NCBI GenBank assembly: GCA_012338575.1
Contig: GCA_012338575.1_3616.1
Source of the DNA: a phage
Strand: one strand, 5' to 3'
DNA: 64,000 nucleotides
Part shown: positions 1 through 64,000 of the stretch, one piece after another
Position numbering within the stretch: the first letter of the stretch is position 1
Layout of the letters: every line of letters begins with the position of its first letter
Position numbers and translations under genes: made by a program
Notes under the pieces: model-generated
Databases searched by the model: none
What the model was told of the DNA's origin: nothing
Seen by the model: the letters and a program-made list of their open reading frames with translations, nothing else

Positions 1-13
1 AAAAAAAAAATTA

Positions 14-41
14 TTGACACGCTGCAAAATTAAAGTAAACT
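14..41 (+). promoter_or_regulatory. sigma70-like promoter (TTGACA, 16 bp, TAAACT)
   Basis: TTGACA 14-19, TAAACT 36-41; leader hairpin GGCGGGAA-tgtt-TCCCGCC precedes SD of CDS 90-485. Confidence 0.4.
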
Positions 42-89
42 AGACACAAAAGGCGGGAATGTTTCCCGCCAACACAAAGGAAAAAGATC

Positions 90-485
90 ATGAATAAGAA
101 CGTACGCCGCATCATGAACGAACTGGCAAACGATGAAAAAATTATTGATATGCATTTGGTCAACATTTGCCGCCGTTGTGTAACATATAACAACCGCGCC
201 GCAAAAGCGCGTGAGATGAACGCAAAAGGCACCTTAAAGCCCTTTCAGGTGGTTGTAAAATCTATAGCTAATGCAGCAGGCCAGGCGCATGACCACAACA
301 ACGAGAGCACTAATATTGATCCGTCTTACGTAATGAAACGGATCCGGACTTGCAAGAATAAAGAGCAGGTGTATAACGTCATAGATTGGCTGGACTCCAT
401 GGGCGATGTGGTTTATAATAGGTTTTCTGCAGCTATCGAGATCCAGCTTGACAGATTGGACGGGAAAGTACTGAAAACTTACTGA
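90..485 (+). CDS. hypothetical early protein (131 aa)
   Basis: ORF with SD AAGGAAAAAG 5-6 nt upstream of ATG; own promoter. Confidence 0.6.
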   Translation: MNKNVRRIMNELANDEKIIDMHLVNICRRCVTYNNRAAKAREMNAKGTLKPFQVVVKSIANAAGQAHDHNNESTNIDPSYVMKRIRTCKNKEQVYNVIDWLDSMGDVVYNRFSAAIEIQLDRLDGKVLKTY

Positions 486-486
486 G

Positions 487-530
487 TTTATTTTTAGATG
501 GCCTTGACTCCAGGGCCATCAATAAAGTAA
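487..530. repeat. conserved 44-bp intergenic element copy 1 (palindrome GATGGCCTTG-ACTC-CAGGGCCATC carrying TTGACT)
   Basis: Near-identical copies at 1106-1150 and 4861-4905, variant at 1444-1485; 10-bp stem hairpin; no U-tract after hairpin on either strand. Confidence 0.7.
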
Positions 531-564
531 CCTAACCACAGTTGAGCGGAAAGGGGGCTTAAAG

Positions 565-684
565 ATGAGTACTACACGCCAGCACACAAAGGTAACTATT
601 ATCGTTTGCATCATTGGTTACATCCTGGCGCAAATGTTGATGGGTAGCGCCAACGGTATCGCAAAATTTTTCTTAAACTTTTAA
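565..684 (+). CDS. small hydrophobic protein (39 aa, predicted single TM helix)
   Basis: ATG 565 preceded by AAAGGGGG; not in ORF track (below 60 aa); translation MSTTRQHTKVTIIVCIIGYILAQMLMGSANGIAKFFLNF. Confidence 0.4.
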   Translation: MSTTRQHTKVTIIVCIIGYILAQMLMGSANGIAKFFLNF

Positions 685-685
685 T

Positions 686-715
686 TGACAAGCTAACTTA
701 GATCAGTATACTAAC
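686..715 (+). promoter_or_regulatory. sigma70-like promoter (TTGACA ... TATACT)
   Basis: TTGACA 686-691 and TATACT about 17 bp downstream; followed by leader hairpin GGGAAAACTTCCC. Confidence 0.45.
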
Positions 716-762
716 CACATAAACGGGAAAACTTCCCAGAACACACAAAAGGAGAAAACACC

Positions 763-1104
763 ATGACTACTATGACCGCCGCAGATAAAGCTATGCAGAT
801 CGCCGCGCTGAAAAAACAGATCGCAGACCTTGAGAACAAGATCGATAACTTTGAAATCGACGAGGACAAGTACGACGAAAACTATGATGAATGGTTAGAC
901 GAGATCTACGGCGAAATTATGATCGGAAACATTTCTTTTCTTCCGTCGCGTATCCTCAAGGAGCTAGATCCTATCGCTTACCGCTGCGGATTTAGCGACT
1001 ACATCGACAGCCTGGATATTGAGGACGATGAAGAATACCAGGAATTACAGACAGAGTTGGAAGAAGCAAAAGAAGAGCTTGCGGAGCTGGAAGAAAACGA
1101 GTAA
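763..1104 (+). CDS. hypothetical acidic early protein (113 aa)
   Basis: ORF with SD AAAAGGAG; strongly acidic C-terminal half. Confidence 0.6.
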   Translation: MTTMTAADKAMQIAALKKQIADLENKIDNFEIDEDKYDENYDEWLDEIYGEIMIGNISFLPSRILKELDPIAYRCGFSDYIDSLDIEDDEEYQELQTELEEAKEELAELEENE

Positions 1105-1105
1105 G

Positions 1106-1150
1106 ATTATTTTTAGATGGCCTTGACACCAGGGCCATCAATAAAGTAAA
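1106..1150. repeat. conserved 44-bp intergenic element copy 2
   Basis: GATTATTTTTAGATGGCCTTGACACCAGGGCCATCAATAAAGTAAA. Confidence 0.7.
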
Positions 1151-1193
1151 CTTTATACTGTTAACACTGAACTAATGCATAGGAGTTAAAACC

Positions 1194-1439
1194 ATGGCCG
1201 CACTAATTACCAAATATTACGCCCCTACCAACACCAAAAGCGCCCGTATCATGGTAAAAGGCTTCGGACGTAAAAAGGTTTACACCTGGGATTATTCCCT
1301 AGACATGGAAGACAACTACACCAACGCGATGACCGATTTTATTAATGAACTAAATAAGCAGATCTTAACCAATTATAAGGTTACCGACATCGCCTATGTT
1401 GGGGAAGGTGGGATCTGTTTTGTCGGTATTGTCAAATAA
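1194..1439 (+). CDS. hypothetical early protein (81 aa)
   Basis: ORF with SD AGGAG upstream. Confidence 0.55.
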   Translation: MAALITKYYAPTNTKSARIMVKGFGRKKVYTWDYSLDMEDNYTNAMTDFINELNKQILTNYKVTDIAYVGEGGICFVGIVK

Positions 1440-1443
1440 GCTG

Positions 1444-1485
1444 TTTTTTCGGTGGCCCTGGTGGCAGGGCCATCTATAAAGATAG
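1444..1485. repeat. variant copy of intergenic palindromic element (GGCCCTG-gtgg-CAGGGCC)
   Basis: Same architecture (T-run, GC palindrome, ATAAAG) as the 44-bp element but diverged. Confidence 0.5.
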
Positions 1486-1515
1486 TTTATTAACACCATG
1501 AAAGGAGAAAGTAAC

Positions 1516-1869
1516 ATGATCAGCGGGGCTAGTTTTATTATTGGCGCTATTGCTACGGCTTTAATTGTAAACAAGATCCAATCTAAAAACGAGAAAGAGA
1601 GCAACGCGCTCACAGAATACCCATTTTGGGTATTCAACGACAATGAAGACTATATTATCAAGTACAAGGATGAGAAAGGAGACCAGGTAACACCGCGACC
1701 GATCCCGGCTTACAAGATGCAAGAAACACTATACCGCCTAAAGGCTGGAGGCGCAAAAATCGTAGACTTTTGGGGATATGATTGCAAGGATCAGGAGGTT
1801 ATAAAACGGCGTATCCGGGCGATTCAGGCAAATATTGAAGTTAGCAAGGGGGGAATATATGAAGATTAA
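1516..1869 (+). CDS. hypothetical protein with N-terminal hydrophobic segment (117 aa)
   Basis: ATG 1516 follows SD AAAGGAG at correct spacing; track ORF starts 18 nt earlier inside the SD. Confidence 0.55.
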   Translation: MISGASFIIGAIATALIVNKIQSKNEKESNALTEYPFWVFNDNEDYIIKYKDEKGDQVTPRPIPAYKMQETLYRLKAGGAKIVDFWGYDCKDQEVIKRRIRAIQANIEVSKGGIYED

Positions 1870-2056
1870 TTTTGAGAAGATTGTAAAGCGATCTCATGAT
1901 TCCGAGGAGTTGCCGGAACGCCGCCAGCGCAACAATAAACTGAATAAGCCAAAAAGATTTGGGAAGATCTGGCGGAATCATTATGATCGTAAATTGCCGG
2001 GCCTACTTTTGGAACGTGAACGACAAGCGGAACGATACCGCCACAAAGGCAAATAG
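1859..2056 (+). CDS. small basic protein (65 aa)
   Basis: ATG 1859 after GGGGGG; overlaps stop of upstream gene; Arg/Lys-rich. Confidence 0.45.
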   Translation: MKINFEKIVKRSHDSEELPERRQRNNKLNKPKRFGKIWRNHYDRKLPGLLLERERQAERYRHKGK

Positions 2057-2063
2057 CAACCAA

Positions 2064-2090
2064 CGCCCCGCCATTGTGCGGGGTTTTTTA
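2064..2090 (+). terminator. rho-independent terminator
   Basis: CCCCGC-cattgt-GCGGGG followed by TTTTTT. Confidence 0.7.
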
Positions 2091-2238
2091 TTTCTATCCT
2101 ACGAATAGCGCCCCTGGTTGGCCCCACAAACGCCACAAAAGCCCCTACCTATGCAATCCCCTTTATTAACCTGAAAACATCACCCAGGGCCGTTTTATGG
2201 TGTTAAAAAATATCATTGACAGTGATTTTATTTAAAGC

Positions 2239-2267
2239 TTGACACCTTGGAATAGTCCGGATATACT
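2239..2267 (+). promoter_or_regulatory. sigma70-like promoter (TTGACA, 17 bp, TATACT)
   Basis: TTGACA 2239-2244, TATACT 2262-2267. Confidence 0.5.
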
Positions 2268-2302
2268 AACCACATCAAAGCAAGAAGGAAGGAGTAAACG
2301 CC

Positions 2303-2563
2303 ATGCGTAAATTAAAAAATTTTGATAAAGTTGATGTTGTCCTGAATAATTTTTACTACTGCAATAACAAGGCCATTTGGTGGCGTGATAGTTCCACCGA
2401 TAAAGTCAAGGCGCGCTTTCTCCAGGGGCACTGGCAAGGCCGTCCAGTGATTAAAATCATGGGGCAATTGGTAGCGTTTAAAAATTGCCGCCGTGTTGAT
2501 GACGTTGAAGAGATTTTAAGCATTTTGCGCCACAATAATTTAAAAAATAGTGTTGACAAGTAA
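2303..2563 (+). CDS. hypothetical early protein (86 aa)
   Basis: ORF with SD GGAAGGAG. Confidence 0.55.
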   Translation: MRKLKNFDKVDVVLNNFYYCNNKAIWWRDSSTDKVKARFLQGHWQGRPVIKIMGQLVAFKNCRRVDDVEEILSILRHNNLKNSVDK

Positions 2564-2580
2564 ATCTCGATAAGTATACT
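2553..2580 (+). promoter_or_regulatory. sigma70-like promoter (TTGACA, 16 bp, TATACT)
   Basis: TTGACA 2553-2558 overlapping stop of upstream gene; leader hairpin GGCGGGAAAACTTCCCGCC follows. Confidence 0.5.
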
Positions 2581-2637
2581 TAAACACACAGGCGGGAAAA
2601 CTTCCCGCCACTAACAAAGAAAATAGGAGAAAATATC

Positions 2638-3261
2638 ATGACCACCGTTAACATTACCACAGGTTACAATTTATCTTTCGACGTGCTGACCGATGAACAA
2701 AAAGAAAAAGCTATTGAAATGGTCCGCGAAAGAGAAGAACACAGCGGGGATAACTTTTTTGCAGAAAGTGTAATTGAAGACTATAAAGAACATATCTTTC
2801 CAGAGTATGGCCTTGAAGATACCAAGGTACATTGGTCCGGATTTTGGTGCCAGGGTGACGGCGCGTCAATCAGTGCGGGAAACGTGGATTTAGAAAAATT
2901 CTTGCGTAAAGTCAAGTCTCTGACTAAATTCCGCTCAATTCGTCACTTGTTCGGCACAATGCACGATGGCGAACTATCCGCAAGTGTTGAGCGTGATCCA
3001 TATAGCCGCTATAGTCACGAAAACACTGTAAGCGGGTACATCGATACTACATGGCTAGATCTGACCGCCAAACAAGAAAACAAAGTGGAAGACCTGGAAG
3101 AACTGATCACCGAGACGGTACGGGAGCTATCCCGCAAGGTTTACGTAGACCTGGAGGAGGCCTATCTAGAACAGTTCACTACCGAAAACCTGATCGGCCT
3201 TATTGAGGCCAATGATTGGCGGTTTGATGTGGATGAATATGGAGAGATGAGTTTTTCATAA
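2638..3261 (+). CDS. hypothetical early protein (207 aa)
   Basis: ORF with SD ATAGGAGAAAA; largest early ORF, acidic. Confidence 0.6.
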   Translation: MTTVNITTGYNLSFDVLTDEQKEKAIEMVREREEHSGDNFFAESVIEDYKEHIFPEYGLEDTKVHWSGFWCQGDGASISAGNVDLEKFLRKVKSLTKFRSIRHLFGTMHDGELSASVERDPYSRYSHENTVSGYIDTTWLDLTAKQENKVEDLEELITETVRELSRKVYVDLEEAYLEQFTTENLIGLIEANDWRFDVDEYGEMSFS

Positions 3262-3269
3262 ATAAAGTG

Positions 3270-3297
3270 TTGCAATAATCTAAAAACCTGCTATATT
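3270..3297 (+). promoter_or_regulatory. sigma70-like promoter (TTGCAA ... TATATT)
   Basis: TTGCAA 3270-3275, TATATT about 16 bp downstream; leader hairpin GGGGGCAA-gacg-TTTGCCCC. Confidence 0.4.
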
Positions 3298-3351
3298 AAA
3301 ACTCAAGGGGGGCAAGACGTTTGCCCCACACAAAACAAAGAGGAAAACATT

Positions 3352-3732
3352 ATGAAAAACACTACTAAAGCTATTGACACCGTTATGTTTAACCTGGTTA
3401 CCTTTCGCGAGGATATGAAAGATCTTCCACGTGAAACAGTGTGCGATCACATTGAAAACTATCGCAAACTAATCAAAGAGTTGCCTTTAAAACGTGACCA
3501 GTATGCGGCTAACGCTATGCTCAACGCCATGATCAAAAAGATGATTCAGTGTGATTTAACCCTGGCCTATGATTATGCAGGTGGTCGTTTTGCAGTATAC
3601 AATCAGCCCGTGCCTGGTATGGGCACCACTGAAGAATTGCACGCGCTCAATCTAAAACAAGACGTGTGGGATAGTATGCCCCGCGTGGTGGTGTGGGCAG
3701 AAAGCGGAAAGATTTACGGCGATAATTTTTAA
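3352..3732 (+). CDS. hypothetical early protein (126 aa)
   Basis: ORF with SD AAGAGGAAAA. Confidence 0.55.
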   Translation: MKNTTKAIDTVMFNLVTFREDMKDLPRETVCDHIENYRKLIKELPLKRDQYAANAMLNAMIKKMIQCDLTLAYDYAGGRFAVYNQPVPGMGTTEELHALNLKQDVWDSMPRVVVWAESGKIYGDNF

Positions 3733-3742
3733 TCAGGTAACA

Positions 3743-3768
3743 GGCGGCATATTTGCCGCCTTATTGTT
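3743..3768 (+). terminator. rho-independent terminator
   Basis: GGCGGC-atattt-GCCGCC then TTATTGTT. Confidence 0.55.
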
Positions 3769-3796
3769 AAACAGAACTGCAAAAGAGGTACATAGA

Positions 3797-4168
3797 ATGG
3801 AATTTATTATTTTGGCCGTATTAGTTGCCTTGTTTAACGCCTGGATCGCTGGCAAGATGGGTAGATCCGCCTTTTTATGGTTTATTATATCTATTTTCCT
3901 GGGGGTGGTTGCAACTATTGTACTTGTTATCCTTGCAATTGTTGACAAAGGCGATAATAGAAAGGGTAAAGTATTTTCCGACCTGTATGACGCGCAAACA
4001 TTTGTCAACGCCTATTATAGTGATCTTCCAGTCTCCCTACGCTGCAGCCTTGCACAACAGGTTTTCGATGAAGCTAAAACCAGAGATCACGCCCATGAGA
4101 TTTGTTTAACTGAGGCGGATCGCCTATTTGAGAGGAATAGAAAATATGTGGGCCAGCCGTTTAAATAA
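3797..4168 (+). CDS. membrane protein (two predicted TM helices at N-terminus)
   Basis: ATG 3797 after AAAGAGG; MEFIILAVLVALFNAWIAG... hydrophobic. Confidence 0.5.
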   Translation: MEFIILAVLVALFNAWIAGKMGRSAFLWFIISIFLGVVATIVLVILAIVDKGDNRKGKVFSDLYDAQTFVNAYYSDLPVSLRCSLAQQVFDEAKTRDHAHEICLTEADRLFERNRKYVGQPFK

Positions 4169-4391
4169 TACCACGTTAATTAATCCCTTTGATGAAGATT
4201 TGAAGCCAGCCGCCTGGCGTGATGGATTCAATAACGAACGCTTTATTTTCAGGCCTGATCTTAAGGAATTTTGTAACAATGGATCGAACAACGACAGAGA
4301 TAATTTTTCTTGTGATGTGCGTGGTGATGGTACTCCTGGGGGCCATTGTAAACCACGTCACTACTACCAGGATGAAAGGGGGAGACGATGA
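4146..4391 (+). CDS. hypothetical protein (about 82 aa)
   Basis: ATG 4146 after GAGAGGAA; overlaps upstream stop. Confidence 0.4.
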   Translation: MWASRLNNTTLINPFDEDLKPAAWRDGFNNERFIFRPDLKEFCNNGSNNDRDNFSCDVRGDGTPGGHCKPRHYYQDERGRR

Positions 4392-4507
4392 CAACCAAGG
4401 ATAAGCCCCGCACCGATAAGGTGCGCCGGGTTATGGTATGGCTTGAGATCATCGCCCTTGAAATATTGTTAGGCGTAGGGATGTATTTTATCGCTGTAAG
4501 TAACTGA
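4388..4507 (+). CDS. small membrane protein (39 aa)
   Basis: ATG 4388 after GGGGGAGACG, ATGA-type overlap with upstream gene; not in ORF track. Confidence 0.4.
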   Translation: MTTKDKPRTDKVRRVMVWLEIIALEILLGVGMYFIAVSN

Positions 4508-4648
4508 TAACGGCCCCCGATCCCTGGGGTCCTAACTTTTTCAAAAAATTTTTCTTCCGGGGTGTTGCAATCCGGTCCGAAATATGGATAATAATAATCA
4601 ACGGGGAGCTAATCCCCACCAACACAAAAACCAGAAAGGAGAAACAAA

Positions 4649-4849
4649 ATGAGCAACAATATCCGCGTTATTAACTTCAAAAAAGAAGAAAAAATTGCCG
4701 TGCTGATTGACGGTCAAGAAATCTTCAAGGGCTATTATGAAGATCATCAAACTGCGATTAGTATCACTCGCGTGATCGGTTACCATAATTTCTACCCCCA
4801 AGGCGCTGAGGCAGCAGTAAAACGAATCAAAGAGATTGTAGGCCTGTAA
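4649..4849 (+). CDS. hypothetical early protein (66 aa)
   Basis: SD AGAAAGGAG; preceded by promoter-like TTGCAA..ATATGGATAATAA and leader hairpin GGGGAGCTAATCCCC. Confidence 0.55.
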   Translation: MSNNIRVINFKKEEKIAVLIDGQEIFKGYYEDHQTAISITRVIGYHNFYPQGAEAAVKRIKEIVGL

Positions 4850-4860
4850 AATTTATTTTT

Positions 4861-4905
4861 AGATGGCCTTGACTCCAGGGCCATCAATAAAGTAAATTTA
4901 AACCC
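4861..4905. repeat. conserved 44-bp intergenic element copy 4
   Basis: TTTATTTTTAGATGGCCTTGACTCCAGGGCCATCAATAAAGTAAA. Confidence 0.7.
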
Positions 4906-4942
4906 TGTTAAAATACCACGCAGTTAACAAGGAGTGATAGAC

Positions 4943-5242
4943 ATGTTTATCCAGGCTAATAATCTTTATTTCTTTGATGGTCAGATCGTAGATGGTGTGG
5001 AAGTGGAGATCACCGGGTGCCCTGGCGGTCAGGCTATGACTTTTCGGAATAATGCCTTTAATGATTCTCATATCGTTATGAGAATGGAAGTTACGAAGCT
5101 GGATGACAAGAAAACACTTATTGACTATTCTGTGAAAGATCATCCAGACTACCACATGATCTATGGTGATTTGTGCATTGTTGACCGTGACAAGGTGAGC
5201 GGCATTGTGATCGCTATTGTGAACGATGTTTTCTCAAACTAA
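4943..5242 (+). CDS. hypothetical early protein (99 aa)
   Basis: ATG 4943 after AAGGAG. Confidence 0.55.
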   Translation: MFIQANNLYFFDGQIVDGVEVEITGCPGGQAMTFRNNAFNDSHIVMRMEVTKLDDKKTLIDYSVKDHPDYHMIYGDLCIVDRDKVSGIVIAIVNDVFSN

Positions 5243-5259
5243 TTTCAACAGGTGATTTT

Positions 5260-5610
5260 ATGAAAGTTAAATTATATTACCTTAATGAGCTTAACCCCCT
5301 TGCCCAGGTCCGCGCCCTAGCTAATACCTTGATTTGTGAGAAATCTGTATATTGTGTTGAGCTTAACGCTATGCGTGAACGTCTCAAAGGTGGTTACTTT
5401 AATATCCATGCTGCAATCAACGGCCTGAATATGGAATTTATCCGTTTACGTAACAGCCGCCGGAATCTGGCAAGAATGGAACAAGATCCGGCCCACCTTC
5501 GTAAGCTGGTTATTGAAAATCATCTGATGTTTAATGCCGAGGGTGATTATTACCATTTTCACCGCAAACGCTGGTACCGTGGCGGCAATACAGGCAAGAA
5601 TGCAAAATAA
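5260..5610 (+). CDS. hypothetical early protein (116 aa)
   Basis: ORF with SD AGGTGA. Confidence 0.5.
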   Translation: MKVKLYYLNELNPLAQVRALANTLICEKSVYCVELNAMRERLKGGYFNIHAAINGLNMEFIRLRNSRRNLARMEQDPAHLRKLVIENHLMFNAEGDYYHFHRKRWYRGGNTGKNAK

Positions 5611-5646
5611 GGCCCCAGGCAGGGCCTACAGCGACCTAAACACTAG

Positions 5647-5680
5647 CAGGCTATGCAATCGCATAGCCTTTATTGTTTTG
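5647..5680 (+). terminator. rho-independent terminator
   Basis: AGGCTATGC-aatc-GCATAGCCT followed by TTTATTGTTTT. Confidence 0.7.
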
Positions 5681-5811
5681 ACGTTACAACGGCCCTAGGG
5701 CGCTTAAAAAATTTTTAAAGAAGTACTTGCATCATTCCCGACAATATGGATAATAAGAGTTGTCGAGGGGGAGGCCTCCAATCATTGACCAGATAGATAG
5801 GAGTTAAAATC

Positions 5812-6096
5812 ATGGCTATTGTTACCGCTGGCGATGTAGTAGAAATGGAAGCAAAATACTTAAAAGCGGGTATGCATATCCTACGGAATGATCAAGAGTT
5901 ATTATTAACGATGGTTGACTATAATCACGGCCAGGATTATCCAAGCATCGACTACTTTTTTGAGTATGTTGATGAAGAGTTGAAAGAGGATGAGGCCTAT
6001 TGCGGTGAGTTCTGCAACTTCTTTTGTCCTGATGAGGTTGTAAAGGTTATTTATCAACCTGGCGTAGCTTTCCCGCTGCACGCTATCAATAAATAA
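5812..6096 (+). CDS. hypothetical early protein (94 aa)
   Basis: SD ATAGGAG; upstream promoter-like TTGCAT..ATATGGATAATAA. Confidence 0.55.
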   Translation: MAIVTAGDVVEMEAKYLKAGMHILRNDQELLLTMVDYNHGQDYPSIDYFFEYVDEELKEDEAYCGEFCNFFCPDEVVKVIYQPGVAFPLHAINK

Positions 6097-6160
6097 ACCT
6101 GGCGGGGCCGAAAAGGCCCCTACAGCATAAAATTATGAAAATAAAGAGAGGTAAATCATC

Positions 6161-6394
6161 ATGATGGAACAAATTAAACGCACCGAGGCTATTAATGGCA
6201 ATGTGATCTATTTTGTTAGCAAAAACGAAAAAGGCGTACCATATGCGGCGGTAATAGTACAACCTGACGGCGATTATTGGTTTACTGTGTACGGCGCTTA
6301 TTCTTTTGGGCGTCCAGTGCATGATAAAATTTTGAAAGTAGCGAACCCTACCGGGAAGAATATCACAGCAGAAAAATTTTTTGAAAATAGTTGA
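6161..6394 (+). CDS. hypothetical early protein (77 aa)
   Basis: SD AAAGAGAGG. Confidence 0.55.
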   Translation: MMEQIKRTEAINGNVIYFVSKNEKGVPYAAVIVQPDGDYWFTVYGAYSFGRPVHDKILKVANPTGKNITAEKFFENS

Positions 6395-6469
6395 CATGAC
6401 CATATAAGACTGTAATATATAAATCAGAGGGGGCAACGAACCCCACCAACTACAAAGAGGATAAAAATC

Positions 6470-6649
6470 ATGGCTATTATTGCAAAGACTGAGATCGTAG
6501 GCTTAGATTCTATTCTCCTCGCATATGAGGAAGCTATAGAAATGTATGTGGTTTCCTATGGTGAGTATATCCGTGAATATAAATCTATTGATCTGGCTTT
6601 TGAATGTTATATCCGCCAGGTTAATAAAGCGTACGATGATTATCGTTAA
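6470..6649 (+). CDS. small protein (59 aa)
   Basis: ATG 6470 after ACAAAGAGGATAAAAATC; own promoter TTGACA..TAATAT; below track threshold. Confidence 0.45.
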   Translation: MAIIAKTEIVGLDSILLAYEEAIEMYVVSYGEYIREYKSIDLAFECYIRQVNKAYDDYR

Positions 6650-6735
6650 AATAGTTTGACAACAGCCATCTTACAAAGCATAATACATAAGGCGGTGGAA
6701 TGGTCCGCCACCTGGAACAAAGAGAGGTAAAAATC

Positions 6736-7011
6736 ATGGCTATCATCGAAAAAGTAAACGTTCCGACTACTTACAATAAAGGCTATAACGGCTATAAAAA
6801 CTATAATCAGTGGAACGTTGCACTGTGGATCAATAACGACGAAAGTTTATACTTCTTTGCCCTGGGCCTGATTAATGAGTGTGGCAATAAAGACGCGGCA
6901 GCTGATTTGATGGTTTACCGCTTGAAAGAAGATGGGATCACTCATACGCCTGATGGGGTGCCTTACAATAAAACTAACATCCGCGCCGCTATGGTTGGAA
7001 TGCCTCACTAA
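6736..7011 (+). CDS. hypothetical early protein (91 aa)
   Basis: ATG 6736 after AGAGAGG; promoter TTGACA 6655-6660 with CATAAT. Confidence 0.55.
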   Translation: MAIIEKVNVPTTYNKGYNGYKNYNQWNVALWINNDESLYFFALGLINECGNKDAAADLMVYRLKEDGITHTPDGVPYNKTNIRAAMVGMPH

Positions 7012-7081
7012 TAGCCGCCTTACCCTGGGGCTGTGGTAGCGGCCCCATGAATAAGGTTACTAACAGAAGAGAATAAACACC

Positions 7082-7186
7082 ATGAAACAGAAATTAATCG
7101 ATGCAGTGATCTTGGTTATTGCCCTGGGTATTGGCCTGATTGCAACCATGTCTAATATGATCTTGTCTTCCAACGGTATCGGGTGA
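7082..7186 (+). CDS. small membrane protein (34 aa)
   Basis: Hydrophobic mini-ORF MKQKLIDAVILVIALGIGLIATMSNMILSSNGIG; weak SD; speculative. Confidence 0.3.
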   Translation: MKQKLIDAVILVIALGIGLIATMSNMILSSNGIG

Positions 7187-7195
7187 GGTTGGCAA

Positions 7196-7411
7196 ATGAT
7201 CACTAACAAAACAGGCAAAACAGAATTTTTACGCAACTTACAGATCGGCAAGCCTGAGATCTGGTACTGCACTAAAACACCGCGTGACGAAATGAAAGAC
7301 TTCACCGCCACGCTGCAACGGGTAAAGATATCTATCACGCAGAAAAAGGCCTTACTAGTGGTGGAAGGGGAGATCCCCCAAACCGTTGTTATAGTTGAGC
7401 GTACCGCATAG
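7196..7411 (+). CDS. hypothetical protein (71 aa)
   Basis: ORF with SD GGTGAGG. Confidence 0.45.
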   Translation: MITNKTGKTEFLRNLQIGKPEIWYCTKTPRDEMKDFTATLQRVKISITQKKALLVVEGEIPQTVVIVERTA

Positions 7412-7502
7412 TTTAATTTATACCGATACCCGAAAATTAACCAACAAATCATAAACAGGCGGTTACCGCCGCCTTAAACGTAGCAGAAAGAGGATAGACA
7501 CA

Positions 7503-7793
7503 ATGAAAAAGATGATCGCAGTGGTTGCCCTGGTTGTTGGACTTAGTGCGCCTGCAATGGCTAATGAGCTGGCAAAAGAGGTTAATCTAACGGATATTCA
7601 TGCCGTCAATCGAATCGGGGTTACTTATCGCTTATGCCTTGCCACTAAAACTTTTAATGACGGTACAACAGAGTACTACGGATTCGAGGGTATCCGGTGC
7701 GGTGAACTTGCTCGCGACCTTAAGGAAGATCCAGACCTGGAAGATTTGCCGATGACGGTAAACGGTAAAGCTTACGTAAACCGCCAACAATAA
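7503..7793 (+). CDS. secreted/periplasmic protein with signal peptide (96 aa)
   Basis: N-terminus MKKMIAVVALVVGLSAPAMA is a classic signal peptide with AxA cleavage motif; SD AGAGGA. Confidence 0.6.
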   Translation: MKKMIAVVALVVGLSAPAMANELAKEVNLTDIHAVNRIGVTYRLCLATKTFNDGTTEYYGFEGIRCGELARDLKEDPDLEDLPMTVNGKAYVNRQQ

Positions 7794-7809
7794 GTAAGGG
7801 CGATGTAAA

Positions 7810-8001
7810 ATGAATACTGAACAAGTTAGAAAGGTATTGGCGGTACTGCGTTATCATAATCATAAAAAGGTGATAGACGATCCTGATTATGTAGATTCAA
7901 GCCTGGAAGAAGACACGCTACAAGCTATAGGCCATATGCAAGAATTGCTTAAACGCATGACAGAGAAAAACCGACCGGACTACATAGGGGGTAAAATATG
8001 A
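7810..8001 (+). CDS. hypothetical protein (63 aa)
   Basis: ORF with SD AAGGG. Confidence 0.45.
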   Translation: MNTEQVRKVLAVLRYHNHKKVIDDPDYVDSSLEEDTLQAIGHMQELLKRMTEKNRPDYIGGKI

Positions 8002-8309
8002 TCGCTATTACGCCAACCGTTTTAGATTGGTATCGGCAACGCATAGCGCCTCCACTGGCTATCTTCAAAGATGCGGAAGCAAAACAACGCCGGATCTCAA
8101 TACATGAGATCATCAACCTTAACGCTGGAGGCACACCATACCGCCCAGGGCCTGGCCGTGAGATGGACAATACATTGGCGATCCTGAAGATACGCCGTAA
8201 ACGGTCCTCCCTTACGCTGGATTCATTACACACAATGCAGTCTCCGTTCCAGGTGACTGGGAAACGGATCGCCAGGTCCTGGACAAAGGCCAATGACCGG
8301 ACCGTATAA
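7998..8309 (+). CDS. hypothetical protein (103 aa)
   Basis: ATGA overlap with upstream gene; SD GGGGG. Confidence 0.45.
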   Translation: MIAITPTVLDWYRQRIAPPLAIFKDAEAKQRRISIHEIINLNAGGTPYRPGPGREMDNTLAILKIRRKRSSLTLDSLHTMQSPFQVTGKRIARSWTKANDRTV

Positions 8310-8527
8310 ATAAAAAGTGTTTTGGTACTGATTTTGGGGTTGACTTGTTCGGCCCCTTTTGCTATTCTTATTAAACGGGCGGCACTTGGGAACAGGGGGA
8401 GACAATCACCAGGCCTGCCTGTCATATAAGAACTATAAAAACCGTTGACATCTGCCAGGGGGTGGGGTAACATTTATCTTGAAGGGGCAAAGGTGCCCAC
8501 ACAACAACCAGAAGAGAGGAAAACACT

Positions 8528-8800
8528 ATGTCAAGCTGGATTAATCAAGAAGTCGAATCACGTTTTAATGCTATTTGGGATCTCATCGAAAAAGAAGACG
8601 GCACATCAAGCCCCTACCTCAACAATTTGGAATTCCATTTTGTGGAAGCGATGAACGCAGAACATGATCACGAAGGTGGTGCGGACGAGTTCGCTAAAGG
8701 GTATGGCTTCAACAATGCCAACGAAATGATCGAGGCGGTTGTACTCCAGGCTGAGGAAGATTATCAATTAAAAACGCTTGAATTCTGCCGCCGTAAGTAA
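8528..8800 (+). CDS. hypothetical acidic protein (90 aa)
   Basis: SD AGAGAGGAAAA; two upstream TTGAC(T/A) promoters. Confidence 0.55.
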   Translation: MSSWINQEVESRFNAIWDLIEKEDGTSSPYLNNLEFHFVEAMNAEHDHEGGADEFAKGYGFNNANEMIEAVVLQAEEDYQLKTLEFCRRK

Positions 8801-8860
8801 TAAGATAATGACACGGGCCGGGAGGCCCACTAATCAGAACCACACAAAGAGGTAAACATC

Positions 8861-9124
8861 ATGAAACGTCTTGATCAGCTTAAACTAGTTCAGTACATGG
8901 CCTACAAAGTTCTTGAAGTCCAAAAAGGTAGCAAAAAAGAGGTTTGCGAGAAAGCATATAAGATCTTTACCCGTAAAAAAGATGATTGGATGTTACGCCA
9001 GACCAAAAAAGCCGATATCCTGGGATACCTGGAAGAAGAGATCCGACTTGAAGAACAAGAAGAGATCCGCCGTAGTGAGGCAGATTATCAGGCAGCTTGG
9101 GAAAACTGGATGAGCAACAAATAA
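8861..9124 (+). CDS. hypothetical protein (87 aa)
   Basis: SD AAAGAGGTAAA; leader hairpin GGGCCGGGAGGCCC. Confidence 0.55.
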   Translation: MKRLDQLKLVQYMAYKVLEVQKGSKKEVCEKAYKIFTRKKDDWMLRQTKKADILGYLEEEIRLEEQEEIRRSEADYQAAWENWMSNK

Positions 9125-9190
9125 TACAACAAGTTACATGGTCAGGGGCAATAAAGCCCCTTGATCGCATAAAAATTATGCTATCCTTGG

Positions 9191-9219
9191 TTGACAAGGA
9201 TCGGCAGTTTTGCTATATT
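9191..9219 (+). promoter_or_regulatory. sigma70-like promoter (TTGACA, 17 bp, TATATT)
   Basis: TTGACA 9191-9196, TATATT 9214-9219. Confidence 0.55.
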
Positions 9220-9267
9220 CTTTTTGAAGGGAAGTTGTAAGAAAATTAACTAAGAGGTAAAAACACC

Positions 9268-9687
9268 ATGAACATTAAATCTAATAATCCGGCATATAGC
9301 TTTGATAACGCTTTTTGTCACGGTCCGGCGGCGAAAGGATTCGAAATCGATGGTAAACTAATTATTGTCAATGTTGACGGGGAAGAGGTTGCAGTATATC
9401 CGGTGGCAGACGTAAAAAGCCGTTTACAATGCCGCATTGATGTTACCGCCTATCAGCTTGATCCGGTCCGCATAGTTGCCCTGGTCTTGGAAGAAGAAAT
9501 TAAAGCCATGCACCATAGCAACAGATTTATTGGTGACGCGCAGGATAATATGAAAGTATGCCGCCATAAAGTTAATGAAGTGCTTAAAGAGTACGGCTAT
9601 AAAGATCTTATGATCAAACGTGAGGAAAAATTCCGCTACCGTAACGACCTGGCAAATCGAATCTATGAAATATACGAATCATTATAA
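9268..9687 (+). CDS. hypothetical protein (139 aa)
   Basis: SD AAGAGGTAAAA. Confidence 0.55.
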   Translation: MNIKSNNPAYSFDNAFCHGPAAKGFEIDGKLIIVNVDGEEVAVYPVADVKSRLQCRIDVTAYQLDPVRIVALVLEEEIKAMHHSNRFIGDAQDNMKVCRHKVNEVLKEYGYKDLMIKREEKFRYRNDLANRIYEIYESL

Positions 9688-9705
9688 TTTCTTAACTAAA
9701 CTATC

Positions 9706-9733
9706 AGGGGCTTTAAAAGGCCCCTTTCTTTTT
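9706..9733 (+). terminator. rho-independent terminator ending the rightward early block
   Basis: AGGGGC-tttaaaag-GCCCCT followed by TTCTTTTT. Confidence 0.65.
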
Positions 9734-10329
9734 GTCTGTATTTCTCCTACCACAAACGGCCCAGCCTGGCAAGTGGAATAATTGACTAGCCATCAATCCC
9801 ACACACTGTACAAATATACATGGAAAATAACTATTGCATAATTTTTCATTGTGTGGTAGCAAGTCCATTTTTACCCGTTTTCTCTCTCAAAATTGCACGT
9901 AATGCCGCTATTGCACAAAATTTAACCTGATGCACATCTTCAATATCTTGTCAACAACTAAAAATCTTTATAAGTCATACACTTACACACTCACAAAAGC
10001 GTGTTCTACGTGAAAAATCGAGTATAACTATAGCCGCCAGATCTCAGAATTTACGTACGCTCACCATTCTATAGTCTGCTAAGTATTTATTCCAACCATG
10101 GAATAACGGAATAGTCAATACCTGCATAAAATAATTATTCGTGTAAACTGCATAACATAAATCAGCTTATGTGTCAACATTCTTGGTAAACAGTCCGAAA
10201 TTGTAACGGTAAGTTATAATAAACAGAGAAATCTTTAGTCGTCTAATGTTTACTGTACATAACTATACTGACTGGAATCATTAGATGACTAAGAGAAAGA
10301 TAAGAAATAATTAACAATACAATTATTTT

Positions 10330-10520
10330 ATCTGTAACAATAAGGCAACTATGCAAACGAATATTATGGCGCGACGGAGTCGCGACATAATATAAAAGCA
10401 GTAACCATCACCCCCGTGATAGTTTGTCTGCAATCTATTAATCAGATCATAGTTGCCTTGTATTCAGTTAATCATGACATAACAAGCAAGGCAACTATAG
10501 ATCTGCTAATAGTTGCCCTG
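10330..10520. repeat. four copies of 12-bp motif ATAGTTGCC(T/C)TG in alternating orientation
   Basis: aaggcaactatg (10334), atagttgccttg (10451), caaggcaactat (10489), atagttgccctg (10509). Confidence 0.6.
10362..10392. repeat. 31-bp near-perfect palindrome
   Basis: TATTATGGCGCGAC-gga-GTCGCGACATAATA. Confidence 0.6.
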
Positions 10521-11359
10521 CTTTTATATTATGTCATAGGAACGCCCGAAGGGGTGACCTAGTCACCTGGCATAGCCAGCGAAAGATTATTAACTTGTTA
10601 ATTGTTAACTTGCTAATTGTTTTCATGCAAACGAATGTCATGGCTTATCCTATCTGTGTAAACAGTTAAGGTGTAAACTATCCAGGCGTAAACAGTCTAT
10701 GCGGGAACAATCTATACGTGAACAGTGAAACATGAAATAATAACAGTCGTTATTGTGTCGAAAGTGTATAAGGTGTATAAGGTGTCAGACAAGTTTTTCT
10801 CCTCTTTGTCAAGTGCTGCATGAAAATTTACAAACTGGTATGGTAGCATTTTTGCGGCCCTGTTTACATTCAGCGATGTATGTATAACCCTTGTTGTGTG
10901 GGCGTTTAGACGTCTGGACGGTCAGAAGTCCGCAGGTTAATATCTAATCTATTGGCTGCTAACTATATCCCACACAAATAGTAAGAAATATAATTGTTAT
11001 GTGCGTAAACGGTAACTCATGTTATCAATCCCTGTATGTATCGCCAGTGGTGCGCATAATGGGTATTATGTTAAATTGCCCGTAATGATAACTATTCTCA
11101 CAATGATAGGTATTCTCATTCAACCACATCAGATAGCTTGCAAATGTTGTGCCACTGTGTGAACGGCCTCGCCTATTAATTTGCCTCACTACCTCGATAT
11201 TTGAGAATTGTTATAAGAATGAGAAGTATTCCCATTCCGTCCGCCTGGCAGCACTCCTGTAGGTCCTGCAAGGACTCTAGCTGAAAGCTAGACCCTTCGG
11301 GCCTCCCTGTAGGTCAGGTCAAAATCGGGGTAGAACTGGGCCTATTTAGATATTTCTGG

Positions 11360-11505
11360 CTGGCTCTTCAGACATGTGTGGGAAAAGCCGACCCCTCCGG
11401 CGGCGGGGAGGGGGTCAATTAAAAAATTTACGTGGTGTATGAAGCGCTCTTCAGGTAAGGCATGTATTATGGGATGAAACCCTCTTCAGGTAAGGATATT
11501 TGTGG
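11360..11505. repeat. repeated CTCTTCAGG(TAAGG) motif cluster with GC hairpins
   Basis: ctcttcagac (11367), ctcttcaggtaagg (11447, 11487), more copies at 11883 and 12543; hairpin GACCCCTCC-ggcggc-GGGGAGGGGGTC. Confidence 0.5.
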
Positions 11506-12254
11506 GTGTGATATTTGCTGGAAAGCCAGATATGACGGGACTCCCGGCGGGGCAGGGGTAGTACAGACAGGGAAAATATGGGGGATGTAGTTGGGTGAAT
11601 TGATCAGACAGGTAGGGTATGGAATATGTTACAAGTATGTTAAATATGGAGGTCGAATATCTGTAGGATTTGTGTGTAAAATCAAAGACTTAAGTGGTGT
11701 TGTGGTATTTTCTATAAATAATTCAAGTTTAATAGGTAATATTTGCCTCTATCCACTTTGTGTGGTAAACAGATTCAGATGAGATTGGTTTACAAGTGTA
11801 TACATAATATACAAATTAAAGATACAAGAAACCCCCCTCCCCCTTCGGCTACCATTCACCTTTTCCTCTGACTGGTACTTAAACACTTATTCAGACTCTT
11901 CAGGTTATCACCCATATATCATATGGCAGTGACTGGTGTCCTCCGGCCCCTCTTTCGTCACCCGTCCGCTTCGCCATGCTAATGCCATAGCCAATGGTTC
12001 GGTTGTTCACCCTGTTCACTCAGGTGTATCTCCATACCCCTTCAAACCGAAGAGAACAGAAAACCCGAATTACTCGGTAAAAGAAAAGAGAAGAACTTAA
12101 TTTTATCAGGATAGGCAAGAATGTCAAGGCATGACTGCTCACTAAACAAGCAAACAGTCATGTGTGGGAGGTAAGTGATTGTGGTGGTAGGAAATTTAGT
12201 TGAAAGATGTGTTATAGGTGCTTCCAGCACTTTAGCCGGGCAGCTAATTGTGTG

Positions 12255-12470
12255 TCAGTCCAGCGGTTCATCCTCTACTTCACTGAAATCAATGTTCATG
12301 GTCTCTTCCCAACCATCGATCTCAGCACAAGAGTGGAGTTCTTTAGGGTTTACTCCCAAAGCCTCAGCAACAGAGTCTATATTTAACACCTCTGGCAGGT
12401 ATGATTCATCGAATTCAAGGTAAATCAGGCCACGAGTGTTGTCAGCTCCACCAAATATTTCTATCTTCAT
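12255..12470 (-). CDS. hypothetical acidic protein (71 aa), last gene of leftward block
   Basis: ORF with SD GAGGAG before ATG. Confidence 0.5.
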   Translation of the reverse strand: MKIEIFGGADNTRGLIYLEFDESYLPEVLNIDSVAEALGVNPKELHSCAEIDGWEETMNIDFSEVEDEPLD

Positions 12471-12591
12471 GAAATCTCCTCTGGAAATGAGAGTGTGAAC
12501 TGGGTTTTATACGTTCCAATGCACAGGAATTATGCACGTTTGCCTCTTCAGGCCATGCTTTAGCATGAGGAACCTGTGTGGGCTCGGTGCT

Positions 12592-12903
12592 TCATAGTCT
12601 ACCACCTCTGAACTCTTCGTGCTCAGGCATAATAGAGAACCAGATATCTACGATGTCTTCCCACGTTAGGTCATCAGCCTCAGGATCTACCTGGAGCGGG
12701 AGCGAAGATGGAGAACCTTCAGAATCGAAGTTTTCCTCTTGCACTGGCTCAGTCAAGGGACATATAGTCACTCCTTTGGATGTCTCTTCAGATGCATGTG
12801 TGTTTATCATGTTCCACCCGTGAGTATTCCGGCAACAGCCGCTATGGACGTAATGATCATCAGGATCACCACCAAAACTTCGGACAATGTTTTCATTGTG
12901 CAC
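12592..12903 (-). CDS. hypothetical protein (103 aa)
   Basis: ORF in leftward array. Confidence 0.4.
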   Translation of the reverse strand: MHNENIVRSFGGDPDDHYVHSGCCRNTHGWNMINTHASEETSKGVTICPLTEPVQEENFDSEGSPSSLPLQVDPEADDLTWEDIVDIWFSIMPEHEEFRGGRL

Positions 12904-13057
12904 TCCATATTCTCCAGACTATGTGTGGATACTATCACTGGAGCGGCAATGTGTCAACAGAAACGCCGCGAGGGTTTGGTTAAAATCCGAGCGTATGGTG
13001 ATTTGGGTCAAAACGGACGTGCGTTCTCGCTACGCTCGAAATGAAAAATATATACAC

Positions 13058-13378
13058 TTAGAGCTTTTTGCGGTCCAGAACCTGCTTACGTTGAATAAAG
13101 TGCATAAACGTCTCAGCCCATGAGCAATTCTGATACTCTCGGTACTTATGCATTGCCTGACGGCTCACACCGTATTCTGCAGCAAATGTGGAGACACGTA
13201 GAAAATCTGGCAGATCATCATCTTCAAAATATACAGTGCTGAGAGCAATATCGTTATCGTCGTATAGAACAATTTTCATAGATGATACCTCAAGATGTTG
13301 GTGGTTTAGGAAAACAGCCAAATTCTTTCTAAAGCGCTCTATAATGAGATTATCTGTACAAGGTATGCAATCGTGCAC
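13058..13378 (-). CDS. hypothetical protein (106 aa)
   Basis: ORF in leftward array. Confidence 0.4.
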   Translation of the reverse strand: MHDCIPCTDNLIIERFRKNLAVFLNHQHLEVSSMKIVLYDDNDIALSTVYFEDDDLPDFLRVSTFAAEYGVSRQAMHKYREYQNCSWAETFMHFIQRKQVLDRKKL

Positions 13379-13434
13379 CAGATAAAGAAAAGGACGCCAC
13401 AGAGCGTCCTAGGTGTCTTAAATTTGATATTTTG

Positions 13435-13746
13435 CTATACCCATGAGGGCTTATCAAGGTTGGAGTAGCTGAAAGGTGTCAAAAGGTGACTGTCAAAATC
13501 TCTCAAACTATCCAGATCTTTTTCCTCGTCCTGACACCATCTGTGCCTACATTTATTGTTGTAGTGCATGGAATGCATAGCGTTCTGCAACTTAACAGGC
13601 ACAAGTGATTCAGGGGTAGATAGTATTGTTGGGTATGCCAGAACCACCTCAAACAGTGGAAACACATCGAAACTAAAGTCTACCTCTGCAGAGGTTGATG
13701 GCATGTAGGAGTATTTAGCCGCCTTTGTAGACATAATCCACCCCAC
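13435..13746 (-). CDS. hypothetical protein (start uncertain)
   Basis: ORF overlapping 3' end of upstream gene; start may be internal Met. Confidence 0.3.
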   Translation of the reverse strand: MGWIMSTKAAKYSYMPSTSAEVDFSFDVFPLFEVVLAYPTILSTPESLVPVKLQNAMHSMHYNNKCRHRWCQDEEKDLDSLRDFDSHLLTPFSYSNLDKPSWV

Positions 13747-14069
13747 ACAGGTTTGATAATACCTTCACCGAATAACTCTTCATATCTAATCTTATCCGGA
13801 TCCCACTCCTGGATAATTTCGAAGACAATATCCAACCCTGGGATAATCACTTCTCCAGTGTCAAGTTTGGCAAGAACAAAACCAGAAGGCTGAATGGTTT
13901 CCCAGTTTCTACGATTGGAATAGAAGACCTCGAAAATATCACCGACCTTGATCTGTTGATCAAGATGCTCAAGGTTCTCTTTCATACGGATGCAGCGGAT
14001 TTTTCGTGCAGGCCATAGACCACCTGCATCACGTTCATTCAATTCTTTTACAGTGATCGGTATACCCAT
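13680..14069 (-). CDS. hypothetical protein (129 aa)
   Basis: ORF in leftward array. Confidence 0.45.
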   Translation of the reverse strand: MGIPITVKELNERDAGGLWPARKIRCIRMKENLEHLDQQIKVGDIFEVFYSNRRNWETIQPSGFVLAKLDTGEVIIPGLDIVFEIIQEWDPDKIRYEELFGEGIIKPVWGGLCLQRRLNTPTCHQPLQR

Positions 14070-14091
14070 CTCAAATCTCCTTCATAGATAG

Positions 14092-14116
14092 TAAAAAGAG
14101 GGGCCCAAGCCCCTCT
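14092..14116 (-). terminator. hairpin terminator (leftward)
   Basis: GAGGGGC-ccaa-GCCCCTC flanked by A-run/T-run. Confidence 0.5.
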
Positions 14117-14124
14117 CTTTGTCA

Positions 14125-14430
14125 TTATTCTACAGAGCGTTTGAACAGAATGTCTGCCTCGGACATGTGCTCAACCTCTTCTTCGATTTTAGCTCGACGT
14201 TTTTCAGCCTCATATCGAATATCGAACTCGGTAGCCACCAGAGATTTGATGAATTTAGGAGAATACAGATGATCCTGCTTCTCAACAAGAATGATATCCT
14301 TGATGGCATCTTTCAGATCTTTAATCTGAAGTTGGAGTTCCACCAGTTCTTCGATTGTTTTGCGAAGGCGATCACGCTCTGCAGTGTCAGAAGGAAGAGA
14401 GGTGAACAGTTCAACTTTAGATTTAGCCAT
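14125..14430 (-). CDS. coiled-coil protein (101 aa)
   Basis: ORF; heptad-like charged sequence. Confidence 0.45.
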   Translation of the reverse strand: MAKSKVELFTSLPSDTAERDRLRKTIEELVELQLQIKDLKDAIKDIILVEKQDHLYSPKFIKSLVATEFDIRYEAEKRRAKIEEEVEHMSEADILFKRSVE

Positions 14431-14458
14431 AGTAAGAGTCTCCTTATGTTGTTTTAAA

Positions 14459-14710
14459 TTAACGTTCTACAAAAATACCGTTCAGTTCAATAACCAGGAA
14501 TTTCTGGTCTTCACTATCGTCTCGTGCCAGCACCTCACAGACGTATCGGTCATCCCCATCATCATCGCAGTCAAATACAAGACTGAGGACTTTATCATGA
14601 TAAACCTTCGCCACTACCGCCTCGTAAGTATTGCCGATTGTGAATCCAAGATAATCTCCGATGCATTTGACAACAACATGGTCGCCAGCATTCAAGTCAA
14701 TCTTCGTCAT
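14459..14710 (-). CDS. hypothetical protein (83 aa)
   Basis: Start at internal ATG preceded by AAGGAG. Confidence 0.45.
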   Translation of the reverse strand: MTKIDLNAGDHVVVKCIGDYLGFTIGNTYEAVVAKVYHDKVLSLVFDCDDDGDDRYVCEVLARDDSEDQKFLVIELNGIFVER

Positions 14711-14865
14711 TACTGCGCTCCTTGGGTAATAATACTGTATGTAAAACTTTAACCAGAGATGTGAATAACGCCCCAAAACACACCGACAGCGCTAAAACAG
14801 ACAAGGCCATCATTAAAGCTTCAGTAAAATCAGTCACTCCTCACCTCTTGTTAGTCACTATACTG

Positions 14866-15129
14866 TCATTTATCCTTGCCGTCAAGAACTTTTTTAAATC
14901 TTTCAGGTATATCGCCTGTTCTTAGATAGTTCATGACCTCACAAGGTTCCCACTTGAATTTCTTACAGAGCAGGGCGGCTGAGATTGTTTCATTGCGAAA
15001 AGAAAGGATATTAATATCCCACTCTGAGAACCCCAACTTCCGAAGGGTAGCTACAGAAATCCTCACCGCAACCCAGCAGCAAAAACATGCAACAAACGCC
15101 ACTGCTACAACCCACATCAGTATGTTCAT
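14866..15129 (-). CDS. membrane-anchored protein (87 aa)
   Basis: N-terminal hydrophobic helix MNILMWVVAVAFVACFCCWVAV. Confidence 0.45.
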   Translation of the reverse strand: MNILMWVVAVAFVACFCCWVAVRISVATLRKLGFSEWDINILSFRNETISAALLCKKFKWEPCEVMNYLRTGDIPERFKKVLDGKDK

Positions 15130-15218
15130 ACAAGCACCTCACTGAAATACAAGACACAGTGTTAAGGTTACAGACCAGCAAATAATTAACAGTGCCGTTG
15201 CAACCTTGGCAAGATTTA

Positions 15219-15506
15219 TCATAGTGCCTCTAAGATTTCATACCCTTCGGGTCGGAATACAAGCCACTCCGTGGCTCCGTTTGGTCGATACGCTTTATAC
15301 AGAACAACCTGATCTCGGCACATGCACATAGCTACATAGTTTTCATCCACACCTGCAGCCTGCATTGCAGCTTCTTCTCCGGCAACTGCTTTGCTTACAA
15401 CCTCCTTAGTTGGCAGGTGTGCGATCAGCTCGTCACCATCATTAATTCCAAAATGGCTGAGTTCTCCATTGGTATCTTTAATCTTAATCTTAACCAGATC
15501 TTTCAT
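15219..15506 (-). CDS. hypothetical protein (95 aa)
   Basis: ORF in leftward array. Confidence 0.45.
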   Translation of the reverse strand: MKDLVKIKIKDTNGELSHFGINDGDELIAHLPTKEVVSKAVAGEEAAMQAAGVDENYVAMCMCRDQVVLYKAYRPNGATEWLVFRPEGYEILEAL

Positions 15507-15835
15507 TAGTCTTCCTCCAGGTTCAAAGGCCCTAAGATTTCATATGCCAGATTAGAAGTTACCAGAGGGTCTTCTGCATCTTTAGTATTGTACCACCCAT
15601 GAATAACCAGAGTCCCACTTTGTTTCATGTCCAACTGGAACTCTTCTGCCGTTTCCTCATCCAGCTCCAAGATTTCCATAAGGTATTTGATGTTAGGAAG
15701 GTATGCAGCTGTTACAGTTCCCTCCACCAAACCTTCGGGCCAACCTACATCTGGATGACAAGTAGGAACCAGGTTGGTCAGCTTAATGGTGTACGCTTTT
15801 TCTGCACGAGCCTTCAGTAACGGGTCAATCTTCAT
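15506..15835 (-). CDS. hypothetical protein (109 aa)
   Basis: ORF, start/stop overlap with neighbours. Confidence 0.45.
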   Translation of the reverse strand: MKIDPLLKARAEKAYTIKLTNLVPTCHPDVGWPEGLVEGTVTAAYLPNIKYLMEILELDEETAEEFQLDMKQSGTLVIHGWYNTKDAEDPLVTSNLAYEILGPLNLEED

Positions 15836-16185
15836 TATTCGTTCTCCTCTGTGGTGCCTGCTTCCAGTAACAAGTTAAGAATATCTTCTGCACAAGGCTC
15901 ATAGAACTCTTGGCCTTCATTATCAATGATTCGGTAGTCATCCCCGCGAATAATCAGAGGATCACTCTCAAAATTATCGAGACCTTTAACAACGACAACA
16001 CGATCGATTGCCATCATTGTAAGAACTTTATCGACATCTTCCTCTGCTACACCGTACTGCAGCAGAATGTCTTTAGTAGGAGGAACAGCATCCACCACAA
16101 CACCGTTACCAAAACCTTCCGGAAGTTCAGCTAAAATATCTTCCGGAACCACATTAACATCAAAACCAGTAATTTCTACTTTCAT
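15835..16185 (-). CDS. small acidic protein, possible distant member of paralog family A (116 aa)
   Basis: N-terminus MKVEITG...; acidic. Confidence 0.45.
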   Translation of the reverse strand: MKVEITGFDVNVVPEDILAELPEGFGNGVVVDAVPPTKDILLQYGVAEEDVDKVLTMMAIDRVVVVKGLDNFESDPLIIRGDDYRIIDNEGQEFYEPCAEDILNLLLEAGTTEENE

Positions 16186-16446
16186 TTACAGCACCTCTTC
16201 GTCAACTACTTCATAAAAATGGCCTGGGATTGCAATAGCGTTCTCACCTTCACCTACAAACACAGTTCCGTCAAGAATCAACATCATAAGAATTTCTGGA
16301 ATATCCTCTTCCGGAACGTTGCCAAAACCTTTAATCAGCGTGTAGGTTGGAAGATTTACCTCTAAGATGTCACCATCTTTAGAGCGGAAATCAACACCAT
16401 CCTGAATCTCTGCCATTTCAAGGTTTTTCAGTTTAATCTTCATCAA
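16186..16446 (-). CDS. small acidic protein, paralog family A (86 aa)
   Basis: MMKIKLKNLE... ends FYEVVDEEVL. Confidence 0.5.
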   Translation of the reverse strand: MMKIKLKNLEMAEIQDGVDFRSKDGDILEVNLPTYTLIKGFGNVPEEDIPEILMMLILDGTVFVGEGENAIAIPGHFYEVVDEEVL

Positions 16447-16522
16447 TCAGTCTCCTGTCTTGTTAAGATGAAGGTATTATTTCACACAGGGTTGGTGTTG
16501 TCAACACCTGTGTGCAAGAAAA

Positions 16523-16918
16523 TTACTGAAACAGTGCGGATAAATTACCTTCTGGTGGGAACTTATCTGCCAAAAACGGTGTTAGCACAGTAGCCTTCTG
16601 AAGATCTGGGGTCCACTCGTTGTTCAGAACATCCCAGTAGTACGCAATGTTGCTGTGTGGGTGCCGCATTACGAACTTTTTCCCTTCGTAATCATCTGAA
16701 ACCTCTACAGAAGAAATAACAACAGAATCTTCAAGGGTTTCTTCATAGAAAGATCCGCCTTCAAATTTCCAACGAGATGCAAGAGCCCCTGCCTTGAACG
16801 CTGCAGATAAAGGACTGTCGGCAAGAACATACATTTCTTGCACTCTGTCGCTGCGATCTTTGCTTCTTACATTGTATACAGTATCTGAGCTATACTCAAC
16901 ACGGTATAGTCTTACCAT
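16523..16918 (-). CDS. hypothetical protein, paralog family B (131 aa)
   Basis: Shares KKFVMRHPHSNIAYYWDVLNNEWTP motif with 18725-19123 (VFVIVHPDSRVKHYWNARTKTWTP). Confidence 0.5.
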   Translation of the reverse strand: MVRLYRVEYSSDTVYNVRSKDRSDRVQEMYVLADSPLSAAFKAGALASRWKFEGGSFYEETLEDSVVISSVEVSDDYEGKKFVMRHPHSNIAYYWDVLNNEWTPDLQKATVLTPFLADKFPPEGNLSALFQ

Positions 16919-17250
16919 TACCGCACCTCCTCAATAACTTCCACATCTGAACCTACCACAAATGCAAAAGGACAGGTTTCATGAAAGACATCCGGATCGC
17001 CGCCAAGCTTGCTAACAATCTCTCCACCACTAATAAACACAAGCTCACCGATATTCATAAGATTGCTGAAATAGTACCCATAATGATTAAAGAATGCAGC
17101 AGGGTCAGGTAGACTAGTGGCCTCAAGCACTACATCGGTTGAGGTTACTTTCTTATCATAACCTCTCGCCTTTTGAGATGCGAGATCTGCAGAATCCTCA
17201 GGCGACCGGAGATGCACAGGAATTGTTTCACCAATAAAGCGTACTTTCAT
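16918..17250 (-). CDS. small acidic protein, paralog family A (about 110 aa)
   Basis: Starts MKVRFIGE (internal ATG after GGTGA), ends SDVEVIEEVR. Confidence 0.45.
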   Translation of the reverse strand: MKVRFIGETIPVHLRSPEDSADLASQKARGYDKKVTSTDVVLEATSLPDPAAFFNHYGYYFSNLMNIGELVFISGGEIVSKLGGDPDVFHETCPFAFVVGSDVEVIEEVR

Positions 17251-17254
17251 ATTA

Positions 17255-17518
17255 TCACCCAACAACCATAACTTCAAAAGGGGTCATGAACGAATAAACG
17301 GCATCATCATCTGCTTCAAGGAATGCTCCCAAAGACTTCATGTCTGAGCCCTTGACAAATACAAGGTTTTGATCAAAAGCTTCTTGAGGATCAATCCGAT
17401 ACATATTTCGTAGAATATCGCTTATCTCCTCATCAAGAGGTGAGTATGCTGTGCACGTTTTTCCGATCAAGCTTTGAGAATCAGGGTATCCACCTGAAGT
17501 TTTAAAATAAACAATCAT
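17255..17518 (-). CDS. small acidic protein, family A-like (87 aa)
   Basis: LVFVKGSDMKSLGAF resembles family A core. Confidence 0.45.
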   Translation of the reverse strand: MIVYFKTSGGYPDSQSLIGKTCTAYSPLDEEISDILRNMYRIDPQEAFDQNLVFVKGSDMKSLGAFLEADDDAVYSFMTPFEVMVVG

Positions 17519-17609
17519 ATAGTATCACCTCTGGTAAGAGATTGGGATTCCTTTCCCACAAATAATTACAAACCTTCCTTATCGAGGAAGTATGCTAATC
17601 CAAGCAGGA

Positions 17610-17879
17610 TTATTCCTCTACAATCTCATACACATCCGGAGTTACAATCAACTCTTCTCCGTTACCCGGTGCAACAAACACCACCATTCCTTCAGGTGTG
17701 TGCTTTTTAGCCATCTCGATAACATCTTCTCGCAGAGCTGGCTCCATCAGATCAAAACCTTCACCTAGGGCATCACGAACCACCTTCATATAGTCAACTG
17801 GTTGTGCTTCGACAATCATGCCTTCAACCAGTCCACAGTTTTTGTCTGCCAGCTCAGTTTTGAATAATTTAATTTTCAT
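17610..17879 (-). CDS. small acidic protein, paralog family A (89 aa)
   Basis: MKIKLFKTELAD... ends DVYEIVEE. Confidence 0.5.
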   Translation of the reverse strand: MKIKLFKTELADKNCGLVEGMIVEAQPVDYMKVVRDALGEGFDLMEPALREDVIEMAKKHTPEGMVVFVAPGNGEELIVTPDVYEIVEE

Positions 17880-18016
17880 TTAGAGGTCTCCTCAATTATT
17901 TGATATTAATAGCCGTAACCTAACACATTAACTACAACTGCGATTGCAAACATAATTTCAAAGCATGCAATCTCTACATTCGGGACTAATTTCTTAATCA
18001 TGCCCATTGTAGCACC

Positions 18017-18334
18017 TCATTCTCCAAAGTCAATCTTTACTTTGCCTTTCCCTTTACCTTTCTTTCCACCGCATTTAGCCAGCTGACGTGCTGCAACATC
18101 TACCATACGGTCAGTTGCCTCGTAAGCATCACTACCTTTAGCCTTGGCAATAACTTCTTTTCCAGAATTGTCAAAAATGAGCGCCATAACTTCCTGGTGA
18201 TCATTTTCAACTTTTACACTCACACGTGCATAGTTGGCAGAGGGGTGCAAACGCTCCAGCTTAGACATTTTGTGGGAAATGAAAGACACCATACCTTCAG
18301 TGATTTCTACGTTGCCAGTGATTTCAATTTGCAT
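18017..18334 (-). CDS. hpf: ribosome hibernation promoting factor / RaiA-family homolog
   Basis: MQIEITGNVEITEGMVSFISHKMSKLERL...VKVEND...DAYEATDRMVDVAARQLAK matches recalled E. coli HPF (MQLNITGNNVEITEALREFVTAKFAKLEQY...VLKVEK...DMYAAIDGLIDKLARQL) along its length. Confidence 0.7.
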   Translation of the reverse strand: MQIEITGNVEITEGMVSFISHKMSKLERLHPSANYARVSVKVENDHQEVMALIFDNSGKEVIAKAKGSDAYEATDRMVDVAARQLAKCGGKKGKGKGKVKIDFGE

Positions 18335-18416
18335 AACGTGTTCCTTTTAAAGAAGAGGGAACCAAACCCTCTTTGAAAACAATGATACTAAATCTGAAGC
18401 GTTGTGTCAACAGTTT

Positions 18417-18707
18417 TTACAGCTTGTTGTCGATAGTTTTTAAAATATCCACAGCAAGATCTGCCATTTTTCGAACATACTCTGCAAACTCAACAGGATC
18501 CTTGATCAAAGAATTCACAGGGTCGTACCCTAGAGCGTTTAAAATGGCTGCAGCATCTACAACCTTCTCATCATTTGCGAAGATCTCTCCGTCAAACTTG
18601 TAGGTCCATTTTGAGTCAACCTTAGCAGAGCAGGGTTTGTCCATGCTTGTTACACCATCGTCTTTAAACTCTCCTGCGTTATCAATATTTAGAATTAAAT
18701 CCATCAT
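18417..18707 (-). CDS. hypothetical protein (96 aa)
   Basis: ORF in leftward array. Confidence 0.45.
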   Translation of the reverse strand: MMDLILNIDNAGEFKDDGVTSMDKPCSAKVDSKWTYKFDGEIFANDEKVVDAAAILNALGYDPVNSLIKDPVEFAEYVRKMADLAVDILKTIDNKL

Positions 18708-18724
18708 GGTGACACCTCACTGTT

Positions 18725-19123
18725 TCAGTTTAGCCTTTCTTCAACAACCCCATAACTTGGGGCAGAGTCAAGAGCTTTCTGGTTTAAAAGTGGAGTAGCA
18801 GAATCTGCAAACGGTGTCCAAGTTTTTGTTCTGGCATTCCAGTAATGCTTCACTCTGGAATCTGGATGCACTATAACAAAAACTTTTTCACTTGTCAACA
18901 CATTAATTTCTTCTACACCCTTGCTGATAATTTCTCCGTCATAGCCCCCAGTCTGGTATCCTTCGTACCAGGTTCTTGCATAGGCATAGCCAGCCTGCCA
19001 GCATGCAGCCTCCTCCGAGGTGGAGACTACGTAGAAGTCTTTCTCAAATTCTGGAATACGCCCTTGCTTTACGCTCCAAGCCCCGCGAATTTTCATTGTA
19101 ACTTTAAACAGTTTATTTTTCAC
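18725..19123 (-). CDS. hypothetical protein, paralog family B (132 aa)
   Basis: See 16523-16918. Confidence 0.5.
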   Translation of the reverse strand: MKNKLFKVTMKIRGAWSVKQGRIPEFEKDFYVVSTSEEAACWQAGYAYARTWYEGYQTGGYDGEIISKGVEEINVLTSEKVFVIVHPDSRVKHYWNARTKTWTPFADSATPLLNQKALDSAPSYGVVEERLN

Positions 19124-19135
19124 AACGGTTACCCA

Positions 19136-19390
19136 TCACAGCTCTACAATATCTGCATCTGACCCTACCCCAAAGGCATAGTAGGACTCTTCCCCGAAAT
19201 AATATTCAGGTGCACCAGCGGTGATCAGGTCTGATCCCAAGATAAACACCACGTTGTGGCCTACATAACCGTGATGTTGCCGCACAGGATCATCCCACGG
19301 CAACCCTTCAAAGTATACCGCAGGAACGACCTTTCCATTCAGGAAGGATTGTCCCAAGTAGACGTTAGAATCAAGAATTTTAACCTTCAT
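19136..19390 (-). CDS. small acidic protein, paralog family A (84 aa)
   Basis: MKVKILDSNVYLGQ...GSDLITAGAPEYY...DADIVEL. Confidence 0.55.
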   Translation of the reverse strand: MKVKILDSNVYLGQSFLNGKVVPAVYFEGLPWDDPVRQHHGYVGHNVVFILGSDLITAGAPEYYFGEESYYAFGVGSDADIVEL

Positions 19391-19607
19391 GATCGTCCTC
19401 CACTACCTCTACATCCTCACCTAGGGCAAAGTTGTAGGTCCACTGACTGTCAAAGCATTCCTGAGATGCACCAGCGGCAATAAGATCTGCTCCTTTTATT
19501 TTTAAAAGGTCAGGGTAATCTTCGTTAGGGACAGCAGTAAACACTTTTCCTACTAAAGGCTCCTGACCAATATAGAAGCTTGAATCTAAAACTTTAACTT
19601 TCATCAA
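19380..19607 (-). CDS. small acidic protein, paralog family A (75 aa)
   Basis: MMKVKVLDSSFYIGQ...GADLIAAGASQE...DVEVVEDD. Confidence 0.55.
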   Translation of the reverse strand: MMKVKVLDSSFYIGQEPLVGKVFTAVPNEDYPDLLKIKGADLIAAGASQECFDSQWTYNFALGEDVEVVEDDHEG

Positions 19608-19891
19608 CGGTCTCCATCAGGTGGTTGTGGGACGTAAACACTGTTACGAATATCGTCCGCAGTATAGTAATAAGTGTCTCCAACCCTATCTCTGGCTGCA
19701 ATGTACTCTGCTATACCAATAAGTGCCATTGATTTGGTGGCGTATCTTCCCAACTCGTTAGCTCCCCAGTAGAATTTAGACCAATAGGGAATAAGACCGA
19801 ACAAATATACCTTTTGACGAACTTCCCAGTAAGTGCCTTTCCCGACAAGTTTAAACTCAACTTCACCACTGTTAATCTTTTTCATTATCAA
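19604..19891 (-). CDS. hypothetical protein (95 aa)
   Basis: ORF, overlapping stops/starts. Confidence 0.45.
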   Translation of the reverse strand: MIMKKINSGEVEFKLVGKGTYWEVRQKVYLFGLIPYWSKFYWGANELGRYATKSMALIGIAEYIAARDRVGDTYYYTADDIRNSVYVPQPPDGDR

Positions 19892-20184
19892 TCTCCCTCT
19901 ACCGTGGTCGGATTGTCAGTAAGAAATTGAGCATTAGCTGGAGGCACGCCTGACATTTTCCACACAACCATAAGTTTGTAACCAGGCACTCTATTAAGCG
20001 CAGATCGAGTAGAGTTTGTGCACGTATACTTTCGCTTTCCAAACCCGTTCTCCATCATAATCCAGTACCCAGTATCTTTGTCACCAGGTATTGGTAGACC
20101 ACCTTCATCAACCCACTGAATGGACCACGGCACGATGGCTACAGCTTTATATTTAAACTTTTTAAACCACTCAAAAAGTTTCAT
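19888..20184 (-). CDS. hypothetical protein (98 aa)
   Basis: ORF in array. Confidence 0.45.
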   Translation of the reverse strand: MKLFEWFKKFKYKAVAIVPWSIQWVDEGGLPIPGDKDTGYWIMMENGFGKRKYTCTNSTRSALNRVPGYKLMVVWKMSGVPPANAQFLTDNPTTVEGD

Positions 20185-20279
20185 AATTCAGCCTCGCATA
20201 GACATAATCACTATAAACAGGCAAACAATGAATCCGAATGCCACGCCACCCATAAACGTTAATATTGATGCAATCATAG

Positions 20280-20465
20280 TCAATCAGCCTCGCTTGGCAA
20301 CTCTTCTACCTTAACATGCCGAAAAGTGTTACCGTAATGGTTGATCCAGGACATCAGCTCACTTTCTTGCTCTTCCTCTGAGATGGACTCTCGAATGCTG
20401 ACAAGTTTTAAGAAAACCCAATCACAATCTGCACCCATTCTACCAGACAGACAATAATGCTTCAT
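20280..20465 (-). CDS. hypothetical protein (61 aa)
   Basis: ORF in array. Confidence 0.35.
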   Translation of the reverse strand: MKHYCLSGRMGADCDWVFLKLVSIRESISEEEQESELMSWINHYGNTFRHVKVEELPSEAD

Positions 20466-20484
20466 AAAAACCCTCCACCCTGGT

Positions 20485-20685
20485 TTAGAATACTGCCTCT
20501 TTTAATGATCCAAGGAGCAGCAGGTGTGAAATCTGATCCACATTCATGGTAGATTCAATCTCCTCTTTTTTGAAAGGTTCTCGGCAAAACAGAACTACAT
20601 TTGGGTTTTCGCTACGCACTATATAATACAGATCGTTCAAATCATTCTCATAGTAGGTATTAAATTTAAGAATTTTGTCACTCAT
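20485..20685 (-). CDS. hypothetical protein (66 aa)
   Basis: ORF in array. Confidence 0.4.
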   Translation of the reverse strand: MSDKILKFNTYYENDLNDLYYIVRSENPNVVLFCREPFKKEEIESTMNVDQISHLLLLGSLKEAVF

Positions 20686-20969
20686 TTTCTAATCCTCTTC
20701 TTAGATTTTTGGGGAGAAACGCTTTCTGCAATACGAGACAAACGTTCTTCTGAAGCCTTGCCTATTCCAGGTTTTTTGAGTGGATTATCTTTATGACCAC
20801 AATCCAATTGGATATTGGATACCTCTCCAACCTTGTAAGTTAATTCTAGCAAAAGGTTGTCGTCCTTGTCAAATGTTCTTACGATAAATTTTTTATCGTT
20901 CTCCTGAACTTCATATCTGGTACCTGCAGTATACAGCATGGTGCCATCAGTGTAGGATATCCAAATCAT
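20682..20969 (-). CDS. hypothetical protein (95 aa)
   Basis: ORF in array. Confidence 0.45.
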   Translation of the reverse strand: MIWISYTDGTMLYTAGTRYEVQENDKKFIVRTFDKDDNLLLELTYKVGEVSNIQLDCGHKDNPLKKPGIGKASEERLSRIAESVSPQKSKKRIRK

Positions 20970-21313
20970 TGCACCTCCTTCTGCTGCAACAGCATTAACT
21001 CTTTGTTGGAAATCTTTACTGCTGTCTTTATTGTTCCATCTTCACGGAACCACGACCAGAATTCTACAGTGTCACCACTATCAAGCAAGGCATGACCATG
21101 GTAAAAATCCTTGTCCTTAGACAGTTTCTCATCTATATCTGCATCGACACATTCGTGATCCATAGCATTTTGCCTGAATGCATCGGTTATGCCAATGCAT
21201 GCCTTGCTCTCAAGACTAGTATATCCAATATCTTTTAATTCAGTTTCCCAAGTCCAGTATCCTACAAAAGCTACAACAGCTACCCACATTAATATCGATT
21301 TAATCTTTGGCAT
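20966..21313 (-). CDS. membrane-anchored/secreted protein (115 aa)
   Basis: N-terminal hydrophobic segment ILMWVAVVAFVGYW. Confidence 0.45.
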   Translation of the reverse strand: MPKIKSILMWVAVVAFVGYWTWETELKDIGYTSLESKACIGITDAFRQNAMDHECVDADIDEKLSKDKDFYHGHALLDSGDTVEFWSWFREDGTIKTAVKISNKELMLLQQKEVQ

Positions 21314-21373
21314 TCTCTCTACCTCTTTCTTAGTTTATTTAGTTATGGCACATCCTTTGTGCCTTATTGCACA

Positions 21374-21835
21374 CTACTTAAACAACAGTTCAAGATAGTG
21401 CAAAATTAACAGAAGTTGAATTACGCCTAGCACAACGGCAAGTATGTTAATCTTAGAATCAAAAAACTTCTTAACTTTTACCCTAAAAGGCTCCTTAATG
21501 TCCTTTACGATCCTATTTATAGATGATTTCATATCCCTGATTACCATCCTGAACATTAGAGACGGATCTTCCTTCTCTGTAACAGAATCGAAAACATACT
21601 CTCTTCGGTCATAAGGACCTCCAGATCTGCGTATTAACCTCTCCACAGAGACCTCGTACGACACACCTGTAACGTAATCATCTATGACAAGGAGTGACGG
21701 GTCTTTATCGTCCAAGGGTATCAAAGTTATCTTTCCAGATTTTGTTAAAATTTCTCCTTTTTCAAGCAAGGTGTACCAATGCTCTCTACCAAGATTGTTG
21801 AGGCACGTTTTTACATATTTAACAAACATCGTCAC
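21374..21835 (-). CDS. hypothetical protein with C-terminal TM helix (153 aa)
   Basis: C-terminus INILAVVLGVIQLLLILHYL. Confidence 0.45.
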   Translation of the reverse strand: MTMFVKYVKTCLNNLGREHWYTLLEKGEILTKSGKITLIPLDDKDPSLLVIDDYVTGVSYEVSVERLIRRSGGPYDRREYVFDSVTEKEDPSLMFRMVIRDMKSSINRIVKDIKEPFRVKVKKFFDSKINILAVVLGVIQLLLILHYLELLFK

Positions 21836-22035
21836 CCCTCATCGCACGTCTGATATAACCACTCTATAAAATCTTGATACCATTCGCCCTCAGAGCGCTC
21901 CGTAGGCCAATAATCTTCACCCTCTCGTGCATTAAAATCTGAGTATTCAACTTTCCACTCCTTTACCAGCTCGTGGAGAAGGTTTTCAGCCTGCTCTAAA
22001 GATTTATTTTTTACCATTGCTGTCTCCTTTTTCAA
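21832..22035 (-). CDS. hypothetical protein (67 aa)
   Basis: ORF in array. Confidence 0.4.
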   Translation of the reverse strand: MKKETAMVKNKSLEQAENLLHELVKEWKVEYSDFNAREGEDYWPTERSEGEWYQDFIEWLYQTCDEG

Positions 22036-22236
22036 GATAGTTATACATCAGAACTACACCACCTAAGATGGCTACCAGTAACAATACCCCAGATAGCATC
22101 TCAATAAACATGGCTTGAAACACTGGAAGGTCTCCCTAAGTTAACGCACCATTTTAAATACATGCTCTTTTCCCATAAAGGTGCCTGGCTAAGATCTGCG
22201 TAGAACGCAATCTCTTTAAGAACAGTATAAACAGTT

Positions 22237-22473
22237 TTAGGTGCGGTCTCCATCCCTACTCTCCTTTTTCTCCTTACGAATATTCTTGTAGTAATCAACT
22301 AGGCACATTATTACGATGAAGATAACAATAGGCCAAAAAGGTGCAGCAGTGATGATGGTGATAAAATCATCAAACTTCACCTTTCGTCTAGACACGATGC
22401 ATATACCTGTCAAGAATACCGCTGTTATAACGGCTATTACCAGGTAACCTATTAGCACAACATTTATACTCAT
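22237..22473 (-). CDS. small membrane protein (78 aa, two predicted TM helices)
   Basis: Hydrophobic segments VVLIGYLVIAVITAVFLTGICIV and ITAAPFWPIVIFIVIMCLV. Confidence 0.45.
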   Translation of the reverse strand: MSINVVLIGYLVIAVITAVFLTGICIVSRRKVKFDDFITIITAAPFWPIVIFIVIMCLVDYYKNIRKEKKESRDGDRT

Positions 22474-22491
22474 TAGCCCTCCCTTTGTAGG

Positions 22492-23037
22492 TTAAATTGT
22501 ATACTGCAGATGGTTGCTGATGGTGTCAAGAAAATTATCCCGTTCTTTCTCAGAGTTTTCACGGGTGTATCTGAAAAACATATCGAGAATAACCTTATTG
22601 ATATATTCCAGCTCCTCTGTGTTCAGGTACTTAGCAGGGTCTACAATGACATCCCAAGTCTCATACAGACCGCACTCATGATACCCCCAACGCTGCTCAA
22701 TTGTCAAGCTGAGTGGCAAATCTTTACCGTCACAAACAACCTTCCATCTACAAATGCTGGTATCTGGGCGTATCTGTGCACGGTATACCTGTACAAAATC
22801 CAGTTTGAATTTGAGGTACTCGTCATACAATTTAAGCACAAAGCTCTCGATTTGGGGAGACACTTTTGCAGCAAACTGTGCGTATTTATACTTGCACTGG
22901 ATGATCTTTCTGCGTTTTGCAGTTAAATTTTTTGCAGCCAGTTGTTCTTCAGTATATCTCCATCTACGATCAACAAACGCAACAGGGTCTTTGTCCCCAT
23001 AGAGGTCTTCCCAGTTAATCAGAAGCATACCTGTCAC
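22492..23037 (-). CDS. hypothetical protein (181 aa)
   Basis: ORF in array. Confidence 0.5.
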   Translation of the reverse strand: MTGMLLINWEDLYGDKDPVAFVDRRWRYTEEQLAAKNLTAKRRKIIQCKYKYAQFAAKVSPQIESFVLKLYDEYLKFKLDFVQVYRAQIRPDTSICRWKVVCDGKDLPLSLTIEQRWGYHECGLYETWDVIVDPAKYLNTEELEYINKVILDMFFRYTRENSEKERDNFLDTISNHLQYTI

Positions 23038-23267
23038 TCCTCCACAACTTCAAGGCCTTTGCCGCCTCGTTCTGGTAGATTACTTAAAGACAGGTAATAC
23101 GTATAGTCAGGAGAGATCCTGCCAGACTCTGCACCTGCAGCTAATAAATCTTTTCCCTTAACCATGACAACATTCTCGTTTGCAGATAGCTGTTTTGCTT
23201 CCACAATTTTACCAACACAGTCAACCAAGGAAGGGTACCCTAAATCTGTAAGAAATTTAACTTTCAT
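23034..23267 (-). CDS. small acidic protein, paralog family A (77 aa)
   Basis: MKVKFLTDLGYP...GKDLLAAGAESG...GLEVVEE. Confidence 0.55.
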   Translation of the reverse strand: MKVKFLTDLGYPSLVDCVGKIVEAKQLSANENVVMVKGKDLLAAGAESGRISPDYTYYLSLSNLPERGGKGLEVVEE

Positions 23268-23306
23268 GCTACCTCCTACTTATACCGTCCCTGGTAAGAT
23301 AAATTA

Positions 23307-23705
23307 TTACTGAACAGAGCGCGGAGCTGGGAAGGATAACTCTTCTAAAGAGAAGATTTCATTTCCCACAATCCATGTTGCCGGATCATCTGGGTTGACT
23401 GGATAGATAATCATCACCTCGTCCGTGTTACATACCCGCTTTTTACCTGTGGAGTTATCAGCAACCAGCATACGAGGTTCTTCAGAAATACACAGGTAGC
23501 CTCCTCGGCCCACTGTTCCTTCCACAGGGTCTTGTCCTTTGATCACGATGATTATCTTCTCTCCTGAGGTGATATTACCTTGCACACTCACCGTTTGACC
23601 AACTTTAGATGTGCCGAACTTGGTGGTTTCAAACATTAAATCTCGAATTACTGTTGCATAGTCTCCAGACACTTTCTTACCTTCTTTAGTGATCTCAATC
23701 TTCAT
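23307..23705 (-). CDS. hypothetical protein (132 aa)
   Basis: ORF in array. Confidence 0.45.
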   Translation of the reverse strand: MKIEITKEGKKVSGDYATVIRDLMFETTKFGTSKVGQTVSVQGNITSGEKIIIVIKGQDPVEGTVGRGGYLCISEEPRMLVADNSTGKKRVCNTDEVMIIYPVNPDDPATWIVGNEIFSLEELSFPAPRSVQ

Positions 23706-23968
23706 ACACTGGGCTCCTTAAATGAATCTATGTAATCAATTAAATCCCAAGCATCCCTATGACCTGTCAGAGGGTATACTTCTCCAAGAGGGATCATAGC
23801 AATAAGTCTATCAAAAACCCAATCTGGGCGCAACATTTTATGGTGATACTCCCACTCACCTTCTACAGATTTTTTCTGAGTAATCAGGATCTCTGTGTAG
23901 TGTTTCGCCTGTCTTGAGTAAATTGAAAATGACTTGTACATAAATGACCCCCTTGTTGAGAACAACAA
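23702..23968 (-). CDS. hypothetical protein (88 aa)
   Basis: ORF in array. Confidence 0.45.
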   Translation of the reverse strand: MLFSTRGSFMYKSFSIYSRQAKHYTEILITQKKSVEGEWEYHHKMLRPDWVFDRLIAMIPLGEVYPLTGHRDAWDLIDYIDSFKEPSV

Positions 23969-23975
23969 TACATAA

Positions 23976-24260
23976 CTACCAGGTTACTGTCAAGTAGGCA
24001 ACCGTGTTATTTTTCTCTGGAGAGATGCCAACAACATCTACCTGCAGACCTCCTGCCCTCAAATCCCCAACAATATGCGGGAAGTAATCTGAGAGATGTG
24101 AGGGTAGATTTATCGAAAATCCGCATCCCAGAAAGCCTGCTAACGCTTTATTTTGTATCTCCCCTACAATCGCATCATAAATGGAGTTAAGCTCGTCAGG
24201 GAGCGTTACAGGACGTTTTAGCGCTAACTGGTGCAACTTGTCCTTAGCACTCATTTTCAT
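23976..24260 (-). CDS. hypothetical protein (about 94 aa)
   Basis: Internal ATG preceded by GAGG chosen as start. Confidence 0.4.
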   Translation of the reverse strand: MKMSAKDKLHQLALKRPVTLPDELNSIYDAIVGEIQNKALAGFLGCGFSINLPSHLSDYFPHIVGDLRAGGLQVDVVGISPEKNNTVAYLTVTW

Positions 24261-24790
24261 TTCAAATCTGCCTCTGGTGGTGCCAACCACATAAACGGCG
24301 GCAAGTCTAAACGGTTTTTCTTATCCCACACAAAATATGCATATGCTTGCCCGTCAGTTCTGCCGTTTGATTGAAATGATGGACGCTTAGATATTGTGAT
24401 CACAGTAGTAGGTGCATTATCAAGCCACCATTCAAATCTGGCTTTGCTTTCCAGAAAATTAAGACGCAAAAGCATAATAACTACGTCAGCATCTTTCAAC
24501 GCCTTGTCTACAAACTCACGAGCCAGGCTGTATGGTGGGTTGGTGATAATACAGTCAACATGGTTGTATTCTGTATTCAGATAGTCAACACCTTCTTGTA
24601 TTTCTCCCCATGCAGATCCTAACGGCATACGGGAGTAGAACACACCTGAGGCACTATTCCTGCAAGGCTCTAAGTAGGTCCAGTCTTCTGGGAACGGAAT
24701 AAGGTCATACAGCCCTTCTGCACACCACTCCGGTGTCACATACTCATCGTAGGCGTTACGTTGTTCATCAGGTTTTCTAGCACAAGTCAT
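24257..24790 (-). CDS. DNA N6-adenine methyltransferase-like (NPPY motif)
   Basis: IITNPPY catalytic motif and upstream acidic SAM-region; 177 aa. Confidence 0.55.
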   Translation of the reverse strand: MTCARKPDEQRNAYDEYVTPEWCAEGLYDLIPFPEDWTYLEPCRNSASGVFYSRMPLGSAWGEIQEGVDYLNTEYNHVDCIITNPPYSLAREFVDKALKDADVVIMLLRLNFLESKARFEWWLDNAPTTVITISKRPSFQSNGRTDGQAYAYFVWDKKNRLDLPPFMWLAPPEADLK

Positions 24791-24807
24791 GCAAATCTCC
24801 AGATCAT

Positions 24808-24830
24808 AAAAGCCCTCCGAAGAGGGCTTT
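24808..24830 (-). terminator. hairpin terminator (possibly bidirectional)
   Basis: AGCCCTC-cgaa-GAGGGCT flanked by AAA and TTT. Confidence 0.5.
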
Positions 24831-24841
24831 AGAATTAATGT

Positions 24842-25891
24842 TTAAGCTTCTTCGACAATTCCTGCACCCAGGATTTTTTCATTGAGCTCTTTTGCTGTTT
24901 TAATAATATTGTCCACCAGACGCTTGCGAGTCTTATCTTTCACCTTAACCTCTTCACCGCCGTTCAGAGTAGTCTTCAATTGAGACAGAATATCCTGAAG
25001 TTCGACGACAGAGAATCGCTGCAGATCTTCTGAAGTAATTTCACCCAGGGCGATCCGGACGGTCTCGCCACTTTCCATCTGCAGATTCAGGAACACAGTG
25101 TGAACATCATCTTTCATACCATTTGCTTTTGCAGACTCAACAGCATGAACTAACTCATCTAAAGATGTGCATTGGTGAACCTCTGGCAGGCCTGCTTCGC
25201 CTAGCACACCCTCTTCATCACTTTTTGCCAAAAGCTTTTTCGGTTTCTGTCCATTCTGAATGCGCTGAATGTTTTCATCGTCCAGAATGATAGCACCAGT
25301 TCTAGATGCCAGCTCTTCTCCATCTAACCACACTTCACCGCCAGCTGTGATGGATGCGATCTCATCTTCTGTCAGCACCCCACCGTAGTATTTTTCGATC
25401 AGGCGTTCAAAACGTTTTTTCCAGTAGCTGACTTGAGTATTCATGTTCACACCGTTACCATAAGTGCCACCTTGATAGTAGTGGAACATAAACTCTGTGT
25501 CCGGAGCCACAGTACGTTCTTTACAACCAAGCCATAAGATTGTTCCAGCAGAGCAGCACATCCCTTCAGCATGTGCAACAACGCTTGCCTGAGACTCTCG
25601 GAATGCCTGCAGATAAGCCATTGCAATGTGCACGCAACCCCCAGGGCTATTGATGATCACCCTAATGCTTTCTTCCGGCTGAGCCATACGGATCGTCTGC
25701 AGACGAGACATATGATCTTGTAAGTCTTCCAAATCGTCGATATAAAGAACGTGGTCAACAACAGGTGTTGGGTAGCTGTATGTTTCCATGATACCGCCCG
25801 GCATACCAAACATTTTATTACTCATAGGTTCGAAACCGTTCTGTTTTTCTTTCATGCCGTGTACCATGGTGCTGCGAGGTGTTAAATTCAT
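24842..25891 (-). CDS. ClpP-family serine protease homolog with long C-terminal extension
   Basis: INSPGGCVHIAMAYLQAF...GMCCSAG...MFHYYQGG aligns with recalled ClpP INSPGGVITAGMSIYD...GQAASMG...MIHQPLGG (Ser and His conserved); 349 aa vs about 207 for ClpP. Confidence 0.65.
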   Translation of the reverse strand: MNLTPRSTMVHGMKEKQNGFEPMSNKMFGMPGGIMETYSYPTPVVDHVLYIDDLEDLQDHMSRLQTIRMAQPEESIRVIINSPGGCVHIAMAYLQAFRESQASVVAHAEGMCCSAGTILWLGCKERTVAPDTEFMFHYYQGGTYGNGVNMNTQVSYWKKRFERLIEKYYGGVLTEDEIASITAGGEVWLDGEELASRTGAIILDDENIQRIQNGQKPKKLLAKSDEEGVLGEAGLPEVHQCTSLDELVHAVESAKANGMKDDVHTVFLNLQMESGETVRIALGEITSEDLQRFSVVELQDILSQLKTTLNGGEEVKVKDKTRKRLVDNIIKTAKELNEKILGAGIVEEA

Positions 25892-25951
25892 GAGAAATCC
25901 TTAATATTGGAAGTTGAAAGCTATTTATTTAAACCTGATTCACATTTACCT

Positions 25952-26263
25952 TTATTTAGCAATCACTATAGAGTACTTACGATTGTCAGAAGCATCACAG
26001 CTCAATGATTGCCAGTCTACCACATACCACGTATCATTGTCAACAATTACTTTATCGCCTGTTCTGTAGCAGGTGCTGCTTTCAATAATCCGAGACTCGA
26101 TAAAGAATCTGTGTCGGCGCTCACGTAGCAACGCTAAGTTGATTATATTACCACCACTGTCCTTGATCCATACATTCTTGGATCCTTTATATGCCAAAAT
26201 TGTCTCGCCGTTATAGACAAACAGGCAGTATATTTTATTCAGTCTCTCTTGTATTGTAGCCAT
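25952..26263 (-). CDS. hypothetical protein (103 aa)
   Basis: ORF. Confidence 0.45.
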   Translation of the reverse strand: MATIQERLNKIYCLFVYNGETILAYKGSKNVWIKDSGGNIINLALLRERRHRFFIESRIIESSTCYRTGDKVIVDNDTWYVVDWQSLSCDASDNRKYSIVIAK

Positions 26264-26361
26264 ACTATCTCCCTCTCTTGTCAGATAATAATATCTAAAG
26301 CTTTACCTGTTTGTCAACAACTGTTTTAGATATTTAAGGGTGGAATAACCACCCTTCTGCA

Positions 26362-27150
26362 TTACTCGGAAACAGGGGTCCAAATATGATTTGCACGATC
26401 CTCAATAAGATTGAGTGCGATCTGACGGCCCAACCCGGAACGAACGACATCGTCTGGACTATCAAAGCTGATCATTCCAACCTCAGGATCTGGATGACGA
26501 GTAAAGAAATCCGTCACCCATGCAAGGCCAGATTTACCAGGGATGTCACGTTGGCTATTATCGCCCATAATTACAAGGGTGGCCTGATCAGAGATCCTTG
26601 TGATAATTGACAACATTTCTTCAGGGTTAGTTTGCTGTGCCTCGTCAATCAGGACAAAGCACCGCTCATCGAAACTACGACCACGAATGCTTTCAACTTC
26701 ACAAATCTCGATACGGCTGTTCTGACCGTCTCCCAGCATTGCGGCAAAAGCACCTTTGCCAACACGACGACAAATCGTGTCCATCATGCTACGAAGGTAA
26801 GGCCAAAGCTTCTGCATTGACGTTCCCGGTTTGTATCCGCTTGATTTTCCGGTCTGTACATAAGGACGTGCAACAATGATCTTATCAATCTCATTCTTAC
26901 GCAGAAGATCACCTGCATATGCAGATGCCATGAATGTCTTACCGGATCCAAACACACCGTTTACAATAATAATCTTACGTGACCCTAGATAATCAAGATA
27001 CTTTTGCTGCTTTTTATTCATCGGTCGGAGAGCTGGAGCGGTGTGCTCTCGTTCGTCAGCAAATTTCTCAGCAGCTTTACGCAGGCGATCAGATTTGCGA
27101 GCCTCTTTAGCTTCATCACGCATGCGTTTTGTTTCTTTAGCTCGACCCAT
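26362..27150 (-). CDS. phoH: PhoH-like ATPase
   Basis: Walker A GVFGSGKT, RGRSFDERCFVLIDEAQ and GDNSQRD motifs typical of PhoH. Confidence 0.7.
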   Translation of the reverse strand: MGRAKETKRMRDEAKEARKSDRLRKAAEKFADEREHTAPALRPMNKKQQKYLDYLGSRKIIIVNGVFGSGKTFMASAYAGDLLRKNEIDKIIVARPYVQTGKSSGYKPGTSMQKLWPYLRSMMDTICRRVGKGAFAAMLGDGQNSRIEICEVESIRGRSFDERCFVLIDEAQQTNPEEMLSIITRISDQATLVIMGDNSQRDIPGKSGLAWVTDFFTRHPDPEVGMISFDSPDDVVRSGLGRQIALNLIEDRANHIWTPVSE

Positions 27151-27188
27151 GTTGGGACTCCTTTCAGATTGAGATGTGTCTGGAACTT

Positions 27189-27539
27189 TTACTGCAACAG
27201 TTTTTCAATAGCCGCTTCCATGCTGCTTGCAACAGCCTGAACTCGGATATTCATCTCTTCTTGGTGGATCAGCTCCTTAAGCTCTTTAATGGTAAATTCT
27301 TTAGAGAAACCCTCCACCATAATCTTGTGCAAGGCTTCTTGCGTGTCTACTTGCAAGAACTTTTCCAGTTTGTTGGCAGAGGCTTCTAAATCAGCCCGAA
27401 TACGAGGGTCATCTGTGCGATTCAGCATTAGGCGTAAACCATCAAGATTAGTGGAAATAGCGTCTGCATGTTGAGTAACTAACCGTGGCAAAATGAGATC
27501 TACAAACTTATTAGCCAAATCGATACGTTCTTGTGTCAC
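27189..27539 (-). CDS. hypothetical protein (116 aa, GTG start)
   Basis: ORF. Confidence 0.45.
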   Translation of the reverse strand: MTQERIDLANKFVDLILPRLVTQHADAISTNLDGLRLMLNRTDDPRIRADLEASANKLEKFLQVDTQEALHKIMVEGFSKEFTIKELKELIHQEEMNIRVQAVASSMEAAIEKLLQ

Positions 27540-27649
27540 TGTTGCACCCCCTCTTCATCTTCATGATGTTTCTTTTCACGCTTGTGTTTTTTCTTAAGCT
27601 CAAGCGCAATCTCTTTCTTGTACGCCTTCTTCAAGGCTTTTTTAGCCAT
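27536..27649 (-). CDS. small lysine-rich protein (37 aa)
   Basis: ATG after AGGAGG (6-nt spacer); MAKKALKKAYKKEIALELKKKHKREKKHHEDEEGVQQ; stop overlaps downstream GTG; not in ORF track. Confidence 0.45.
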   Translation of the reverse strand: MAKKALKKAYKKEIALELKKKHKREKKHHEDEEGVQQ

Positions 27650-27711
27650 TTGGCACCTCCTCTGCTTTCATTACGACAATTATAACCAACTTAACAAAGC
27701 TTTGTCAACAA

Positions 27712-28185
27712 CTAGTCTACCTGAACCCAACCGCCTGATACTTTTTTAAACATTCTTTGGTTATCACTACCTCGGAACGGTTTCTTGGTTGGTAAATCTT
27801 TTACATACTTACCGTCAATGATGATATCAGCCAGTTTAAGAACATCACTAGAGATATGGTCAAATGTGAACCCAGTATATACAAGAATAGTTTTCTTGTC
27901 ACCAAATTTTTCCTTAATTTTCTCCATCAGGCTAATAATATCTGGCTCATTATAGTATGCTAAGGGTTCTCCACCCAGCAGAGAGATACCGCACACAGAC
28001 GGGTTATCTAAATCTGACAAGATTTTTTGCAAGTCTTCTTCAGTGAACTCCCTCCCCTTATCTTTTGACCAAAATGCCTGATTAAAGCAACCAGGGCAAG
28101 CGTGTGGGCACCCAGATACCCACAAGGCAGTTCTAATACCTGGCCCTTCGGTGTAAGATATTTCTGTGTATCCGACAATGTTCAT
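27712..28185 (-). CDS. nrdG: anaerobic ribonucleotide reductase activating protein (radical SAM)
   Basis: GPGIRTALWVSGCPHACPGCFN matches recalled E. coli NrdG GPGTRCTLFVSGCVHECPGCYN (CxxxCxxC cluster). Confidence 0.8.
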   Translation of the reverse strand: MNIVGYTEISYTEGPGIRTALWVSGCPHACPGCFNQAFWSKDKGREFTEEDLQKILSDLDNPSVCGISLLGGEPLAYYNEPDIISLMEKIKEKFGDKKTILVYTGFTFDHISSDVLKLADIIIDGKYVKDLPTKKPFRGSDNQRMFKKVSGGWVQVD

Positions 28186-28298
28186 AGATACTCCGCATCA
28201 CATTTAGGGCAATGCCAGATAAAATCGTCTAGTGCCTTGCACCAACGAAGATTGCAACTACAGCCGCACTTGCAAATTTTATAAATACCTGTAGACAT
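28182..28298 (-). CDS. small Cys-rich zinc-ribbon-like protein (38 aa)
   Basis: ATG after AGGAGG; MSTGIYKICKCGCSCNLRWCKALDDFIWHCPKCDAEYL (8 Cys); stop overlaps nrdG start (ATGA); not in ORF track. Confidence 0.5.
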   Translation of the reverse strand: MSTGIYKICKCGCSCNLRWCKALDDFIWHCPKCDAEYL

Positions 28299-28350
28299 AC
28301 TGTACCTCCTTAGTTTATAGCATGTTTAAGATATGTGTATCTTTCTACGA

Positions 28351-29283
28351 TCATTTACCACAAATCTTCTTGTATACCTCTTCTACCGTGTCAAACACTT
28401 CAGGCCTGTAGTAGAAAAACTCAGTGCTACCGTCAAATTTTACAGGAAAGTTTATTTTATACTTGCTGAAGGCCTTATGCACAGATTTTTCTAAATCTAC
28501 CATGTTTTGAGTTGATCCGCTCCACGTTTTTACTACGTGAAGAGTGTGGACACCTGCGCCAGATTTACGAGCACTGTTAAGCACCTCATTTTTCCTCCTG
28601 TGCATTTTAACGCATACACCGATTTTCATAAGTGTTGGCACTTCTAAGTCATCAACCATAATGTAGAGTTTACCGTACTCATGAGATAAGAATCCATTTT
28701 GTGCGCATTTACAGCAGCCACGACCACTTTTTAGGTTATTAGGTTTAGCAGACCACTTATACCCACAAATTTTGCACCTACATTGCACTTTTGTGTTATC
28801 ATTGGTAATTTTCTCTAATATTTCTATGTCTGGGTTGGCTTTGTGGATAATTGCAGCATGCTCCTTATGGGTTAACGCTTGACTTTGCCCACGTCTTAAG
28901 TCATAGCACTCTGGGCAGCCGTTTCTTTGGTATAAGTGGTTTTCAGGGTATTGTTCAAACACACCGTGTTCAGGGCAAACAATTTTTACAGGCGTTCTCA
29001 TGTTCGCATATTTGACTAATGAGTAATCGTACTTGTCCCCATGAGCAGCCATAGCCTCTTTTATGAACTCTTCAGTGTTCTTTTTCGCTGACCCACCACA
29101 CCTTGGACAACCATGCTTCTTGAAAGCATGTGCCACAGGGGTTTGCCAGAACTCACCGTGCTCAGGACAAATTATACACACAGGTGTCTTGTTGTTTTTA
29201 TACTCCACTTTGAAGTAATCATATTTGTCACCATGTATAGTCTGAGCTTTTTCTATAAACTCTTCGGTTGTTAGTCTCCTCAT
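28351..29283 (-). CDS. free-standing homing-endonuclease-like protein (GIY-YIG/T5orf172-like C-terminal domain, duplicated N-terminal zinc-ribbon repeats)
   Basis: Two tandem repeats of HGDKYDY...CPEHG.F...GCP.C; C-terminus GKLYIMVDD..LMKIGV...GSTEFFYY resembles GIY-YIG-like T5orf172 pattern (family assignment from memory). Confidence 0.5.
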   Translation of the reverse strand: MRRLTTEEFIEKAQTIHGDKYDYFKVEYKNNKTPVCIICPEHGEFWQTPVAHAFKKHGCPRCGGSAKKNTEEFIKEAMAAHGDKYDYSLVKYANMRTPVKIVCPEHGVFEQYPENHLYQRNGCPECYDLRRGQSQALTHKEHAAIIHKANPDIEILEKITNDNTKVQCRCKICGYKWSAKPNNLKSGRGCCKCAQNGFLSHEYGKLYIMVDDLEVPTLMKIGVCVKMHRRKNEVLNSARKSGAGVHTLHVVKTWSGSTQNMVDLEKSVHKAFSKYKINFPVKFDGSTEFFYYRPEVFDTVEEVYKKICGK

Positions 29284-29323
29284 TACCAGACCAGACCCTT
29301 CCGCTATTCACTTTATATTGCAT

Positions 29324-29350
29324 ACTATAGAAAAGAGGAATAGAAGTCAA
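29324..29350 (-). promoter_or_regulatory. sigma70-like promoter for the endonuclease-like gene (TTGACT, 15 bp, TATAGT)
   Basis: On minus strand TTGACT (29350-29345) and TATAGT (29329-29324). Confidence 0.4.
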
Positions 29351-29382
29351 TAAAAACAAAAAATGAGAGCATCCTTGCTCTC
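29351..29382 (-). terminator. rho-independent terminator after nrdD
   Basis: GAGAGC-aaggat-GCTCTC followed by ATTTTTTGTTTTT on minus strand. Confidence 0.65.
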
Positions 29383-29393
29383 AATCTCTTTCC

Positions 29394-30671
29394 TTATTTA
29401 CTCAACGGACACCAGTCTACATTCCCAACATGTTTAACACGTTCGATAACCTCTGCTTGTTTACCTGTGTTATACGGTCTACTGTTCGGGCTGGAGAGAT
29501 AGCCAGACACTCTTCGGATCACTGAGATATATTGTTCATCGTGGCATCCGCACGCAGGGCAGCAGAACCCTTTAGCTGTTGCACTGAACTCACCAGAGAA
29601 ACCACACTTAAGACATTTATCCACAGGTTGGTTAATACCAAAATACATAATGTGTTTATACCCGAAGTCAACAAGAGCCTCTAAAGCATCTAAGTTGTTT
29701 TTCAGATTTGGTGTCTCTACATATCCGATGTTGCCACCAGAGGAGATCATAGCAAAACCTTCCTCATACGCCCACTTATCAAAAGGAGAGCTATTGATCC
29801 ATACTGGCTGATGGAAACTGTTGGTGAGATATTCATGCTCGTGCTTCAACACTTCAGGATATTCACGATCCAGACAGGTTGCAGCTTTATAGCATAGACT
29901 CTCAGAAGGGGTGCCGTACAAGCTAAACGCTAGTCTACTTTCCTTCTTGTATCGCTCACAAGCATCTCTCATGTGCTGAAGGATTCCAAGAGCTAAAGCC
30001 TTGTCACCCTCTCTGCCCAAAATCTGACAGGTTTCATACACACCGATATACCCAATACTGATGGAAGCGTACCCGTCATAGAAGAGTTTATCAATACTCT
30101 CTTCAGGATCCAGGCGGGCAAGAGCGCCTTCACACCACATGATGGGGTTCTGCCCTGCCTTTGTTCCTTTTAGACGGTTAACCCTTACAAGGTGAGCCTC
30201 GTATGCAAGATCCAAGTATTCGTCAAGAACCGCAAAGAAATCAACACCTTCCGTCTTAGCTTTTGCCGCAATCATTGGCAGGTTAAGGCTAACAACACCC
30301 AAGTTGAATCTGCCAAGGTATTTCTCCTCACCTGTTTCCAAGTCATTGTATTTGCTAAGAAAACTCCGGCAACCCATGCTCGTTACTTTGCCATCTGTCG
30401 AGCCTGTCACTTTTCTATTTAGTGGTACAGATACGAAGTCAGGGTAGATACGTTCTGCACAGCATTCCAGAGCTAATCGTTTCAAATCATAGTTAGGATC
30501 CCCAGGGTTCATGTTGACACCCTCTTCCAGGAAGAACAGCACTTTAGGGAACACAGGTGTAATACGTTCTTCACCAAGACCCATTTTGTGGACTTTCAAG
30601 TAGTTTTTGGTAATCATTCTACCAAAGACCGAGGTATCCAGTCCTAAACTTAATGTGATAAAAGGGGTTTG
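29394..30671 (-). CDS. nrdD: anaerobic ribonucleoside-triphosphate reductase, exon 2 (glycyl-radical domain)
   Basis: Begins QTPFITLSLGLDTS (cf. recalled E. coli QTPFVTFGFGLGTS); contains GDPNYD, C-rich zinc site and RVSGYL glycyl-radical motif. Confidence 0.8.
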   Translation of the reverse strand, partial: QTPFITLSLGLDTSVFGRMITKNYLKVHKMGLGEERITPVFPKVLFFLEEGVNMNPGDPNYDLKRLALECCAERIYPDFVSVPLNRKVTGSTDGKVTSMGCRSFLSKYNDLETGEEKYLGRFNLGVVSLNLPMIAAKAKTEGVDFFAVLDEYLDLAYEAHLVRVNRLKGTKAGQNPIMWCEGALARLDPEESIDKLFYDGYASISIGYIGVYETCQILGREGDKALALGILQHMRDACERYKKESRLAFSLYGTPSESLCYKAATCLDREYPEVLKHEHEYLTNSFHQPVWINSSPFDKWAYEEGFAMISSGGNIGYVETPNLKNNLDALEALVDFGYKHIMYFGINQPVDKCLKCGFSGEFSATAKGFCCPACGCHDEQYISVIRRVSGYLSSPNSRPYNTGKQAEVIERVKHVGNVDWCPLSK

Positions 30672-30928
30672 CGGTCCCCACCCTTATGTTTCCACAAGGC
30701 CAGACTATCTCTTGCCTGAAATCACACCGTGTGATTCTTAATCAGACCTCTGCGTTTCGGAATCTTCCATAATCCCTACACCAAAAGGTTAGTCGTTACA
30801 ACCGCCTCACTCCTTGTGAAGCTAGTCACGGGATTGGCATAGCTTTCGCCTTAGCGTTCCCCGTTAGCCAGCGATCAGCTGACCCCTCATACTGAGGTTA
30901 GCAGAGTTTTAAAACGGCCAGTTTGTTA
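30672..30928 (-). mobile_element. group I intron (ORF-less, td-like core) interrupting nrdD
   Basis: 257 nt with no ORF; exon 1 ends in T, intron ends in G; contains AACGGGGAAC, CAATCCCGTG, AACGACTA, CCGAAACG, GATAGTCTGG strings recalled from the T4 td intron core; splicing restores a 712-aa NrdD. Confidence 0.75.
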
Positions 30929-31789
30929 ACCGTTGACAGAAGTTAACGTATTGATTTGATAGAGCAAAGTCTGCATGCTGTCAAATACGTCTTTATCTGT
31001 CATTTGCATTGCAACAGTTTCGGCATCTGGCAACCAATGTTCCTGGCAAAATTTAAGGTTCTTCTCATAGGTTGCTTCAACATACTGTGCCAGATAATGA
31101 TCAATATGGCTCATAGTCTGACCACCATATTGAGCACTAGCTACCGCACTGGAGATTTGGCTAAGGATTGTTGTTGCAACCCCTATTGACTTCGGCTTAC
31201 TGACATGAGCGTTACCAATGTTGAATCCGTTTTCCAACATATCTGGATAGTTTACCAAACAACAGTTTGTTAACGGACTGATCAAGTAGTCAAGATCATG
31301 CACATGGATGAAGCCTTTATTGTGCTCTTCTGAGACACGGTCTGGCAGGATCTGTGTTGATGCAAGGTGTTTGCTAAGGATGCCTGCAAGCAGGTCACGA
31401 TGAGTGTGTACATGATTGGTAGGCTTATTTGCGTTTTCTTTTGTAAATTCATCACAAGTGCGATCCAAGAAGCCACTAATATCTGCAAGCAGTTTTCCAC
31501 CTGCCTCTCTGTTATTATCTCTTGTCTGCCTATACTGGATGTATTCTCTGGCTGCACATTTTAAACCCATATCCATAAGAGCGTCTTCAACAAGGATATG
31601 GATATTTTTTACAGAGATCGTGCACTGGTCGGTTGGTAGATTGTTAGCAACAACTTCATTAACCGCGCAGGCGATCCGGTAAGCTTCTTCTTCAGTATGT
31701 CCAGACTCAAGTAAGGCGGACTCTGCCGCCTTGATCACCTTAATTCCGTTATAGACCTCTTCTCTGCCGTCCCGTTTTACAACTTTCAC
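30929..31789 (-). CDS. nrdD: anaerobic ribonucleoside-triphosphate reductase, exon 1 (ATP-cone and N-terminal half)
   Basis: MKVVKRDGREEVYNGIKV ATP-cone; HDLDY, GFNIGNAHVSKPKSI; ends ...NTLTSVNG as in recalled E. coli ...NTLHTANG. Confidence 0.8.
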
Positions 31790-32064
31790 TTTTTCTCTCC
31801 AAAATCATTCTTAACAAAAGAGATGAAATCGTCGGCACCACCTACATGGACACTATCAAGATCGCTTTCTAAGAAGATCTGCGGTAACGTTCTTGGGACG
31901 ATTGGACTACACTTCTCAATAAGCTCTTCTTTTGTGTATCCATCTCCAAGTGTCTTATATACAAAAGGCAGACCTTTACTGACTGCAAATTCTTTTGCTC
32001 TTACACAATGTGGGCAGTCATCTTTACCGTAAATAATAAAGAAAAAAGATTTTTCACAGCTCAT
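31786..32064 (-). CDS. glutaredoxin-like protein (CPHC active site)
   Basis: YGKDDCPHCVRAKEF thioredoxin-fold motif; ATGA overlap with nrdD start. Confidence 0.65.
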   Translation of the reverse strand: MSCEKSFFFIIYGKDDCPHCVRAKEFAVSKGLPFVYKTLGDGYTKEELIEKCSPIVPRTLPQIFLESDLDSVHVGGADDFISFVKNDFGEKK

Positions 32065-32067
32065 ATA

Positions 32068-33156
32068 TTAAAACTCCCAAATTTCTTCTTCAGCGTCGTT
32101 AACAGTTGTGTTGACTCGGTAGTCGGTGTTCGACATTTCCTGGTTAGCCGTCTGTTGCAATGAAGGTTTCATCCACACCTGCATAAACGGTAGCGGGTCC
32201 TTTGTTGGCGGCACAAAATCTTTGTCGATGTCGTAGTAATCATAAATCGGTGAGCAGTTATAGTCAACCCATTCTTTAAGCAACGGTGAGTTAAGACCTA
32301 TAATCGCTCTTCCTTCGCTGAAAATATAGTCACTCCAACCGTACTCCTTGGTTCGTACTTCATCAAGAATCTCTTTTAACTCTCCCTTTATCTCAAGGAA
32401 GCTTTTCTCCCATGCTGGATCATTAAGCAGGATATCAATGATGGCAAAATCACCTTTCGAATGCAGCATTTCGTCAAGCATGATTTTTTGAACAAGCTGC
32501 GCCACCTGAACAAAAATACCCTGTTCAGCTACTGCGAAAGTGCATGCAAAACTTGCAATAAACTCAATACTTTCTAGAGCTAAAAGTGCAAAAAGCGCTC
32601 TAAGAATGCATTTCCGCACAGTATCTTCTTCAACACTAGAAGGATCCAGTCGATATTTTGCACCAATAATCTCAAGCTCTTGCATGTATTTGACAATAAC
32701 TCCAGATCTGCTCAGTACGTTCTGGTTTTCCTGAATCTCTTCTATAATCTCCCGAGCATTAGGAAGGCATTGTCTAACAATCTCTGAGTAGGTTAGTGCG
32801 TGAAGAACTTCAATCTCTGACTGTTTCATCAATAGAGTGAAAAGCTCACTATTAGTGATGAATGGTGAAAAGAGGCAGATGATCGATCTTGCCGCAACGC
32901 TATCAGCCTCCCATTGCCACATCAAGGTCTGCACCATCACGTCATAAGTTGACTTGGAGCATGTTACAAAATCTGAAATAGATTGCGACAAATCCACTTC
33001 ATCCTCTGCCCAGTCTTGTTCTTTTTGTTTTTTGTACAGTTCGAACAGTTGTGGATATTTTTTGTTAATAGAGTCGTACATACCCATTTGCTGTCCTAAA
33101 AACAGCGGATAGTCACCAGTTTTATGAGCAGTGTTCTCAGCATTAAATACAGCCAT
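32068..33156 (-). CDS. nrdB: ribonucleotide reductase class Ia beta subunit
   Basis: 362 aa; position after nrdA; di-iron/tyrosyl radical protein-like composition and C-terminal EEEIWEF tail. Confidence 0.7.
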   Translation of the reverse strand: MAVFNAENTAHKTGDYPLFLGQQMGMYDSINKKYPQLFELYKKQKEQDWAEDEVDLSQSISDFVTCSKSTYDVMVQTLMWQWEADSVAARSIICLFSPFITNSELFTLLMKQSEIEVLHALTYSEIVRQCLPNAREIIEEIQENQNVLSRSGVIVKYMQELEIIGAKYRLDPSSVEEDTVRKCILRALFALLALESIEFIASFACTFAVAEQGIFVQVAQLVQKIMLDEMLHSKGDFAIIDILLNDPAWEKSFLEIKGELKEILDEVRTKEYGWSDYIFSEGRAIIGLNSPLLKEWVDYNCSPIYDYYDIDKDFVPPTKDPLPFMQVWMKPSLQQTANQEMSNTDYRVNTTVNDAEEEIWEF

Positions 33157-33195
33157 TATTCTACCTCTAAGACAGGGGCCGAAGCCCCTTTAAAA

Positions 33196-35511
33196 TTACA
33201 GTGCACAGCTTTCGCAATACGGATCTTCAACTGAACTATCTGCAATCAAAGGATAGTTCTTTCTGGTTTCATCTTCAGCTTGTTTCTTGGCATGAAGTTC
33301 CTCTGCCAAGGAGTCACCAGCACCAACTCTGGAGTTTAAATAATACCATGTCTTCATCCCGAATTTAGTGGCACGGATAAGGTACCCTAGCTGCTCCTTC
33401 ATTGAAATTTTACCATCTTTCAACTTGGTGTAGTCTATGTATAAATCCGCGCTGATTGCCTGGCCTGTGAATTTTTGAATCACAGCGTACATATCGATCA
33501 TATCGTTAGTATCAACGTCCCAAGCCGAAGTGTAATACTCTTTCAGCTCATCGTATTCAGGAACGATAAACAGCACCTGCCCTTGTGGCGATTTTTTAAA
33601 GATAATGTGCTCACGGACAGGATAAACCCCGTTAGTGGTGTTTGTTGCCAGCGAAGAGCTTTCATTAGGCATATATGCTTCAAGAACGCTATTACGTAGC
33701 CCACCGTTTTCAATGATTTCTTTACGTAACCCTTCCCAATCCTGTTTAAGAGAAGGATCTTTCACCACGCTATCGACCTCTTTGTTATAGGTGTCGATTG
33801 GTAACCAACCTTCTGGATATTTTGTTTTATGCATCCACTCGCAGACACCACGCTCTTTTGCCAACCGTAAACTTGCCTTATGCAAGCTGTAGCTGTGAAG
33901 TTCTGCAAGATCGTGAACAAGCTGTTTACTTTCAGGAGATCCGTAAGTAATCTTGTGGCTGGCAATAAAATGTGCAACGTTGGTAAGGCCAACCCCGATG
34001 GATCTGCGTTTTTTAACAGTGCTCTCCATATTTTCATACGGATATGTCATGATTTCCATAACATTGTCAATCATAAGCACCGTGTAGTATGCAACATCCT
34101 CATACTCTTCTGGAGTAACCCTTCCAGCTACAAGGGATGACAGGAAGCACAATGCAACTTCGCCGTCATCAACATCGTGCTTGAAGATATTACGCATATC
34201 TGAATAGCCTTTTGTCGGGAGGGCTATTTCTGCACACAGGTTACTTGAATAGATCACATCTTTAAAAGGTGTATGTCTATTCATCTCGTCTGTCCAGTAT
34301 ACGTACAGCCTTCCAACCTCAGTACGCTGCGTGATCAGCTCAACAGCAAGATCTCTAGCTCGGATCCATGTTTTAGGAATACTATCATCTTTAGCTATAC
34401 GATCAACCTCTGCATCAAACTCCTCCATAGACATGGTGAAGATACCTTCATGCAGTTGAGGCGCGTGCTTATAAGAAACAAGCATCCAATCTAAATTCTT
34501 AGCCACACGGTTGATAAACGACCTATTAATACCTATAGAGTAGTCCATGGTGTTGATTCTTTTTGAAGCAACAGTCATAGGGTTTCTCAAACGGATTAGC
34601 TCATCAATCTGCGGGTCTAGTGCAAGAAATGATACTGTTGCAGAACCGCCACGTGATTGTTGTCTGTTCTCCTTAACCCCAGCATCAATACCTCGATAAT
34701 ATGGAATCTTACCCATATGTTTAATAGTGTTACCACGAACACCATCGCCTGCAGATCTTGATGATAAATAGTAGCCGATACCTGCTTGGTTAACCGTCAT
34801 TGTGTACGCAACTTCACGTGCCACACCAATAGATTTTGCTGTATCGTCAGCTTTTATTACACAACAAGATGCATACCCTGTCTTACCTGTGCGCAGCCCG
34901 TTTAAGTACGGTGTCGGGGCATTGATCTTTAAGTCGGACAGATAAGTGTATAATTTTACAACATCGTTGATACGACGTTCTTTCGGCATATTCTTCATGA
35001 CAGCCATTGCTATCCCCATAAACATCATCTGAGGAGATTCAAACAAGGTGTCTTTAAGAGTATCCTTGATCCCGTATTTGTCGCGAAACTGTTTAAGGAC
35101 TGCATAGCCATAACCGAGATCTTTACTGTGATCAATAACAGTGCCTAAAGTGTTTAACTCGGTAAAGCTATAACCCATATCCTCCCAATACCCTTTCTCA
35201 ACCATGTCGTTGTAAAATGATGGTAAGGAAGGGATCTTTGTAAACCCTCCAAAAGCCTCTTTATAAATCTGACCAATAAGAACACGACCAGCCATACGGG
35301 AATGTGCTTCGTCTTTACGGCTAACACAGGAGTCTATAATAGCTTGGTTAACTTCTTTGGTTGTACATCCATCATACAGTCGTTTGTATGCATCCAGTGC
35401 AATATGTGACCAATTGCCGTTACCGTCGTCACCGAAAATAGCTGCCTTATTTAAACGTTCTGGATCGAATGCCACTTCACATCCGTTACTTTTAATTACC
35501 TTGGTGATCAA
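33196..35511 (-). CDS. nrdA: ribonucleotide reductase class Ia alpha subunit
   Basis: 771 aa; N-terminal ATP-cone (VIKSNGCEVAFDPERL); catalytic NLCAEIALPT motif. Confidence 0.85.
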   Translation of the reverse strand: MITKVIKSNGCEVAFDPERLNKAAIFGDDGNGNWSHIALDAYKRLYDGCTTKEVNQAIIDSCVSRKDEAHSRMAGRVLIGQIYKEAFGGFTKIPSLPSFYNDMVEKGYWEDMGYSFTELNTLGTVIDHSKDLGYGYAVLKQFRDKYGIKDTLKDTLFESPQMMFMGIAMAVMKNMPKERRINDVVKLYTYLSDLKINAPTPYLNGLRTGKTGYASCCVIKADDTAKSIGVAREVAYTMTVNQAGIGYYLSSRSAGDGVRGNTIKHMGKIPYYRGIDAGVKENRQQSRGGSATVSFLALDPQIDELIRLRNPMTVASKRINTMDYSIGINRSFINRVAKNLDWMLVSYKHAPQLHEGIFTMSMEEFDAEVDRIAKDDSIPKTWIRARDLAVELITQRTEVGRLYVYWTDEMNRHTPFKDVIYSSNLCAEIALPTKGYSDMRNIFKHDVDDGEVALCFLSSLVAGRVTPEEYEDVAYYTVLMIDNVMEIMTYPYENMESTVKKRRSIGVGLTNVAHFIASHKITYGSPESKQLVHDLAELHSYSLHKASLRLAKERGVCEWMHKTKYPEGWLPIDTYNKEVDSVVKDPSLKQDWEGLRKEIIENGGLRNSVLEAYMPNESSSLATNTTNGVYPVREHIIFKKSPQGQVLFIVPEYDELKEYYTSAWDVDTNDMIDMYAVIQKFTGQAISADLYIDYTKLKDGKISMKEQLGYLIRATKFGMKTWYYLNSRVGAGDSLAEELHAKKQAEDETRKNYPLIADSSVEDPYCESCAL

Positions 35512-35738
35512 TTTGCTTCCTCCACTTCATTAACGTATTTATCAAGGCAGGTATCAGTATCTTGCTGGATAAAGGTATCCTCTTCTACAGAGATATTTAT
35601 AATTTTACCTGTATACTCGTCATAATAAACATCATCATACATTTTAATATCGTTTGTCAGACCGTTGAACCAAAGCCAACCAACATATTCTGCCCGACTT
35701 GCAAAACCAAGATCCTTCCACTTGGAGTTATGACTCAT
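35508..35738 (-). CDS. hypothetical protein (about 76 aa) coupled to nrdA
   Basis: Internal ATG after AAGGTGG; stop overlaps nrdA ATG. Confidence 0.45.
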   Translation of the reverse strand: MSHNSKWKDLGFASRAEYVGWLWFNGLTNDIKMYDDVYYDEYTGKIINISVEEDTFIQQDTDTCLDKYVNEVEEAN

Positions 35739-35748
35739 CTTCACCACC

Positions 35749-36249
35749 TTAGCTTTCAATACCGAATAATTTTTCCAGGCGATGCAGATCTTCAAAATTG
35801 AAAGGTTCATCAACAATATGAATATCTTCAGCCTTTTCAGATTGTTTTGTATACTTTCTTACATTAACACGATCCTCTACAGGGATATCATACGGAAGAT
35901 CTTGAACAAGCATTGCCTCACCGGGTGCTTTATCTACATCTAAAATATCTACACCGTTATACATTTGTGGGTATCTAAAGTCTGCACGCATGACACCAGC
36001 AAATACATCTGCCTTTCGATAATGTGTTGGCTTATTTCTGCATCGAACGTTTTTTCCACGAAGAACATCAATACTTTTTAAATCAAACCCTACGGCAAAG
36101 AGTGCAGCTCGGAGACCGTTTCGTGTGCGAACGTTAAACCCGGGAACGGTAGATAGGAAATCTAAAGTAACTGAAATAAATGTCTTTTTAGGAATCATAA
36201 CATTACTCATATCTGTCTCCATTTCTGGCTCACCAACAAAGTGAGCCAT
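35749..36249 (-). CDS. hypothetical protein (166 aa) in nucleotide-metabolism operon
   Basis: ORF; no family recognised. Confidence 0.45.
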   Translation of the reverse strand: MAHFVGEPEMETDMSNVMIPKKTFISVTLDFLSTVPGFNVRTRNGLRAALFAVGFDLKSIDVLRGKNVRCRNKPTHYRKADVFAGVMRADFRYPQMYNGVDILDVDKAPGEAMLVQDLPYDIPVEDRVNVRKYTKQSEKAEDIHIVDEPFNFEDLHRLEKLFGIES

Positions 36250-36308
36250 TATTATAGATTATCTGATAGTATTAGTCAACACAGAAGTTACCTATCGCTG
36301 TGATAGGA

Positions 36309-37292
36309 TTAACCTTTCACGAAGTGGTTATTAAGCAGTTGTCTGTGCTGAACCCACCCACAAAAGTTGGCAGACCAGAATTTACCATCACGGTCTTGAT
36401 GGGTTACACCTTCCTGCCAAACACAGCTGTCTTGTGTGATTTCACATGAAGATAGATAGTAGTTTAAACGTTCCATTGCGTTATCGTGATCCATAGGTGT
36501 TGCCTGGTGCTCGTAAGGGCTTGCATGAATACGATCCCCACCAATCAATTTTTTAGCCACACTGTCTGCCTTTTCAAACGTGCTGTCAATATTTCGATAA
36601 GATACTTGTGCACAGCAACTAGCACTGATAGACAGAGCTTCTTTAGTATCGAGGATGCAGAGCTTTCCTTCTGTGTCACGTACAGCGTAGTTAAACTCTC
36701 CGTCCAAATAAACGTGCTCTACATATGGGGTGTGCCATTGACCCGGTTTAAGGATCTCAGAGGTGCTATTCACAAGAGCTTCCCACATGCAATTAGCCAA
36801 CATCTGAATCGTAGGATCCGCATCGTGCCAGCAACGGAGGTGGAAAAAATTATTCCACTCGGTGCTTGTTACAACTGTTTTCATGCGTTGAAAAGGCTCC
36901 ACTAAGCGGTTACATACTTGCTTATGGTAACCAGCAAGGGCGAACTTCTCTGCATGCCAAGCGGCGTTTTTTGCAGCTTCTTTCCAAAATTCTTCAGGAG
37001 TTAACTCCATGTCAGTGTACTCTACACGGATCTTTTGATCGTGTTCCCCACCATCTTCCATCCCTCGCTTATTTGCACCGAAGCGAACTGGCATTGCAGG
37101 ATTCTCCACAATCTGTTGCAGCATCTTGCCGACAGGAACTGCACGGGAAGACATGGCGTTTCGGCTGAATACTCGATGCGTCATAAGCTCTGAGTGAATA
37201 ATTCGAGGATACTCTAGCTCAAAAGTGGTGATGCGCTTACCTTTCTCGGAAATGCTGTCAGCAATGATCTTTGCAGTGCACAGTTTTAGCAT
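36309..37292 (-). CDS. putative flavin-dependent thymidylate synthase (ThyX-like, divergent)
   Basis: ELMTHRVFSRNAMSSRA resembles ThyX RHRx7S signature but with T in first position; 327 aa is longer than typical ThyX. Confidence 0.4.
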   Translation of the reverse strand: MLKLCTAKIIADSISEKGKRITTFELEYPRIIHSELMTHRVFSRNAMSSRAVPVGKMLQQIVENPAMPVRFGANKRGMEDGGEHDQKIRVEYTDMELTPEEFWKEAAKNAAWHAEKFALAGYHKQVCNRLVEPFQRMKTVVTSTEWNNFFHLRCWHDADPTIQMLANCMWEALVNSTSEILKPGQWHTPYVEHVYLDGEFNYAVRDTEGKLCILDTKEALSISASCCAQVSYRNIDSTFEKADSVAKKLIGGDRIHASPYEHQATPMDHDNAMERLNYYLSSCEITQDSCVWQEGVTHQDRDGKFWSANFCGWVQHRQLLNNHFVKG

Positions 37293-37492
37293 TATTTAGC
37301 TCTCCTTGTTTTAATTTTGGAAATTTCGTCTGGGTTTATGTTGGCCTTAAATGCAAGGTATCTGTTGAACATATCGGAGCACATGTCTTGGGTGATCCTG
37401 GAGGCATACACCAGCTTACCTCCCAGATCATACACCTCTAGCCAGTCACCGTATCTGACTACAGGATCGCCACCTTTAGAACATCTGCCCAT
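37292..37492 (-). CDS. hypothetical protein (66 aa)
   Basis: ORF; stop overlaps downstream start. Confidence 0.45.
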   Translation of the reverse strand: MGRCSKGGDPVVRYGDWLEVYDLGGKLVYASRITQDMCSDMFNRYLAFKANINPDEISKIKTRRAK

Positions 37493-37493
37493 T

Positions 37494-38087
37494 TCAAATA
37501 CCTTCTAAAAACTTTCCTATTTTATACCAGCTGTTAGCGGTATAGTCAACACTGACCTTTAACTCCTCGAATTGCTCATAAGGCGTATCTTTTAGGATTT
37601 TAATAACTTCAGGTCGTGAAGCGAATTGGTTCAGGTATTCATGCCTGTCGTCAATTATAACATCTACAGCCACATTTCCTTTGAAATGTGTGGCGTAGAA
37701 GCCGTGACCCTGGGTGTGATCGTCCAGATCCATAAAATCACTGGTCCAACGCTTTAAGAACCTTGATTTAGATGCAAGGTGACCTTTCTTGCATACCGAG
37801 ATAAATGCAAGCTTGTGACCACGAGCCACCAAATCTTTCATAACCTCAATAGCCCCCTCTTCGGGCTTAAGAAAGTCGTAGAGGAACGGGTCACTCCAGA
37901 AATCAAAAGGCCCTATGATGTTTTCTTTGGGGCGATCAGGCCAATACTTTGACAGATCGTAATACATTAACCCATTAGAAGGTTTAGCGACTGTCTTACT
38001 GGCTGGACCATACAAACGCTCCAACCACTCCCACCATGCTGTTCCTGAGTCTACCAGTGTCAGATCTACATCAATTCCGATTAACAT
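37494..38087 (-). CDS. HAD-superfamily phosphatase (possible 5'(3')-deoxyribonucleotidase)
   Basis: N-terminal IGIDVDLTLVDSG matches HAD motif I (DxDxT). Confidence 0.45.
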   Translation of the reverse strand: MLIGIDVDLTLVDSGTAWWEWLERLYGPASKTVAKPSNGLMYYDLSKYWPDRPKENIIGPFDFWSDPFLYDFLKPEEGAIEVMKDLVARGHKLAFISVCKKGHLASKSRFLKRWTSDFMDLDDHTQGHGFYATHFKGNVAVDVIIDDRHEYLNQFASRPEVIKILKDTPYEQFEELKVSVDYTANSWYKIGKFLEGI

Positions 38088-38698
38088 TCTTCTTGGGCCT
38101 CTTTAGCATCAATATACTTGCACACAATCTCCGATGCACACTCCCAAGGTGCACCTTCAGGGTTTACAACATCAAACTCAACCCCTTTTATTCCGTTATT
38201 TTCCAGACTTAGATAGGTTCTGGAATCATTTCCCCAGTCATATCCGACACGGTGAATACGGAACAACAACAGATCTCCACCTGTGCTGTATGCGTACTCA
38301 CTAAGGCATGCCAGCTCCTCTTTGAATCCACCATCGGAGTAAACAACAACCCCTTTACCTTTAGGGAAATCTTTCTTCAAGGATGTGACTGCGGCCTTAC
38401 CGAAAGCATCTTCACCAAAGATAGGTTTAATCAGATTTTCACTACAATGGATCATCCATTCTCGCGGAGAAACATGCTTGCCGTCTATCATTAAGAAAGG
38501 GCAAGGATCTTCTTTGTAGTGGCGGTCATAAAGTGCATTCCAGAGTTGAGGAGTTACACCAGCTGCCTTAATTGCCACACTGAAGAGCATCTCCTTAACC
38601 TCACGGTGGTGTGAGTTAGGAATAGCTTCCAACAAGAGATCTGCAATGTGGTCCTTACCACTGCTTGGTGGGGCGTTAAGAACAATAATATCCATCAA
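38081..38698 (-). CDS. deoxynucleoside monophosphate kinase-like P-loop protein
   Basis: IIVLNAPPSSGKDHIADLL resembles recalled T4 gp1 IFLSGVKRSGKDTTADFI. Confidence 0.5.
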   Translation of the reverse strand: MMDIIVLNAPPSSGKDHIADLLLEAIPNSHHREVKEMLFSVAIKAAGVTPQLWNALYDRHYKEDPCPFLMIDGKHVSPREWMIHCSENLIKPIFGEDAFGKAAVTSLKKDFPKGKGVVVYSDGGFKEELACLSEYAYSTGGDLLLFRIHRVGYDWGNDSRTYLSLENNGIKGVEFDVVNPEGAPWECASEIVCKYIDAKEAQEEC

Positions 38699-38898
38699 AA
38701 ACCTCCGTGGTATTCTTCAACTGCATCAATAATACTTTTACACTTATCTACCAGCTCGTTAGCCACTACAGCATCGTCTTCCCAAACAGCCTCTTCAATC
38801 TGATCAAGCAATGATCGCATTTTATCCATCATTTCTGGGATAAAGTTTTCTGAAAAGCTGTCTGGAACTGTTAACTTTAGTGTCATTGCGGTCTCCAA
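38695..38898 (-). CDS. hypothetical acidic protein (67 aa)
   Basis: ORF. Confidence 0.4.
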   Translation of the reverse strand: METAMTLKLTVPDSFSENFIPEMMDKMRSLLDQIEEAVWEDDAVVANELVDKCKSIIDAVEEYHGGF

Positions 38899-38913
38899 TC
38901 ATACTATTCGTTA

Positions 38914-39372
38914 TTAGAAGTTTGTTTTTACACGTCCCTTTTCATCTACCTCATTGTTAGCTAAAAGCGTTACAAAGTCTGTGAAACGGACATGAAGAAC
39001 TCTTTTCTTGTCAAGGTATCCTAAAGCCACCCCTGAAAAATTTAGCATCAAGGGGGCTAAAGAAGCTCTAGCACTGAAATGCTGTTGTTCTACTCTTCCA
39101 ACACCTTTAGTGTAGGATGGGTTAAGATTGTAAGTTCTGAATCCCAGTTTTGTTGGAGCTTTAGAATTAAAAACAACTTTATAGCGTTTCTTACTCAACT
39201 TATGCTCCAGGATAATAATTCCCTTATCACCCTTGATAAGTTGAAAATCTGTAAAGTGCTCTTTTAAGACGAAAGGTAGTGCCAGTCCCATAGCCTGGCC
39301 TCTTTGTACCGCTGTCTCACCAAAAGCTTTTGCATCAGTAAGTTCTTTGGTCAAGTCTATGCTTTTGATCAT
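38914..39372 (-). CDS. hypothetical protein (152 aa; start uncertain)
   Basis: ORF overlapping 3' end of upstream methyltransferase gene. Confidence 0.4.
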   Translation of the reverse strand: MIKSIDLTKELTDAKAFGETAVQRGQAMGLALPFVLKEHFTDFQLIKGDKGIIILEHKLSKKRYKVVFNSKAPTKLGFRTYNLNPSYTKGVGRVEQQHFSARASLAPLMLNFSGVALGYLDKKRVLHVRFTDFVTLLANNEVDEKGRVKTNF

Positions 39373-40153
39373 ACCGGGTCTCCAAAATGTATTGTAGTTC
39401 TTTCTTGCCTATACTCTTCATTCCAGCAGTCTTACCTGCTTCTTCTTGAAAAGAAGAATAGCATTCAGCAAACACTCTGTCAACACCGTCAACTAAAGAT
39501 TTTATGAAATATGTAGATTCTTCAGATTTTGGATCATCATCACCCAATACTTTTCCAGCGTTATACCCAACACGTCTTACACAGAAGTCGTAGTCATCCG
39601 GTGTGCTAAAAGAAAATAACTTATTCTCTCCAATATCTACAGGATCCCTATTGCACTCCTTCTTCTCCCAAATTTGGAAAACACATGGCACGTCATAAGG
39701 TTTGCCATTAAGTAAAAACGAGTTCTTAGGGCACCTTTCGCTGTAGACAAGGTGCATAGACATGTCCAGTTTGTTTGAAAAAAATATTTTTTCAAATGTC
39801 CGTGGCAAGATGAAGGCTATAGCCCCGCCAAGCTCTAGCAATGATGCACAATGGTTAAAGAATTTGCAAGCTAAAGATGAATTCTTACCAAACGGTGGGT
39901 TACCTATGAAGACATCTGCCTTGGGGTGCACCTCCAAGAAGTTTGCCTGGATGCACGGTGTTGGTCCTTCAAATTCAGGATCTGGTACTAAATCGTACGA
40001 CAGTATCTCTGAAAATAGTTTTGAAAAAGAACCTCTTCCAGCAGAAGGCTCAACGTATGCACAATTCCCATACTTATCTTTTACTTTACCAACAAGATAT
40101 TCTGCATACTCAGGGTTTGTGTAATATTTGTCGTTGGACTCTTTCTTACTCAA
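39335..40153 (-). CDS. DNA adenine methyltransferase (gamma-class-like, NPPF motif)
   Basis: SAM-binding EPSAGRGSF and catalytic VFIGNPPFG motifs. Confidence 0.65.
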   Translation of the reverse strand: MSKKESNDKYYTNPEYAEYLVGKVKDKYGNCAYVEPSAGRGSFSKLFSEILSYDLVPDPEFEGPTPCIQANFLEVHPKADVFIGNPPFGKNSSLACKFFNHCASLLELGGAIAFILPRTFEKIFFSNKLDMSMHLVYSERCPKNSFLLNGKPYDVPCVFQIWEKKECNRDPVDIGENKLFSFSTPDDYDFCVRRVGYNAGKVLGDDDPKSEESTYFIKSLVDGVDRVFAECYSSFQEEAGKTAGMKSIGKKELQYILETRYDQKHRLDQRTY

Positions 40154-40162
40154 AGTGCCTCC

Positions 40163-40190
40163 AAAAGGAAAAGGGAGGCTTGCGCCTCCC
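40163..40190 (-). terminator. rho-independent terminator (leftward)
   Basis: GGGAGGC-gcaa-GCCTCCC followed by TTTTCCTTTT on minus strand. Confidence 0.65.
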
Positions 40191-40198
40191 TATACTTG

Positions 40199-41182
40199 TT
40201 AGATTATCTGAATCAGGGTGTTTTTCATCTCTTCTCTGGTACGGATGTTGTTACGATCACGAACAACAGATCCACAACCTTCACAGCGGTATGTTTTAAA
40301 TGCACTCAGCTGAGTATATGCCAAAGCTTCTTCCTCGTGAAGGTGTTCTCCACCACAGCGTGGGCAACGAACCTTTGGCTCCTCGTCCTGGTAGTACAAT
40401 GACATGTTTGGGTGCTGCTTAGCAAACGGGCGAGCCAGCAAATACAGTCCTTCCAGAGACAGGATATCACCAACATTATACTCCCGCATCTGTTTAAATG
40501 CCTCAAGATCACCATGGACACACTTGATCCACATTTCAAATGTGTGATCAATCAGTTTCTGTCGGGCCAGTTGGAAGTATTTGCATGCATACTCCAAAGT
40601 GTTTGCATTCAAACGAAATGCCTTTTTGATCATTTTAAGGGTGTCAACATCTTTGTAGGGGCTTGTTGGAGGCAACCCGTGAAATGCAAATCGTTGGTTG
40701 GCCCACCCGCAGTCAAAACCTGAATTGTGGGCTACTGCGACATCGCATTTATCCAGATAATACCACAAATCCTGAATCAATTCGAGATCATTGTGAATAT
40801 CCTCATCCCACATTTTGTAATCTGGAAGAGCGCAATCAACCACACTAGGGCTGTCTAACCACTTACCTGCGAAAGTTAGCATATAGGGCATAACTTCAAT
40901 ACCACAGGTTTGAATGTTGGTCTTATAGTGCCCAAAGAACCAGCCGTTTGTTGGGGATGTCTCTGTATCATACACCCAAACTTTAGCACCTTTGTGCTCT
41001 TCAAGGAAGCGCTCCGTTGCCTCTCCTACAATCTCTGACATATTCTCTTGTGCACGTTTAAGCTGTAGTCGGATCCAGCTCTCACGTGACTCACGGCCTA
41101 AAAATTCACGAGCAATTTGTCTATTAGTGTATCCCTGTTGCTTTAGTGTTAAAATTTGCTCAAGAGTTAACTTTGTCATCAT
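40199..41182 (-). CDS. putative DEDD-type 3'-5' exonuclease with N-terminal HTH and C-terminal zinc ribbon
   Basis: VWVYDTETSP and HNSGFD exonuclease-like motifs; N-terminal LKQQGYTNRQIAREF HTH-like; C-terminal CPRCGG...CEGCG. Confidence 0.45.
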   Translation of the reverse strand: MMTKLTLEQILTLKQQGYTNRQIAREFLGRESRESWIRLQLKRAQENMSEIVGEATERFLEEHKGAKVWVYDTETSPTNGWFFGHYKTNIQTCGIEVMPYMLTFAGKWLDSPSVVDCALPDYKMWDEDIHNDLELIQDLWYYLDKCDVAVAHNSGFDCGWANQRFAFHGLPPTSPYKDVDTLKMIKKAFRLNANTLEYACKYFQLARQKLIDHTFEMWIKCVHGDLEAFKQMREYNVGDILSLEGLYLLARPFAKQHPNMSLYYQDEEPKVRCPRCGGEHLHEEEALAYTQLSAFKTYRCEGCGSVVRDRNNIRTREEMKNTLIQII

Positions 41183-41194
41183 CGTTAAGATTCC

Positions 41195-41416
41195 TTAGTA
41201 AAACTGAAGAATGTCTTTTAAAGCGAAGTCACGATATTCGCCCTTGTCTACATCGAAGGCACGCATCAACCACTGCTCTTCTTTATGATACTCTGTAGAG
41301 CCAAACCATAAATTAGGCTCAGTAACGCAGCGATCTGCAACAACACCTTTCCAGTTACGGTATTTCATCCTGATCAGGACTGAGTCGCAAGGATTGAATA
41401 CCTTTTTCATCCCCAT
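41195..41416 (-). CDS. hypothetical protein (73 aa)
   Basis: ORF. Confidence 0.4.
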   Translation of the reverse strand: MGMKKVFNPCDSVLIRMKYRNWKGVVADRCVTEPNLWFGSTEYHKEEQWLMRAFDVDKGEYRDFALKDILQFY

Positions 41417-41960
41417 AGAAATCTCTCTCCTCAGTTTTCTTTATAAACTCTTGCATGTAGAACTCAATAGCCTCATGCTTGGTGCACTCCGGATCAATGA
41501 CAAGATTGAGATCTGATTCTGCTCGTGCAATAATCGTAGCTTTAGAGCATCTCCTCAAGAACTTTGTCATATCATCTCTGTAGTTTTTGTGGAGCGGGAA
41601 GTCGCTGTAGTCTTTCTCCAAATAGTCAGCCATCCGGCGCAACGCCTCTGATAAACTGCAATCTGTATACTCGTTACAGTATTTCATCCAGTATTTAAGC
41701 ACATACCCCTCAAAGGTATTAGTGCATTGAGACAAAACACCCCTGCAACGACCAGTCAGATGATCATGATCTAAACAAGGCTTACGAAGTGGCTCGCACA
41801 AGATCGGATCAAGACCATCCTGCTCCTCTGACAATTCTTTTCGAAAGTTGGCTATGTCCTTAGAATCTTTTAACCACCCGTTATGAACTGGAGCTTTGAC
41901 AGCTTTCTTTCTTATTTTACGCTTTGCGATAATCCCTCCAGATGAGCCCTGCCTATCCAA
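41355..41960 (-). CDS. endonuclease VII-like (HNH-related) nuclease
   Basis: CLDHDHLTGRCRGVLSQCTN matches Endonuclease-7 signature (DHDH.TG..RG.LC..CN). Confidence 0.6.
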   Translation of the reverse strand: MDRQGSSGGIIAKRKIRKKAVKAPVHNGWLKDSKDIANFRKELSEEQDGLDPILCEPLRKPCLDHDHLTGRCRGVLSQCTNTFEGYVLKYWMKYCNEYTDCSLSEALRRMADYLEKDYSDFPLHKNYRDDMTKFLRRCSKATIIARAESDLNLVIDPECTKHEAIEFYMQEFIKKTEERDFYGDEKGIQSLRLSPDQDEIP

Positions 41961-42541
41961 TAAGCATCTGCGAGATCGGCCTTACCTTGTACCAAATTGA
42001 TCCCGTCTAGGAACCCAGGTTCAGATACTTCGCAGGCCTTAACCATCAACTTTTTATCCATTGTAACAGGTTTCTTCACAGTATGCTCTTTACCTGTCTT
42101 TTTGTCAAGCTTTTTCTTCTCCTCAAAAGCAAGTTCTTCAGGAAGATGACTACGAGCAAACTTTTTGGCAGTTGTTGGTGTCACTGTGTGGACCTTAAAC
42201 AGGCCGTCATTTTCACAATCAGCTAAGGCATCCCAAAGCATAATTTCAAGACCGTAAAACAACCCAGCCAGTTCACGTGTGGCATCCCCGCGTGATCCAA
42301 AGGAAAGCCCTTCCATAACCACGGTGTCAACGTGATGCGTGTGGATATAATATCTGACCTGTTTGCAGATCCAGTCAATACGCTCAGCAGCTGTTGCAAA
42401 AGAAACCGTCCCTGGTTTCTTCTCTTTTGCAGATGAGCTTTGAGTTCGTAACACAACCTTATGAACAGGCTTTCCATCGTCCCATACAACGCAAGCTGTG
42501 TGTGTCAACGACTGGTCTATGGATAATAGACGCTCTCTCAT
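41912..42541 (-). CDS. putative RuvC-like Holliday junction resolvase
   Basis: N-terminal LSIDQSLTHTACVVWD and internal EGLSFGS, C-terminal DAYWIG resemble RuvC catalytic acidic motifs (weak). Confidence 0.4.
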   Translation of the reverse strand: MRERLLSIDQSLTHTACVVWDDGKPVHKVVLRTQSSSAKEKKPGTVSFATAAERIDWICKQVRYYIHTHHVDTVVMEGLSFGSRGDATRELAGLFYGLEIMLWDALADCENDGLFKVHTVTPTTAKKFARSHLPEELAFEEKKKLDKKTGKEHTVKKPVTMDKKLMVKACEVSEPGFLDGINLVQGKADLADAYWIGRAHLEGLSQSVK

Positions 42542-42873
42542 GCTTCCTCATCCTCCTCTCCTTCATCAGGAGCATAAGCCTTATCTTTGAACAAGACGAG
42601 AGAGCAAAGCTTAACATCTGTTTCCACACTGGTGAACATGCATAACCGCTCGCCCTCAATCAGTTCACAATCCTCTTTTAAAACAGCAGACCATACACGG
42701 TCATCTGCGTAATCATCAGTGTACAGGATGTATGAAATGGTGTCATCTTCATACAACCGCCACATACCTGTGGCAACAACGAATGTATTTTTTGTTTTAA
42801 GTGTCCCTGTTGTATGATCATCCTCAAAAACAGCTTCCATAATTGCACTATCTACAGAATTTTTAGTCATCAA
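42538..42873 (-). CDS. hypothetical acidic protein (111 aa)
   Basis: ORF. Confidence 0.45.
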   Translation of the reverse strand: MMTKNSVDSAIMEAVFEDDHTTGTLKTKNTFVVATGMWRLYEDDTISYILYTDDYADDRVWSAVLKEDCELIEGERLCMFTSVETDVKLCSLVLFKDKAYAPDEGEEDEEA

Positions 42874-44009
42874 ATTGCTCCAACATTTCTAAGAACGTTA
42901 ACAAGTTTTGTTTGATCATTGAATGTTCGCTTCATATACAAACAGTCAAAAATTATACTCATCCATTGACCTACGGAAATTCTACGATCAACACCATTGA
43001 AGTCAGTATACTTAACAACACCTTTCGGGAACCACTTCTTGTACTGATCAATAATAGCCACCCACATCTCCTTTGGAGTGCTGCACTGAGACAGCAGGTA
43101 GAATGCTGAGGCATCCCCGAACTTACCCTTACCGATAAGTCCTTGATACGGCTTAATATTGTCGGCAGAGTCACCACACAGCATTTGGTATCCGAAGAAC
43201 AGCATTCCGTAACCACCAACCTCTCCATTAGGCTTCATGAAGATGTTCCCCATACCGTTATCGATCAGCATAGGGGTTTCCCTTACAAAATCTCCCTTAT
43301 CGTTTCGCATGGGATCGAACACAAGCCCCGGTAGTGTTCTTTGGTCCTTATCAATAGAGATAATAAACTTGTTGAACTTACCTGTTTTTTGGTAGTGGTT
43401 CCAACCTTCAAATTGCTGGATAGCTAACCAGTCGTCAGCCTCGATACCGTTGATCACTTGAGCATTGTACTGCTTTTGGAGATACTGTCTTGCATCTCCA
43501 AGCAGCAGTGGTCGAAGAGTATTGTTACGGTTGGCTTTATATCTTTCCGGCATTGGGAGATCTAGTCTGAAGTTACCTGTGCCTCCCAGCACCCCAACGC
43601 ACCGATCTTCCGGAATACCGAGATAATTAAGGACTGCATTAGCTTTACACTTAATTGTGTGCAAGCAGTTCTCTACAGGATCTGGGGTTTGGATATCCAA
43701 GACATCGAAATCTTCTCGTGTCCACGGAATAAACTCCTTGCCAGCCTTTTTACATGCAGCTTCACGGTTGGTATTCTCAGCTTTTAACCAACCACCAACG
43801 GTGTTCTTCTGCCGCCCCCAGAACTCTGTTCGTGTTTTAAACATCTTCTTACGTCCGGAGGCTTTGTGTGTTACCTCAATTGTCCTTTTTTCACAACTTG
43901 CTGCAGCTTGATATGCAACCTGATCGAAGTCATAATAAACTATAGCGTCAGGTTCAAGAAGATCAGTCAGACAATCTATGGACTCAATAAGTGGATATTC
44001 TCTACTCAA
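42870..44009 (-). CDS. 5'-3' exonuclease / flap endonuclease (FEN-like)
   Basis: GIEADDWLA, IISIDKDQRTL and GDSADNIKPYQGLIGKG motifs typical of the 5' nuclease family. Confidence 0.6.
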   Translation of the reverse strand: MSREYPLIESIDCLTDLLEPDAIVYYDFDQVAYQAAASCEKRTIEVTHKASGRKKMFKTRTEFWGRQKNTVGGWLKAENTNREAACKKAGKEFIPWTREDFDVLDIQTPDPVENCLHTIKCKANAVLNYLGIPEDRCVGVLGGTGNFRLDLPMPERYKANRNNTLRPLLLGDARQYLQKQYNAQVINGIEADDWLAIQQFEGWNHYQKTGKFNKFIISIDKDQRTLPGLVFDPMRNDKGDFVRETPMLIDNGMGNIFMKPNGEVGGYGMLFFGYQMLCGDSADNIKPYQGLIGKGKFGDASAFYLLSQCSTPKEMWVAIIDQYKKWFPKGVVKYTDFNGVDRRISVGQWMSIIFDCLYMKRTFNDQTKLVNVLRNVGAI

Positions 44010-44310
44010 AGACCCTCCTGTTAGTTATTCTGCAAGATGGTTGGATGCTGTAATGGAATGCATCATCACTCTCTGCAATAAGTGACTCAACATCCCAATA
44101 CTTTTCAAAAAGGAACGGATTAGACCCCCAGTGGTAGGTTATTTTCATCAAGGAGTCTGGTATCATATAACCACAGATCTTAATTACATCGCCCGGTTGA
44201 ATTGTGTTTTCATGAAGGTTTTTTGCCTTCTTCAGAATCATACCTTTGTGATTCTCATTTGCATACAACTGGACGATATCTTTATCTTCAACAATGAAAA
44301 TTTTAAGCAT
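44002..44310 (-). CDS. hypothetical protein (102 aa)
   Basis: ORF. Confidence 0.45.
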   Translation of the reverse strand: MLKIFIVEDKDIVQLYANENHKGMILKKAKNLHENTIQPGDVIKICGYMIPDSLMKITYHWGSNPFLFEKYWDVESLIAESDDAFHYSIQPSCRITNRRVFE

Positions 44311-44369
44311 ACCTAGTTCTCCTAGTTAATAAATAGTTAACTGATAATATCAGATCAGAGACTCATTTG

Positions 44370-44663
44370 TCAAGACTTTTTAGTCTTTCTCGGAGAGCTT
44401 TTTGTTGATCTTTTTCTTTTGTGGTAAATTCCAAGTGCAGCATTTTCTTGGGCACACGTTTTAACGGTTTTTAGATCAGATCTTTCAGCTTTAGGTAGAT
44501 TAAGCTCCCACCAACCCAACCAGTAAAGCTCTGATTCTGACAGCTGCTCAGATTCAGCCTTCCGATACAAGGCTTGCATACCTCTGATGATATCGTCCAA
44601 AGGTGTATCGAATACAAAAGCTGTCTTATCAAATTTCTCTTTTACAGGTTTCTTAGCCATCAA
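44370..44663 (-). CDS. hypothetical protein with basic C-terminal tail (97 aa)
   Basis: ORF. Confidence 0.45.
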   Translation of the reverse strand: MMAKKPVKEKFDKTAFVFDTPLDDIIRGMQALYRKAESEQLSESELYWLGWWELNLPKAERSDLKTVKTCAQENAALGIYHKRKRSTKSSPRKTKKS

Positions 44664-45117
44664 GGTAACCCTCTATCCACGAAAAGTCAGTCTTCCATTC
44701 TGGAACTTTACTAAGCTCACGCCACTCTGCAAAGCAGTCTCGGTAATAGGCCTCTGCCATACCCTTGGTGATCTTATTCACCTTAGCTAACTGACTAACT
44801 GCCTGAGCATACTTCCCACGGATATTTGCTAACCCAGGATGCACCGATGTGTGACAATCCGGGCACAACGCTATCAGTCCGACAAGCCGGATCACTCCCT
44901 CTTCGAAAGTGTAAAGTTCATGACACTCCACTGGGTGTTTGCTTCCTTTACCGCCGCACACCTCACAGGTGTAGTTGGCTTCTCTATAGCACTTCTTGCG
45001 GATCTTATCCCACTCACTCTTCTTCACAGCGTTTCGGAGGTTATTATACCAAGCTGTTTCTGGGATCAGTTGCACAATAAGCCTGCGTTCAGACTTCATT
45101 AAACGTCCGTCTTCCAC
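44653..45117 (-). CDS. zinc-binding protein (HNH-like Cys/His cluster)
   Basis: CEVCGG...HPVECHE...CPDCH arrangement. Confidence 0.35.
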   Translation of the reverse strand: MEDGRLMKSERRLIVQLIPETAWYNNLRNAVKKSEWDKIRKKCYREANYTCEVCGGKGSKHPVECHELYTFEEGVIRLVGLIALCPDCHTSVHPGLANIRGKYAQAVSQLAKVNKITKGMAEAYYRDCFAEWRELSKVPEWKTDFSWIEGYLDG

Positions 45118-45126
45118 GTATTCTCC

Positions 45127-45333
45127 TCACTCAAAGAAATGGGTGCGAGGACAAGATCCAGCCTCGCCTTGTTTCACAAGCTCGTAGAGCTCACCTTGAC
45201 TTGTCTCATAAAGGCAAATACGTTTACCATTGTCCCGATATACATCGACAAGATACGCTGTTTCACCTGCAAACACGACACCACAGGCCAGACATGCTGC
45301 CATGAACAAAATTGCCAACAGAAAGTCTTTCAT
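45127..45333 (-). CDS. small secreted protein (68 aa, signal peptide)
   Basis: MKDFLLAILFMAACLACGVVFA hydrophobic leader. Confidence 0.45.
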   Translation of the reverse strand: MKDFLLAILFMAACLACGVVFAGETAYLVDVYRDNGKRICLYETSQGELYELVKQGEAGSCPRTHFFE

Positions 45334-45396
45334 GGTTAAACCCTCCTAAACATTTTATGAGGTAACAATACCACGTCCGTGTGGTTATGTCAATGA

Positions 45397-45867
45397 TCAA
45401 TCAAGGACAACACCGCCTGACTTTTTAAACACCTCGATCAACTTCTCAATCTTCTGTTCATGCTGACCATATCCAGCACCAGGCAACGAAGCCCAGCGGG
45501 AACGGCATTTATGGATAGCCTCGTGGATACGCCCTTCGTCAATGTCGGCGAGAGCCTTGCACTCACGGATCAGTTGCAACGCAATCTTGTCCTGACTGGC
45601 AGGGCCAAAATCTGGCAATCCTAACTGTTCCATGTAGTGTTTAGCAAACTTCTCCAAAACCTGGTAACGCCCAGCAGCGGAGGAGGTAAGTTTAGCATTT
45701 AGCTTAACGTAAACACCGGGATGCTTGCTGTAATCGCTGAACAGCTTGCCTCCGACTATGACATCGTATCCCCGATCCTTGGTAGGTTGTCTACCATTAT
45801 CTGTGCCTTCCGAATATGCGATCATATCCAAGAAAGCCTTTCGTTGAACATTTTTATCAAGTTTCAT
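45397..45867 (-). CDS. endolysin, lambda R-like lytic transglycosylase
   Basis: QRKAFLDMIAYSEGTDNGRQ...YDVIVGG...AGRYQ...WASLPGAGYGQHE is near-collinear with recalled lambda R (QRKAFLDMLAWSEGTDNGRQ...YDVIVGG...AGRYQ...WASLPGAGYGQFE). Confidence 0.85.
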   Translation of the reverse strand: MKLDKNVQRKAFLDMIAYSEGTDNGRQPTKDRGYDVIVGGKLFSDYSKHPGVYVKLNAKLTSSAAGRYQVLEKFAKHYMEQLGLPDFGPASQDKIALQLIRECKALADIDEGRIHEAIHKCRSRWASLPGAGYGQHEQKIEKLIEVFKKSGGVVLD

Positions 45868-46009
45868 TTTTCATACTCTCCAGTTCACTCATAACGAGCC
45901 CCGATCAGCACCACTGTGTGGTGTGGCTAGGTTGCACAGTTCATACATCAGGGCATATGTAGGTGCAAATTGAAAACACTTATTCAATTGGCTACTAAAC
46001 ATACCTAAA

Positions 46010-47293
46010 TTATTCCAGCACCTCCCAAGTGTCTGGGTTAACATTTCGGACGCAGATACCGACAGGGAATTGGTAGTTGTTGTCTTCTGTCCTTGCTTGA
46101 TATTTGAAGGTGACAAACTTGCCGATCATTTCCTGCATTCTGTCATAGCTACGCTCCTCGTGCGTACCTTTCATCTTCATTTTAACAACAATACCTTCCT
46201 TGTCAACACAGATAAGAACACCTTCATCATTCTTATCTTTCTCAACGTCAATAACTTTCACCTCTGCGTCGTTGAACTTTTTCCATTTCAATGCTTCAGA
46301 TGTTCGCTGACCGTACTCGTATTTACCGCAGAAATTACGCATGATAGTACCTTCATATCCTTCGGACATGAATATACCAACAGATTCTTCGCAATGATCA
46401 ACTGTGTACGCAAGCTCTGCGTCAACAACCTTGATATGGTCAAGCATCAGAGTGGTAACGGTATCCTCTGCATCCATAAGATCCTTGCAGCGTCCAGACT
46501 CTGTTTCTGGATCCCACCACACCTTGTCGCTAGGAATATCAAAAATGTGATACTCAAGATCGTAGCTACAGTACCCACCGTAACGCAAATCATCACGAAC
46601 AGGCTCAACATCGACAGGAATATCTACCTTGTTGAAGTTTTTGTATGTTGATAAGCCTGCCTTAATTGCGGCATGACGGCGTTTTTTATCTGCCTCATAG
46701 TCTTTATCGATCTCGGCCTGAATCTCTTCCTGTGTGCGCCACCGTTTAGCAAGAGACACTATTTTCTGCAAAGGAAGACCATGAATGTATAGTTCCCCAT
46801 CAAGTTGTTTAATCCCAGTGGTAGAATGGAAAGAACGAAGTTGCTCTAAAAGCTTTCCTTGAATAGGGTAGGACTTATTACCACGGGAAATAAATTTAGG
46901 CTCACCATTTTGGAAAACAACAAGCAGACGAAGGCCATCTAACTTACGCAAGATCCAGCAAGGTAGTTTAAGTGCCTTGCCACGCTTCAGGTAGTCATGC
47001 ACCAGCATGGGTAAAAGATCAACACCCTGCTCGCAATCTTCCATGTTTTCAACATACCCCAGACGGACTTGTTTTTCCCACTTGCTGATAGCCTCAAGCT
47101 CGGCCTGTTGCTCAGCGGTAGTCTCATTGGCACGACCTACGTTCTTAGGTGTGCATACCGTCTCTTTGTACTGCAATTTACCGTCAAGCTTGCCAAACTC
47201 TACGATAACCTTTTCGCCATCAGTGAATACTTTCCACTGTTGGTAGCTGCCATCTTTGTTCAGTGCGTACAGTGTTGTTTTGATTTGATGCAT
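46010..47293 (-). CDS. ATP-dependent DNA ligase-like nucleotidyltransferase
   Basis: Motif I RKLDGLR (KxDGxR), motif IV EGTIMR, motif V LKWKKF. Confidence 0.6.
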   Translation of the reverse strand: MHQIKTTLYALNKDGSYQQWKVFTDGEKVIVEFGKLDGKLQYKETVCTPKNVGRANETTAEQQAELEAISKWEKQVRLGYVENMEDCEQGVDLLPMLVHDYLKRGKALKLPCWILRKLDGLRLLVVFQNGEPKFISRGNKSYPIQGKLLEQLRSFHSTTGIKQLDGELYIHGLPLQKIVSLAKRWRTQEEIQAEIDKDYEADKKRRHAAIKAGLSTYKNFNKVDIPVDVEPVRDDLRYGGYCSYDLEYHIFDIPSDKVWWDPETESGRCKDLMDAEDTVTTLMLDHIKVVDAELAYTVDHCEESVGIFMSEGYEGTIMRNFCGKYEYGQRTSEALKWKKFNDAEVKVIDVEKDKNDEGVLICVDKEGIVVKMKMKGTHEERSYDRMQEMIGKFVTFKYQARTEDNNYQFPVGICVRNVNPDTWEVLE

Positions 47294-47562
47294 TACTCGG
47301 CCTCTTCCTTAAAAATTTTAAACATCTCTTCTTTACTCATTACCAACCAGTCTCCCATAAAGTCAACTAGCCAATCTCCCTGGTACAAGACAAGGTTACC
47401 AAAAGGCTCGACAAGCTCACACATGCGACGAAGATCTCTGGTCCGAACAGGTGACGATGTAAACACACCTGTATCAATCCACCGTTGCAGATCAGATACT
47501 GATGAAGAGCTTCCGTCAAACTGGTGGGCTTCTACAGGTTTAGCAAGATTAAATAACGGCAT
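47293..47562 (-). CDS. hypothetical protein (89 aa)
   Basis: ORF. Confidence 0.45.
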   Translation of the reverse strand: MPLFNLAKPVEAHQFDGSSSSVSDLQRWIDTGVFTSSPVRTRDLRRMCELVEPFGNLVLYQGDWLVDFMGDWLVMSKEEMFKIFKEEAE

Positions 47563-47857
47563 TGCAGTCCTCCTTCTGTAGTAGGTCTTTTATAGGATAA
47601 ACAAGTAAGTGTGGATCGGAATAACGTATAGTCTTATTCTGCCACACTATGAACTTTATTACAACCAAATTTACAATATCTTTATCACCATGTAGCCCAA
47701 CACACACATTTGTCCATATTTTGTGGTTGAAGATCTTGCTATCGATGTAGATTTTAGTGTCAAACTTATCTTCCATTCTACCTATAAGTTTGATCAGCTC
47801 CTTCATCTGGTCGCCAAACACAGCATCTTTTTCAAGATCTCTGGAATGCTTGTACAT
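47549..47857 (-). CDS. hypothetical protein (102 aa)
   Basis: ORF. Confidence 0.45.
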   Translation of the reverse strand: MYKHSRDLEKDAVFGDQMKELIKLIGRMEDKFDTKIYIDSKIFNHKIWTNVCVGLHGDKDIVNLVVIKFIVWQNKTIRYSDPHLLVYPIKDLLQKEDCNAVI

Positions 47858-47887
47858 AACTAACTACCTCGCTGCATACTTTCCATA

Positions 47888-47912
47888 ATAAGTAAAGCCG
47901 GGATCACCCGGC
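47888..47912 (-). terminator. hairpin terminator (leftward)
   Basis: GCCGGG-tgat-CCCGGC followed by TTTACTTATT on minus strand. Confidence 0.5.
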
Positions 47913-47919
47913 TATGTTG

Positions 47920-48633
47920 TCAAATATACTCTGTTACATCCTTGAAGCTCGAAGGCTTCATAATCTTACCTTTGCTGTCAAGGAATATAATAACTTTATT
48001 GCCGTTGTAGAACTCCTCTTTAGCAACGAAACCTTCGTAGCGACCACCAAAACGACGCTCAAGATCTTTAATCTCCAACTCGATGAGTTGTTCAGCAGGC
48101 ATATCTGCACTGGCACCGTGTGAATGCCGTAGATGGTTGATCCGCGCAAACTTACTGTCATTAGATTTGAGAACCTTCCGCATCATCCCACACACATCCC
48201 CGCTAAGCTGGAACAGCAAAGCTGTTGATAACTCCGCTAGTCGGTAAGCAGACGCTTTTTGCTTTGGTGTGTTTTTAGCAGCGATCAGTGTATCATAGAA
48301 CTCCCCAATCTTAAACTTAATATCTCGCGAATTATCAAACAGACTTGTCCACTTTTCGTAGTTATCGTTGACAAGATAAGCGGCATAACTTGTAACAACG
48401 TGCAGATCACAGGCCTCTTTTAGCAGGTGATCTCCACCATCACCTTTCTCCAACTCTTCAAGAACCTCATTAAACTCTTCTTCAATAAAACTGAGCTGGA
48501 GTTCGAATGGTGTGTATGATTTTTTCACTTTAGCTGCTACACGGTTCCAATTTTCCACCCAACTGGCAGACCAAAGGTAGTTTTCTGGCTGAGACAGTTT
48601 TTCCAGGTTGTCGATCAGTTTAGTATTTAGCAT
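47920..48633 (-). CDS. possible MazG-like nucleotide pyrophosphohydrolase
   Basis: FIEEEFNEVLEELEKGD...LKEACDL acidic helix pattern reminiscent of MazG EExxE motifs; weak. Confidence 0.35.
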   Translation of the reverse strand: MLNTKLIDNLEKLSQPENYLWSASWVENWNRVAAKVKKSYTPFELQLSFIEEEFNEVLEELEKGDGGDHLLKEACDLHVVTSYAAYLVNDNYEKWTSLFDNSRDIKFKIGEFYDTLIAAKNTPKQKASAYRLAELSTALLFQLSGDVCGMMRKVLKSNDSKFARINHLRHSHGASADMPAEQLIELEIKDLERRFGGRYEGFVAKEEFYNGNKVIIFLDSKGKIMKPSSFKDVTEYI

Positions 48634-48647
48634 TAAAAGGTCACCTC

Positions 48648-49409
48648 TTACAGTTCCATAAAGTTTTCTACAGTTTCAATAAATGCTTTATCAGAGAAAG
48701 CGTCAACAGCACCGTTAAACCATACAGGGATCCCGCGATCCTCATATTGATAAAGGTCGCTACGTGAAATGCCACTTCCATCTGCACTCTGCGAATCATA
48801 CTTGTTTACAATCAGCAGTTTTGTGCCTTTACAAGTAGCAGGAAACAATTCCCAGTTAAAATTAATAACTGTGTTAGAACAACCTACCAGGATCACCATA
48901 TCATTGCTGGTAAGAGATGTCAACAGGTCATACATGTCTGTATACTTAGGAGCAACCTCACCGAAGAACACTACATTGGGCTTAACCCAGGTATACTTGC
49001 CTGTATCTACCTCCGTGTACCCTATATTTTTAATTACATCATTACCTTCAGCATCTTCATAGGTGATTTCAGGCAAATACCCGTGGACATGTAAAATATC
49101 TTCATGTTTTACACCAGCACGCTCCAGCAAATCATCTACATTGGTGGTCAGGTTGATCACACGACCAGACCAGCGGGAATACCACTCAGCGATCCGGAGA
49201 TGTGCAAGGTTAGGATCAACACTGCCCAGAGCTACACGACGTGCATTGTAAAAGTCATGCACCTTATAGTAGTTCTTGGCGAAGGTGTGGATGTTGCACA
49301 CCTCATCTATGCTGAAATTCTCCCACATTGCAGTACTACCAGATCGGAAAGTGGGAATACCAGATTCAGCGCTCAAACCAGCACCGGAGATAATAATCAG
49401 TCGTCGCAT
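48648..49409 (-). CDS. Sir2-family NAD-dependent deacylase-like protein
   Basis: ISGAGLSAESGIPTFR (GAGxS..GIPxFR), TTNVDDL (cf. TQNxDxL) and HVHG motifs. Confidence 0.7.
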   Translation of the reverse strand: MRRLIIISGAGLSAESGIPTFRSGSTAMWENFSIDEVCNIHTFAKNYYKVHDFYNARRVALGSVDPNLAHLRIAEWYSRWSGRVINLTTNVDDLLERAGVKHEDILHVHGYLPEITYEDAEGNDVIKNIGYTEVDTGKYTWVKPNVVFFGEVAPKYTDMYDLLTSLTSNDMVILVGCSNTVINFNWELFPATCKGTKLLIVNKYDSQSADGSGISRSDLYQYEDRGIPVWFNGAVDAFSDKAFIETVENFMEL

Positions 49410-49417
49410 AAGTGCCC

Positions 49418-49768
49418 TCAGTAGATGTTTTGTTTAATCTCTATTCCAAACTTTTTAAACGAGTCAGCTGCAAGCATGAATTTACGAGCCGCTGATGGAT
49501 TAGAAGTATGTACGAAAATCTTCACGTTGTCAACCACGGGAGGCTTACCGAATACAAATTTTTCCTCCAACATGGATAGGCAATCGTATCCTTCGAATAC
49601 TTCTCCTAGGTCGTTGTCCATATGCCACTCAGAAACGCGTCTGTAGAGCTTTCCCTTATCGTTAATAAAATCCATAAACTCGGAGGAATTCTTCAGCCAA
49701 ACAGCGTCTGGGAGCCCGTAATTTGACGGATCTCTTAAGTCATCTAGCCACACAATCAACTTCTTCAT
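49418..49768 (-). CDS. hypothetical protein (116 aa) between Sir2-like and ligase-like genes
   Basis: ORF; no family recognised. Confidence 0.45.
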   Translation of the reverse strand: MKKLIVWLDDLRDPSNYGLPDAVWLKNSSEFMDFINDKGKLYRRVSEWHMDNDLGEVFEGYDCLSMLEEKFVFGKPPVVDNVKIFVHTSNPSAARKFMLAADSFKKFGIEIKQNIY

Positions 49769-50700
49769 TGCATATAGTTCTCGTTGTGGAAATAGTAATC
49801 AAGTATCTCACGGCGTTCCTGCTCCAGGAGGCAGTTCCACACATCCTCTGTGTAATTGCTACGAATGAAGTTTACCATGCCGTAAAACTCTTCGTCAACA
49901 CGTTTAAAGATATCATCATCCCAAATCTTCCAAGCTTTACCCCTCATTACGGCCTTCCGTGCCAGATAGTATGGAGACTTGATCTTCAGCTGCAGATCAT
50001 AAGGGTAGTAAGGCTTACGAATCATATACCCTTCACCTCTTGTTTCTGCAGCTAATTCTTTTGCATAGCTGAACGGAATTTCACGCACAGTGTGAGGACG
50101 TTTTGCACCAAGGTATTTGGCAATCCCATCTAAAGCTGCTTCTGGTAGCATTATTCCAGAATCATTATATCTGCAACCTATCAAATATGCGCCATGATCT
50201 TCCTGAACAATATGCGGATCTGAAGGGTGACAAATTTCAAACATGAATGTCATGTTTTCATTGCCCATAACCTTCTTGATAAGATCTAAATTACCACATT
50301 GCTCTTGGATGGTTTCCTTTGCAAGGTTACAATATGGAGAATCAAGAGACCCGGTTGTTGAGAACAATAGTTCACCTTTATGAGATGATACCACACCGAG
50401 GAATCCGTTCTTTTTCTCTACCGCAGTAACAAGTTTACTGTCCGGTAGGTTGGTGGAGTTTTCTCCTAAGTTGAATACTTTTGTGAAAGGCCATGCCACA
50501 ACATTCCCCTCATTGCCAACAACAATACCTCGGCACTCCAGTAAACGCGGAGACAAATGCCACAGATTGTTGTAGAATACTTTTCTGGCATATTTATAGA
50601 TCTTTAATCCAAGATCTGGATAATACCGACTGGTTACAAGACCTTTGTCTACTAGGTCATCTGCATTAAAATACTTCATCATACGTTCCTCATTTGTCAT
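49765..50700 (-). CDS. RNA-ligase-like nucleotidyltransferase (Rnl2-like motifs)
   Basis: Motif I EKKNGFLG (KxNG), motif IV GEGYMIRKPYYPYD (cf. recalled T4 Rnl2 EGYVLKPCYP), motif V LKIKSPYY. Confidence 0.5.
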   Translation of the reverse strand: MTNEERMMKYFNADDLVDKGLVTSRYYPDLGLKIYKYARKVFYNNLWHLSPRLLECRGIVVGNEGNVVAWPFTKVFNLGENSTNLPDSKLVTAVEKKNGFLGVVSSHKGELLFSTTGSLDSPYCNLAKETIQEQCGNLDLIKKVMGNENMTFMFEICHPSDPHIVQEDHGAYLIGCRYNDSGIMLPEAALDGIAKYLGAKRPHTVREIPFSYAKELAAETRGEGYMIRKPYYPYDLQLKIKSPYYLARKAVMRGKAWKIWDDDIFKRVDEEFYGMVNFIRSNYTEDVWNCLLEQERREILDYYFHNENYMQ

Positions 50701-50800
50701 TTTGTCAGTCTATCCTGCCACACAAATAACCTAGTGTCAACACTTGAAATTAACAAAACAGTTAGGTATACTATCATTAAAATTAAAACGGAGGATTGCT

Positions 50801-51211
50801 ATGTCTAAAATGCTATATATCGTGCGTGGTCTGCCAGGGTCTGGCAAATCAACACTGGCAAATGCGCTATCTTTAGAAGGTCTGTATCCACATTTTGAGA
50901 ACGACATGTTCTGGTATGACGATGACGGCAATTACAACTGGGATGCAAGTAAAGTAACACTCGCAGCAAAATGGTGCAAAGATAACGTAGAAGATATGAT
51001 GCGTATGGGATACGACCGTATCGTGGTAAGTAATACGTTTACAAAAGAAAAACATGTGCAGGAATATGTTGACATGGCAATCAGTCACGGGTATAGTTAT
51101 ACCGTGATCGTGGTTGAAAACCGCCACGGTAATAAAAGCATTCATGATGTTCCAGACAAGGTTGTGGATCGTATGGAACGCCAGCTTAAAAACTGCATTA
51201 AACTTAAATGA
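50801..51211 (+). CDS. P-loop polynucleotide-kinase-like kinase
   Basis: ATG 50801 after GGAGG; LYIVRGLPGSGKSTLAN resembles recalled T4 Pnk kinase IILTIGCPGSGKSTWA. Confidence 0.5.
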   Translation: MSKMLYIVRGLPGSGKSTLANALSLEGLYPHFENDMFWYDDDGNYNWDASKVTLAAKWCKDNVEDMMRMGYDRIVVSNTFTKEKHVQEYVDMAISHGYSYTVIVVENRHGNKSIHDVPDKVVDRMERQLKNCIKLK

Positions 51212-51218
51212 GGAATGT

Positions 51219-51773
51219 ATGAAATACTTTGTAACAAGCGACACACACTTTCTCCACCAGCGGGTCATGGAGTTTGATTCATGTCAAAAACACAGATCTC
51301 AGTATGATCACAATCTTGACAGTATGAATGCGGGAATCATCGCCGAGTGGAACTCTGTTGTGTCACCTGCAGACACTGTGTTTCACTTGGGAGATATTGC
51401 GTGCACTAATGATAAGAATATCAACAAATTGCTCCCAGATGTTCTAAATATGTTGAACGGACATATTATTCTTGTTCGTGGTAACCATGACACAAGGACG
51501 ACTGTCAGAATTATGAAAGAGTTCGGTCATGATGTTGTAGATTATTACGAGCTTCGCCACAACAAGAATTTGATCTGTATGAGCCATTACCAGTTTGCAA
51601 AGTGGAACAGAAAGCCTCACGGATCAGTCCAACTGTTCGGTCATGCTCACGGAACCACACAGCAGTTGTTTGGCAGGCAGTTTGATGTCGGTTGGGATGT
51701 GTGGGGGAGACTCTTACCATTAGAAGAGGCATACCGTATTGCAATGAGTCTTGCTATTGACAGCGGGGAGTAA
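51219..51773 (+). CDS. calcineurin-like metallophosphoesterase
   Basis: ATG 51219 after GAGGAA; motifs SDTHF, HLGDI, LVRGNHD, GHAHGT. Confidence 0.6.
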   Translation: MKYFVTSDTHFLHQRVMEFDSCQKHRSQYDHNLDSMNAGIIAEWNSVVSPADTVFHLGDIACTNDKNINKLLPDVLNMLNGHIILVRGNHDTRTTVRIMKEFGHDVVDYYELRHNKNLICMSHYQFAKWNRKPHGSVQLFGHAHGTTQQLFGRQFDVGWDVWGRLLPLEEAYRIAMSLAIDSGE

Positions 51774-51820
51774 TCCCTGCTATTTTAAAGAAAATTGCCA
51801 CACAAGGAGAATCAGGAGAT

Positions 51821-52171
51821 ATGAAAGATGGGGATAAGCTGCTATATCTTAAAGTCCCCCTTGAAATACTGTCTATGTCAAAAGTTTTGAATGACACAAC
51901 TGGGGAGGCTGTTGTTCTTGACTTATATGACAAGATCGTATACTGCTACCTGCACAACTGGTATAAGCTTGGAGGAAATTCACGCTTCACACCAAGCACA
52001 AGGAAAATTGCAGCAGATGTTGGGATAAAGAAAACAAAAGCAGCAGCGTGCGTTAAAACTTTAGAATGTGCAGGAGTGGTTGAAATATCCACACAAGGGA
52101 GAGGTAAAAGATGTACATTTTCCAAAGTTTTGCCACCAGAAGAGGTTATTCGAATGTCAACAACTGGTTAG
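51821..52171 (+). CDS. putative DNA-binding protein (HTH-like)
   Basis: TRKIAADVGIKKTKAAACVKTLECAGVV helix-turn-helix-like segment; adjacent to tandem palindromic repeats. Confidence 0.4.
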   Translation: MKDGDKLLYLKVPLEILSMSKVLNDTTGEAVVLDLYDKIVYCYLHNWYKLGGNSRFTPSTRKIAADVGIKKTKAAACVKTLECAGVVEISTQGRGKRCTFSKVLPPEEVIRMSTTG

Positions 52172-52242
52172 ACCAGTAAAAACTTAAATATCTGTACTAT
52201 AAGGATTCGTATGTTTTATGTTCGCTCTGGAACAGAGGTCAG

Positions 52243-52286
52243 TAACTGTCCGTGATACGGACACTAACTGTCCGTGATACGGACAC
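52243..52286. repeat. perfect tandem duplication of 22-bp unit TAACTGTCCGTGATACGGACAC (each with palindrome GTCCGT-gat-ACGGAC)
   Basis: Two identical adjacent copies; followed by AT-rich GTAC-repeat region 52320-52410. Confidence 0.8.
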
Positions 52287-52429
52287 ATAAAGAATATAAC
52301 TAAAATAACTAAATAATAAAAAATAAAAGATCTAGTACTTATGGTACTAAGTACATATACTTAACTTATGTAGAATATACTAGATCCTAAGTACCATGTT
52401 TTAAAATTATTACTTACTATAGGTAGTGT

Positions 52430-52700
52430 CGGCCCTTCATTGGCACTCGCCTACGAGGGGCGAGATGCCGGGCCTCCTTGGTGCACACAATAACAGAAGT
52501 GCATACATGCAGGTCTGTTAACATGTGTGGGAGCGAAGCGATAGCGCAGGCCAAAGGCCGAGCACTGATGTGGACCACCGACGAAAGCTTGCCAGCTCCG
52601 TAAGGAGTCGGTTGAGAGTCTCCCGCGCGAGCTTGGATGAAGTTTATGTGTGGAAACTGACAAGAAGGCCCCTAAATCGCTCCACAGCTATATGAACTAT
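52430..52700. other. GC-rich hairpin-dense non-coding region (candidate structured RNA)
   Basis: No plausible ORF; long hairpin GGCCC..GGCA-CTCGCC-tacgagg-GGCGAG-a-TGCC-GGGCC and several palindromes in otherwise AT-rich DNA. Confidence 0.35.
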
Positions 52701-52789
52701 ACCAGGTAATGCAATCGCACCAGTTTGATAGAAAAGCTCGTTACAAAGTGATACAGTGAGTTTTTCTATAACTTGAAGAGGAGGCAGCT

Positions 52790-53368
52790 ATGGGTTCACG
52801 CAAAGATGACCGTGAAAAGATTGCAAAACGTTATCAGAATGAAGAACAGATGGAGAAAACTTTCAAGTGGAAGCCTGGTTTCCAGCGTAATCATTCTAAC
52901 GCTCGTGATCGTAAGCATCCGGATAAGTGGCTAACACCGCCAAATGATGGCATGCAGGTTGGTGATGAGAAGGAGATGTCACCTGGAAAAGATGGCAACT
53001 ACATTCGCACTAAGGAAGCTGGTCCAAAGGATGACAGCTATCTTGTAGATAAGGTTCTTAATGGTATTGATGTAGATGTTGACACTGCACGAAACCTTTT
53101 TCTTGGTTGGTATCGTACAGGGTTTTTCGACATCAAGGCTATTCGTCGTGTTTGCGATATTAAAAAGTCTGCCTATGATGATGACTCCCTACATCGCACT
53201 CTGAGACAATACTCAGAGAGATACGGTCATCCAGTTATCACTCTTGACGATATTAACGAAGTGATGTATCATGCAGAGGTTGTTGCAGGTAGATTCGGTG
53301 ATGCATATCTAGATATCCTTTCTGCAAAGGATGAGGTAATGTTAAATAAGATTTACTATGAACGCTGA
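52790..53368 (+). CDS. hypothetical protein (192 aa)
   Basis: Strong SD GAAGAGGAGG. Confidence 0.6.
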   Translation: MGSRKDDREKIAKRYQNEEQMEKTFKWKPGFQRNHSNARDRKHPDKWLTPPNDGMQVGDEKEMSPGKDGNYIRTKEAGPKDDSYLVDKVLNGIDVDVDTARNLFLGWYRTGFFDIKAIRRVCDIKKSAYDDDSLHRTLRQYSERYGHPVITLDDINEVMYHAEVVAGRFGDAYLDILSAKDEVMLNKIYYER

Positions 53369-53567
53369 GGGGTGCTTAATGAACAATCCGGTAGCAAAGA
53401 ACTGTACTAAGTTTAATAAGTCTGCGATTCACACTGACAGGAAAAAGGGCTGGTCTCCTGACATTGACGAGGAGCTTGAGAGTTACTTTGAAGACCTGGT
53501 CACTAATGCAGATGAGGTTGCGATTAAAGAATACGCAGACAGGAAGGATAAGGCCGGAATCTGTTGA
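53358..53567 (+). CDS. hypothetical protein (69 aa)
   Basis: ORF overlapping upstream stop. Confidence 0.4.
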   Translation: MNAEGCLMNNPVAKNCTKFNKSAIHTDRKKGWSPDIDEELESYFEDLVTNADEVAIKEYADRKDKAGIC

Positions 53568-53643
53568 CAAAAATAGTGTTACCTGATAAGATCTGCAATA
53601 TGATGTGATGCAATTTTAACTTACGAGGTCTACAGGTAATGCT

Positions 53644-53886
53644 ATGTTTAAGGTTAAGCTCGTTTTTCGTTCCATGAATGAGGATTATTTAGAAGATGAA
53701 GGTGAATTTCGTGCACTGGATGATGCAATAGATTTTGCCAACGACTTAGCTTGTATGAATACAGGTTATGGGCTATGTTGTTGGGATGGTGGTGTTCAGA
53801 TCGGTGATAGCAAGATCTTCTACTTCTACCCTGAGCCTGATAACAAACAAATTAAGTATGTTTTATTTATTTGTGCTTTACAATGA
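53644..53886 (+). CDS. hypothetical protein (80 aa)
   Basis: ORF. Confidence 0.45.
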   Translation: MFKVKLVFRSMNEDYLEDEGEFRALDDAIDFANDLACMNTGYGLCCWDGGVQIGDSKIFYFYPEPDNKQIKYVLFICALQ

Positions 53887-54176
53887 GGTTGTTTTCGTGT
53901 ATCATGATGAATATCCAATTTAAAGATGAATTTGATGGCTTTATCTCCGGATGCTTTGAAACAGGGTTCGGAGAAGACTGAGTTCCCTTAGAGGGCTTGA
54001 TAGTGCACCACACTTAAAATGGTAGGGGCAGCCAGCACATGACGATGTGACCCCAGCCAACCTGTAATAAGGTCGAGCCTGAGCGCGGTAATGGGTATAG
54101 CTGGAAAACCCACTTGTTGGGTCTTGCTGGTCCAGGACGCTGGACAAGTCGCAGGGAATACCACCCTGCGGCGAAC

Positions 54177-54205
54177 TTGACAATCAGTATTTGCTATGAT
54201 AAAAT
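54177..54205 (+). promoter_or_regulatory. sigma70-like promoter (TTGACA, 17 bp, TAAAAT)
   Basis: TTGACA 54177-54182, TAAAAT 54200-54205. Confidence 0.5.
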
Positions 54206-54233
54206 CCACCTATCACGTGATAATGGAGGAAAC

Positions 54234-54572
54234 ATGGCGGATACAACTAAAAAGCGTCGCCGTAGAGGCAGACCTCTGAAAGAGGAGTCCAACGCCATTC
54301 AGCTAGAGAAGAACATCCTTGATATGAAGGAATCTTTTATAGCGATGGTTCCAGAAGCTCACAAAGTTTTAAGAGAGCTGATGTTGGACCCGAAAACCAA
54401 ACAAAATATTCGTCAAAGCATTGCAGAGTATGTTCTTGATAAGGCAGACCGAATGCAGGAAGAATATGATGAGATGTTTGGTGAAGAGGAAGAGGTGGTA
54501 GTAGAAGAGGCTGAAAAACCAGCACCTTTTATGCCATTTACCACAGAAATACAGCCTGTTGGCAATAGTTAA
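54234..54572 (+). CDS. hypothetical protein with basic N-terminus and acidic C-terminus (112 aa); possible DNA-binding/small terminase-like
   Basis: ATG 54234 after GGAGG; KKRRRRGRPLKEE N-terminus. Confidence 0.45.
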   Translation: MADTTKKRRRRGRPLKEESNAIQLEKNILDMKESFIAMVPEAHKVLRELMLDPKTKQNIRQSIAEYVLDKADRMQEEYDEMFGEEEEVVVEEAEKPAPFMPFTTEIQPVGNS

Positions 54573-54581
54573 AATATTTTC

Positions 54582-54610
54582 TTGACAAACTTTGCTTAAC
54601 AGTGTAATAT
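54582..54610 (+). promoter_or_regulatory. sigma70 consensus-like promoter upstream of tRNA cluster
   Basis: TTGACA 54582-54587, 17-bp spacer, TAATAT 54605-54610. Confidence 0.6.
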
Positions 54611-54668
54611 TGTAAACATGGTCTCCCACCTTTTCTGGCGGCTAAGGTGTAAAAGAAAGCCACCCAGT

Positions 54669-54743
54669 GCCCTGTTAGCTTAGTGGATAAAGCAGCGGCC
54701 TTCTAAGCCGTTGACACTGGTTCGAGTCCAGTACGGGGTGCCA
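54669..54743 (+). tRNA. tRNA-Arg (anticodon TCT)
   Basis: Manually folded cloverleaf: acceptor GCCCTGT/ACGGGGT, D-arm GCTT-AGTGGATA-AAGC, anticodon loop CTTCTAA, T-arm ACTGG-TTCGAGT-CCAGT, CCA encoded. Confidence 0.8.
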
Positions 54744-54873
54744 AGTTCTTTTTAATGTAGCTTACTTTAGCAGAGTAAATCTTCGGCAAGTGGCGGTAAC
54801 CACTTTACCGATACCTCATAGTTAGTGGTGAGAACACTAGCTATTTTAAAAAGAATTTAAATATTAGTATTTA

Positions 54874-54961
54874 GGTGAGTTAATTCCGTAGGGGTAGCGG
54901 GGCAGACTGTAAATCTGTTATCATTGCGATTCGGGTGGTTCGACTCCATCACTCACCACCA
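54874..54961 (+). tRNA. tRNA-Tyr (anticodon GTA), long variable arm
   Basis: Acceptor GGTGAGT/ACTCACC, anticodon loop CTGTAAA, T-loop GGTTCGACTCC, CCA encoded; 85 nt plus CCA. Confidence 0.8.
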
Positions 54962-55075
54962 AATTTATATTTTTAAATGCATAAATCATACAGGTAATGG
55001 CATTGATATTTATCGTCGTTTATACTAGTCACTAACTGCTCGAAAATCAGTGTCATTATCAGTATTGTTTATAAA

Positions 55076-55166
55076 AGAGGGTAGGGAGCAATGGTGCTCA
55101 AGCGGTCTTGAAAACCGTCCCGTTGAGGATGACTCGATGATGGTTCGATTCCATTATCCTCTGCCA
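55076..55166 (+). tRNA. tRNA-Ser (anticodon TGA), long variable arm
   Basis: Acceptor AGAGGGT/ATCCTCT, anticodon loop CTTGAAA, T-arm GATGG-TTCGATT-CCATT, CCA encoded. Confidence 0.75.
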
Positions 55167-55264
55167 TATTGTTGACCTTGTAATTAAGCGAAAGCCGGAA
55201 GCAGAACCGGATTATCAAATGTTACAGTCGTCATCGCCGACTAGCAACATGGTCAACATACTGA

Positions 55265-55361
55265 GCTAGGTAAGCCCTTTGGCAAGGGCGAGGATTTTTA
55301 ATCCTGAAAATAGACGAGGTAGTCGTTGAATACATAGGTGGTTCGATTCCATCACCTAGCA
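55265..55361 (+). other. aberrant tRNA-like element (canonical acceptor, D- and T-arms; anticodon region replaced/expanded)
   Basis: Acceptor GCTAGGT/ACCTAGC, D-arm GCCC-TTTGGCAA-GGGC, T-arm GGTGG-TTCGATT-CCATC, but middle is AGGATT-TTT-AATCCT hairpin plus about 30 extra nt; no encoded CCA. Confidence 0.4.
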
Positions 55362-55368
55362 CCTTTTT

Positions 55369-55444
55369 GCTGATGTAGCACAATTGGTAGTGCAATTGAT
55401 TTGTAATCAATAGGTTGCAGGTTCAAGTCCTGCCATCAGCACCA
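55369..55444 (+). tRNA. tRNA-Thr (anticodon TGT)
   Basis: Acceptor GCTGATG/CATCAGC, D-arm GCAC-AATTGGTA-GTGC, anticodon stem ATTGA/TCAAT loop TTTGTAA, T-arm GCAGG-TTCAAGT-CCTGC, CCA. Confidence 0.85.
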
Positions 55445-55445
55445 T

Positions 55446-55520
55446 GGCCCTGTAGCTGGAAGGTTCAAGCAAGCGACTCATAATCGCCAGACGGTGGTTC
55501 AATTCCACCCAGGGCCACCA
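55446..55520 (+). tRNA. tRNA-Met (anticodon CAT; elongator or Ile2-type)
   Basis: Acceptor GGCCCTG/CAGGGCC, anticodon loop CTCATAA, T-arm GGTGG-TTCAATT-CCACC, CCA; paired 1:72 argues against initiator. Confidence 0.75.
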
Positions 55521-55531
55521 AATAGTAAATA

Positions 55532-55608
55532 CTCCGCGTAGCTCAGCTTGGTAGAGCGCCTGATTTGGGATCAGGAGGTCGAGTGTTCGAATCACTCCGT
55601 GGAGACCA
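55532..55608 (+). tRNA. tRNA-Pro (anticodon TGG)
   Basis: Acceptor CTCCGCG/CGTGGAG, D-arm GCTC-AGCTTGGTA-GAGC, anticodon stem CCTGA/TCAGG loop TTTGGGA, T-arm GAGTG-TTCGAAT-CACTC, CCA. Confidence 0.85.
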
Positions 55609-55654
55609 CTTTCAGTTATACTTTAAACATATACAAACAAAAGGAACCTTTAAA

Positions 55655-55924
55655 ATGTATACACTTAAAATTGTAGAGCGTGTAAATCCAACCCATACCG
55701 TAGATTTTCGTGACGATTTCAATCCTCTGGCTGTAAATCTTCGAGAGTCATATCATGAACTCAGCTGCGATGCAGTGGTGGTCTTTTTTGAAGACAACTC
55801 TGAAGGGGCAGTAGCTTGTGTTGTTGATAGTGAGCAGAAGTTTTATATTTACAGAGATGTAGATGCATACTTGATGAATGAAAATGCAGTTACTGTTAGA
55901 ATCATCCACCGAGTGCCTCGATAA
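55655..55924 (+). CDS. hypothetical protein (89 aa)
   Basis: ATG 55655 after AAAGGAA; track ORF start lies inside tRNA-Pro. Confidence 0.5.
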   Translation: MYTLKIVERVNPTHTVDFRDDFNPLAVNLRESYHELSCDAVVVFFEDNSEGAVACVVDSEQKFYIYRDVDAYLMNENAVTVRIIHRVPR

Positions 55925-55977
55925 GTATTAGTCTCCTTTTAGTTAGTTTCGATCTATTTAGGTTACTCAATTTTAAC

Positions 55978-56011
55978 CCGCCCCGTTAGCTGTATAGCTG
56001 CGGGGTTTTTT
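55978..56011 (+). terminator. rho-independent terminator
   Basis: CCCCG..AGCTGTATAGCT..CGGGG followed by TTTTTT. Confidence 0.65.
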
Positions 56012-56029
56012 CGTTTCTGGAGCCTTAAA

Positions 56030-56428
56030 ATGATTTCAGGTTTAACATGGCTGAGTAGGTATAGAGGGATCATAAAAGGTTTAGTTTTTGCAGCGGCTAT
56101 AGGTACAGCTTATCTTGGGGCCGTGTATTGGTTTAACTCTAAGCTTAATGATGCCTACCAAGAGGGTGTGTCAGCAACAGAGTTAAAGTGGGAACGGATC
56201 CTTGATCAGCAACAAAAGCAGGCCGACAAAATTAAAATGGGCCACGCAGAGGAGGTTAAAAACCTTGAAAAATCTCTTTCTGACCTACAGGATAAATTAA
56301 ACATGGCTGAGAAGGCAGGTAAAGAAAAGCAGATTATCTACCTCCAATCACCTGAAGGTAAGAAGTCAACACTCCCTGATCAGCTTATAGATATTTATAA
56401 TGAGAGTATCAATCAGGAGGATCGATGA
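56030..56428 (+). CDS. i-spanin (Rz-like inner-membrane spanin)
   Basis: N-terminal TM helix LVFAAAIGTAYLGAVYWF then periplasmic coiled-coil; immediately precedes lipoprotein gene. Confidence 0.55.
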   Translation: MISGLTWLSRYRGIIKGLVFAAAIGTAYLGAVYWFNSKLNDAYQEGVSATELKWERILDQQQKQADKIKMGHAEEVKNLEKSLSDLQDKLNMAEKAGKEKQIIYLQSPEGKKSTLPDQLIDIYNESINQEDR

Positions 56429-56712
56429 GAGTTGCTACACTGTTTATTGCGTGCTTGTTATTATGTGGGTGTGCAACCAGTGTTGAGAAAGAATACAAGA
56501 TTGACCCTCCAGATGTAGGAAGGTTGATTGTTAAACCCCCGGAAGGTGCCATGAAACCACCTGCTAAAGCTATACCTTTAAAGAAAGGTGCGCCAGATGC
56601 GGTGAATTCTGGCATTATGAGGGATAATAATCTGTCTTGTAGCAATGATAGAGCTAAATTGATCATTTTGCAAGACTATATTAGAACACTGTTTCCAAAG
56701 GAGAGAGGTTAA
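56425..56712 (+). CDS. o-spanin (Rz1-like outer-membrane lipoprotein)
   Basis: Signal peptide MRVATLFIACLLLCGC with lipobox Cys; Pro-rich mature part; ATGA overlap with i-spanin. Confidence 0.55.
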   Translation: MRVATLFIACLLLCGCATSVEKEYKIDPPDVGRLIVKPPEGAMKPPAKAIPLKKGAPDAVNSGIMRDNNLSCSNDRAKLIILQDYIRTLFPKERG

Positions 56713-57137
56713 TGTCTAAGATTTACGGACCGTGTTCTGAAAAGCAGAAGATGATCCTCGAAAACGATGCAGATATTTTGGTAATCGGCGGTGCCGCAGG
56801 GTCTGGCAAGTCGTTCCTTTTGCAGTTGATGCCGCTTAAAATTATTGATGACCCCCACAGCTCTGTGGTTATGTTCCGAAGAACAACTCCACAGTTGGAG
56901 GGTGAGGGTGGACTATGGCCTAAAGCAGTAGCTATTTATAGTGATCTGCCTGAAAACATTAAGCCAAAGTTCAGAGAGAAGGATCATAAGTTCATTTTTC
57001 CACGGTTTGATCCTAACACTGGTAAGTGGGATAGAAGCAAAAAGGGAGCTGTTGTAAAATACTGCCACATGGAGTATGTACAAGATAAGCTTAACCATCA
57101 AGGGCTTGAGTACACCATGGTTTGCTTCGATGAGGGT
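56712..57137 (+). CDS. terminase large subunit, exon 1 (ATPase Walker A/B)
   Basis: Walker A GGAAGSGKS, Walker B MVCFDEG; reading frame hits stop at 57138-57140 inside intron. Confidence 0.75.
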
Positions 57138-57456
57138 TAATTTGTAGCTCTCGTAAAACCTCCCTAATTGCGGGGAAATCTTTATTATTGACACCACCAA
57201 CCTGTTATGGTAACATGATAGAGGCTTCGAAGAGAGATCGAAGGTATGGTAACAGTGTGTTAATTTAGATAATCCGCAGCGAAGCATCCGAGGGGATGAA
57301 CGTTCAACGACTAGTCGAAAGACGTAGAATCAAGCGATTCGAAACGGGAGGGTAAGCGGTTGTTGTCGCTTATAAGATATAGTCTGGTCTGCATGGAGAC
57401 ATGCAGCTGCCTGAAAATGGCGGGGCAAGACTAGCGACCTTGCCCGAACATAAACG
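57138..57456 (+). mobile_element. group I intron (ORF-less, td-like) interrupting terminase large subunit gene
   Basis: 319 nt without ORF; begins TAATTTG after exon T, ends ...GAACATAAACG; contains AGTCTGGTCTGCATGGAGACATGCAGCTG, AACGACTA, CGAAACG strings recalled from T4 td intron; splicing 57137/57457 is in frame. Confidence 0.75.
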
Positions 57457-58578
57457 ACACAATTCGAATGGGAGCAGATAGACTACCTGATGTCTCGTCT
57501 GCGATCTCAGTCAAAGTATCCATCAAGGATGGTTATCAGCTGTAACCCCGATTCAGAACACATGCTTGCCAAACTGGTTAGATGGTGGTTGGACGATGAA
57601 GGGTATCCAGATCCGGAGAAATGCGGTAAGAAAAGATATTTTATCCGACGCGACGGTGAATTTATTTGGGGAGACTCTAAGGAAGAGTTGATAGAGAAAT
57701 ACACCACGGTTAACGGACTGGGTGTAGAGATCAAGCCAAGACCGTTGTCATTCTCGTTCATAGGCGCAACAATATTCGATAATCCTGTCTGTTTGAGAGA
57801 CAACCCAGAATACCTTGCTTTCCTTGAAGGCCTGCCAGAACTTGAAAAAGCCCAGCTTCTTCATGGCAACTGGTTTGCAAAGCCTGAGGGTGCAAACTAT
57901 TTTCAAAGATCTTTCCTTCGTGATGCCGATAGAGTACCCCTTGGATCAGTATCTTGCAGGGCATGGGATAAGGCAGGAACCGAGAGAACTTCCGGTAATA
58001 AATTTCCTGACTTTACCGCCAGTGTTAAGGTAAGTAAAGATAGCGACGGCTTTTATTACCTGTCCGGTGATTATTGTCCTGAGAACGTGGATGACGGGAG
58101 GTATTCCACAGGTCTGGAAGGTAAGTTCTGTAAAAAGGCTGGTGAACGAGATGTGATCATCAGGAAACAGGCGCAGTTTGATGGTGATGATTGTATAATC
58201 GTATTCTCTGTGGACCCCGGTCAGGCAGGTAAGAGTGAGTTCTTAACATCCTCCAGATCCTTGCTTGCCGAAGGGTTTAGGGTTGAAGAAGACCCAATGC
58301 CTTCCAACAAATCTAAACTGACAAGGTTCTCACCTTTTGCCAATCTTGCCCAACAAGGAATGGTTAGGATTGTAAAATCCAGTTTCCATCCTGATACTCT
58401 GGAAGCATTTCTGACTGAACTTGAAAAATTCAACGGGGAAAGATCAACATTTAACAGGAAAGACGACTGGGCCGACTGTGTAGCTTCTGCGATTAATTTC
58501 CTGGAGAAAGAGGAGGTAGCACTTCCTTGTGTGATTCCATCAATCTCATCACCTTCTATGTTCAAGCGTTTTATCTAA
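57457..58578 (+). CDS. terminase large subunit, exon 2 (nuclease domain)
   Basis: Frame open from 57457 (TQFEWEQIDYLMSRL...); 373 aa C-terminal part; followed by terminator. Confidence 0.7.
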   Translation, partial: TQFEWEQIDYLMSRLRSQSKYPSRMVISCNPDSEHMLAKLVRWWLDDEGYPDPEKCGKKRYFIRRDGEFIWGDSKEELIEKYTTVNGLGVEIKPRPLSFSFIGATIFDNPVCLRDNPEYLAFLEGLPELEKAQLLHGNWFAKPEGANYFQRSFLRDADRVPLGSVSCRAWDKAGTERTSGNKFPDFTASVKVSKDSDGFYYLSGDYCPENVDDGRYSTGLEGKFCKKAGERDVIIRKQAQFDGDDCIIVFSVDPGQAGKSEFLTSSRSLLAEGFRVEEDPMPSNKSKLTRFSPFANLAQQGMVRIVKSSFHPDTLEAFLTELEKFNGERSTFNRKDDWADCVASAINFLEKEEVALPCVIPSISSPSMFKRFI

Positions 58579-58628
58579 GTGTTGCCAATCTTAATTAGAT
58601 GTGGTAGAATAGAGTAATCGGAGATACT

Positions 58629-58656
58629 AGCCCTCTAACACGAGGGCTATTTTGTT
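58629..58656 (+). terminator. rho-independent terminator
   Basis: AGCCCTC-taacac-GAGGGCT followed by ATTTTGTT. Confidence 0.6.
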
Positions 58657-58680
58657 ATACTGTTTTGAGGGGTAAAGCTT

Positions 58681-60237
58681 GTGTCCAAAAAGAACCGCAG
58701 GAAACACAACGCCACAGCCAAAACTGTGAATAAATCTGGGAACGCAGGCGCACCAACTCATAATGTTCGTATGAGTGAGATCGGTTCTGGCGCACTTTCC
58801 CAAATTATGGCAGAATCGCAATCTATGATGGTTGAGGAATTGCGTTGGCCTCAGCTGATTGCCACAGTGGAGACTATGAAATGTGATTCCACAGTTGCTA
58901 CTGCCTTAGATACAAAATATGTTTTCATCACGAAAGCATTCAATGATTTTAAGATCCTTTATAATGTTAAAAGTGAAGACTCTAAGAAAGCTGCCGAGCT
59001 TATAGAGTATTCTTTGCGTAATTTGGCAAACCAACAAACTCTTCGAGATATTGCAAGAAGCGCAGCTACCTTTAACGAGTATGGTTTTTCACTGTTTGAG
59101 AAAGTATACCGCAGAGAGAAAGAAGGTAAATATGCCGGGATGCTTCTTATTGATAAAATTGCATTCCGACCTCAGGCCAGTTTGTCCAGATCAGAGCCGT
59201 TTGTCTTTGACAAGAATAGTAGAACACTGACAGGTATTTATCAGTCACCTAATGCATTTCTAAACACTCAGAATGCACGCTGGGCTGGACCTCTTGCTGC
59301 AATGCCTTCAAAAGGCTTTAATGAGCCTGAAATTTTCATCCCTGCTAAAAAGCTTATGCTCATGACCCTGTCAGGAACAGAATCTAACCCTGCAGGTGTG
59401 TCACCTATGATAGGTTGCTACAGATCTTTCCGTGAGAAAGTTCTGATTGAAAACCTTGAGGTTGTTGGCTGTTCCAAAGACCTTGGTGGTGTGCTTGAGC
59501 TGAAAATTCCTTCCAATATTTTGAACAAGGCCAGCATTGACCCGAATTCAATGGAAGGGAGAATGGTTGCAGATCTTATGCTTGACGCAGCAAATGCCCA
59601 TAGTGGGGAGCAAAGTTTCTTTATACTTCCGTCTGATAGAGATAAGTCTGGTAAAGAGCTTTACTCCATGACCCTGAAGGGGGTTGATGGTATGGGTAAG
59701 CAGTATTCGACTAAAGATTTGATTGATGCCCGTAAGAAGGCGATTCTTGACCGTTTCGGTGCTGGCTTTATTAACCTCGGTAACGATAACGTTGGATCCT
59801 TCTCTCTGTCTGAGTCAAAACAGTCTATCCATGGTCATTTTGTTCAGCGTGATATAGATATTATCACTGAAGCCTTCAATAAGGATCTTATTCCACAGCT
59901 TCTGGCATTGAATGGTATCATCCTTGAAGATGATGATATGCCTAAACTGAAACCTGGTCTGATTGAAGAGGTGGACATGGAGAGCTTCTCCAAGTTTGTC
60001 CAGAGGATCGGTGCTGTAGGTTACTTGCCAAAAACTCCTGCAGTAATTAATAAGATTCTTGAAGTAGGCGGGTTTGATGAAAGATTTGACGAGGACATGG
60101 ATCAGGAAGAGCTGATGAAGCTCTTGGGCCAGGACATCAGTAGGGCTGGTGATGGAATGGCTGCAGGATCCACTGGTAACGGCACTTCTAAGATGTCATC
60201 AACCAGAGATAATTCCATATCCAACATGGAAAATTAA
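58681..60237 (+). CDS. portal protein (GTG start)
   Basis: 518-aa ORF immediately after terminase with SD GAGGGG; size and position typical of portal. Confidence 0.6.
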   Translation: MSKKNRRKHNATAKTVNKSGNAGAPTHNVRMSEIGSGALSQIMAESQSMMVEELRWPQLIATVETMKCDSTVATALDTKYVFITKAFNDFKILYNVKSEDSKKAAELIEYSLRNLANQQTLRDIARSAATFNEYGFSLFEKVYRREKEGKYAGMLLIDKIAFRPQASLSRSEPFVFDKNSRTLTGIYQSPNAFLNTQNARWAGPLAAMPSKGFNEPEIFIPAKKLMLMTLSGTESNPAGVSPMIGCYRSFREKVLIENLEVVGCSKDLGGVLELKIPSNILNKASIDPNSMEGRMVADLMLDAANAHSGEQSFFILPSDRDKSGKELYSMTLKGVDGMGKQYSTKDLIDARKKAILDRFGAGFINLGNDNVGSFSLSESKQSIHGHFVQRDIDIITEAFNKDLIPQLLALNGIILEDDDMPKLKPGLIEEVDMESFSKFVQRIGAVGYLPKTPAVINKILEVGGFDERFDEDMDQEELMKLLGQDISRAGDGMAAGSTGNGTSKMSSTRDNSISNMEN

Positions 60238-60304
60238 AAATTATCAACACAGGGGGTTGCAAAACCTCCTTTGGCGTGATAAAATAATCCACATGGGGAA
60301 TAAG

Positions 60305-60724
60305 ATGCCACAGGAAGAAATGATTTCCTACGAAATCATCTACGAACCTGACACTAAAGATGCTCACGGTGAGTGGATGAGTAAAGACACCATCAAAAAG
60401 GCTAAAGATAATTGGGACGCAGCATACGCCGCAGGCCTAGTTTCTGAAAACCTTTTTCACTTGACCTCTACAGATGCTTTCACTATTGAAAAGACGTGGA
60501 TTCAAGAAGAGTTTGATGTTGTAGTAATTGGCACTGAGCAGGTCATCAAGGCTGGCTCTTGGGTTGCTAAAGTTAAATACAATAATCCTGAACTATGGGA
60601 AGCTAAGAAGGCTGGCATTGTTGGTGGCCTAAGCATTCAGGCAACAGGTAATGTTGATGAAGAAACTGGTGAAATTACCAACGTAAACTTCGGGATCAGT
60701 GTTGTAGAAGAGGGCAATGAATAA
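60305..60724 (+). CDS. head morphogenesis protein (function unclear)
   Basis: ATG 60305 after GGGGAA; between portal and scaffold genes. Confidence 0.45.
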   Translation: MPQEEMISYEIIYEPDTKDAHGEWMSKDTIKKAKDNWDAAYAAGLVSENLFHLTSTDAFTIEKTWIQEEFDVVVIGTEQVIKAGSWVAKVKYNNPELWEAKKAGIVGGLSIQATGNVDEETGEITNVNFGISVVEEGNE

Positions 60725-61701
60725 TGTCTGAAAAAACGATTACTATTAAAGAGAAGGGGATTGCCCTGTGCCACAAGGCGCAAGGCTATAGCGCTAACAA
60801 TAGACCTGTATCTCTTTTGATGAAGAGTGATCTTAAGCCTGAGCAGTTAACAGACGATATTGTTAAGGCACTTCGCCAAGTTACTGTGGAGCTTAGTTTT
60901 GAAGAATACCTGCGTCGTTTCTTCGATATGTGGTATGATGATGCTAAAGCACTTGCACACATGCTTGGTTTTGAGATTGAAGAGGAGGCTTGGGCTAAAG
61001 AGCATCCTGATTGGGAATGGGCGCAAGCTGACGCAGAGTCTTGTATTGCATGGCTGGAAGAGCGTTGTGATAACGTGACCATTCATAAGGCTGCAAAAGA
61101 AGGCAAGCAGCTTAGTGTGGTAGATCAGTACAGCCTGTTAAAAACACAACAGATTTTTGAACAAGTAACCGCTGATCTCTTCGATAAAGAAGGGAACCTG
61201 ATCAAGGCGGTACAGGAACCTGCTGAGGTGGATAAAACTACCGAGGTGGATGATGTTGCAAAATCCGCAAATACCGAGGAGAATCCGGTGGACGTAACCA
61301 AAACTAAAGAGTATCTGGATCTGCTGAAGCAAGTAGAAGAGCTGAAAGCAACCCAGAGTAAAGCTGAAGAAATCATCAAGGCCCAGGTTGAAGTTGAAAA
61401 AGCTAAAATGCTGACTAAGGCTCAAGCTTTAAGCTTTGTTGGTGAAGAAGATCACGCAACCCTGGTTGACTTCATGCTGGAAAAAGCTAACGAACCTATC
61501 GTAGCTATGCTGGAGAAAGCTCAAGCAAAAATTGAAGAGCTGGAAGCAGAGGTGCATAAAACTAAAGAAGAGTTTGCCACCACTGAACATGGTAATGATG
61601 GCGAACCTGTTGTGGATGATATTGCAAAATCCGCAGAAGAAATTCTTGCTGAAAACGTTGCAAAAGCACTTGCTCGTGCACGTGCAGAATCTAACAAATA
61701 A
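60724..61701 (+). CDS. putative scaffolding protein (acidic coiled-coil, internal VDD(V/I)AKSA repeat)
   Basis: Ala/Glu/Lys-rich helical sequence; located directly upstream of decoration and capsid genes. Confidence 0.5.
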   Translation: MSEKTITIKEKGIALCHKAQGYSANNRPVSLLMKSDLKPEQLTDDIVKALRQVTVELSFEEYLRRFFDMWYDDAKALAHMLGFEIEEEAWAKEHPDWEWAQADAESCIAWLEERCDNVTIHKAAKEGKQLSVVDQYSLLKTQQIFEQVTADLFDKEGNLIKAVQEPAEVDKTTEVDDVAKSANTEENPVDVTKTKEYLDLLKQVEELKATQSKAEEIIKAQVEVEKAKMLTKAQALSFVGEEDHATLVDFMLEKANEPIVAMLEKAQAKIEELEAEVHKTKEEFATTEHGNDGEPVVDDIAKSAEEILAENVAKALARARAESNK

Positions 61702-61721
61702 GACATTAACGGGGGAAATAA

Positions 61722-62111
61722 ATGATTACCGCTCAATATTCTGATATCGTGCTCGGCAAAGTTGATTCTAGCGATGCTGGCTACAATTTTAAAGAGATGG
61801 AAATTACACTGACAGAGCACCATCATGCTGGTACTGTTGTAACAAAAACTGGCACTATCGCTAACGATGATGGCTCAGACGTTTATGGCGTTCTCGTAGA
61901 CCGAGCTCTGGTAAAAGATGCAGGAAAAGTTCATCTCGCTGAGCCTCTGCAAACAGGTCAGAAATATAAACTGGTTGTTGCAGTTCATGGTGTTACCTTT
62001 GCAAAAGATAAGCTGCTGGGGTCTAACGGTGAAGCAGCTAAGCAGGCTGTTCTTGAAAAGCTGGAAGCTCTGGGTAACAAAGTTCACGTCCAGACTCTTG
62101 GTGAAGAGTAA
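61722..62111 (+). CDS. putative head decoration protein
   Basis: 129-aa ORF between scaffold and major capsid genes (lambda D-like position); highly expressed codon usage. Confidence 0.4.
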   Translation: MITAQYSDIVLGKVDSSDAGYNFKEMEITLTEHHHAGTVVTKTGTIANDDGSDVYGVLVDRALVKDAGKVHLAEPLQTGQKYKLVVAVHGVTFAKDKLLGSNGEAAKQAVLEKLEALGNKVHVQTLGEE

Positions 62112-62159
62112 GTCCTAAATTGTTCGGGAAAATATTTAAGTTTTACTTTGGAGAAATAA

Positions 62160-63167
62160 ATGATTACTCGTAAAGATGAATTTGGCATTGTTGATTTAGG
62201 TGCTACTCTGGACCTTGTTCCGCGTCAATTCCGCCTGATTACTGGTATGGATCTGTTCGAAACTCGTCTCGGCACCTCAACAATTGCTCAGATCGAGCGT
62301 GTTGATGAAGTTGTAACAGACATTCCGGCACGCCGTCGTGGTGGTGAGCGTAACTACGTTGGTAATGAACGTGCTCAGGTTAAAAACCTGAACATCCCGT
62401 TCTTCCCTCTGGATAAAGGCATCACTGCTGCAGATGTTCAGAACTTCCGTCGTTACTTCACTCCTGATGCTCCGAAAACTGTTCAGGACGTAGTAACCCG
62501 CGTTGTTCGCCGTATCCGTGTTTCCCATGAAGCACTGCGTGAGAAAGCGCTGTTCCAGGCTATTCTGGGTAAATCCTATGCACCTGGTGACGCTACCTGC
62601 CAGTATGACTACTACACTCTGTGGGGTGTGGATCAGAAGTCTGTTGAGATTGACCCTGCAAAAGCAGATCAGGACCCTATGGAGGTTCTGGAAGAAGCTC
62701 GTCTGCACATCGCACTGCAAGCTGGTGATAACGCAGCTGGCTATCGCATCGTAGCCCTGTGCTCACCGGAGTTCTTCAGTGCTGTTACCCATCACCCGCT
62801 GGTAGAACTGGCATACACCTATTACGGCTCTGCTCAGGAACCTCTGCGTCGCCGTCTGGGTGCGGGTGGTCAAGACAGCGTATACCGTGTGTTTGAGCAT
62901 AAAGGTATCACCTTTATCGAAGATATCTCTGGCAATATTCCTAAGAAAGAAGCTCGCATTCTGCCGATGGGTATTGATCAGATGTTCCAGCTGCACTTTG
63001 CTCCGGCAGACGATGTTAACGAAGCAAACACTCCAGCACAGGAACTGTACATGTGGTATAAACACTCTGCATACCTGCGTGAAGAGAAGATTGAATCTGA
63101 AACTTCCATGCTGGCAGTTAACACCCGCCCAGAGCTGGTTGTTAAAGCAACTCTGAAAGGTGACTAA
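62160..63167 (+). CDS. major capsid protein (lambda E-like family likely)
   Basis: 335 aa (lambda E about 341); strongly biased high-expression codons (CTG, CGT, GGT); followed by the strongest terminator in the window. Confidence 0.6.
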   Translation: MITRKDEFGIVDLGATLDLVPRQFRLITGMDLFETRLGTSTIAQIERVDEVVTDIPARRRGGERNYVGNERAQVKNLNIPFFPLDKGITAADVQNFRRYFTPDAPKTVQDVVTRVVRRIRVSHEALREKALFQAILGKSYAPGDATCQYDYYTLWGVDQKSVEIDPAKADQDPMEVLEEARLHIALQAGDNAAGYRIVALCSPEFFSAVTHHPLVELAYTYYGSAQEPLRRRLGAGGQDSVYRVFEHKGITFIEDISGNIPKKEARILPMGIDQMFQLHFAPADDVNEANTPAQELYMWYKHSAYLREEKIESETSMLAVNTRPELVVKATLKGD

Positions 63168-63189
63168 TCACTAATGTGATTCATCCCAT

Positions 63190-63225
63190 ATGGGGAGGGG
63201 GTTCTCCCCCTCCCCTTTTTATTTA
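63190..63225 (+). terminator. strong rho-independent terminator
   Basis: GGGGAGGGGG-ttct-CCCCCTCCCC followed by TTTTTATTT. Confidence 0.85.
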
Positions 63226-63248
63226 TTAGGGTTTAACAGGAGTGTCCC

Positions 63249-64000
63249 GTGAAGAGAGCCGTATATCCAGTTGAGTATGATCCTCTATTAAGAGTTTTCA
63301 ACAATCAGTTAAGTTTTTATCAATTTTTAGCACAATATAACCCAGAAATCAATGTTGGTTTATCAGCCCTGCTGCCACCAACAGAATTCGTTATCGGCAG
63401 TGTTCACTATCCATGTAGAACGATTGTAGACTTCTTCGAGAAGATTGCAAAACACACAGGTCTGCCAATTGATACTGGTATTTCAACTATCCGTATGGGT
63501 GTTATTCTTCTGTTCTTCACAGAGAACCTTGATGAAAGCACTTTAACACTACAAAGCGGGGATGTCAATATCACACTCACCCCGTCGGTGTTTAAAGAGG
63601 TAGATGCTGCTTTCCAAGTTTCCGTGGCAGAGGGCCATTTATGGGACCCTGTAGGGATGCCTAAAAAAGTGACCATAAACGATGAGCAATGCAACATTGT
63701 TTATGAAGAAGATACCCAAACTTTCACCATTGAGTGGCCTAAGAAACGTTCTCAGGTTGTAAATCTTGGGCTGGTCTCTACGATAGCTCCACCGCCTGAA
63801 CCAGAGCCGGAGCCGCCTGTAGGTCCTACTGAACCTGGTGGTGACGGTGAAGTTACTGTAGCAGATCCTCAAGATGTGACTGTATCCTCTTCCTCATTTG
63901 TAGCCATTGAGAATAAGGATGAAATCCTTAAACAGGCTGCAGCTCTTAACAACGAAGATGACAAAAGTGGTTCAAAAGATGCACTCCAAACCTTCGCTAA
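63249..64000 (+). CDS. structural-module protein, 3'-truncated by window end (GTG start)
   Basis: Open frame from GTG 63249 after AGGAG to window end (over 250 codons), absent from ORF track because it has no stop; Pro/Glu-rich linker PPPEPEPEPPVGPTEPGG. Confidence 0.55.
   Translation, partial: MKRAVYPVEYDPLLRVFNNQLSFYQFLAQYNPEINVGLSALLPPTEFVIGSVHYPCRTIVDFFEKIAKHTGLPIDTGISTIRMGVILLFFTENLDESTLTLQSGDVNITLTPSVFKEVDAAFQVSVAEGHLWDPVGMPKKVTINDEQCNIVYEEDTQTFTIEWPKKRSQVVNLGLVSTIAPPPEPEPEPPVGPTEPGGDGEVTVADPQDVTVSSSSFVAIENKDEILKQAAALNNEDDKSGSKDALQTFA

Follow-up and report, generated by a model that had tools for sequence, protein, structure and literature searches.

Introduction

Flavin-dependent thymidylate synthases of the ThyX type serve as antibiotic targets and as a model of flavin-mediated methyl transfer, and their mechanism has been argued from the arginines of the RHR motif, R174, and Y91. 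The canonical enzyme is a homotetramer with active sites built by three subunits. In canonical ThyX, the first Arg of the RHR motif touches both the isoalloxazine and dUMP, Arg165 of T. maritima (Tm), equivalent to Arg190 of M. tuberculosis (Mtb), sits on the FAD phosphates, and Mtb S71 (Tm T55) is also a flavin contact (PMC6514825). A lid Tyr shields C5 of the uracil and N5 of the flavin from solvent, and the dUMP-binding residues discussed below were assigned from the roles of Mtb R87, S105, R107, and R199 (PMC6514825). The gene described here probably encodes a phage's own flavin-dependent thymidylate synthase, with the ThyX fold built from a rearranged chain.

The gene and its host phage

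The stretch of DNA analyzed (the window, 64,000 nucleotides) belongs to a Vequintavirus (rV5-like) phage of E. coli, with 99.3% identity to phage A6-1. An earlier note, made from the letters alone, had pointed to an open reading frame with the motif ELMTHRVFSRNAMSSRA, a ThyX-like signature with THR in place of RHR, and to a length some 100 aa beyond that of typical ThyX. Both the frame and the motif are present on the minus strand: the coding sequence (36309..37292; 327 aa and a stop, ATG start) specifies a long, rearranged ThyX-family protein orthologous to rV5 gp106, and the motif occupies residues 35–51 (37140..37190). A Shine-Dalgarno sequence, AAGGAGA, can be read 8 nt upstream of the ATG (37301..37307, minus strand), and the ATG overlaps the stop codon of the upstream frame by one base (TAATG). 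Proteins of rV5-like phages that are 98–99.7% identical to the product already carry the annotation thymidylate synthase. Solved ThyX chains have 216–270 residues, tags counted; therefore, the protein is about 60–110 residues longer than typical ThyX.

Membership of the ThyX family

Profile searches place the protein with ThyX. Pfam PF02511 (Thy1) matches at 35.2 bits (E 1.4e-8), above its gathering cut-off of 24.8, with an alignment limited to residues 23–173, or positions 60–185 of a profile of length 191. TIGR02170 (thyX) matches the native protein at 37.2 bits (E 2.2e-9), and PHROG 85, "thymidylate synthase," at E 9e-111. No family other than Thy1/ThyX was matched in the Pfam, NCBIfam, and PHROG searches. 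The protein thus belongs to the Thy1/ThyX family alone and not to an unrelated one, the outcome that the earlier note had named as speaking against its reading. A family profile was required to reach the solved structures by sequence, as single-sequence phmmer against PDB sequences returned no match.

The predicted fold points the same way. AlphaFold2 (AF2), run on a single chain, gave a model of the 327-aa protein with a pLDDT of 95.3 and a pTM of 0.92, and the first 50 PDB matches of this model in Foldseek were all ThyX, with a probability of 1.00. These sequential alignments cover 154–224 columns with TM scores (target) of 0.34–0.56; incomplete alignment of this sort would be expected for a chain that is not colinear with the known structures.

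A relocated N-terminal module

The canonical chain has a module, consisting of helices alpha1 and alpha2 and the HxS/TPFEH motif, between its first strands and beta3. In the phage protein, the corresponding module, residues 215–263 (36504..36650, minus strand; Tm residues about 20–59), follows the core. The family profile matches TmThyX in three out-of-order pieces, with residues 24–52, 129–173, and 214–256 paired with 74–102, 167–211, and 32–72 (chain numbering). The core itself, residues 21–181 (36750..37232, minus strand), runs from beta3 through the R174 helix and is colinear with canonical residues of about 60–200; with hhalign, positions 57–202 of the canonical ThyX of phage Barba5A align to residues 21–174.

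Three further segments surround core and module, all on the minus strand. Residues 1–20 (37233..37292) form a beta strand ahead of the core in the AF2 secondary structure (model strand 6–15). This strand did not align to Thy1 profile positions 1–14: the alignment of a construct of N-terminus, module, and core still started at position 15–16 and scored 52.7 bits versus 52.6 without it. Residues 182–214 (36651..36749) are a family-specific beta insert of 33 residues (AF2 strands 192–196, 199–205, and 211–214) bearing an invariant GxWHxPY (H187, P189); no counterpart was detected in canonical ThyX, and the Thy1 profile leaves the insert unaligned. Residues 264–327 (36312..36503), a C-terminal tail of 64 residues recognized as family-specific from its conservation, terminate in a conserved NFxGWxQxRQ (N309, Q315, and the invariant R317). 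The idea that the GWxQHRQ of this tail is the relic of a second RHR left by tandem duplication found no support, since hhalign gave probabilities below 1% in all comparisons (tail with N-terminus, tail with core, C-terminal half with core, and the N-terminal 22 residues with the beta insert).

Re-ordering the chain in silico, with residues 182–263 set in front of residues 21–181, was tested in four family members (43–54% identical to the window protein). Pfam Thy1 scores rose from 35.2 to 52.6 bits for the window protein, from 40.9 to 59.5 for ICP1, from 30.3 to 49.1 for Ea9-2, and from 47.0 to 60.9 for Barba8S. Coverage of the profile extended over positions 15–185/190 in three of the four members (15–185 in the window protein) and over 49–190 only in Barba8S. 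The TIGR02170 score rose from 37.2 to 54.7 bits, both values lying under the equivalog trusted cut-off of 87.9. Two independently curated profiles thus gain 13–19 bits, and do so only if the module, unreversed, precedes the core. Control constructs of the window protein (module reversed or shuffled, tail joined to core, native order trimmed) stayed at 34.1–35.9 bits, and reversed or shuffled modules left ICP1 and Barba8S at native-level scores (40.0–40.6 and 47.3 bits, respectively).

Comparisons with individual enzymes agree with those profiles. The re-ordered family profile matches TmThyX at 8e-12, against 2.7e-6 for the native one, with one colinear stretch across the junction, and it improves the matches to five ThyX species in the PDB. 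With hhalign, the re-ordered form aligns to the canonical Barba5A ThyX over 171 colinear columns (E 3e-8) and the native form over 139 (E 1.7e-6). The gained alignment contains H-x-S/T-P-F/Y-E-H and A-x-V-S-F/Y in the correct order and spacing, and the helices predicted within the module match the positions of alpha1 and alpha2.

It could be argued that nothing was rearranged, the protein being a ThyX core that lacks the N-terminal helices and carries an unrelated C-terminal domain, with the likeness of residues 215–263 due to chance or convergence. The module by itself indeed matches TmThyX weakly (8.9 bits, independent E-value 6.3). No Pfam Thy1 match appears for an isolated C-terminal stretch of 145 residues even at E ≤ 10, and the sequential alignments of Foldseek extend over just 155–220 columns, with TM scores of 0.45–0.56. 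The score gains in two profiles and four members, with none from substitute segments, the placement of motifs and helices, and the improved PDB matches nevertheless make this explanation very improbable. Thy1 recognizes the module only once it has been attached ahead of the core, as in canonical ThyX. We therefore retain the reading of a rearranged chain, which may have arisen either as a strict circular permutation or as the translocation of a single module. Sequence and predicted secondary structure together suggest that the module would sit at its canonical position in three dimensions.

These results also explain the length of the protein. The extra residues are due to the module lying after the core, with the beta insert before it and the 64-residue tail after it. 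The idea of a simple extension of ThyX consequently falls, while a divergent thymidylate synthase, also proposed in the earlier note, is the best-supported function in view of the Thy1/ThyX profiles.

Signature and active-site residues

Aligned to Tm ThyX, the signature reads T38 (R78), H39 (H79), R40 (R80), S43 (S83), N45 (N85), S48 (S88), R50 (R90), and A51 (Y91). The strict RHRX7S signature is therefore absent and appears as T38-H39-R40-x7-S48, with the His, the spacing, and the Ser retained. The description of THR instead of RHR proved exact in this alignment; it is not peculiar to this gene, as T38 is found in 69 of 74 family sequences (37–52% identical to the window protein) on which all counts given here are based. 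H39, R50, and A51 are invariant, S48 occurs in 73 sequences, and R40 in 57 (77%). Judged from these alignments, THR is no local mutation but a signature conserved across a very large family of phage proteins.

Two further replacements had gone unnoticed in the first reading. The lid Tyr (Tm Y91, Mtb Y108) is Ala51 in all 74 sequences, and the second FAD-phosphate Arg (Tm R165, Mtb R190) is Thr144 in 73. The latter lies in TEWNNFFHLR, residues 144–153 (36834..36863, minus strand), where T144, N148, and R153 correspond to Tm R165, N169, and R174; in the alignment of the family profile to the PDB, "aTewdNffwLR" pairs with the canonical "ARSLMNFLNLR." N148 and R153, the latter equivalent to the uracil-activating R174, are both invariant.

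The dUMP-binding set (Mtb R87, S105, R107, and R199; Tm R147) is kept at the aligned positions, with R30 in 72 sequences, S48 in 73, and R50, R153, and R129 in all 74. R129, the counterpart of the dUMP-phosphate Arg Tm R147 ("ARIVLP"), belongs to NRLVEP, residues 128–133 (36894..36911, minus strand), and hhalign pairs the canonical "ARLVLP" with "NRLxEP." Within the relocated module, HASPYEH, residues 256–262 (36507..36527, minus strand), is the flavin/folate-side motif, with H256, S258, E261, and H262 equivalent to Tm H53, T55, E58, and H59 and present in 74, 70, 70, and 73 sequences. The flavin-side residues H39, N148, H256, S258, and E261 are thus kept; among the contacts to the FAD phosphates and the isoalloxazine, H39, S258, and H256 are retained, Tm R78 and R165 are replaced by T38 and T144, and R40 is variable. 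The invariant K124, H187, and R317 and the G77-M78 loop may compensate for the lost side chains.

The loss of three canonical active-site residues, together with the score under the TIGR02170 equivalog cut-off, might suggest a catalytically dead or repurposed relative of ThyX, for instance one that regulates by binding nucleotides or that serves as a subunit in a complex for nucleotide synthesis. We regard this as extremely unlikely. The other residues for dUMP and flavin show at least 92% conservation, up to full invariance, across the 74 sequences, and the replacements are themselves conserved family-wide, so that the pattern looks like co-adaptation and not decay.

Family spread and inteins

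The family is found in 1036 phage genome records and is almost entirely phage-borne; at E ≤ 1e-30, matches extend to about 1900 clusters defined at 50% identity. Its carriers are diverse and include rV5-like, ICP1, Pakpunavirus, N4-like, and phiCbK-like phages. In homologs, inteins occur at six sites inside conserved motifs of both halves of the protein, one of them being the H|S junction of the HASPYEH motif. Such targeting of conserved motifs is a further argument against a dead protein. Homologs of 520–680 aa, considered as tandem or fused ThyX, turned out to contain inteins instead.

Gene neighborhood and an exchange at one locus

The gene sits among nrdA/B, nrdD/G, and genes for glutaredoxin, an NT5C nucleotidase, and a deoxynucleoside monophosphate (dNMP) kinase, all coordinates given here being on the minus strand. 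The large subunit of class I ribonucleotide reductase (nrdA, 33196..35511) is identified from annotations of relatives. An NT5C-family 5'-deoxyribonucleotidase-like protein of 197 aa (37494..38087; Pfam PF06941, 27.1 bits, cut-off 24.8) has a counterpart annotated "deoxyribonucleotidase" in A6-1, and a P-loop dNMP kinase-like protein of 205 aa (38081..38698) matches PHROG 139 at E 4.8e-44. Searches with tblastn detected neither ThyA nor FolA nor Dut; for ThyA and FolA, they covered the window and the complete genome of CarlMeissner, a close relative (for E. coli ThyA, at E ≤ 0.5 in the window and E ≤ 1 in the complete relative). The gene is the sole thymidylate synthase found in one complete relative. 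Neither a dUTPase nor an inhibitor of the host thymidylate synthase is annotated, and a dCTP or dCMP deaminase co-occurs with the long ThyX form in relatives.

Rheinheimera phages offer a direct comparison of the two forms. A canonical ThyX of 222 aa (Barba5A gp004) and the long form (Barba8S/5S) share one slot between glutaredoxin and ribonucleotide reductase, in flanks that are 98.9% identical. That the long form stands in for canonical ThyX at this locus again argues against a dead or repurposed protein.

The neighborhood also bears on a different product. ThyX-type flavin chemistry might yield another C5 product, such as 5-hydroxymethyl-dUMP by attack of water on the exocyclic methylene intermediate, and thereby a modified base in phage DNA, in line with the pyrimidine-modifying enzyme that the earlier note had offered as its second option. 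The solvent-shielding Tyr of canonical ThyX is an invariant Ala here, and the genes for an NT5C-type deoxypyrimidine 5'-nucleotidase and the dNMP kinase are neighbors of the gene. In phages with hydroxymethyluracil, such as SPO1, a set of hydroxymethylase, dTMPase, and kinase is present, which the trio of ThyX, NT5C, and kinase resembles. This product is nevertheless disfavored and, in our judgment, unlikely. Vequintavirinae and relatives have been reported to be exceptionally susceptible to type I–III restriction-modification systems, the family's phage records, over 1000 in number, span widely differing groups, and the protein is interchangeable at the Rheinheimera locus with a canonical ThyX that retains the Tyr (SRRY). 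The lack of an annotated dUTPase or host-synthase inhibitor also weighs against it, and we are aware of no case in which thymine is reported to be replaced in rV5-like, ICP1, Pakpunavirus, N4-like, or phiCbK-like phages.

Proposed function

Taken together, the neighborhood, the Rheinheimera exchange, the inteins in conserved motifs, and the reported restriction sensitivity favor ordinary dTMP synthesis by a rearranged ThyX. The enzyme would turn dUMP into dTMP with methylene-tetrahydrofolate, reduced flavin, and NAD(P)H. We infer this dTMP-forming chemistry, as well as the choice of flavin and the oligomeric state. Literature searches turned up no member of the family whose activity, genetics, or structure had been tested, nor any paper on a permuted or rearranged ThyX. 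The enzyme would thus be of a known kind, and its chain order apparently represents a variant of ThyX not previously described.

A more far-reaching suggestion is offered tentatively and with some doubt. The family may represent a phage class of ThyX, with an order resembling a circular permutation, that works without the first Arg, the second FAD-phosphate Arg, and the lid Tyr. Since these three residues are dispensed with, the flavin may be held differently, perhaps as FMN or as a loose, exchangeable cofactor, and the open site might release a product other than dTMP.

Significance

A large family in which some mechanistic residues are kept, others are replaced, and the chain is re-wired amounts to a natural mutational experiment that reveals which ThyX contacts are indispensable. 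For phage biology, rV5-like, ICP1-like, Pakpunavirus, and N4-like phages, among them several candidates for therapy, have this enzyme as their sole thymidylate synthase. In annotation, the long family escapes equivalog models, and it might also be lost to RHRX7S filters with little tolerance for deviation (as in PMC2826268). Therefore, a large share of phage enzymes may be missing from phylogenies of ThyX and from tallies of thymidylate synthases in viruses.

Comparison with known systems

The pairing of ThyA with DHFR (T4 td/frd; E. coli ThyA/FolA) gives the same net product, dTMP, and occurs in the same setting of a nucleotide-metabolism cluster, whereas its fold and chemistry are unrelated to those of the ThyX-like phage protein. 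The ThyX-type reaction yields tetrahydrofolate and not dihydrofolate, in agreement with the lack of a DHFR gene in the phage.

Barba5A gp004, a canonical phage ThyX, also departs from the strict RHR, reading KHK. Unlike the long form, it is canonical in order and length and retains the lid Tyr, and it is colinear with the long family only after in-silico re-ordering of the latter.

With canonical ThyX/FDTS (T. maritima TM0449, M. tuberculosis, H. pylori, and PBCV-1 A674R), the long form shares the fold family, the x-H-R-x7-S-x-R loop, the Arg/Ser set for dUMP, N169, H53-x-T/S-P-F-E-H, the DAQxEI helix, and a genomic place beside ribonucleotide reductase genes. It differs in having alpha1-alpha2-HxSPxEH after the core and not before beta3, in adding the GxWHxPY insert and the QxR tail, and in replacing Tm R78 and R165 by Thr and Y91 by Ala, with R80 conserved at 77%.

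The gene and its family

The gene at 36309-37292 on the minus strand is an ORF of 327 codons preceded by a strong Shine-Dalgarno sequence (AAGGAGA, 37307-37301), and its start codon shares one base with the stop codon of the small ORF ahead of it (TAATG). The window comes from an rV5-like myovirus of E. coli (Vequintavirus); across a 3.2-kb stretch around the gene, Escherichia phage A6-1 is 99.3% identical and 121 phage records show at least 90% identity. As a gene it is unremarkable and has been annotated before: those relatives name it 'thymidylate synthase', 'FAD-dependent thymidylate synthase' or 'ThyX', and the orthologue in the rV5 genome paper is gp106.

An earlier note had seen at residues 35-51 (ELMTHRVFSRNAMSSRA) a ThyX-like signature with Thr in place of the first Arg. 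The motif was read identically here, and a Pfam search matched the product to Thy1 (PF02511, 35.2 bits against a gathering score of 24.8). This match spans residues 23-173 only (profile 60-185 of 191), and TIGR02170, the thyX equivalog, scored 37.2 bits, far under its 87.9-bit cut-off. PHROG 85, 'thymidylate synthase', was matched at E 9e-111, and a single-sequence search of PDB sequences returned no match. The AlphaFold2 model of the protein is confident (pLDDT 95.3, pTM 0.92), and Foldseek, a sequential aligner, retrieved ThyX structures only, in incomplete alignments (154-224 columns; TM 0.34-0.56 for the target). By profile and fold, the protein belongs to the Thy1 superfamily; it departs from canonical ThyX in its RHR signature, lid Tyr, chain order and equivalog score.

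Homologues of this long form were found by tblastn in 1036 phage records, with at least 80% of the query covered in 983, ranging over rV5- and phi92-like phages, ICP1, Pakpunavirus, N4-like and phiCbK-like phages and Cellulophaga phiST. Among proteins, 7425 clusters at 90% identity matched at E<=1e-5; representatives at 50% identity numbered 1863 at E<=1e-30 and 5002 at E<=1e-3, some of the latter possibly being canonical ThyX matching the core alone.

In phage ECP26 (Escherichia phage vB_EcoM-ECP26), the orthologue is deposited as two proteins, A0A4Y5TVX3 (245 aa) and A0A4Y5TVY4 (97 aa), found among BFVD matches with 97% and 95% identity to the window protein; the split, near the junction of core and relocated module, suggests a frameshift or sequencing error. 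A search with window 35500-38700 found 19 unannotated 'Campylobacter phage' records (host Campylobacter jejuni; among them MG065658, MG065661, MG065682, MG065652, MG065646 and MG065647) that are 98-99% identical to the window's E. coli phage; most likely these deposits were mislabelled or contaminated and do not come from genuine phages of Campylobacter. In the A6-1 record PQ510733 (locus 5988-8566), product names are seemingly off by one gene, a 2124-bp CDS being named 'glutaredoxin 1' and a 117-bp CDS 'anaerobic ribonucleoside-triphosphate reductase'.

Chain order

When the family profile was aligned with T. maritima ThyX (TmThyX), three matching pieces were obtained in scrambled order: profile 24-52 with TmThyX chain 74-102 (beta3 and the RHR loop), 129-173 with 167-211 (the R174 helices) and 214-256 with 32-72 (helices alpha1-alpha2 and HETPFEH). 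The segment that precedes beta3 in canonical ThyX therefore comes after the core (residues 21-181) in this family, as a relocated module (215-263). In the AlphaFold2 model, helices at 216-232, 239-250 and 258-262 occupy the expected sites of alpha1, alpha2 and the PFEH turn.

Moving residues 182-263 ahead of 21-181 in silico raised the Pfam Thy1 score from 35.2 to 52.6 bits for the window protein, from 40.9 to 59.5 for ICP1, from 30.3 to 49.1 for Erwinia Ea9-2 and from 47.0 to 60.9 for Rheinheimera Barba8S; TIGR02170 scores rose from 37.2 to 54.7 (window), 40.2 to 59.1 (ICP1) and 38.0 to 52.9 (Barba8S). One alignment of the re-ordered window protein spanned Pfam Thy1 profile 15-185. Controls on the window, ICP1 and Barba8S proteins gave no gain in Pfam Thy1 score: for the window protein, 35.9 bits with the native order trimmed, 34.2 with the module reversed, 34.1 with it shuffled and 34.7 with the tail substituted for it; for ICP1, 40.0 with the module reversed and 40.6 shuffled; and for Barba8S, 47.3 reversed. 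Searched against the PDB, a profile of 25 re-ordered family members likewise improved on the native profile in the E-values of TmThyX (2.7e-6 to 8e-12, 48 bits), 6j61 ThyX (1.3e-3 to 6.8e-8), H. pylori 3ah5 (0.012 to 5.6e-7) and PBCV-1 2cfa (0.0048 to 3.8e-5), and one 32-bit stretch against TmThyX crossed the artificial junction. By hhalign, the canonical phage ThyX Barba5A gp004 aligned with the re-ordered profile over 171 colinear columns (E 3e-8, probability 95%), compared with 139 columns (E 1.7e-6) for the native profile. As judged from these profile comparisons, the chain order is shown to be non-colinear with that of canonical ThyX.

The extra length is made up by a beta insert (182-214), in which a GxWHxPY motif is invariant, and a tail (264-327) that ends in NFxGWxQxRQ, where R317 is invariant; for neither was a counterpart detected in canonical ThyX or in the rest of the window protein. 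The rearrangement may be either a strict circular permutation or the translocation of a single module, no counterpart having been assigned to the N-terminal strand. Alignment of the protein's parts by hhalign detected no relic of a duplication behind the rearrangement.

Active-site residues

In an alignment of 74 family representatives (37-52% identity to the window protein), H39, R50 and A51 are invariant (74/74), followed by S48 (73), T38 and N45 (69 each), S43 (67) and R40 (57); where T38 is absent, Lys (three) or Arg (two) takes its place. The altered RHR signature is thus a trait of the whole family. Profile alignments pair Tm R78, H79, R80, S83, N85, S88, R90 and Y91 with T38, H39, R40, S43, N45, S48, R50 and A51; Tm R165, N169 and R174 with T144 (73/74), N148 and R153; and Tm H53, T55, E58 and H59 with H256, S258, E261 and H262. 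Since hhalign pairs the Tm-type 'ARLVLP' with 'NRLxEP', R129 is the counterpart of Tm R147, and R30, eight residues ahead of T38, stands where M. tuberculosis (Mtb) ThyX has its dUMP-binding Arg87.

In canonical ThyX, the RHR motif forms hydrogen bonds to the FAD phosphates and ribityl chain, its first Arg further contacting the isoalloxazine ring and dUMP; the FAD phosphates are bound by Mtb Ser71 and Arg190 (Tm T55 and R165), dUMP is held by Mtb R87, S105, R107 and R199, and Mtb Tyr108 (Tm Y91) is a lid above uracil C5 and flavin N5 (PMC6514825). Read against these roles, the long family retains the full dUMP set and the flavin-side His/Ser/Glu motif, and two flavin-phosphate Arg residues and the lid Tyr are conservedly replaced. 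Canonical-order Barba5A carries KHK...SRRY in place of RHR...SxRY; hence a strict RHR is not universal even among canonical-order phage ThyX.

Homologues of 520-680 aa (P0125, P0133, P0140, P0145, P0153, P0156, P0179, P0203, P0214, P0217, P0224, P0228, P0235 and P0255) carry inteins of the HNH or LAGLIDADG type, inserted at six distinct places. Four follow H33, R40, residue 42 and S48, a fifth is near R153-H156, and the sixth separates H256 from S257; each falls within a conserved motif, in core and relocated module alike. Inteins in active-site motifs are the usual pattern for indispensable enzymes, and six independent sites are unusually many for a chain of some 320 aa.

Genomic context and function

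On one side, the gene is flanked on the same strand by nrdD, nrdG, glutaredoxin, nrdB and nrdA, and on the other by an NT5C-type 5'-deoxyribonucleotidase and a dNMP kinase. CarlMeissner, a relative with full annotation, has no thymidylate synthase but the orthologue, and tblastn there for ThyA, FolA and Dut found none. In other phage groups, the family is accompanied by dCTP or dCMP deaminase and ribonucleotide reductase. Most telling is a swap among Rheinheimera 'barba' isolates: the slot between glutaredoxin and ribonucleotide reductase is filled in most of them by a canonical 222-aa ThyX and in Barba5S and Barba8S by a 303-aa long form plus two small ORFs, with flanks 98.9% identical (Barba8S 3980-5331 versus Barba5A 1779-2447).

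The earlier note had proposed either a divergent thymidylate synthase or a related pyrimidine-modifying enzyme. Gene neighbours, the locus swap, inteins and restriction sensitivity all favour the former, and ordinary thymidylate synthesis, like that of ThyX, is most likely. A protective thymine replacement in phage DNA is argued against by the finding of the BASEL study that restriction-modification systems are exceptionally effective on Vequintavirinae and relatives, although 5-hmU might still be present. Vequintavirus genomes encode several predicted DNA methyltransferases (in CarlMeissner at least three N6-adenine and two C5-cytosine), one just upstream of the gene cluster (39335-40153 of the window, minus strand), yet the group is reported as exceptionally restriction-modification-sensitive.

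For thymidylate synthesis by the route of canonical ThyX, dUMP would stack on reduced flavin, which would relay the methylene of CH2-H4folate. R153 would activate uracil, and S48, R50, R30 and R129 would hold the nucleotide; the family-specific invariant K124, H187, R317 and G77-M78 loop may take over the roles of Tm R78, R165 and Y91. With RHR relaxed and R165 lost, the flavin may be held differently or be FMN.

A candidate sigma-70-type promoter (36251-36279, minus strand; TTGACT, 17 nt, TATAAT; 11/12 consensus matches) lies in the 59 bp that separate the gene's stop from the start of the ORF that follows (35749-36249), in a region where promoter-like sites overall are no commoner than in shuffled sequence. 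The sign of the window's GC skew flips at around 12-14 kb and 50 kb, coinciding with switches between plus- and minus-strand gene blocks, and the gene sits inside the long minus-strand block.

Relation to canonical ThyX

Viral 'thymidylate synthase' models of 300-370 aa in BFVD, from N4-like roseophages, Pseudomonas phage goonie and crAss-like phages (M4PRP2, A0A6H2AAE2, A0A7M1RZS2 and A0A8S5V7G6), matched at 12-17% identity over no more than about 160-190 columns; viral proteins may include other long or rearranged forms of ThyX outside the window protein's family. In the open-access literature, the long family bears only routine 'thymidylate synthase/thyX' annotations, with no mention of a rearranged order, and no activity test of any member was found; judging by this literature, its architecture and active-site substitutions appear undescribed.

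Follow-up and report, generated by a model that had tools for sequence, protein, structure and literature searches.

Where is the holin of a phage whose endolysin and spanins are encoded far apart? The question is raised by the window, a 64,000-nucleotide stretch of phage DNA (assembly GCA_012338575.1) that was analyzed over its whole length. The window belongs to a Vequintavirus, an rV5-like coliphage and myophage, with 97 to 99% nucleotide identity to phiWec189, PDX, Murica, and LL12; phiWec189 is its nearest relative. It is an ordinary rV5-like Escherichia coli phage, and its scattered lysis genes have already been published. In the published Vequintavirus and Vequintavirinae sources (rV5, LL12, Murica, CB7, and BASEL), the genes and their layout are identical to those of the window, with no difference inside it. 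The lysis arrangement as first noted is known already and is nothing new, and the question that it poses is that of the holin.

The endolysin and spanins lie in separate loci

The original prediction described a lambda R-like endolysin and a spanin pair in dispersed positions, and both the identities and the dispersal were borne out (Table 1). Between the two loci, which are on opposite strands, lie 10.2 kb that include a divergent region near 50.7 kb.

Table 1. Features of the lysis loci and of the holin candidates, with window coordinates
Feature	Coordinates	Strand	Description or evidence
Early peptide, 39 aa	565..684	+	Single transmembrane domain (TMD); phrog_16391; sits in early promoter/terminator array
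123-aa protein	3797..4168	+	Two N-terminal TMDs and ~75-aa tail; phrog_13090; BASEL Vequintavirus "putative holin"
115-aa protein	20966..21313		Type II membrane protein, T4-T-like topology; N-in TMD and two-Cys periplasmic domain
rV5 gp129 homologue, 78 aa	22237..22473	-	Two TMDs, basic C-tail; phrog_10061; published putative holin
rV5 gp90 homologue, 68 aa	45127..45333	-	phrog_4641; probable secreted periplasmic mini-protein
Predicted promoter	45365..45393	-	Sigma-70 type, extended -10, TTGACA-N14-TGgTATTGT; between endolysin and 68-aa genes
Endolysin, 156 aa	45397..45867	-	Soluble lambda R-type lytic transglycosylase; PDB 1AM7/3D3D, phrog_90
Terminator-like hairpin	55977..56015	+	GC hairpin then T run, directly upstream of i-spanin RBS; Murica terminator in same place
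i-spanin, 132 aa	56030..56428	+	TMD ~14-32 (hydrophobic window at residues 14-32), then helical charged periplasmic domain; phrog_4297 Rz-like spanin, E 7e-49
o-spanin, 95 aa	56425..56712	+	Lipobox LLLCG/C, Pro-rich; phrog_1267 Rz-like spanin, E 2e-22
Group I intron	57128..57406	+	Within TerL gene, after the spanins; Rfam RF00028, 83.6 bits, E 9e-20
rV5 gp31, 104 aa			Adjoins tail-fibre chaperone gene; phrog_5345; N-terminal TMD and coiled coil; subfamily-wide

The endolysin aligned to lambda lysozyme R (PDB 1AM7/3D3D) over residues 4 to 154 of 156 (E value, 1e-55) and to the endolysin family phrog_90 (E value, 8e-56), and its identity to lambda R was about 58% over the full length. The N-terminal SEGT motif is kept (YSEGTDNG, aligned to WSEGTDNG of lambda), and its Glu is presumably the catalytic residue, as in lambda R. 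Counterpart genes of Murica, MiataMamis, and rV5 (gp89) are annotated as endolysin or lysozyme. As judged from these matches, the protein is a lambda R-type (GH104) lytic transglycosylase with predicted murein activity. Its N terminus (MKLDKNVQRKAFLDMIAYSEG) is hydrophilic and contains no hydrophobic window, signal peptide, or SAR segment. Lacking an export signal, the endolysin can reach the cell wall only once a canonical, hole-forming holin has acted. Encoded in the leftward replication and nucleotide-metabolism unit, it would stay in the cytoplasm.

At the second locus, the i-spanin gene precedes the o-spanin gene and overlaps it by 4 bp (ATGA); the two are separated and not embedded. Besides a lipoprotein signal (MRVATLFIACLLLCG/C), the o-spanin carries three PP motifs and one more periplasmic Cys, in LSCSND. 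Its stop codon overlaps the TerL start (TAATG at 56710-56714), and the annotations of Murica and MaxBurger show the same spanin-TerL arrangement. Both of these phages have annotated i- and o-spanins, and the i-spanin is also annotated in magaca. The spanin survey of Kongari (2018) lists an rv5 spanin family under the "separated" architecture, and the description of CB7 places the spanins next to TerL in CB7, rV5, and PVP-SE1. TerL introns, like the one found here, have been reported for rV5 and LL12. By these comparisons, 56030-56712 encodes a two-component spanin of the rv5 family and of separated architecture, with a predicted role at the outer membrane. From the overlaps only, we infer that the spanins are translationally coupled to TerL. 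The pair would be read together with TerL at the start of the structural unit that runs rightward; once the wall is degraded, it would act on the outer membrane by fusing or disrupting it.

Candidate holins within the window

Sixteen small transmembrane proteins, 13 from the window and 3 from relatives, were scanned against holin models, with zero matches. Among the window ORFs, the Pfam Phage_holin_*, PHROGs, and NCBIfam profiles found no holin of a known family, in agreement with the prediction that none would be recognized. The holin of this phage most likely lies outside the window.

The accompanying statement that no small transmembrane protein adjoins either locus did not hold. A 68-aa ORF with a 20-residue hydrophobic N terminus, which had been overlooked, starts 63 bp downstream of the endolysin gene. 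If this ORF were a holin or antiholin, the two genes would form a minimal endolysin-holin cassette. Its position, its strong RBS, its 95 to 100% conservation, and a topology formally like that of the RI antiholin of T4, with a periplasmic domain behind a signal or SAR segment, are consistent with such a role. However, it is the soluble two-Cys domain that is conserved and not the hydrophobic segment. The predicted signal peptide ends at VFA/GE and is followed by a mature domain with two conserved Cys residues, and AxA signal-peptidase sites are present in three of three divergent homologues. The distant homologues in SSBI34 and ChuuTotoro retain the AxA site and the motif DxYRDGNxKxCxY...GSCP, and there the gene persists with no endolysin alongside. 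In addition, no TMD is given for gp90 in rV5 Table S3, and the 68-aa gene has its own predicted promoter, which matches predicted promoter P090 of rV5 Table S4. The ORF looks like a cleavable signal peptide joined to a two-Cys periplasmic domain and not like a holin, and an endolysin-holin cassette at this site is highly improbable.

Two published holin candidates lie in the window, against the reading set out below for rV5 gp29, whose gene lies elsewhere. One is the homologue of rV5 gp129, which Kropinski et al. (2013) proposed as a putative holin in the rV5 paper. The original prediction had named this gene, and in that it agrees with the literature, but genomic context gives its best support to a candidate that is not in the window. 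Two TMDs precede a Lys/Arg-rich C-tail in the gp129 homologue, and no rV5 protein but gp129 was given two TMDs by TMHMM and Phobius alike. The gene shares its strand and long leftward transcription unit with the endolysin, it sits within a cluster of small membrane proteins (20188-22473), and its type occurs in 116 Vequintavirus records with TMD2 and the loop strongly conserved. Against this, the family is restricted to the genus (54 to 100% identity), with no relatives among 5.8 billion proteins, whereas the spanins are subfamily-wide. Four K/R residues lie in the inter-TMD loop, an unusual feature in a loop that faces the periplasm, and the protein matches no holin family and never adjoins a lysis gene. 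In three assemblies from two lineages, including a 137-kb contig, TMD2 is lost to a +1 T frameshift within a T5 run. The frameshift, if real, implies that the gene is dispensable, although a sequencing error in the homopolymer could account for it. Neither the CPT annotators (Murica and LL12) nor those of BASEL took gp129 for the holin, and we regard it as an unlikely one.

The other published candidate, the 123-aa protein picked by the BASEL curators following a transmembrane screen, was missed by the earlier candidate list. Two TMDs and a size compatible with a holin, together with 90 to 100% conservation across 119 records, favor it, and its tail of ~75 aa would be cytoplasmic. However, the gene lies in an early block dense with near-consensus sigma-70 promoters (TTGACA...TATACT) and terminators, directly after a terminator at 3742-3761, a setting typical of host-takeover or exclusion genes. 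The protein is genus-restricted, has no holin-family match and no lysis neighbors, and is annotated as hypothetical by CPT. That it is the holin is very unlikely.

The 39-aa peptide at 565-684, also suggested originally, proved a poor candidate. It has one TMD and no hydrophilic C-terminal tail, its gene is in the early region, and it is unlikely to be a holin.

rV5 gp29 and the phrog_1322 family

The homologue of rV5 gp29 is an 88-aa protein with two TMDs that belongs to phrog_1322 and is distantly related to Pfam DUF2644. No phrog_1322 homologue was found within the window; the gp29 gene belongs to the tail-fibre module and is located some 31 kb past the window's right end. There it comes second after a predicted late promoter (TGnTAAAATA), and a predicted late-type promoter (TGTTAAAATA) stands upstream of rV5 gp30-gp29. 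The family occurs in 374 phage records, including phiWec189, and spans Vequintavirinae, phi92-like phages, Phapecoctavirus, and Aeromonas and Pseudomonas phages; every rV5- or phi92-like phage retains it. A profile search gave 64 representative clusters with proteins of 65 to 158 aa. They share the motif SHTKxWSN...ASKFLSxKYG, and their TMDs are moderately hydrophobic and their charged C-tails variable; an extra N-terminal TMD is present in 9 of 62 members. K+R residues number 2.35 before TMD1, 0.48 in the loop, and 2.58 after TMD2, which fits an N-in/C-in topology.

The genomic context of phrog_1322 outside the large myophages points to lysis. In Pseudomonas phage Bise (E value, 1e-19) and Ralstonia phage YO098_1 (E value, 4e-22), the gene lies between an endolysin and an Rz-like spanin, the place usually taken by a holin, and both cassettes sit just after the Mor/C late activator. 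At prophage loci, an endolysin is immediately upstream in 15 of 25 cases. These 15 endolysins fall into eight sequence clusters unrelated by BLAST, one of them lambda R-type (phrog_90). The downstream neighbor is the Rz-like spanin phrog_1403 in 12 of 23 cases, and an out-of-frame lipobox ORF lies inside or overlaps the downstream gene at 12 loci. One family member is named "Holin" in UniProt, and the PHROG number, 1322, is near that of the o-spanin family, 1267. Neither gp29 nor gp31 is classified as a holin in Pfam, PHROGs, or NCBIfam. By genomic context, the gp29 homologue is probably the best holin candidate of this phage. With its N-in/C-in topology and charged tail, it would be the third lysis part, the holin. 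The original prediction had named a holin outside the window and adjacent to other lysis genes as the finding that would overturn it; the best candidate is indeed outside, but in this phage it adjoins none of them, and the prediction is contradicted only in part.

None of the published Vequintavirus sources (rV5, LL12, Murica, CB7, and BASEL) points to the gp29/phrog_1322 gene.

Other roles for the family have to be weighed. In all large myophages, phrog_1322 is embedded in the baseplate/tail-fibre module, and in Vequintavirus it has no lysis neighbors. Because of this location and because a few records label it "structural protein," it could be a factor in tail assembly or in membrane-associated morphogenesis. 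The lack of gp29 peptides in the rV5 virion mass spectrometry (MS) file speaks for the holin reading, but such an absence counts for little with a protein this small and hydrophobic. Its part in the Mu-like cassettes could be that of a pinholin, antiholin, or other accessory protein and not of a large-hole holin.

The holin could also be another small membrane protein, or several. Here, gp31, possibly as a holin/antiholin pair with gp29, and the 115-aa protein of the window come into question. Across Vequintavirinae, 224 records contain a conserved gp31, whose gene belongs to the late module; the rV5 virion MS data include no peptides of this protein. In Seunavirus and Certrevirus, it shares one three-gene membrane-protein block with the gp29 homologue. 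The topology of the 115-aa protein (Table 1) likewise speaks for it. However, both proteins lack a holin-family match and an endolysin or spanin context elsewhere. The profile matches of gp31 are of the generic coiled-coil kind, and its similarity to a TMD/coiled-coil protein of Moraxella cassettes is not significant. We consider this explanation quite unlikely and retain the gp29 homologue as the preferred candidate.

Comparison with known lysis systems

A close parallel is T4, which, like the window phage, is a large virulent myophage with unlinked lysis genes (t holin, e endolysin, and pseT.3/pseT.2 spanins) and separated spanins. The rV5 paper and the spanin survey (Kongari 2018) draw the same analogy, and rIIA/rIIB are present in relatives. 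The T4 t gene lies beside genes 37/38, and gp29, if it is the holin, likewise lies beside tail-fibre genes. The layout is probably of this non-clustered, T4 style, with two of three parts, the endolysin and the spanins, held in the window. The systems also differ: the endolysin is E-type in T4 and lambda R-type here, the spanins of the window abut TerL, and the window phage is without the gp33/45/55 late-transcription genes. T4 T has one TMD and a large periplasmic domain, whereas the gp29 candidate has two TMDs (class II-like).

The lambda S-R-Rz/Rz1 system follows the same overall logic: its soluble endolysin depends on a holin, and a two-component spanin comes next. In contrast to lambda, the lysis genes of the window are unclustered (10 kb apart on opposite strands), the spanins are separated and not embedded, and there is no S homologue. 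Mu-like phages and prophages of Pseudomonas, Ralstonia, Cupriavidus, Nitrosospira, Jeongeupia, and Pandoraea have lysis cassettes in the order late activator, endolysin, phrog_1322, Rz/Rz1, and their phrog_1322 homologues are 35 to 38% identical to the Vequintavirinae proteins. In the Pandoraea cassette, phrog_1322 is paired with a lambda R-type endolysin. The gene is part of a compact cassette in the Mu-like elements, whereas in rV5-like phages it lies in the tail-fibre module, far from the endolysin and spanins.

On balance, we lean toward gp29/phrog_1322 being the holin long missing from rV5-like phages, phi92-like phages, and related large myophages. The protein would then represent a widespread, DUF2644-related family that is also found in Mu-like lysis cassettes of beta- and gammaproteobacteria, and gp31 and a multi-TMD protein of the sister genera may regulate it. 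If this is true, phrog_1322 is a holin family that Pfam, PHROGs, and NCBIfam do not yet class as such.

Lysis genes are dispersed in a Vequintavirus genome

A megablast search with window nucleotides 45000 to 57200 matched 739 phage records. The best matches were all Escherichia phages: phiWec189 (99.0%), PDX (98.4%), and Pr121LW, Mangalyan, LL12, and Murica (~97%). Judged by this similarity, the window phage is a Vequintavirus, that is, an rV5-like myophage from a genus with genomes of ~136 kb. Mislabelling or contaminant phages probably account for about 20 GenBank records (MG0656xx) that are titled "Campylobacter phage," give Campylobacter jejuni as the host, and share 97% identity with Vequintavirus genomes of E. 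coli. GC skew and ORF orientation divided the window into a rightward block (1 to 13 kb), a leftward block (13 to 50.7 kb), and a second rightward block from 50.7 kb, matching the transcription units described in the rV5 paper.

The original prediction placed a lambda R-like endolysin in the leftward block, and matches to lambda lysozyme R structures and to phrog_90 ("endolysin") agree with this assignment. The SEGT motif is kept near the N terminus, and Pfam gave no match. Because the N terminus is hydrophilic, the enzyme is predicted to be soluble and holin dependent. A second peptidoglycan hydrolase, SleB-like, is encoded outside the window in relatives, where it carries a typical Sec signal peptide and its gene lies immediately upstream of rIIA/rIIB; it is an exported wall hydrolase encoded in a nonstructural region. 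A small holin beside this gene, as in CB7, was looked for in the relatives and was not found.

The two spanin genes are joined by an ATGA overlap, and the o-spanin stop codon overlaps the start of the large terminase gene (TerL) in TAATG. The i-spanin ribosome-binding site is preceded by a terminator-like hairpin. From these positions, the spanin pair lies 10.2 kb from the endolysin gene, on the opposite strand and in a different unit, as had been proposed. A group I intron without a homing-endonuclease ORF interrupts TerL itself; the gene is uninterrupted in MiataMamis and Murica, and the MaxBurger TerL intron carries a homing endonuclease, so intron content varies within the genus.

This arrangement would correspond to T4-style dispersed lysis, with a soluble R-type endolysin, a separated spanin pair linked to TerL, and a holin encoded elsewhere. 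The dispersal is real but ordinary, and it is already published: the CB7 paper describes a spanin pair that adjoins the large terminase gene, outside any lysis cassette, in CB7, rV5, and PVP-SE1, and a spanin survey counts an "rv5" family with the separated spanins. Large virulent myophages normally have their lysis genes scattered, and the genus is well sampled. Since this observation restates published annotation, it adds little.

Features of the window and of related genomes (L numbers label loci taken from relatives; TMD, transmembrane domain)
Feature	Location	Strand	Description
39-aa early peptide	565-684		Single TMD, no hydrophilic tail
123-aa protein	3797-4168		Two N-terminal TMDs; "putative holin" in BASEL (MaxBurger bas54_0115)
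31-aa TM peptide	20188-20283	-	gp129 cluster
115-aa type II membrane protein	20966-21313	-	gp129 cluster; two Cys
153-aa protein	21374-21835	-	gp129 cluster; C-terminal TMD; putative counterpart of rV5 gp133 by gene order
39-aa ORF	22004-22123	-	gp129 cluster; single TMD
gp129-like protein	22237-22473	-	96% identical to rV5 gp129
68-aa ORF (rV5 gp90)	45127-45333	-	63 bp downstream of endolysin; strong RBS; 20-residue hydrophobic N terminus
Endolysin	45397-45867	-	156 aa; PDB 1AM7 and 3D3D, E ~1e-55, residues 4-154
tRNA cluster	54669-55608	+	Arg, Ser, Thr, Met, Pro
tRNA	54874-54958		Called by Rfam, not by ARAGORN
Odd 99-nt tRNA-like gene	55265-55363		4-base anticodon call; ARAGORN "???"; Rfam tRNA, 35.5 bits; "tRNA-OTHER" in Murica
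i-Spanin	56030-56428	+	Hydrophobic N-terminal segment; phrog_4297 "Rz-like spanin," E 7e-49
o-Spanin	56425-56712	+	Start MRVATLFIACLLLCGC (lipobox); Pro-rich; phrog_1267 "Rz-like spanin"
TerL	56712-58578		Split by intron
Group I intron	57128-57406	+	Rfam RF00028, 83.6 bits
SleB-like hydrolase	MaxBurger 58858-59358 (L008 13859-14359)		Hydrolase_2, PF07486, E 2e-19
gp129 homologues with +1 T	L013 1501-1680; L014 313-492; L015 996-1175		Same frameshift in each
Three-gene membrane block	Seunavirus L009 2501-3570; Certrevirus L010 2501-3578		gp31, phrog_7451 protein (152-157 aa, multi-TMD), gp29
gp31 type	MaxBurger tail-fibre module		104 aa; phrog_5345; N-terminal TMD and coiled coil
gp29 type	MaxBurger tail-fibre module		88 aa; phrog_1322; two moderately hydrophobic TMDs, acidic loop, charged tail

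Holin candidates within the window

Scans of all small TM ORFs against Pfam, PHROGs, and NCBIfam returned no match to any holin model, in line with the earlier statement that no holin was recognizable in the window. Two candidates had been named there. The first proved to be the published one, since its product is nearly identical to rV5 gp129, the putative holin of that phage. This protein was found in 116 records, all within the genus, and no remote relative turned up beyond it among 5.8 billion proteins. Its second TMD and loop are conserved, its first TMD and tail are variable, and the inter-TMD loop contains four K/R residues. In three public assemblies from two lineages, one of them a 137-kb contig, an additional T in a T5 run removes TMD2. 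The insertion could be a homopolymer sequencing error, or it could stem from recurrent slippage or from inactivation; if real, it speaks against an essential role. Given this genus-restricted distribution, the possible loss of function, and the lack of a holin-model match, we consider the gp129-like protein an unlikely holin despite its published designation. Further small membrane proteins cluster around its gene (20188 to 22473, minus strand), and rV5 gp133 has been reported to be abundant in virions.

The second named candidate did not hold up as well, being a tailless early peptide with one TMD. A third comes from the BASEL records, which call the counterpart of the 123-aa protein a putative holin, but its gene sits in the early block directly behind a terminator, among many terminators and near-consensus TTGACA...TATACT promoters, and it is very unlikely to encode the holin. 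The early block (1 to 13000, plus strand) contains many TTGACA-N16/17-TATACT sigma-70 promoters, which each drive a single tiny ORF or a few of them; several of these ORFs encode single-TMD peptides, and 31 terminators were found in the block versus 13 expected. That some other membrane protein serves as the holin is quite unlikely. The CPT annotations of Murica and LL12 name no holin.

Promoter class did not help. The T4-type late promoter TATAAATA showed no enrichment. An extended -10 motif, TGnTAAAATA, previously reported in the rV5 paper, was recovered de novo upstream of structural genes, but no convincing copy in the window precedes the genes for the endolysin, the spanins, the gp129-like protein, or the 123-aa protein, and the copy at 15595 lies inside a coding ORF. 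Since intergenic copies are not upstream of either of these two candidates, this promoter class did not separate the window candidates.

The 68-aa ORF beside the endolysin gene is probably not a holin

Contrary to the claim that no holin-like small TM protein adjoins the lysis genes, a 68-aa ORF with a hydrophobic N terminus follows the endolysin gene. It is 95 to 100% conserved in Vequintavirus and has distant homologues (35 to 38% identity) in Salmonella phage SSBI34 and Serratia phage ChuuTotoro, both Vequintavirinae. These homologues retain an AxA signal-peptidase site and the soluble motif DxYRDGNxKxCxY...GSCP but not the hydrophobic segment, and their genes lie between DNA ligase and exonuclease with no endolysin alongside. 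On these features, the ORF was rejected as a holin. In the rV5 paper, gp90 has no TMD entry in Table S3, and its gene is closely preceded by a predicted promoter. The sequence points to a product that is probably a secreted, two-Cys periplasmic mini-protein; a lysozyme inhibitor, a superinfection-exclusion factor, or an RI-like antiholin is conceivable.

A candidate holin outside the window

When the remainder of the genome of a relative, MaxBurger, was scanned for hydrophobicity, two small membrane proteins came up, both encoded in its late tail-fibre module and corresponding to rV5 gp31 and gp29. gp31 was found in 224 records across Vequintavirinae; gp29 was found in 374, including phi92, Phapecoctavirus, and Aeromonas and Pseudomonas phages, a breadth equal to that of the spanins. 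In Seunavirus and Certrevirus, the two genes flank a phrog_7451 gene, and the three lie consecutively between a tail-fibre assembly gene and a tail-fibre gene. In Vequintavirus, the middle gene is absent and a duplicated short tail-fibre gene takes its place. The gp30-gp29 genes are preceded by a predicted late-type promoter, and the rV5 virion mass spectrometry file contains no peptides of gp29 or gp31. No phrog_1322 homologue was found within the window, and gp31 showed no significant similarity to the Moraxella cassette protein.

A profile search with the gp29 family yielded 64 representative clusters of 65- to 158-aa proteins sharing the motif SHTKxWSN...ASKFLSxKYG, with variable charged tails. 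The K/R distribution (2.35/0.48/2.58) is consistent with an N-in/C-in topology; 9 of 62 members have an additional N-terminal TMD, and three touch Pfam DUF2644. UniProt names one member "Holin" and all others "hypothetical," and a literature search turned up neither DUF2644 nor any named holin family from beta-proteobacteria.

In smaller phages, the family lies within lysis cassettes. The Mu-like Pseudomonas phage Bise has the order Mor, endolysin (phrog_2649), phrog_1322 (E 1e-19), Rz-like, lipoprotein, and, further on, TerS; its phrog_1322 protein directly matches Vequintavirinae gp29 homologues at 35 to 38% identity. Ralstonia phage YO098_1 has a late activator, endolysin (phrog_873), phrog_1322 (E 4e-22), and an Rz-like spanin with an embedded lipobox ORF. 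A sub-alignment of the family retrieved 25 prophage loci from Burkholderiaceae, Cupriavidus, Moraxella, Nitrosospira, Nitrosomonas, Jeongeupia, Pandoraea, and others. An endolysin gene lay immediately upstream in 15 of the 25, and these endolysins form eight sequence clusters unrelated by BLAST and include one lambda R-type enzyme. The downstream gene encoded a phrog_1403 Rz-like spanin in 12 of 23 loci, and an out-of-frame lipobox ORF lay within or overlapped the downstream gene in 12.

This context in smaller phages and prophages is the key evidence. By guilt by association, it makes the gp29/phrog_1322 protein the leading holin candidate, somewhat more likely than not to be the holin. Against this, all large myophages carry the gene within the tail module, and some records label its product structural; in Aeromonas and Pseudomonas phages and in a T4-like Stenotrophomonas phage, it lies in every case either in the tail module or by itself, a context that is uninformative. 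In the Mu-like cassettes, the protein could instead be a pinholin or antiholin. The literature on rV5-like phages contained no holin identification and no transcriptome that we could find, and dCas13d CRISPRi-ART, which is known to work on the Vequintavirus EdH4, was applied to that phage only for MCP and rII.

The original interpretation is partly right, and the sole new element is a testable candidate for the holin, encoded beyond the window. Assigning gp29/phrog_1322 as the holin would cover several hundred genomes of therapeutic-candidate coliphages and of Klebsiella, Salmonella, and Cronobacter phages, in which the holin is now unannotated or inconsistently guessed. Knowing the holin would help explain when lysis occurs, aid the engineering of therapeutic phages that are lysis deficient or lyse quickly, and help keep annotation consistent.

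Follow-up and report, generated by a model that had tools for sequence, protein, structure and literature searches.

Phage neighbourhoods in which a sirtuin gene lies among RNA-repair genes were described by Iyer, Burroughs, Anantharaman & Aravind (2022, Viruses 14:1977, PMC9503650). [quoted passage not shown] It was proposed that the sirtuin dephosphorylates RNA at 2' positions in an NAD+-dependent reaction like that of Tpt1/KptA, the two-step chemistry of which is documented in PMC11417386, and that cREC resolves cyclic phosphates, an activity that is a prediction in both papers dealing with it (PMC7824862, PMC9503650). Our literature search found no experimental work on phage sirtuins, cREC or any of the proposed steps; a 2026 paper on NARP3 has host Sir2-HerA, not phage sirtuins, as its subject.

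Here, we analyse a sirtuin gene, previously annotated as "Sir2-like protein", in a 64,000-nucleotide stretch of phage DNA, referred to as the window. The source is a Vequintavirus, an rV5-like E. coli myophage with 99.5% identity to phiWec189, and belongs to the same genus as V5. All listed components of the type 2 neighbourhood are found in the window, and nothing substantive sets the locus apart from the prototype. The gene arrangement is real and had already been described, together with a predicted function, in 2022 (PMC9503650); the original prediction for this DNA had missed that the gene pair belongs to this six-gene repair module with its published function.

Gene layout of the repair module

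Positions 48648-49768 are filled exactly by two minus-strand open reading frames of 253 and 116 aa, both of which are real genes under strong purifying selection (dN/dS of 0.0-0.10 for the sirtuin gene and 0.05 for the 116-aa cREC gene). Transcription of the minus strand proceeds from the ligase gene through cREC and the sirtuin gene to the MazG-like gene and a terminator (Table 1), which places the 116-aa gene upstream of the sirtuin gene and not, as originally stated, downstream of it. Translational coupling had also been ascribed to the 116-aa gene. It is coupled to the RNA ligase gene, whose stop codon and the cREC ATG overlap as ATGA at 49768-49765. The ATG of the sirtuin gene lies 8 nt beyond the cREC stop and is preceded by a GAGG Shine-Dalgarno sequence overlapping that stop. 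The spacer after the sirtuin gene measures 14 nt, and the operon ends in a single terminator-like hairpin with a 7-pair stem (6 G-C) and a T-rich tail, at the same place as a terminator in the annotation of phage Murica. The kinase and metallophosphoesterase genes are transcribed divergently from the ligase operon. For the kinase we adopted the ATG at 50801, based on the Murica annotation and the translation, in place of the TTG at 50744 where the mechanical reading frame begins; promoter-like hexamers on the plus strand at 50744-50811 are consensus matches only.

Table 1. Features of the repair module and the nearby tRNA genes in the window.
Feature	Position	Strand	Evidence
Intrinsic-terminator-like hairpin closing the ligase-cREC-Sir2-MazG operon	47896..47913	-	Stem and T-rich tail
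MazG-like nucleotide pyrophosphohydrolase, 237 aa, final gene of the operon	47920..48633	-	phrog_671
Zinc-less class-III-like sirtuin, 253 aa	48648..49409	-	Pfam SIR2, phrog_2162, structure
cREC, 116 aa, receiver fold, predicted cyclic-phosphate/phosphoester processing	49418..49768	-	Pfam cREC_REC, phrog_1479
Rnl1-type ATP-dependent RNA ligase, 311 aa, at the head of the operon	49765..50700	-	Pfam, PHROG
Intergenic region from which the ligase operon and the kinase and phosphoesterase genes diverge	50701..50800	.	Gene layout
P-loop polynucleotide-kinase-like protein, 136 aa	50801..51211	+	Pfam AAA_33, PHROG
Calcineurin-like metallophosphoesterase, 184 aa	51219..51773	+	Pfam, phrog_547
Phage tRNA gene array	54669..55608	+	ARAGORN, Rfam

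The presence of RNA-repair genes next to the sirtuin gene was correctly recognised in the original prediction; the enzymes concerned are a P-loop kinase, a metallophosphoesterase and an Rnl1-type ligase. The ligase matches Pfam RNA_lig_T4_1 (E=9e-15, 55.5 bits against a cut-off of 28.3) and phrog_562 (E=4e-66). The kinase matches AAA_33 (E=1.7e-10) as well as phrog_2071 and phrog_505, "polynucleotide kinase", and the metallophosphoesterase, presumed to be a 2',3'-cyclic/3'-phosphate end-healing enzyme, matches Metallophos_2, Metallophos and phrog_547, "phosphoesterase" (E=8e-52). The MazG-like protein was assigned through phrog_671, "nucleotide pyrophosphohydrolase" (E=4.6e-21); its only Pfam match is a weak one to PRA-PH (E=0.097), and its counterpart in Murica is annotated as NTP pyrophosphohydrolase. 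Searches of PDB sequences with the ligase and the MazG-like protein returned nothing. The tRNA array, with six tRNAs detected by ARAGORN and six tRNA matches in Rfam, begins about 2.9 kb from the module, and these tRNAs are likely substrates of the repair enzymes.

The sirtuin and the cREC protein

Judged by its sequence, the 253-aa protein is a bona fide sirtuin with a complete set of NAD-binding and catalytic residues. It matches Pfam SIR2 (PF02146) with 98.2 bits against a cut-off of 24 (E=6.9e-28, profile positions 1-178 of 180) and phrog_2162 (E=1.5e-108), and its translation contains the motifs ISGAGLSAESGIPTFR, TTNVDDL and HVHG that had led to its recognition as a phage-encoded Sir2-like protein. 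The best match among PDB sequences is E. coli CobB (1s5p, E=3e-21), with which G9AG11, S13, S16, G17, F21, R22, N90, D92 and H109 align residue for residue; N90, D92 and H109 correspond to the TQNID and HMHG motifs of CobB, so that the catalytic His and Asn, on which the original prediction depended, are in place. Invariant in all 40 homologues compared are G9AG11, S16, G17, F21, R22, Y54, R57, N90, D92, H109, F148F149, E151, G176, S178 and N202, and G150 and S13 are at least 90% conserved. Since the NAD+ pocket and the catalytic His, Asn and Asp do not vary, the phage sirtuin should consume NAD+. The AlphaFold2 model (pLDDT 89.6) retrieved CobB, Sir2Af1 and SIRT5 as top Foldseek matches (TM ~0.75, E ~1e-18).

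With CobB and SIRT5 the phage protein has in common the fold, the GAGxSxxSGIxxFR loop, the N/D of TQNID, the His of the HG motif, FGE, GxS and the class III Y-x-x-R motif (FYNARR in the phage protein and CobB, FYHYRR in SIRT5), which in class III sirtuins serves to bind the acyl carboxylate; its Y54 and R57 mark a pocket for an anionic group. It differs in being only ~27% identical, in a ~50-residue C-terminal extension, in a genomic context of RNA end-processing rather than metabolism, and in its zinc module. Cysteines are missing where CobB has VRC...KCHCC, and each of the 40 clade members has at most one Cys between the HG and FGE motifs; on this evidence the loss of the four zinc-binding cysteines extends to the entire phage clade. 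In the model, a Cys-free beta-hairpin stands in place of the Cys4 zinc module. Canonical sirtuins have this module as one wall of their peptide cleft.

These relatives raise the possibility of an ordinary NAD+-dependent class III lysine deacylase (a desuccinylase, demalonylase or deacetylase of the CobB/SIRT5 kind), which would keep phage or host proteins active while cREC acts separately on RNA ends with the ligase. Candidate targets would be the catalytic lysines of the adjacent RNA and DNA ligases and proteins of translation and RNA metabolism. The nearest relatives in sequence and structure, the full catalytic set with the invariant Y-x-x-R, and the best NCBIfam matches, which are protein deacylase models, all point in this direction. 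However, all seven NCBIfam CobB models remain far below their cut-offs (best NF001753, 122.6 bits against 243), part of the peptide-binding cleft is gone from every clade member with the zinc module, and E. coli already encodes CobB. Taken together with the gene linkage considered below, we regard a plain deacylase as rather unlikely.

The original prediction had likened the protein to NAD-consuming effectors of host defence systems, a comparison that fits poorly with its canonical CobB/SIRT5-like character. Its score with SIR2_2 (PF13289) is 13.2 bits, under the cut-off of 24.5, the PADLOC defence models gave no match, and structurally it comes closest to CobB and SIRT5; we therefore rejected a defence-type SIR2/NADase effector. 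The neighbouring genes, too, encode RNA-repair enzymes rather than the sensors or partners of defence systems (TIR, HerA, pAgo, DSR N-terminal domains). Another alternative is an ADP-ribosyltransferase or NADase serving host takeover or counter-defence. It would act on host proteins or on the ends of nucleic acids, or alter the pools of NAD+ and ADP-ribose-derived signals, with cREC and the MazG-like protein clearing the products. The NAD+-cleaving site is intact, and predicted processors of ADP-ribose derivatives lie nearby, namely cREC and a MazG protein that takes the place of the Nudix enzyme of jumbo phages (PMC9503650). In addition, NAMPT and PRPP-synthetase genes adjoin the repair cluster in Mydovirus, Henunavirus and phi92. 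We nevertheless find this alternative decidedly improbable: similarity to defence-type NADase SIR2 proteins is lacking, the Macro partner is absent, no NAD+ salvage genes (NAMPT, PRPP synthetase) were found within the window, and NAD+ depletion would harm the phage's own replication. Moreover, canonical sirtuins of class III show little NADase activity unless an acyl substrate is present.

Profile, PDB and fold searches with the phage sirtuin gave sirtuins only and revealed no PTS_2-RNA/ART-fold homology to Tpt1/KptA; the protein is thus not a member of that family. The clade is acidic (median pI 5.1, net charge -12), as is the ligase.

The 116-aa protein, for which no recognisable family had been claimed, is not an orphan, as it matches Pfam PF20274, cREC_REC (E=1.5e-14, 54.9 bits against a cut-off of 27), and phrog_1479 (E=5e-35); PF20274 is present in all its full-length homologues. 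Since phmmer against PDB sequences gave nothing meaningful, its receiver-like fold emerged only through fold search. It has conserved aspartates and no histidine-kinase partner. The predicted active site comprises D9, D10, D51/D53, T88/S89 and a basic residue at 112, and R12, P14, H87, N90, P91 and K96 are invariant residues specific to the family. The window's cREC is 87% identical to that of V5. In most of 60 sampled phage records cREC adjoins or overlaps RNA-ligase annotations, and in two distant phages it lies inside tRNA gene arrays.

Linkage of sirtuin, cREC and repair genes across phages

The six repair genes at 47920-51773 recur as the same set in Murica, Ro1 and IMG/VR relatives, and across Vequintavirinae genera (45-60% protein identity; Ro1, Hena1 and IMG/VR loci) they are linked, together with a DNA ligase gene, in rearranged order. 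In Mydovirus, Henunavirus and phi92, too, the MazG-like gene stays with the repair genes. The sirtuin family occurs in 976 phage genome records, T5 among them. In ~35 loci of T5-like phages an orthologous sirtuin (56% identity) is followed by HAD_SAK_2, a "Swiss Army Knife RNA repair" phosphatase (Pfam E=4e-20). That the sirtuin gene has repeatedly and independently become linked to genes for RNA end-processing, in two phage families unrelated to each other, is something a generic deacylase would leave unexplained. A deacylase could nonetheless account for other features of the distribution: the Vequintavirinae sirtuin gene always lies beside a gene for a lysine-adenylylating ligase, which is the RNA ligase operon here and, in Mydovirus, a DNA ligase directly downstream of the sirtuin, and its unlinked position in phi92-like phages and in many jumbo phages, away from repair genes, would be expected of a general-purpose enzyme.

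Kinase, ligase and phosphoesterase form a common core, whereas sirtuin and cREC are accessories that can be separated. Of 78 ligase loci, more than 50 have this core with neither sirtuin nor cREC within 10 kb, and only 10 of the 78 contain the sirtuin. Henunavirus and T5 possess the sirtuin and no cREC. In phi92 and Phapecoctavirus, cREC, phosphoesterase, ligase, kinase, DNA ligase and MazG genes lie together, and the sirtuin gene is located tens of kilobases away with no repair-related Pfam or PHROG match among its neighbours. An obligate sirtuin-cREC pair was rejected, as each is found without the other nearby.

Another 16 dereplicated sirtuin loci, including those of jumbo phages, yielded 20 flanking proteins without a single repair domain. 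Altogether, 30 sirtuin-flanking proteins from phi92-like, Phapecoctavirus and jumbo phages were compared with Pfam or PHROGs, and none was repair-related; they matched only DUF7275/DUF7277, a PHROG DNA-methyltransferase family, a deoxyribosyltransferase-like protein, a resolvase, endonuclease VII, DUF4124 and, weakly, CcmH. Hence, the published type 1 context of jumbo phages (2H/Nudix/cREC/PIN) was not reproduced in the sampled loci, a sample that did not include Serratia phage BF. Among 185,579 cellular species genomes, the best matches were ordinary, mostly zinc-bearing sirtuins of at most 39% identity, and these had no repair neighbours. One zinc-less copy, in a Marinobacterium metagenome-assembled genome (43% identity to the phage sirtuin), is probably derived from a prophage.

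Proposed pathway and comparison with known systems

We tentatively propose, with a probability of roughly 0.38, that sirtuin and cREC are accessory enzymes of an RNA (most likely tRNA) break-repair module acting in NAD+-dependent 2'-phosphate removal, rather than a stand-alone Sir2 system. Pointing to this reading are the co-directional operon with its ATGA coupling, the linkage across genera and to HAD_SAK_2 in T5-like phages, the invariant NAD+ site and anion-pocket Y-x-x-R motif next to a remodelled peptide cleft, the links of cREC to ligases and tRNA genes, and the earlier proposal (PMC9503650). The analysis shows the gene identities, the folds, conserved catalytic residues, how the operon is built and that the neighbourhood is conserved; RNA as the sirtuin substrate and each reaction step would follow by analogy, after Iyer et al. 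2022.

The core would work like T4 Pnkp and Rnl1. Host anticodon nucleases and similar enzymes would leave 2',3'-cyclic-phosphate and 5'-OH ends, whereupon the kinase may phosphorylate the 5' end, the metallophosphoesterase heal the 3' end and the Rnl1-type ligase seal the break. cREC and the sirtuin would add an NAD+-dependent branch resembling fungal and plant tRNA splicing, in which the sirtuin removes the RNA 2'-phosphate with NAD+ as Tpt1/KptA does. The parallel between Tpt1-like and sirtuin chemistry is drawn from established mechanism. A phosphate oxygen would attack C1'' of NAD+ with departure of nicotinamide, the 2''-OH of ADP-ribose, activated via the catalytic H109, would then attack the phosphorus, and the MazG-like pyrophosphatase might degrade the ADP-ribose product.

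Several points speak against a Tpt1-like role. The core occurs without sirtuin and cREC, which are separable from it and from each other. The Y-x-x-R motif is also the signature of ordinary protein desuccinylases, and the acidic character of the sirtuin clade, which the ligase shares, is no sign of an RNA-binding surface. Furthermore, the metallophosphoesterase could remove 2'/3' phosphates alone, so that a Tpt1-like step would be redundant.

The sirtuin might also repair acylated rather than broken tRNA, using its amide chemistry to remove acyl groups that GNAT toxins of the TacT/AtaT class attach to aminoacyl-tRNA. Such a role would suit a gene in a tRNA-repair operon near a tRNA array and the fully conserved deacylase chemistry, with involvement of GNAT toxins being presumed. 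However, the acidic surface argues against RNA binding, and no sirtuin is known to act on alpha-amino acyl groups or tRNA-linked substrates. We consider this explanation extremely improbable.

It is tempting to speculate, doubtful as it may be, that the phage sirtuin is the first with a nucleic acid as physiological substrate, a zinc-less, class-III-derived and convergent replacement of Tpt1/KptA that removes 2'-phosphates from repaired tRNA, and that cREC is a new receiver-fold cyclic phosphodiesterase. A nucleic-acid-directed sirtuin was predicted in 2022; its variant acting on toxin-modified aminoacyl-tRNA is less likely. If the prediction is true, sirtuin chemistry would reach beyond protein deacylation to RNA dephosphorylation, and phages would be equipped to survive host anticodon nucleases by healing tRNA along a complete, NAD+-dependent route like that of eukaryotes. 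The sirtuin family, being large, easily expressed and known by predicted function, is thus a good target for biochemistry.

The module resembles the Tpt1/KptA pathway in the proposed reaction, by which a 2'-phosphate is taken off the sealed RNA with NAD+, as happens when fungi and plants splice tRNA, and in its order of cyclic phosphodiesterase, kinase, ligase and finally an NAD+ enzyme. It differs in that the phage sirtuin, with its predicted activity, is unrelated in fold and sequence to the ART-superfamily enzyme Tpt1/KptA, and in possessing a metallophosphoesterase as a possible bypass. With T4 Pnkp and Rnl1 and with Clostridium thermocellum Pnkp/Hen1 it has in common the core of kinase, phosphoesterase and Rnl1-type ligase, which presumably counters tRNA anticodon nucleases. 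In contrast to these systems, two distinct proteins serve as kinase and phosphatase, the latter being calcineurin-like instead of HAD, and sirtuin, cREC and MazG are additional. Unlike CheY and other REC domains, cREC has neither a histidine kinase nor an output domain, and it accompanies RNA ligases and tRNA genes rather than signalling genes. With the defence SIR2 NADases (ThsA, DSR1/2, SIR2-HerA, SPARSA) the phage sirtuin has only the broad Sir2 NAD+-binding Rossmann core in common; it is free of sensor or partner domains and is encoded by a phage, in a repair operon.

Layout of the sirtuin locus

The window comes from an rV5-like E. coli myophage of the genus Vequintavirus. The 3.9 kb surrounding the sirtuin gene (Sir2) share 99.5% identity with phage phiWec189 and 96.5% with phage Murica, with at least 80% of this region covered in 118 phage records. 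About 20 unannotated GenBank MG0656xx records are titled 'Campylobacter phage', give C. jejuni as host, and share 93-100% identity with E. coli rV5-like phages over the region; either the hosts were mislabelled, as is probable, or the samples contaminated.

Positions 48648-49768 are occupied by two ORFs on the minus strand. The 116-aa gene, originally predicted to lie downstream of Sir2, is upstream of it in this orientation, and it is coupled most tightly to the ligase gene. Sir2 and the 116-aa gene are co-transcribed and translationally coupled with the RNA ligase, in a module that includes a 5'-kinase and a 3'-end phosphoesterase and adjoins tRNA genes, the array starting 2.9 kb past the phosphoesterase gene. 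Both genes are under strong purifying selection (dN/dS is 0.10 when Sir2 is compared with a relative of 90% identity, and 0.05 when the 116-aa gene is compared with Murica).

Features of the sirtuin locus and of neighboring parts of the window
Feature	Position	Strand	Remarks
G+C-rich hairpin and T-tract	47913-47896	minus	Closes the four-gene run; terminator annotated at the same place in Murica
MazG-like pyrophosphohydrolase	48633..47920	minus	14 nt past Sir2 stop
Sir2, 253-aa ORF	49409..48648	minus	Start 8 nt past 116-aa stop; GAGG Shine-Dalgarno spans that stop
116-aa ORF (cREC)	49768..49418	minus	ATG overlaps ligase stop codon as ATGA
Rnl1-type RNA ligase	50700..49765	minus	First of four co-directional genes
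P-loop polynucleotide-kinase-like gene	50801-51211	plus	Divergent from ligase
Calcineurin-like metallophosphoesterase	51219-51773	plus	Divergent from ligase
HTH 'replication initiation protein' gene	51821-52171		Flanks gap
Gap without long ORF	52172-52789		~620 bp; likewise unannotated in Murica
Gene flanking gap	52790-53368		
Phage tRNA array	54669-55608	plus	ARAGORN and Rfam; ARAGORN calls Arg, Ser, Thr, Met, Pro and one odd tRNA-like gene of 97-99 nt
tRNA	54874-54958		Added by Rfam
Odd tRNA-like gene	55265-55363		4-base anticodon (ARAGORN)
Terminase large subunit, first ORF	56712-57140		
Group I intron	57128-57456	plus	Rfam RF00028, 83.6 bits (cut-off 50)
Terminase large subunit, second ORF	57490-58578		

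Further features of the window were recorded alongside. The odd tRNA-like gene scores just over the Rfam tRNA threshold, and its Murica equivalent is annotated 'tRNA-OTHER Asp|Gly'. The terminase large-subunit gene, uninterrupted in Murica, is split here by a 320-bp insertion in which the group I intron lies; the flanks of the insertion are 97-98% identical. An Rfam search of the gap without a long ORF gave no match.

Family membership and active sites of the two proteins

The clear sirtuin motifs of the original prediction were borne out. Sir2 scores 98 bits against Pfam SIR2 (cut-off 24) and matches phrog_2162, 'Sir2 (NAD-dependent deacetylase)', at E=1.5e-108. Among solved structures, those nearest to it in sequence are E. 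coli CobB (1s5p, E=3e-21), SIRT5, and Sir2Af1, and Foldseek with the AlphaFold2 model (pLDDT 89.6) returned the same three (E ~1e-18, TM ~0.75). In the HMMER alignment with CobB all catalytic elements are present: the cofactor loop GAGLSAESGIPTFR, N90 and D92 in TTNVDD (TQNID in CobB), the catalytic H109 in HVHG, VVFFGE, the GxS motif, and N202. Across 40 homologues with 50-93% identity to the query, the residues of these elements, including the catalytic His and Asn, are invariant except for S13 and G150, which are at least 90% conserved; the loss of His or Asn, which the original prediction named as its refutation, therefore does not apply. The enzyme is an intact, predicted NAD+-cleaving sirtuin. 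Equally invariant in the 40 homologues are Y54 and R57 of the class III Y-x-x-R motif, a motif that in CobB and SIRT5 binds the succinyl or malonyl carboxylate. A defence-type SIR2 identity is ruled out (SIR2_2 13 bits against a cut-off of 24.5, no PADLOC match).

The phage protein has lost the four cysteines that bind zinc in canonical sirtuins. The corresponding segment contains no Cys, is replaced in the model by a short beta-hairpin, and has 0 or 1 Cys in all 40 clade members. Sir2 also misses every cut-off of the NCBIfam CobB models (122.6 bits versus 243), and it belongs inside the Sir2 family and outside the canonical zinc-bearing sirtuins and CobB equivalogs. When 185,579 bacterial and archaeal species were searched, each represented by one genome, the best cellular matches reached at most 39% identity and mostly retained the four cysteines. 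The sole exception was a full-length, zinc-less copy with 43% identity in a Marinobacterium sp. MAG (locus L165, 7899-8729), probably derived from a prophage; a second, ordinary Cys-bearing sirtuin is encoded 5 kb away in the MAG chromosome. With members in 976 phage records, T5 among them, the phage clade is distinct and essentially phage-specific.

Though right about a real sirtuin with intact catalytic residues, the original prediction mis-oriented the partner and described it as lacking a recognizable family. The 116-aa protein matches Pfam PF20274, 'Cyclic-phosphate processing Receiver domain' (cREC_REC; 54.9 bits, cut-off 27), and phrog_1479, and PF20274 is carried by every full-length homologue found in a search of 5.8 billion proteins. 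The receiver active-site positions have counterparts: strand 1 is followed by D9 and D10, D51 and D53 lie where strand 3 ends, T88 and S89 come after strand 4, and strand 5 is followed by a basic residue (position 112). Of these, D51, D53, and S89 are invariant, and D9, D10, and T88 are at least 90% conserved; R12, P14, H87, N90, P91, and K96 are family-specific invariant residues. cREC is a receiver-fold protein whose predicted, aspartate-based active site is intact; it has neither histidine kinase nor output domain and is not a two-component response regulator. The family was defined by Iyer et al. (2021), who predicted hydrolysis of 2',3'-cyclic phosphates or ADP-ribose cyclic phosphate (PMC7824862); a literature search for a biochemical test of cREC found none.

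Association with RNA-repair genes

Iyer et al. (2022) distinguish three neighborhood types for phage sirtuins (PMC9503650). We scanned 76 IMG/VR loci encoding sirtuin relatives with profiles of the window's proteins, and two groups of loci confirm published types 2 and 3. About 12 Vequintavirinae-type loci contain phosphoesterase, ligase, (cREC), kinase, Sir2, DNA ligase, and MazG, their gene order rearranged yet their linkage kept at only 45-60% identity, and the linked, rearranged set recurs in the annotated genomes of Ro1 and Hena1. In about 35 T5-like loci, Sir2 is followed by a HAD_SAK_2 'Swiss Army Knife RNA repair' phosphatase (Pfam E=4e-20) and two DUF7415 proteins. The latter are paralogous, always follow Sir2 and HAD_SAK_2 in these loci and in T5 (L002, 8661-9482), and are uncharacterized candidate members of the T5-like version of the module.

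Linkage of Sir2 to repair genes is not universal. Its neighbors in Phapecoctavirus and phi92-like phages have no repair-related Pfam or PHROG match; phi92 keeps cREC, phosphoesterase, ligase, kinase, DNA ligase, and MazG together elsewhere as an intact cluster that lacks Sir2, and in Phapecoctavirus DIJ07P1 Sir2 and cREC are 33 kb apart. Sixteen further dereplicated Sir2 loci, including those of Vibrio and other jumbo phages, showed no repair domain in 20 flanking proteins. NAD+ salvage genes (nicotinamide phosphoribosyltransferase, PRPP synthetase) stand directly beside the RNA-repair cluster in Mydovirus Ro1 (L003, 1-1209), Henunavirus Hena1 (L005, 1-2357), and phi92 (L085, 3258-5956); no homologues of either occur within the 64-kb window.

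A survey seeded with the ligase covered 78 IMG/VR loci around Rnl1 relatives (L087-L164). More than 50 of the 78 encode kinase, ligase, and phosphoesterase, with or without DNA ligase, and lack Sir2 and cREC within 10 kb; Sir2 occurred in only 10, cREC in 9, and MazG in 12. From these counts, the healing-and-sealing triad is therefore the core, and Sir2, cREC, and MazG are accessory genes of Vequintavirinae and Stephanstirmvirinae lineages. The compact triad of kinase, Rnl1, and metallophosphoesterase is widespread in uncultivated viral contigs, where an ATP-dependent DNA ligase often accompanies it; more than 50 of the 78 loci have it without Sir2, cREC, or MazG.

The two accessory genes are separable, Henunavirus and T5 having Sir2 without cREC. 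In most of 60 sampled phage records cREC overlaps or abuts ligase annotations. Inside tRNA gene arrays, it occurs as two tandem paralogues in Yersinia jumbo phage fHe-Yen9-04 (L084, 7980-8723) and in the Novosibvirus Proteus phage VTCCBPA139 (L086, 7992-8345), with no ligase or Sir2 within 8 kb in either. cREC tracks RNA, not Sir2, and its embedding in tRNA arrays suggests that it acts on tRNA independently of Sir2.

A possible Tpt1-like role in RNA repair

[quoted passage not shown] In such a model, to which we tentatively assign a probability of about 0.38, the module would mend tRNA or other RNA after cleavage by host ribotoxins, whose products end in 2',3'-cyclic phosphate and 5'-OH. The core triad would act like T4 Pnkp and Rnl1, and cREC with Sir2 would supply an NAD+-dependent branch corresponding to the fungal/plant route: a cyclic phosphodiesterase would make a 3'-OH/2'-PO4 end, the ligase would seal the break, and the 2'-PO4 would then be taken off.

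The mechanism of sirtuins is established: an oxygen attacks NAD+ C1'', nicotinamide is lost, and the 2''-OH attacks next. Tpt1 likewise starts with a substrate oxygen attacking C1'' with loss of nicotinamide, and in both enzymes the ADP-ribose 2''-OH then attacks the electrophilic center of the substrate; the two-step mechanism of Tpt1 is described in PMC11417386. On mechanistic grounds, the sirtuin scaffold would suit Tpt1 chemistry. Normally the zinc module of sirtuins walls the peptide cleft. Its loss, the retained anion-binding Y/R pair, and a MazG partner where jumbo-phage versions have Nudix (PMC9503650) are compatible with a non-peptide, anionic substrate but do not prove it.

Against the Tpt1-like model, the phosphoesterase could make an NAD+-dependent branch redundant, several lineages have Sir2 away from the repair cluster, and the sirtuin clade is acidic (median pI 5.1). 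Moreover, Y-x-x-R fits a plain desuccinylase equally well. A conventional protein deacylase is only somewhat less probable than the Tpt1-like model. The interpretation in the original prediction, which also offered ADP-ribosylation of targets or manipulation of NAD pools, is supported only in part; an ADP-ribosyltransferase or NAD-pool role appears improbable, and an acyl-tRNA deacylase is speculative and very improbable.

The finding is already known, because the gene annotation, the neighborhood, the cREC family, and the mechanistic hypothesis have all been published; dozens of GenBank records annotate the gene as 'Sir2-like'. A search for experimental follow-up on phage sirtuins or cREC found none, a 2026 NARP3 paper dealing with host Sir2-HerA only. 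Added here are the loss of the zinc site across the whole clade, the invariance of Y-x-x-R, the finding that, beside a widespread kinase-ligase-phosphoesterase core, Sir2 and cREC are accessory and separable, and cREC genes embedded in tRNA arrays. The repair role of the phage sirtuin is an attractive biochemical prediction, not a discovery. The content of window positions 47920-51773 is exactly that of the published V5-type neighborhood, the window phage belongs to V5's genus, and all defining components of the sirtuin-centered phage RNA-repair neighborhood are present. The phage sirtuin is not a member of the Tpt1 family, and the claim is limited to its possibly working like Tpt1.
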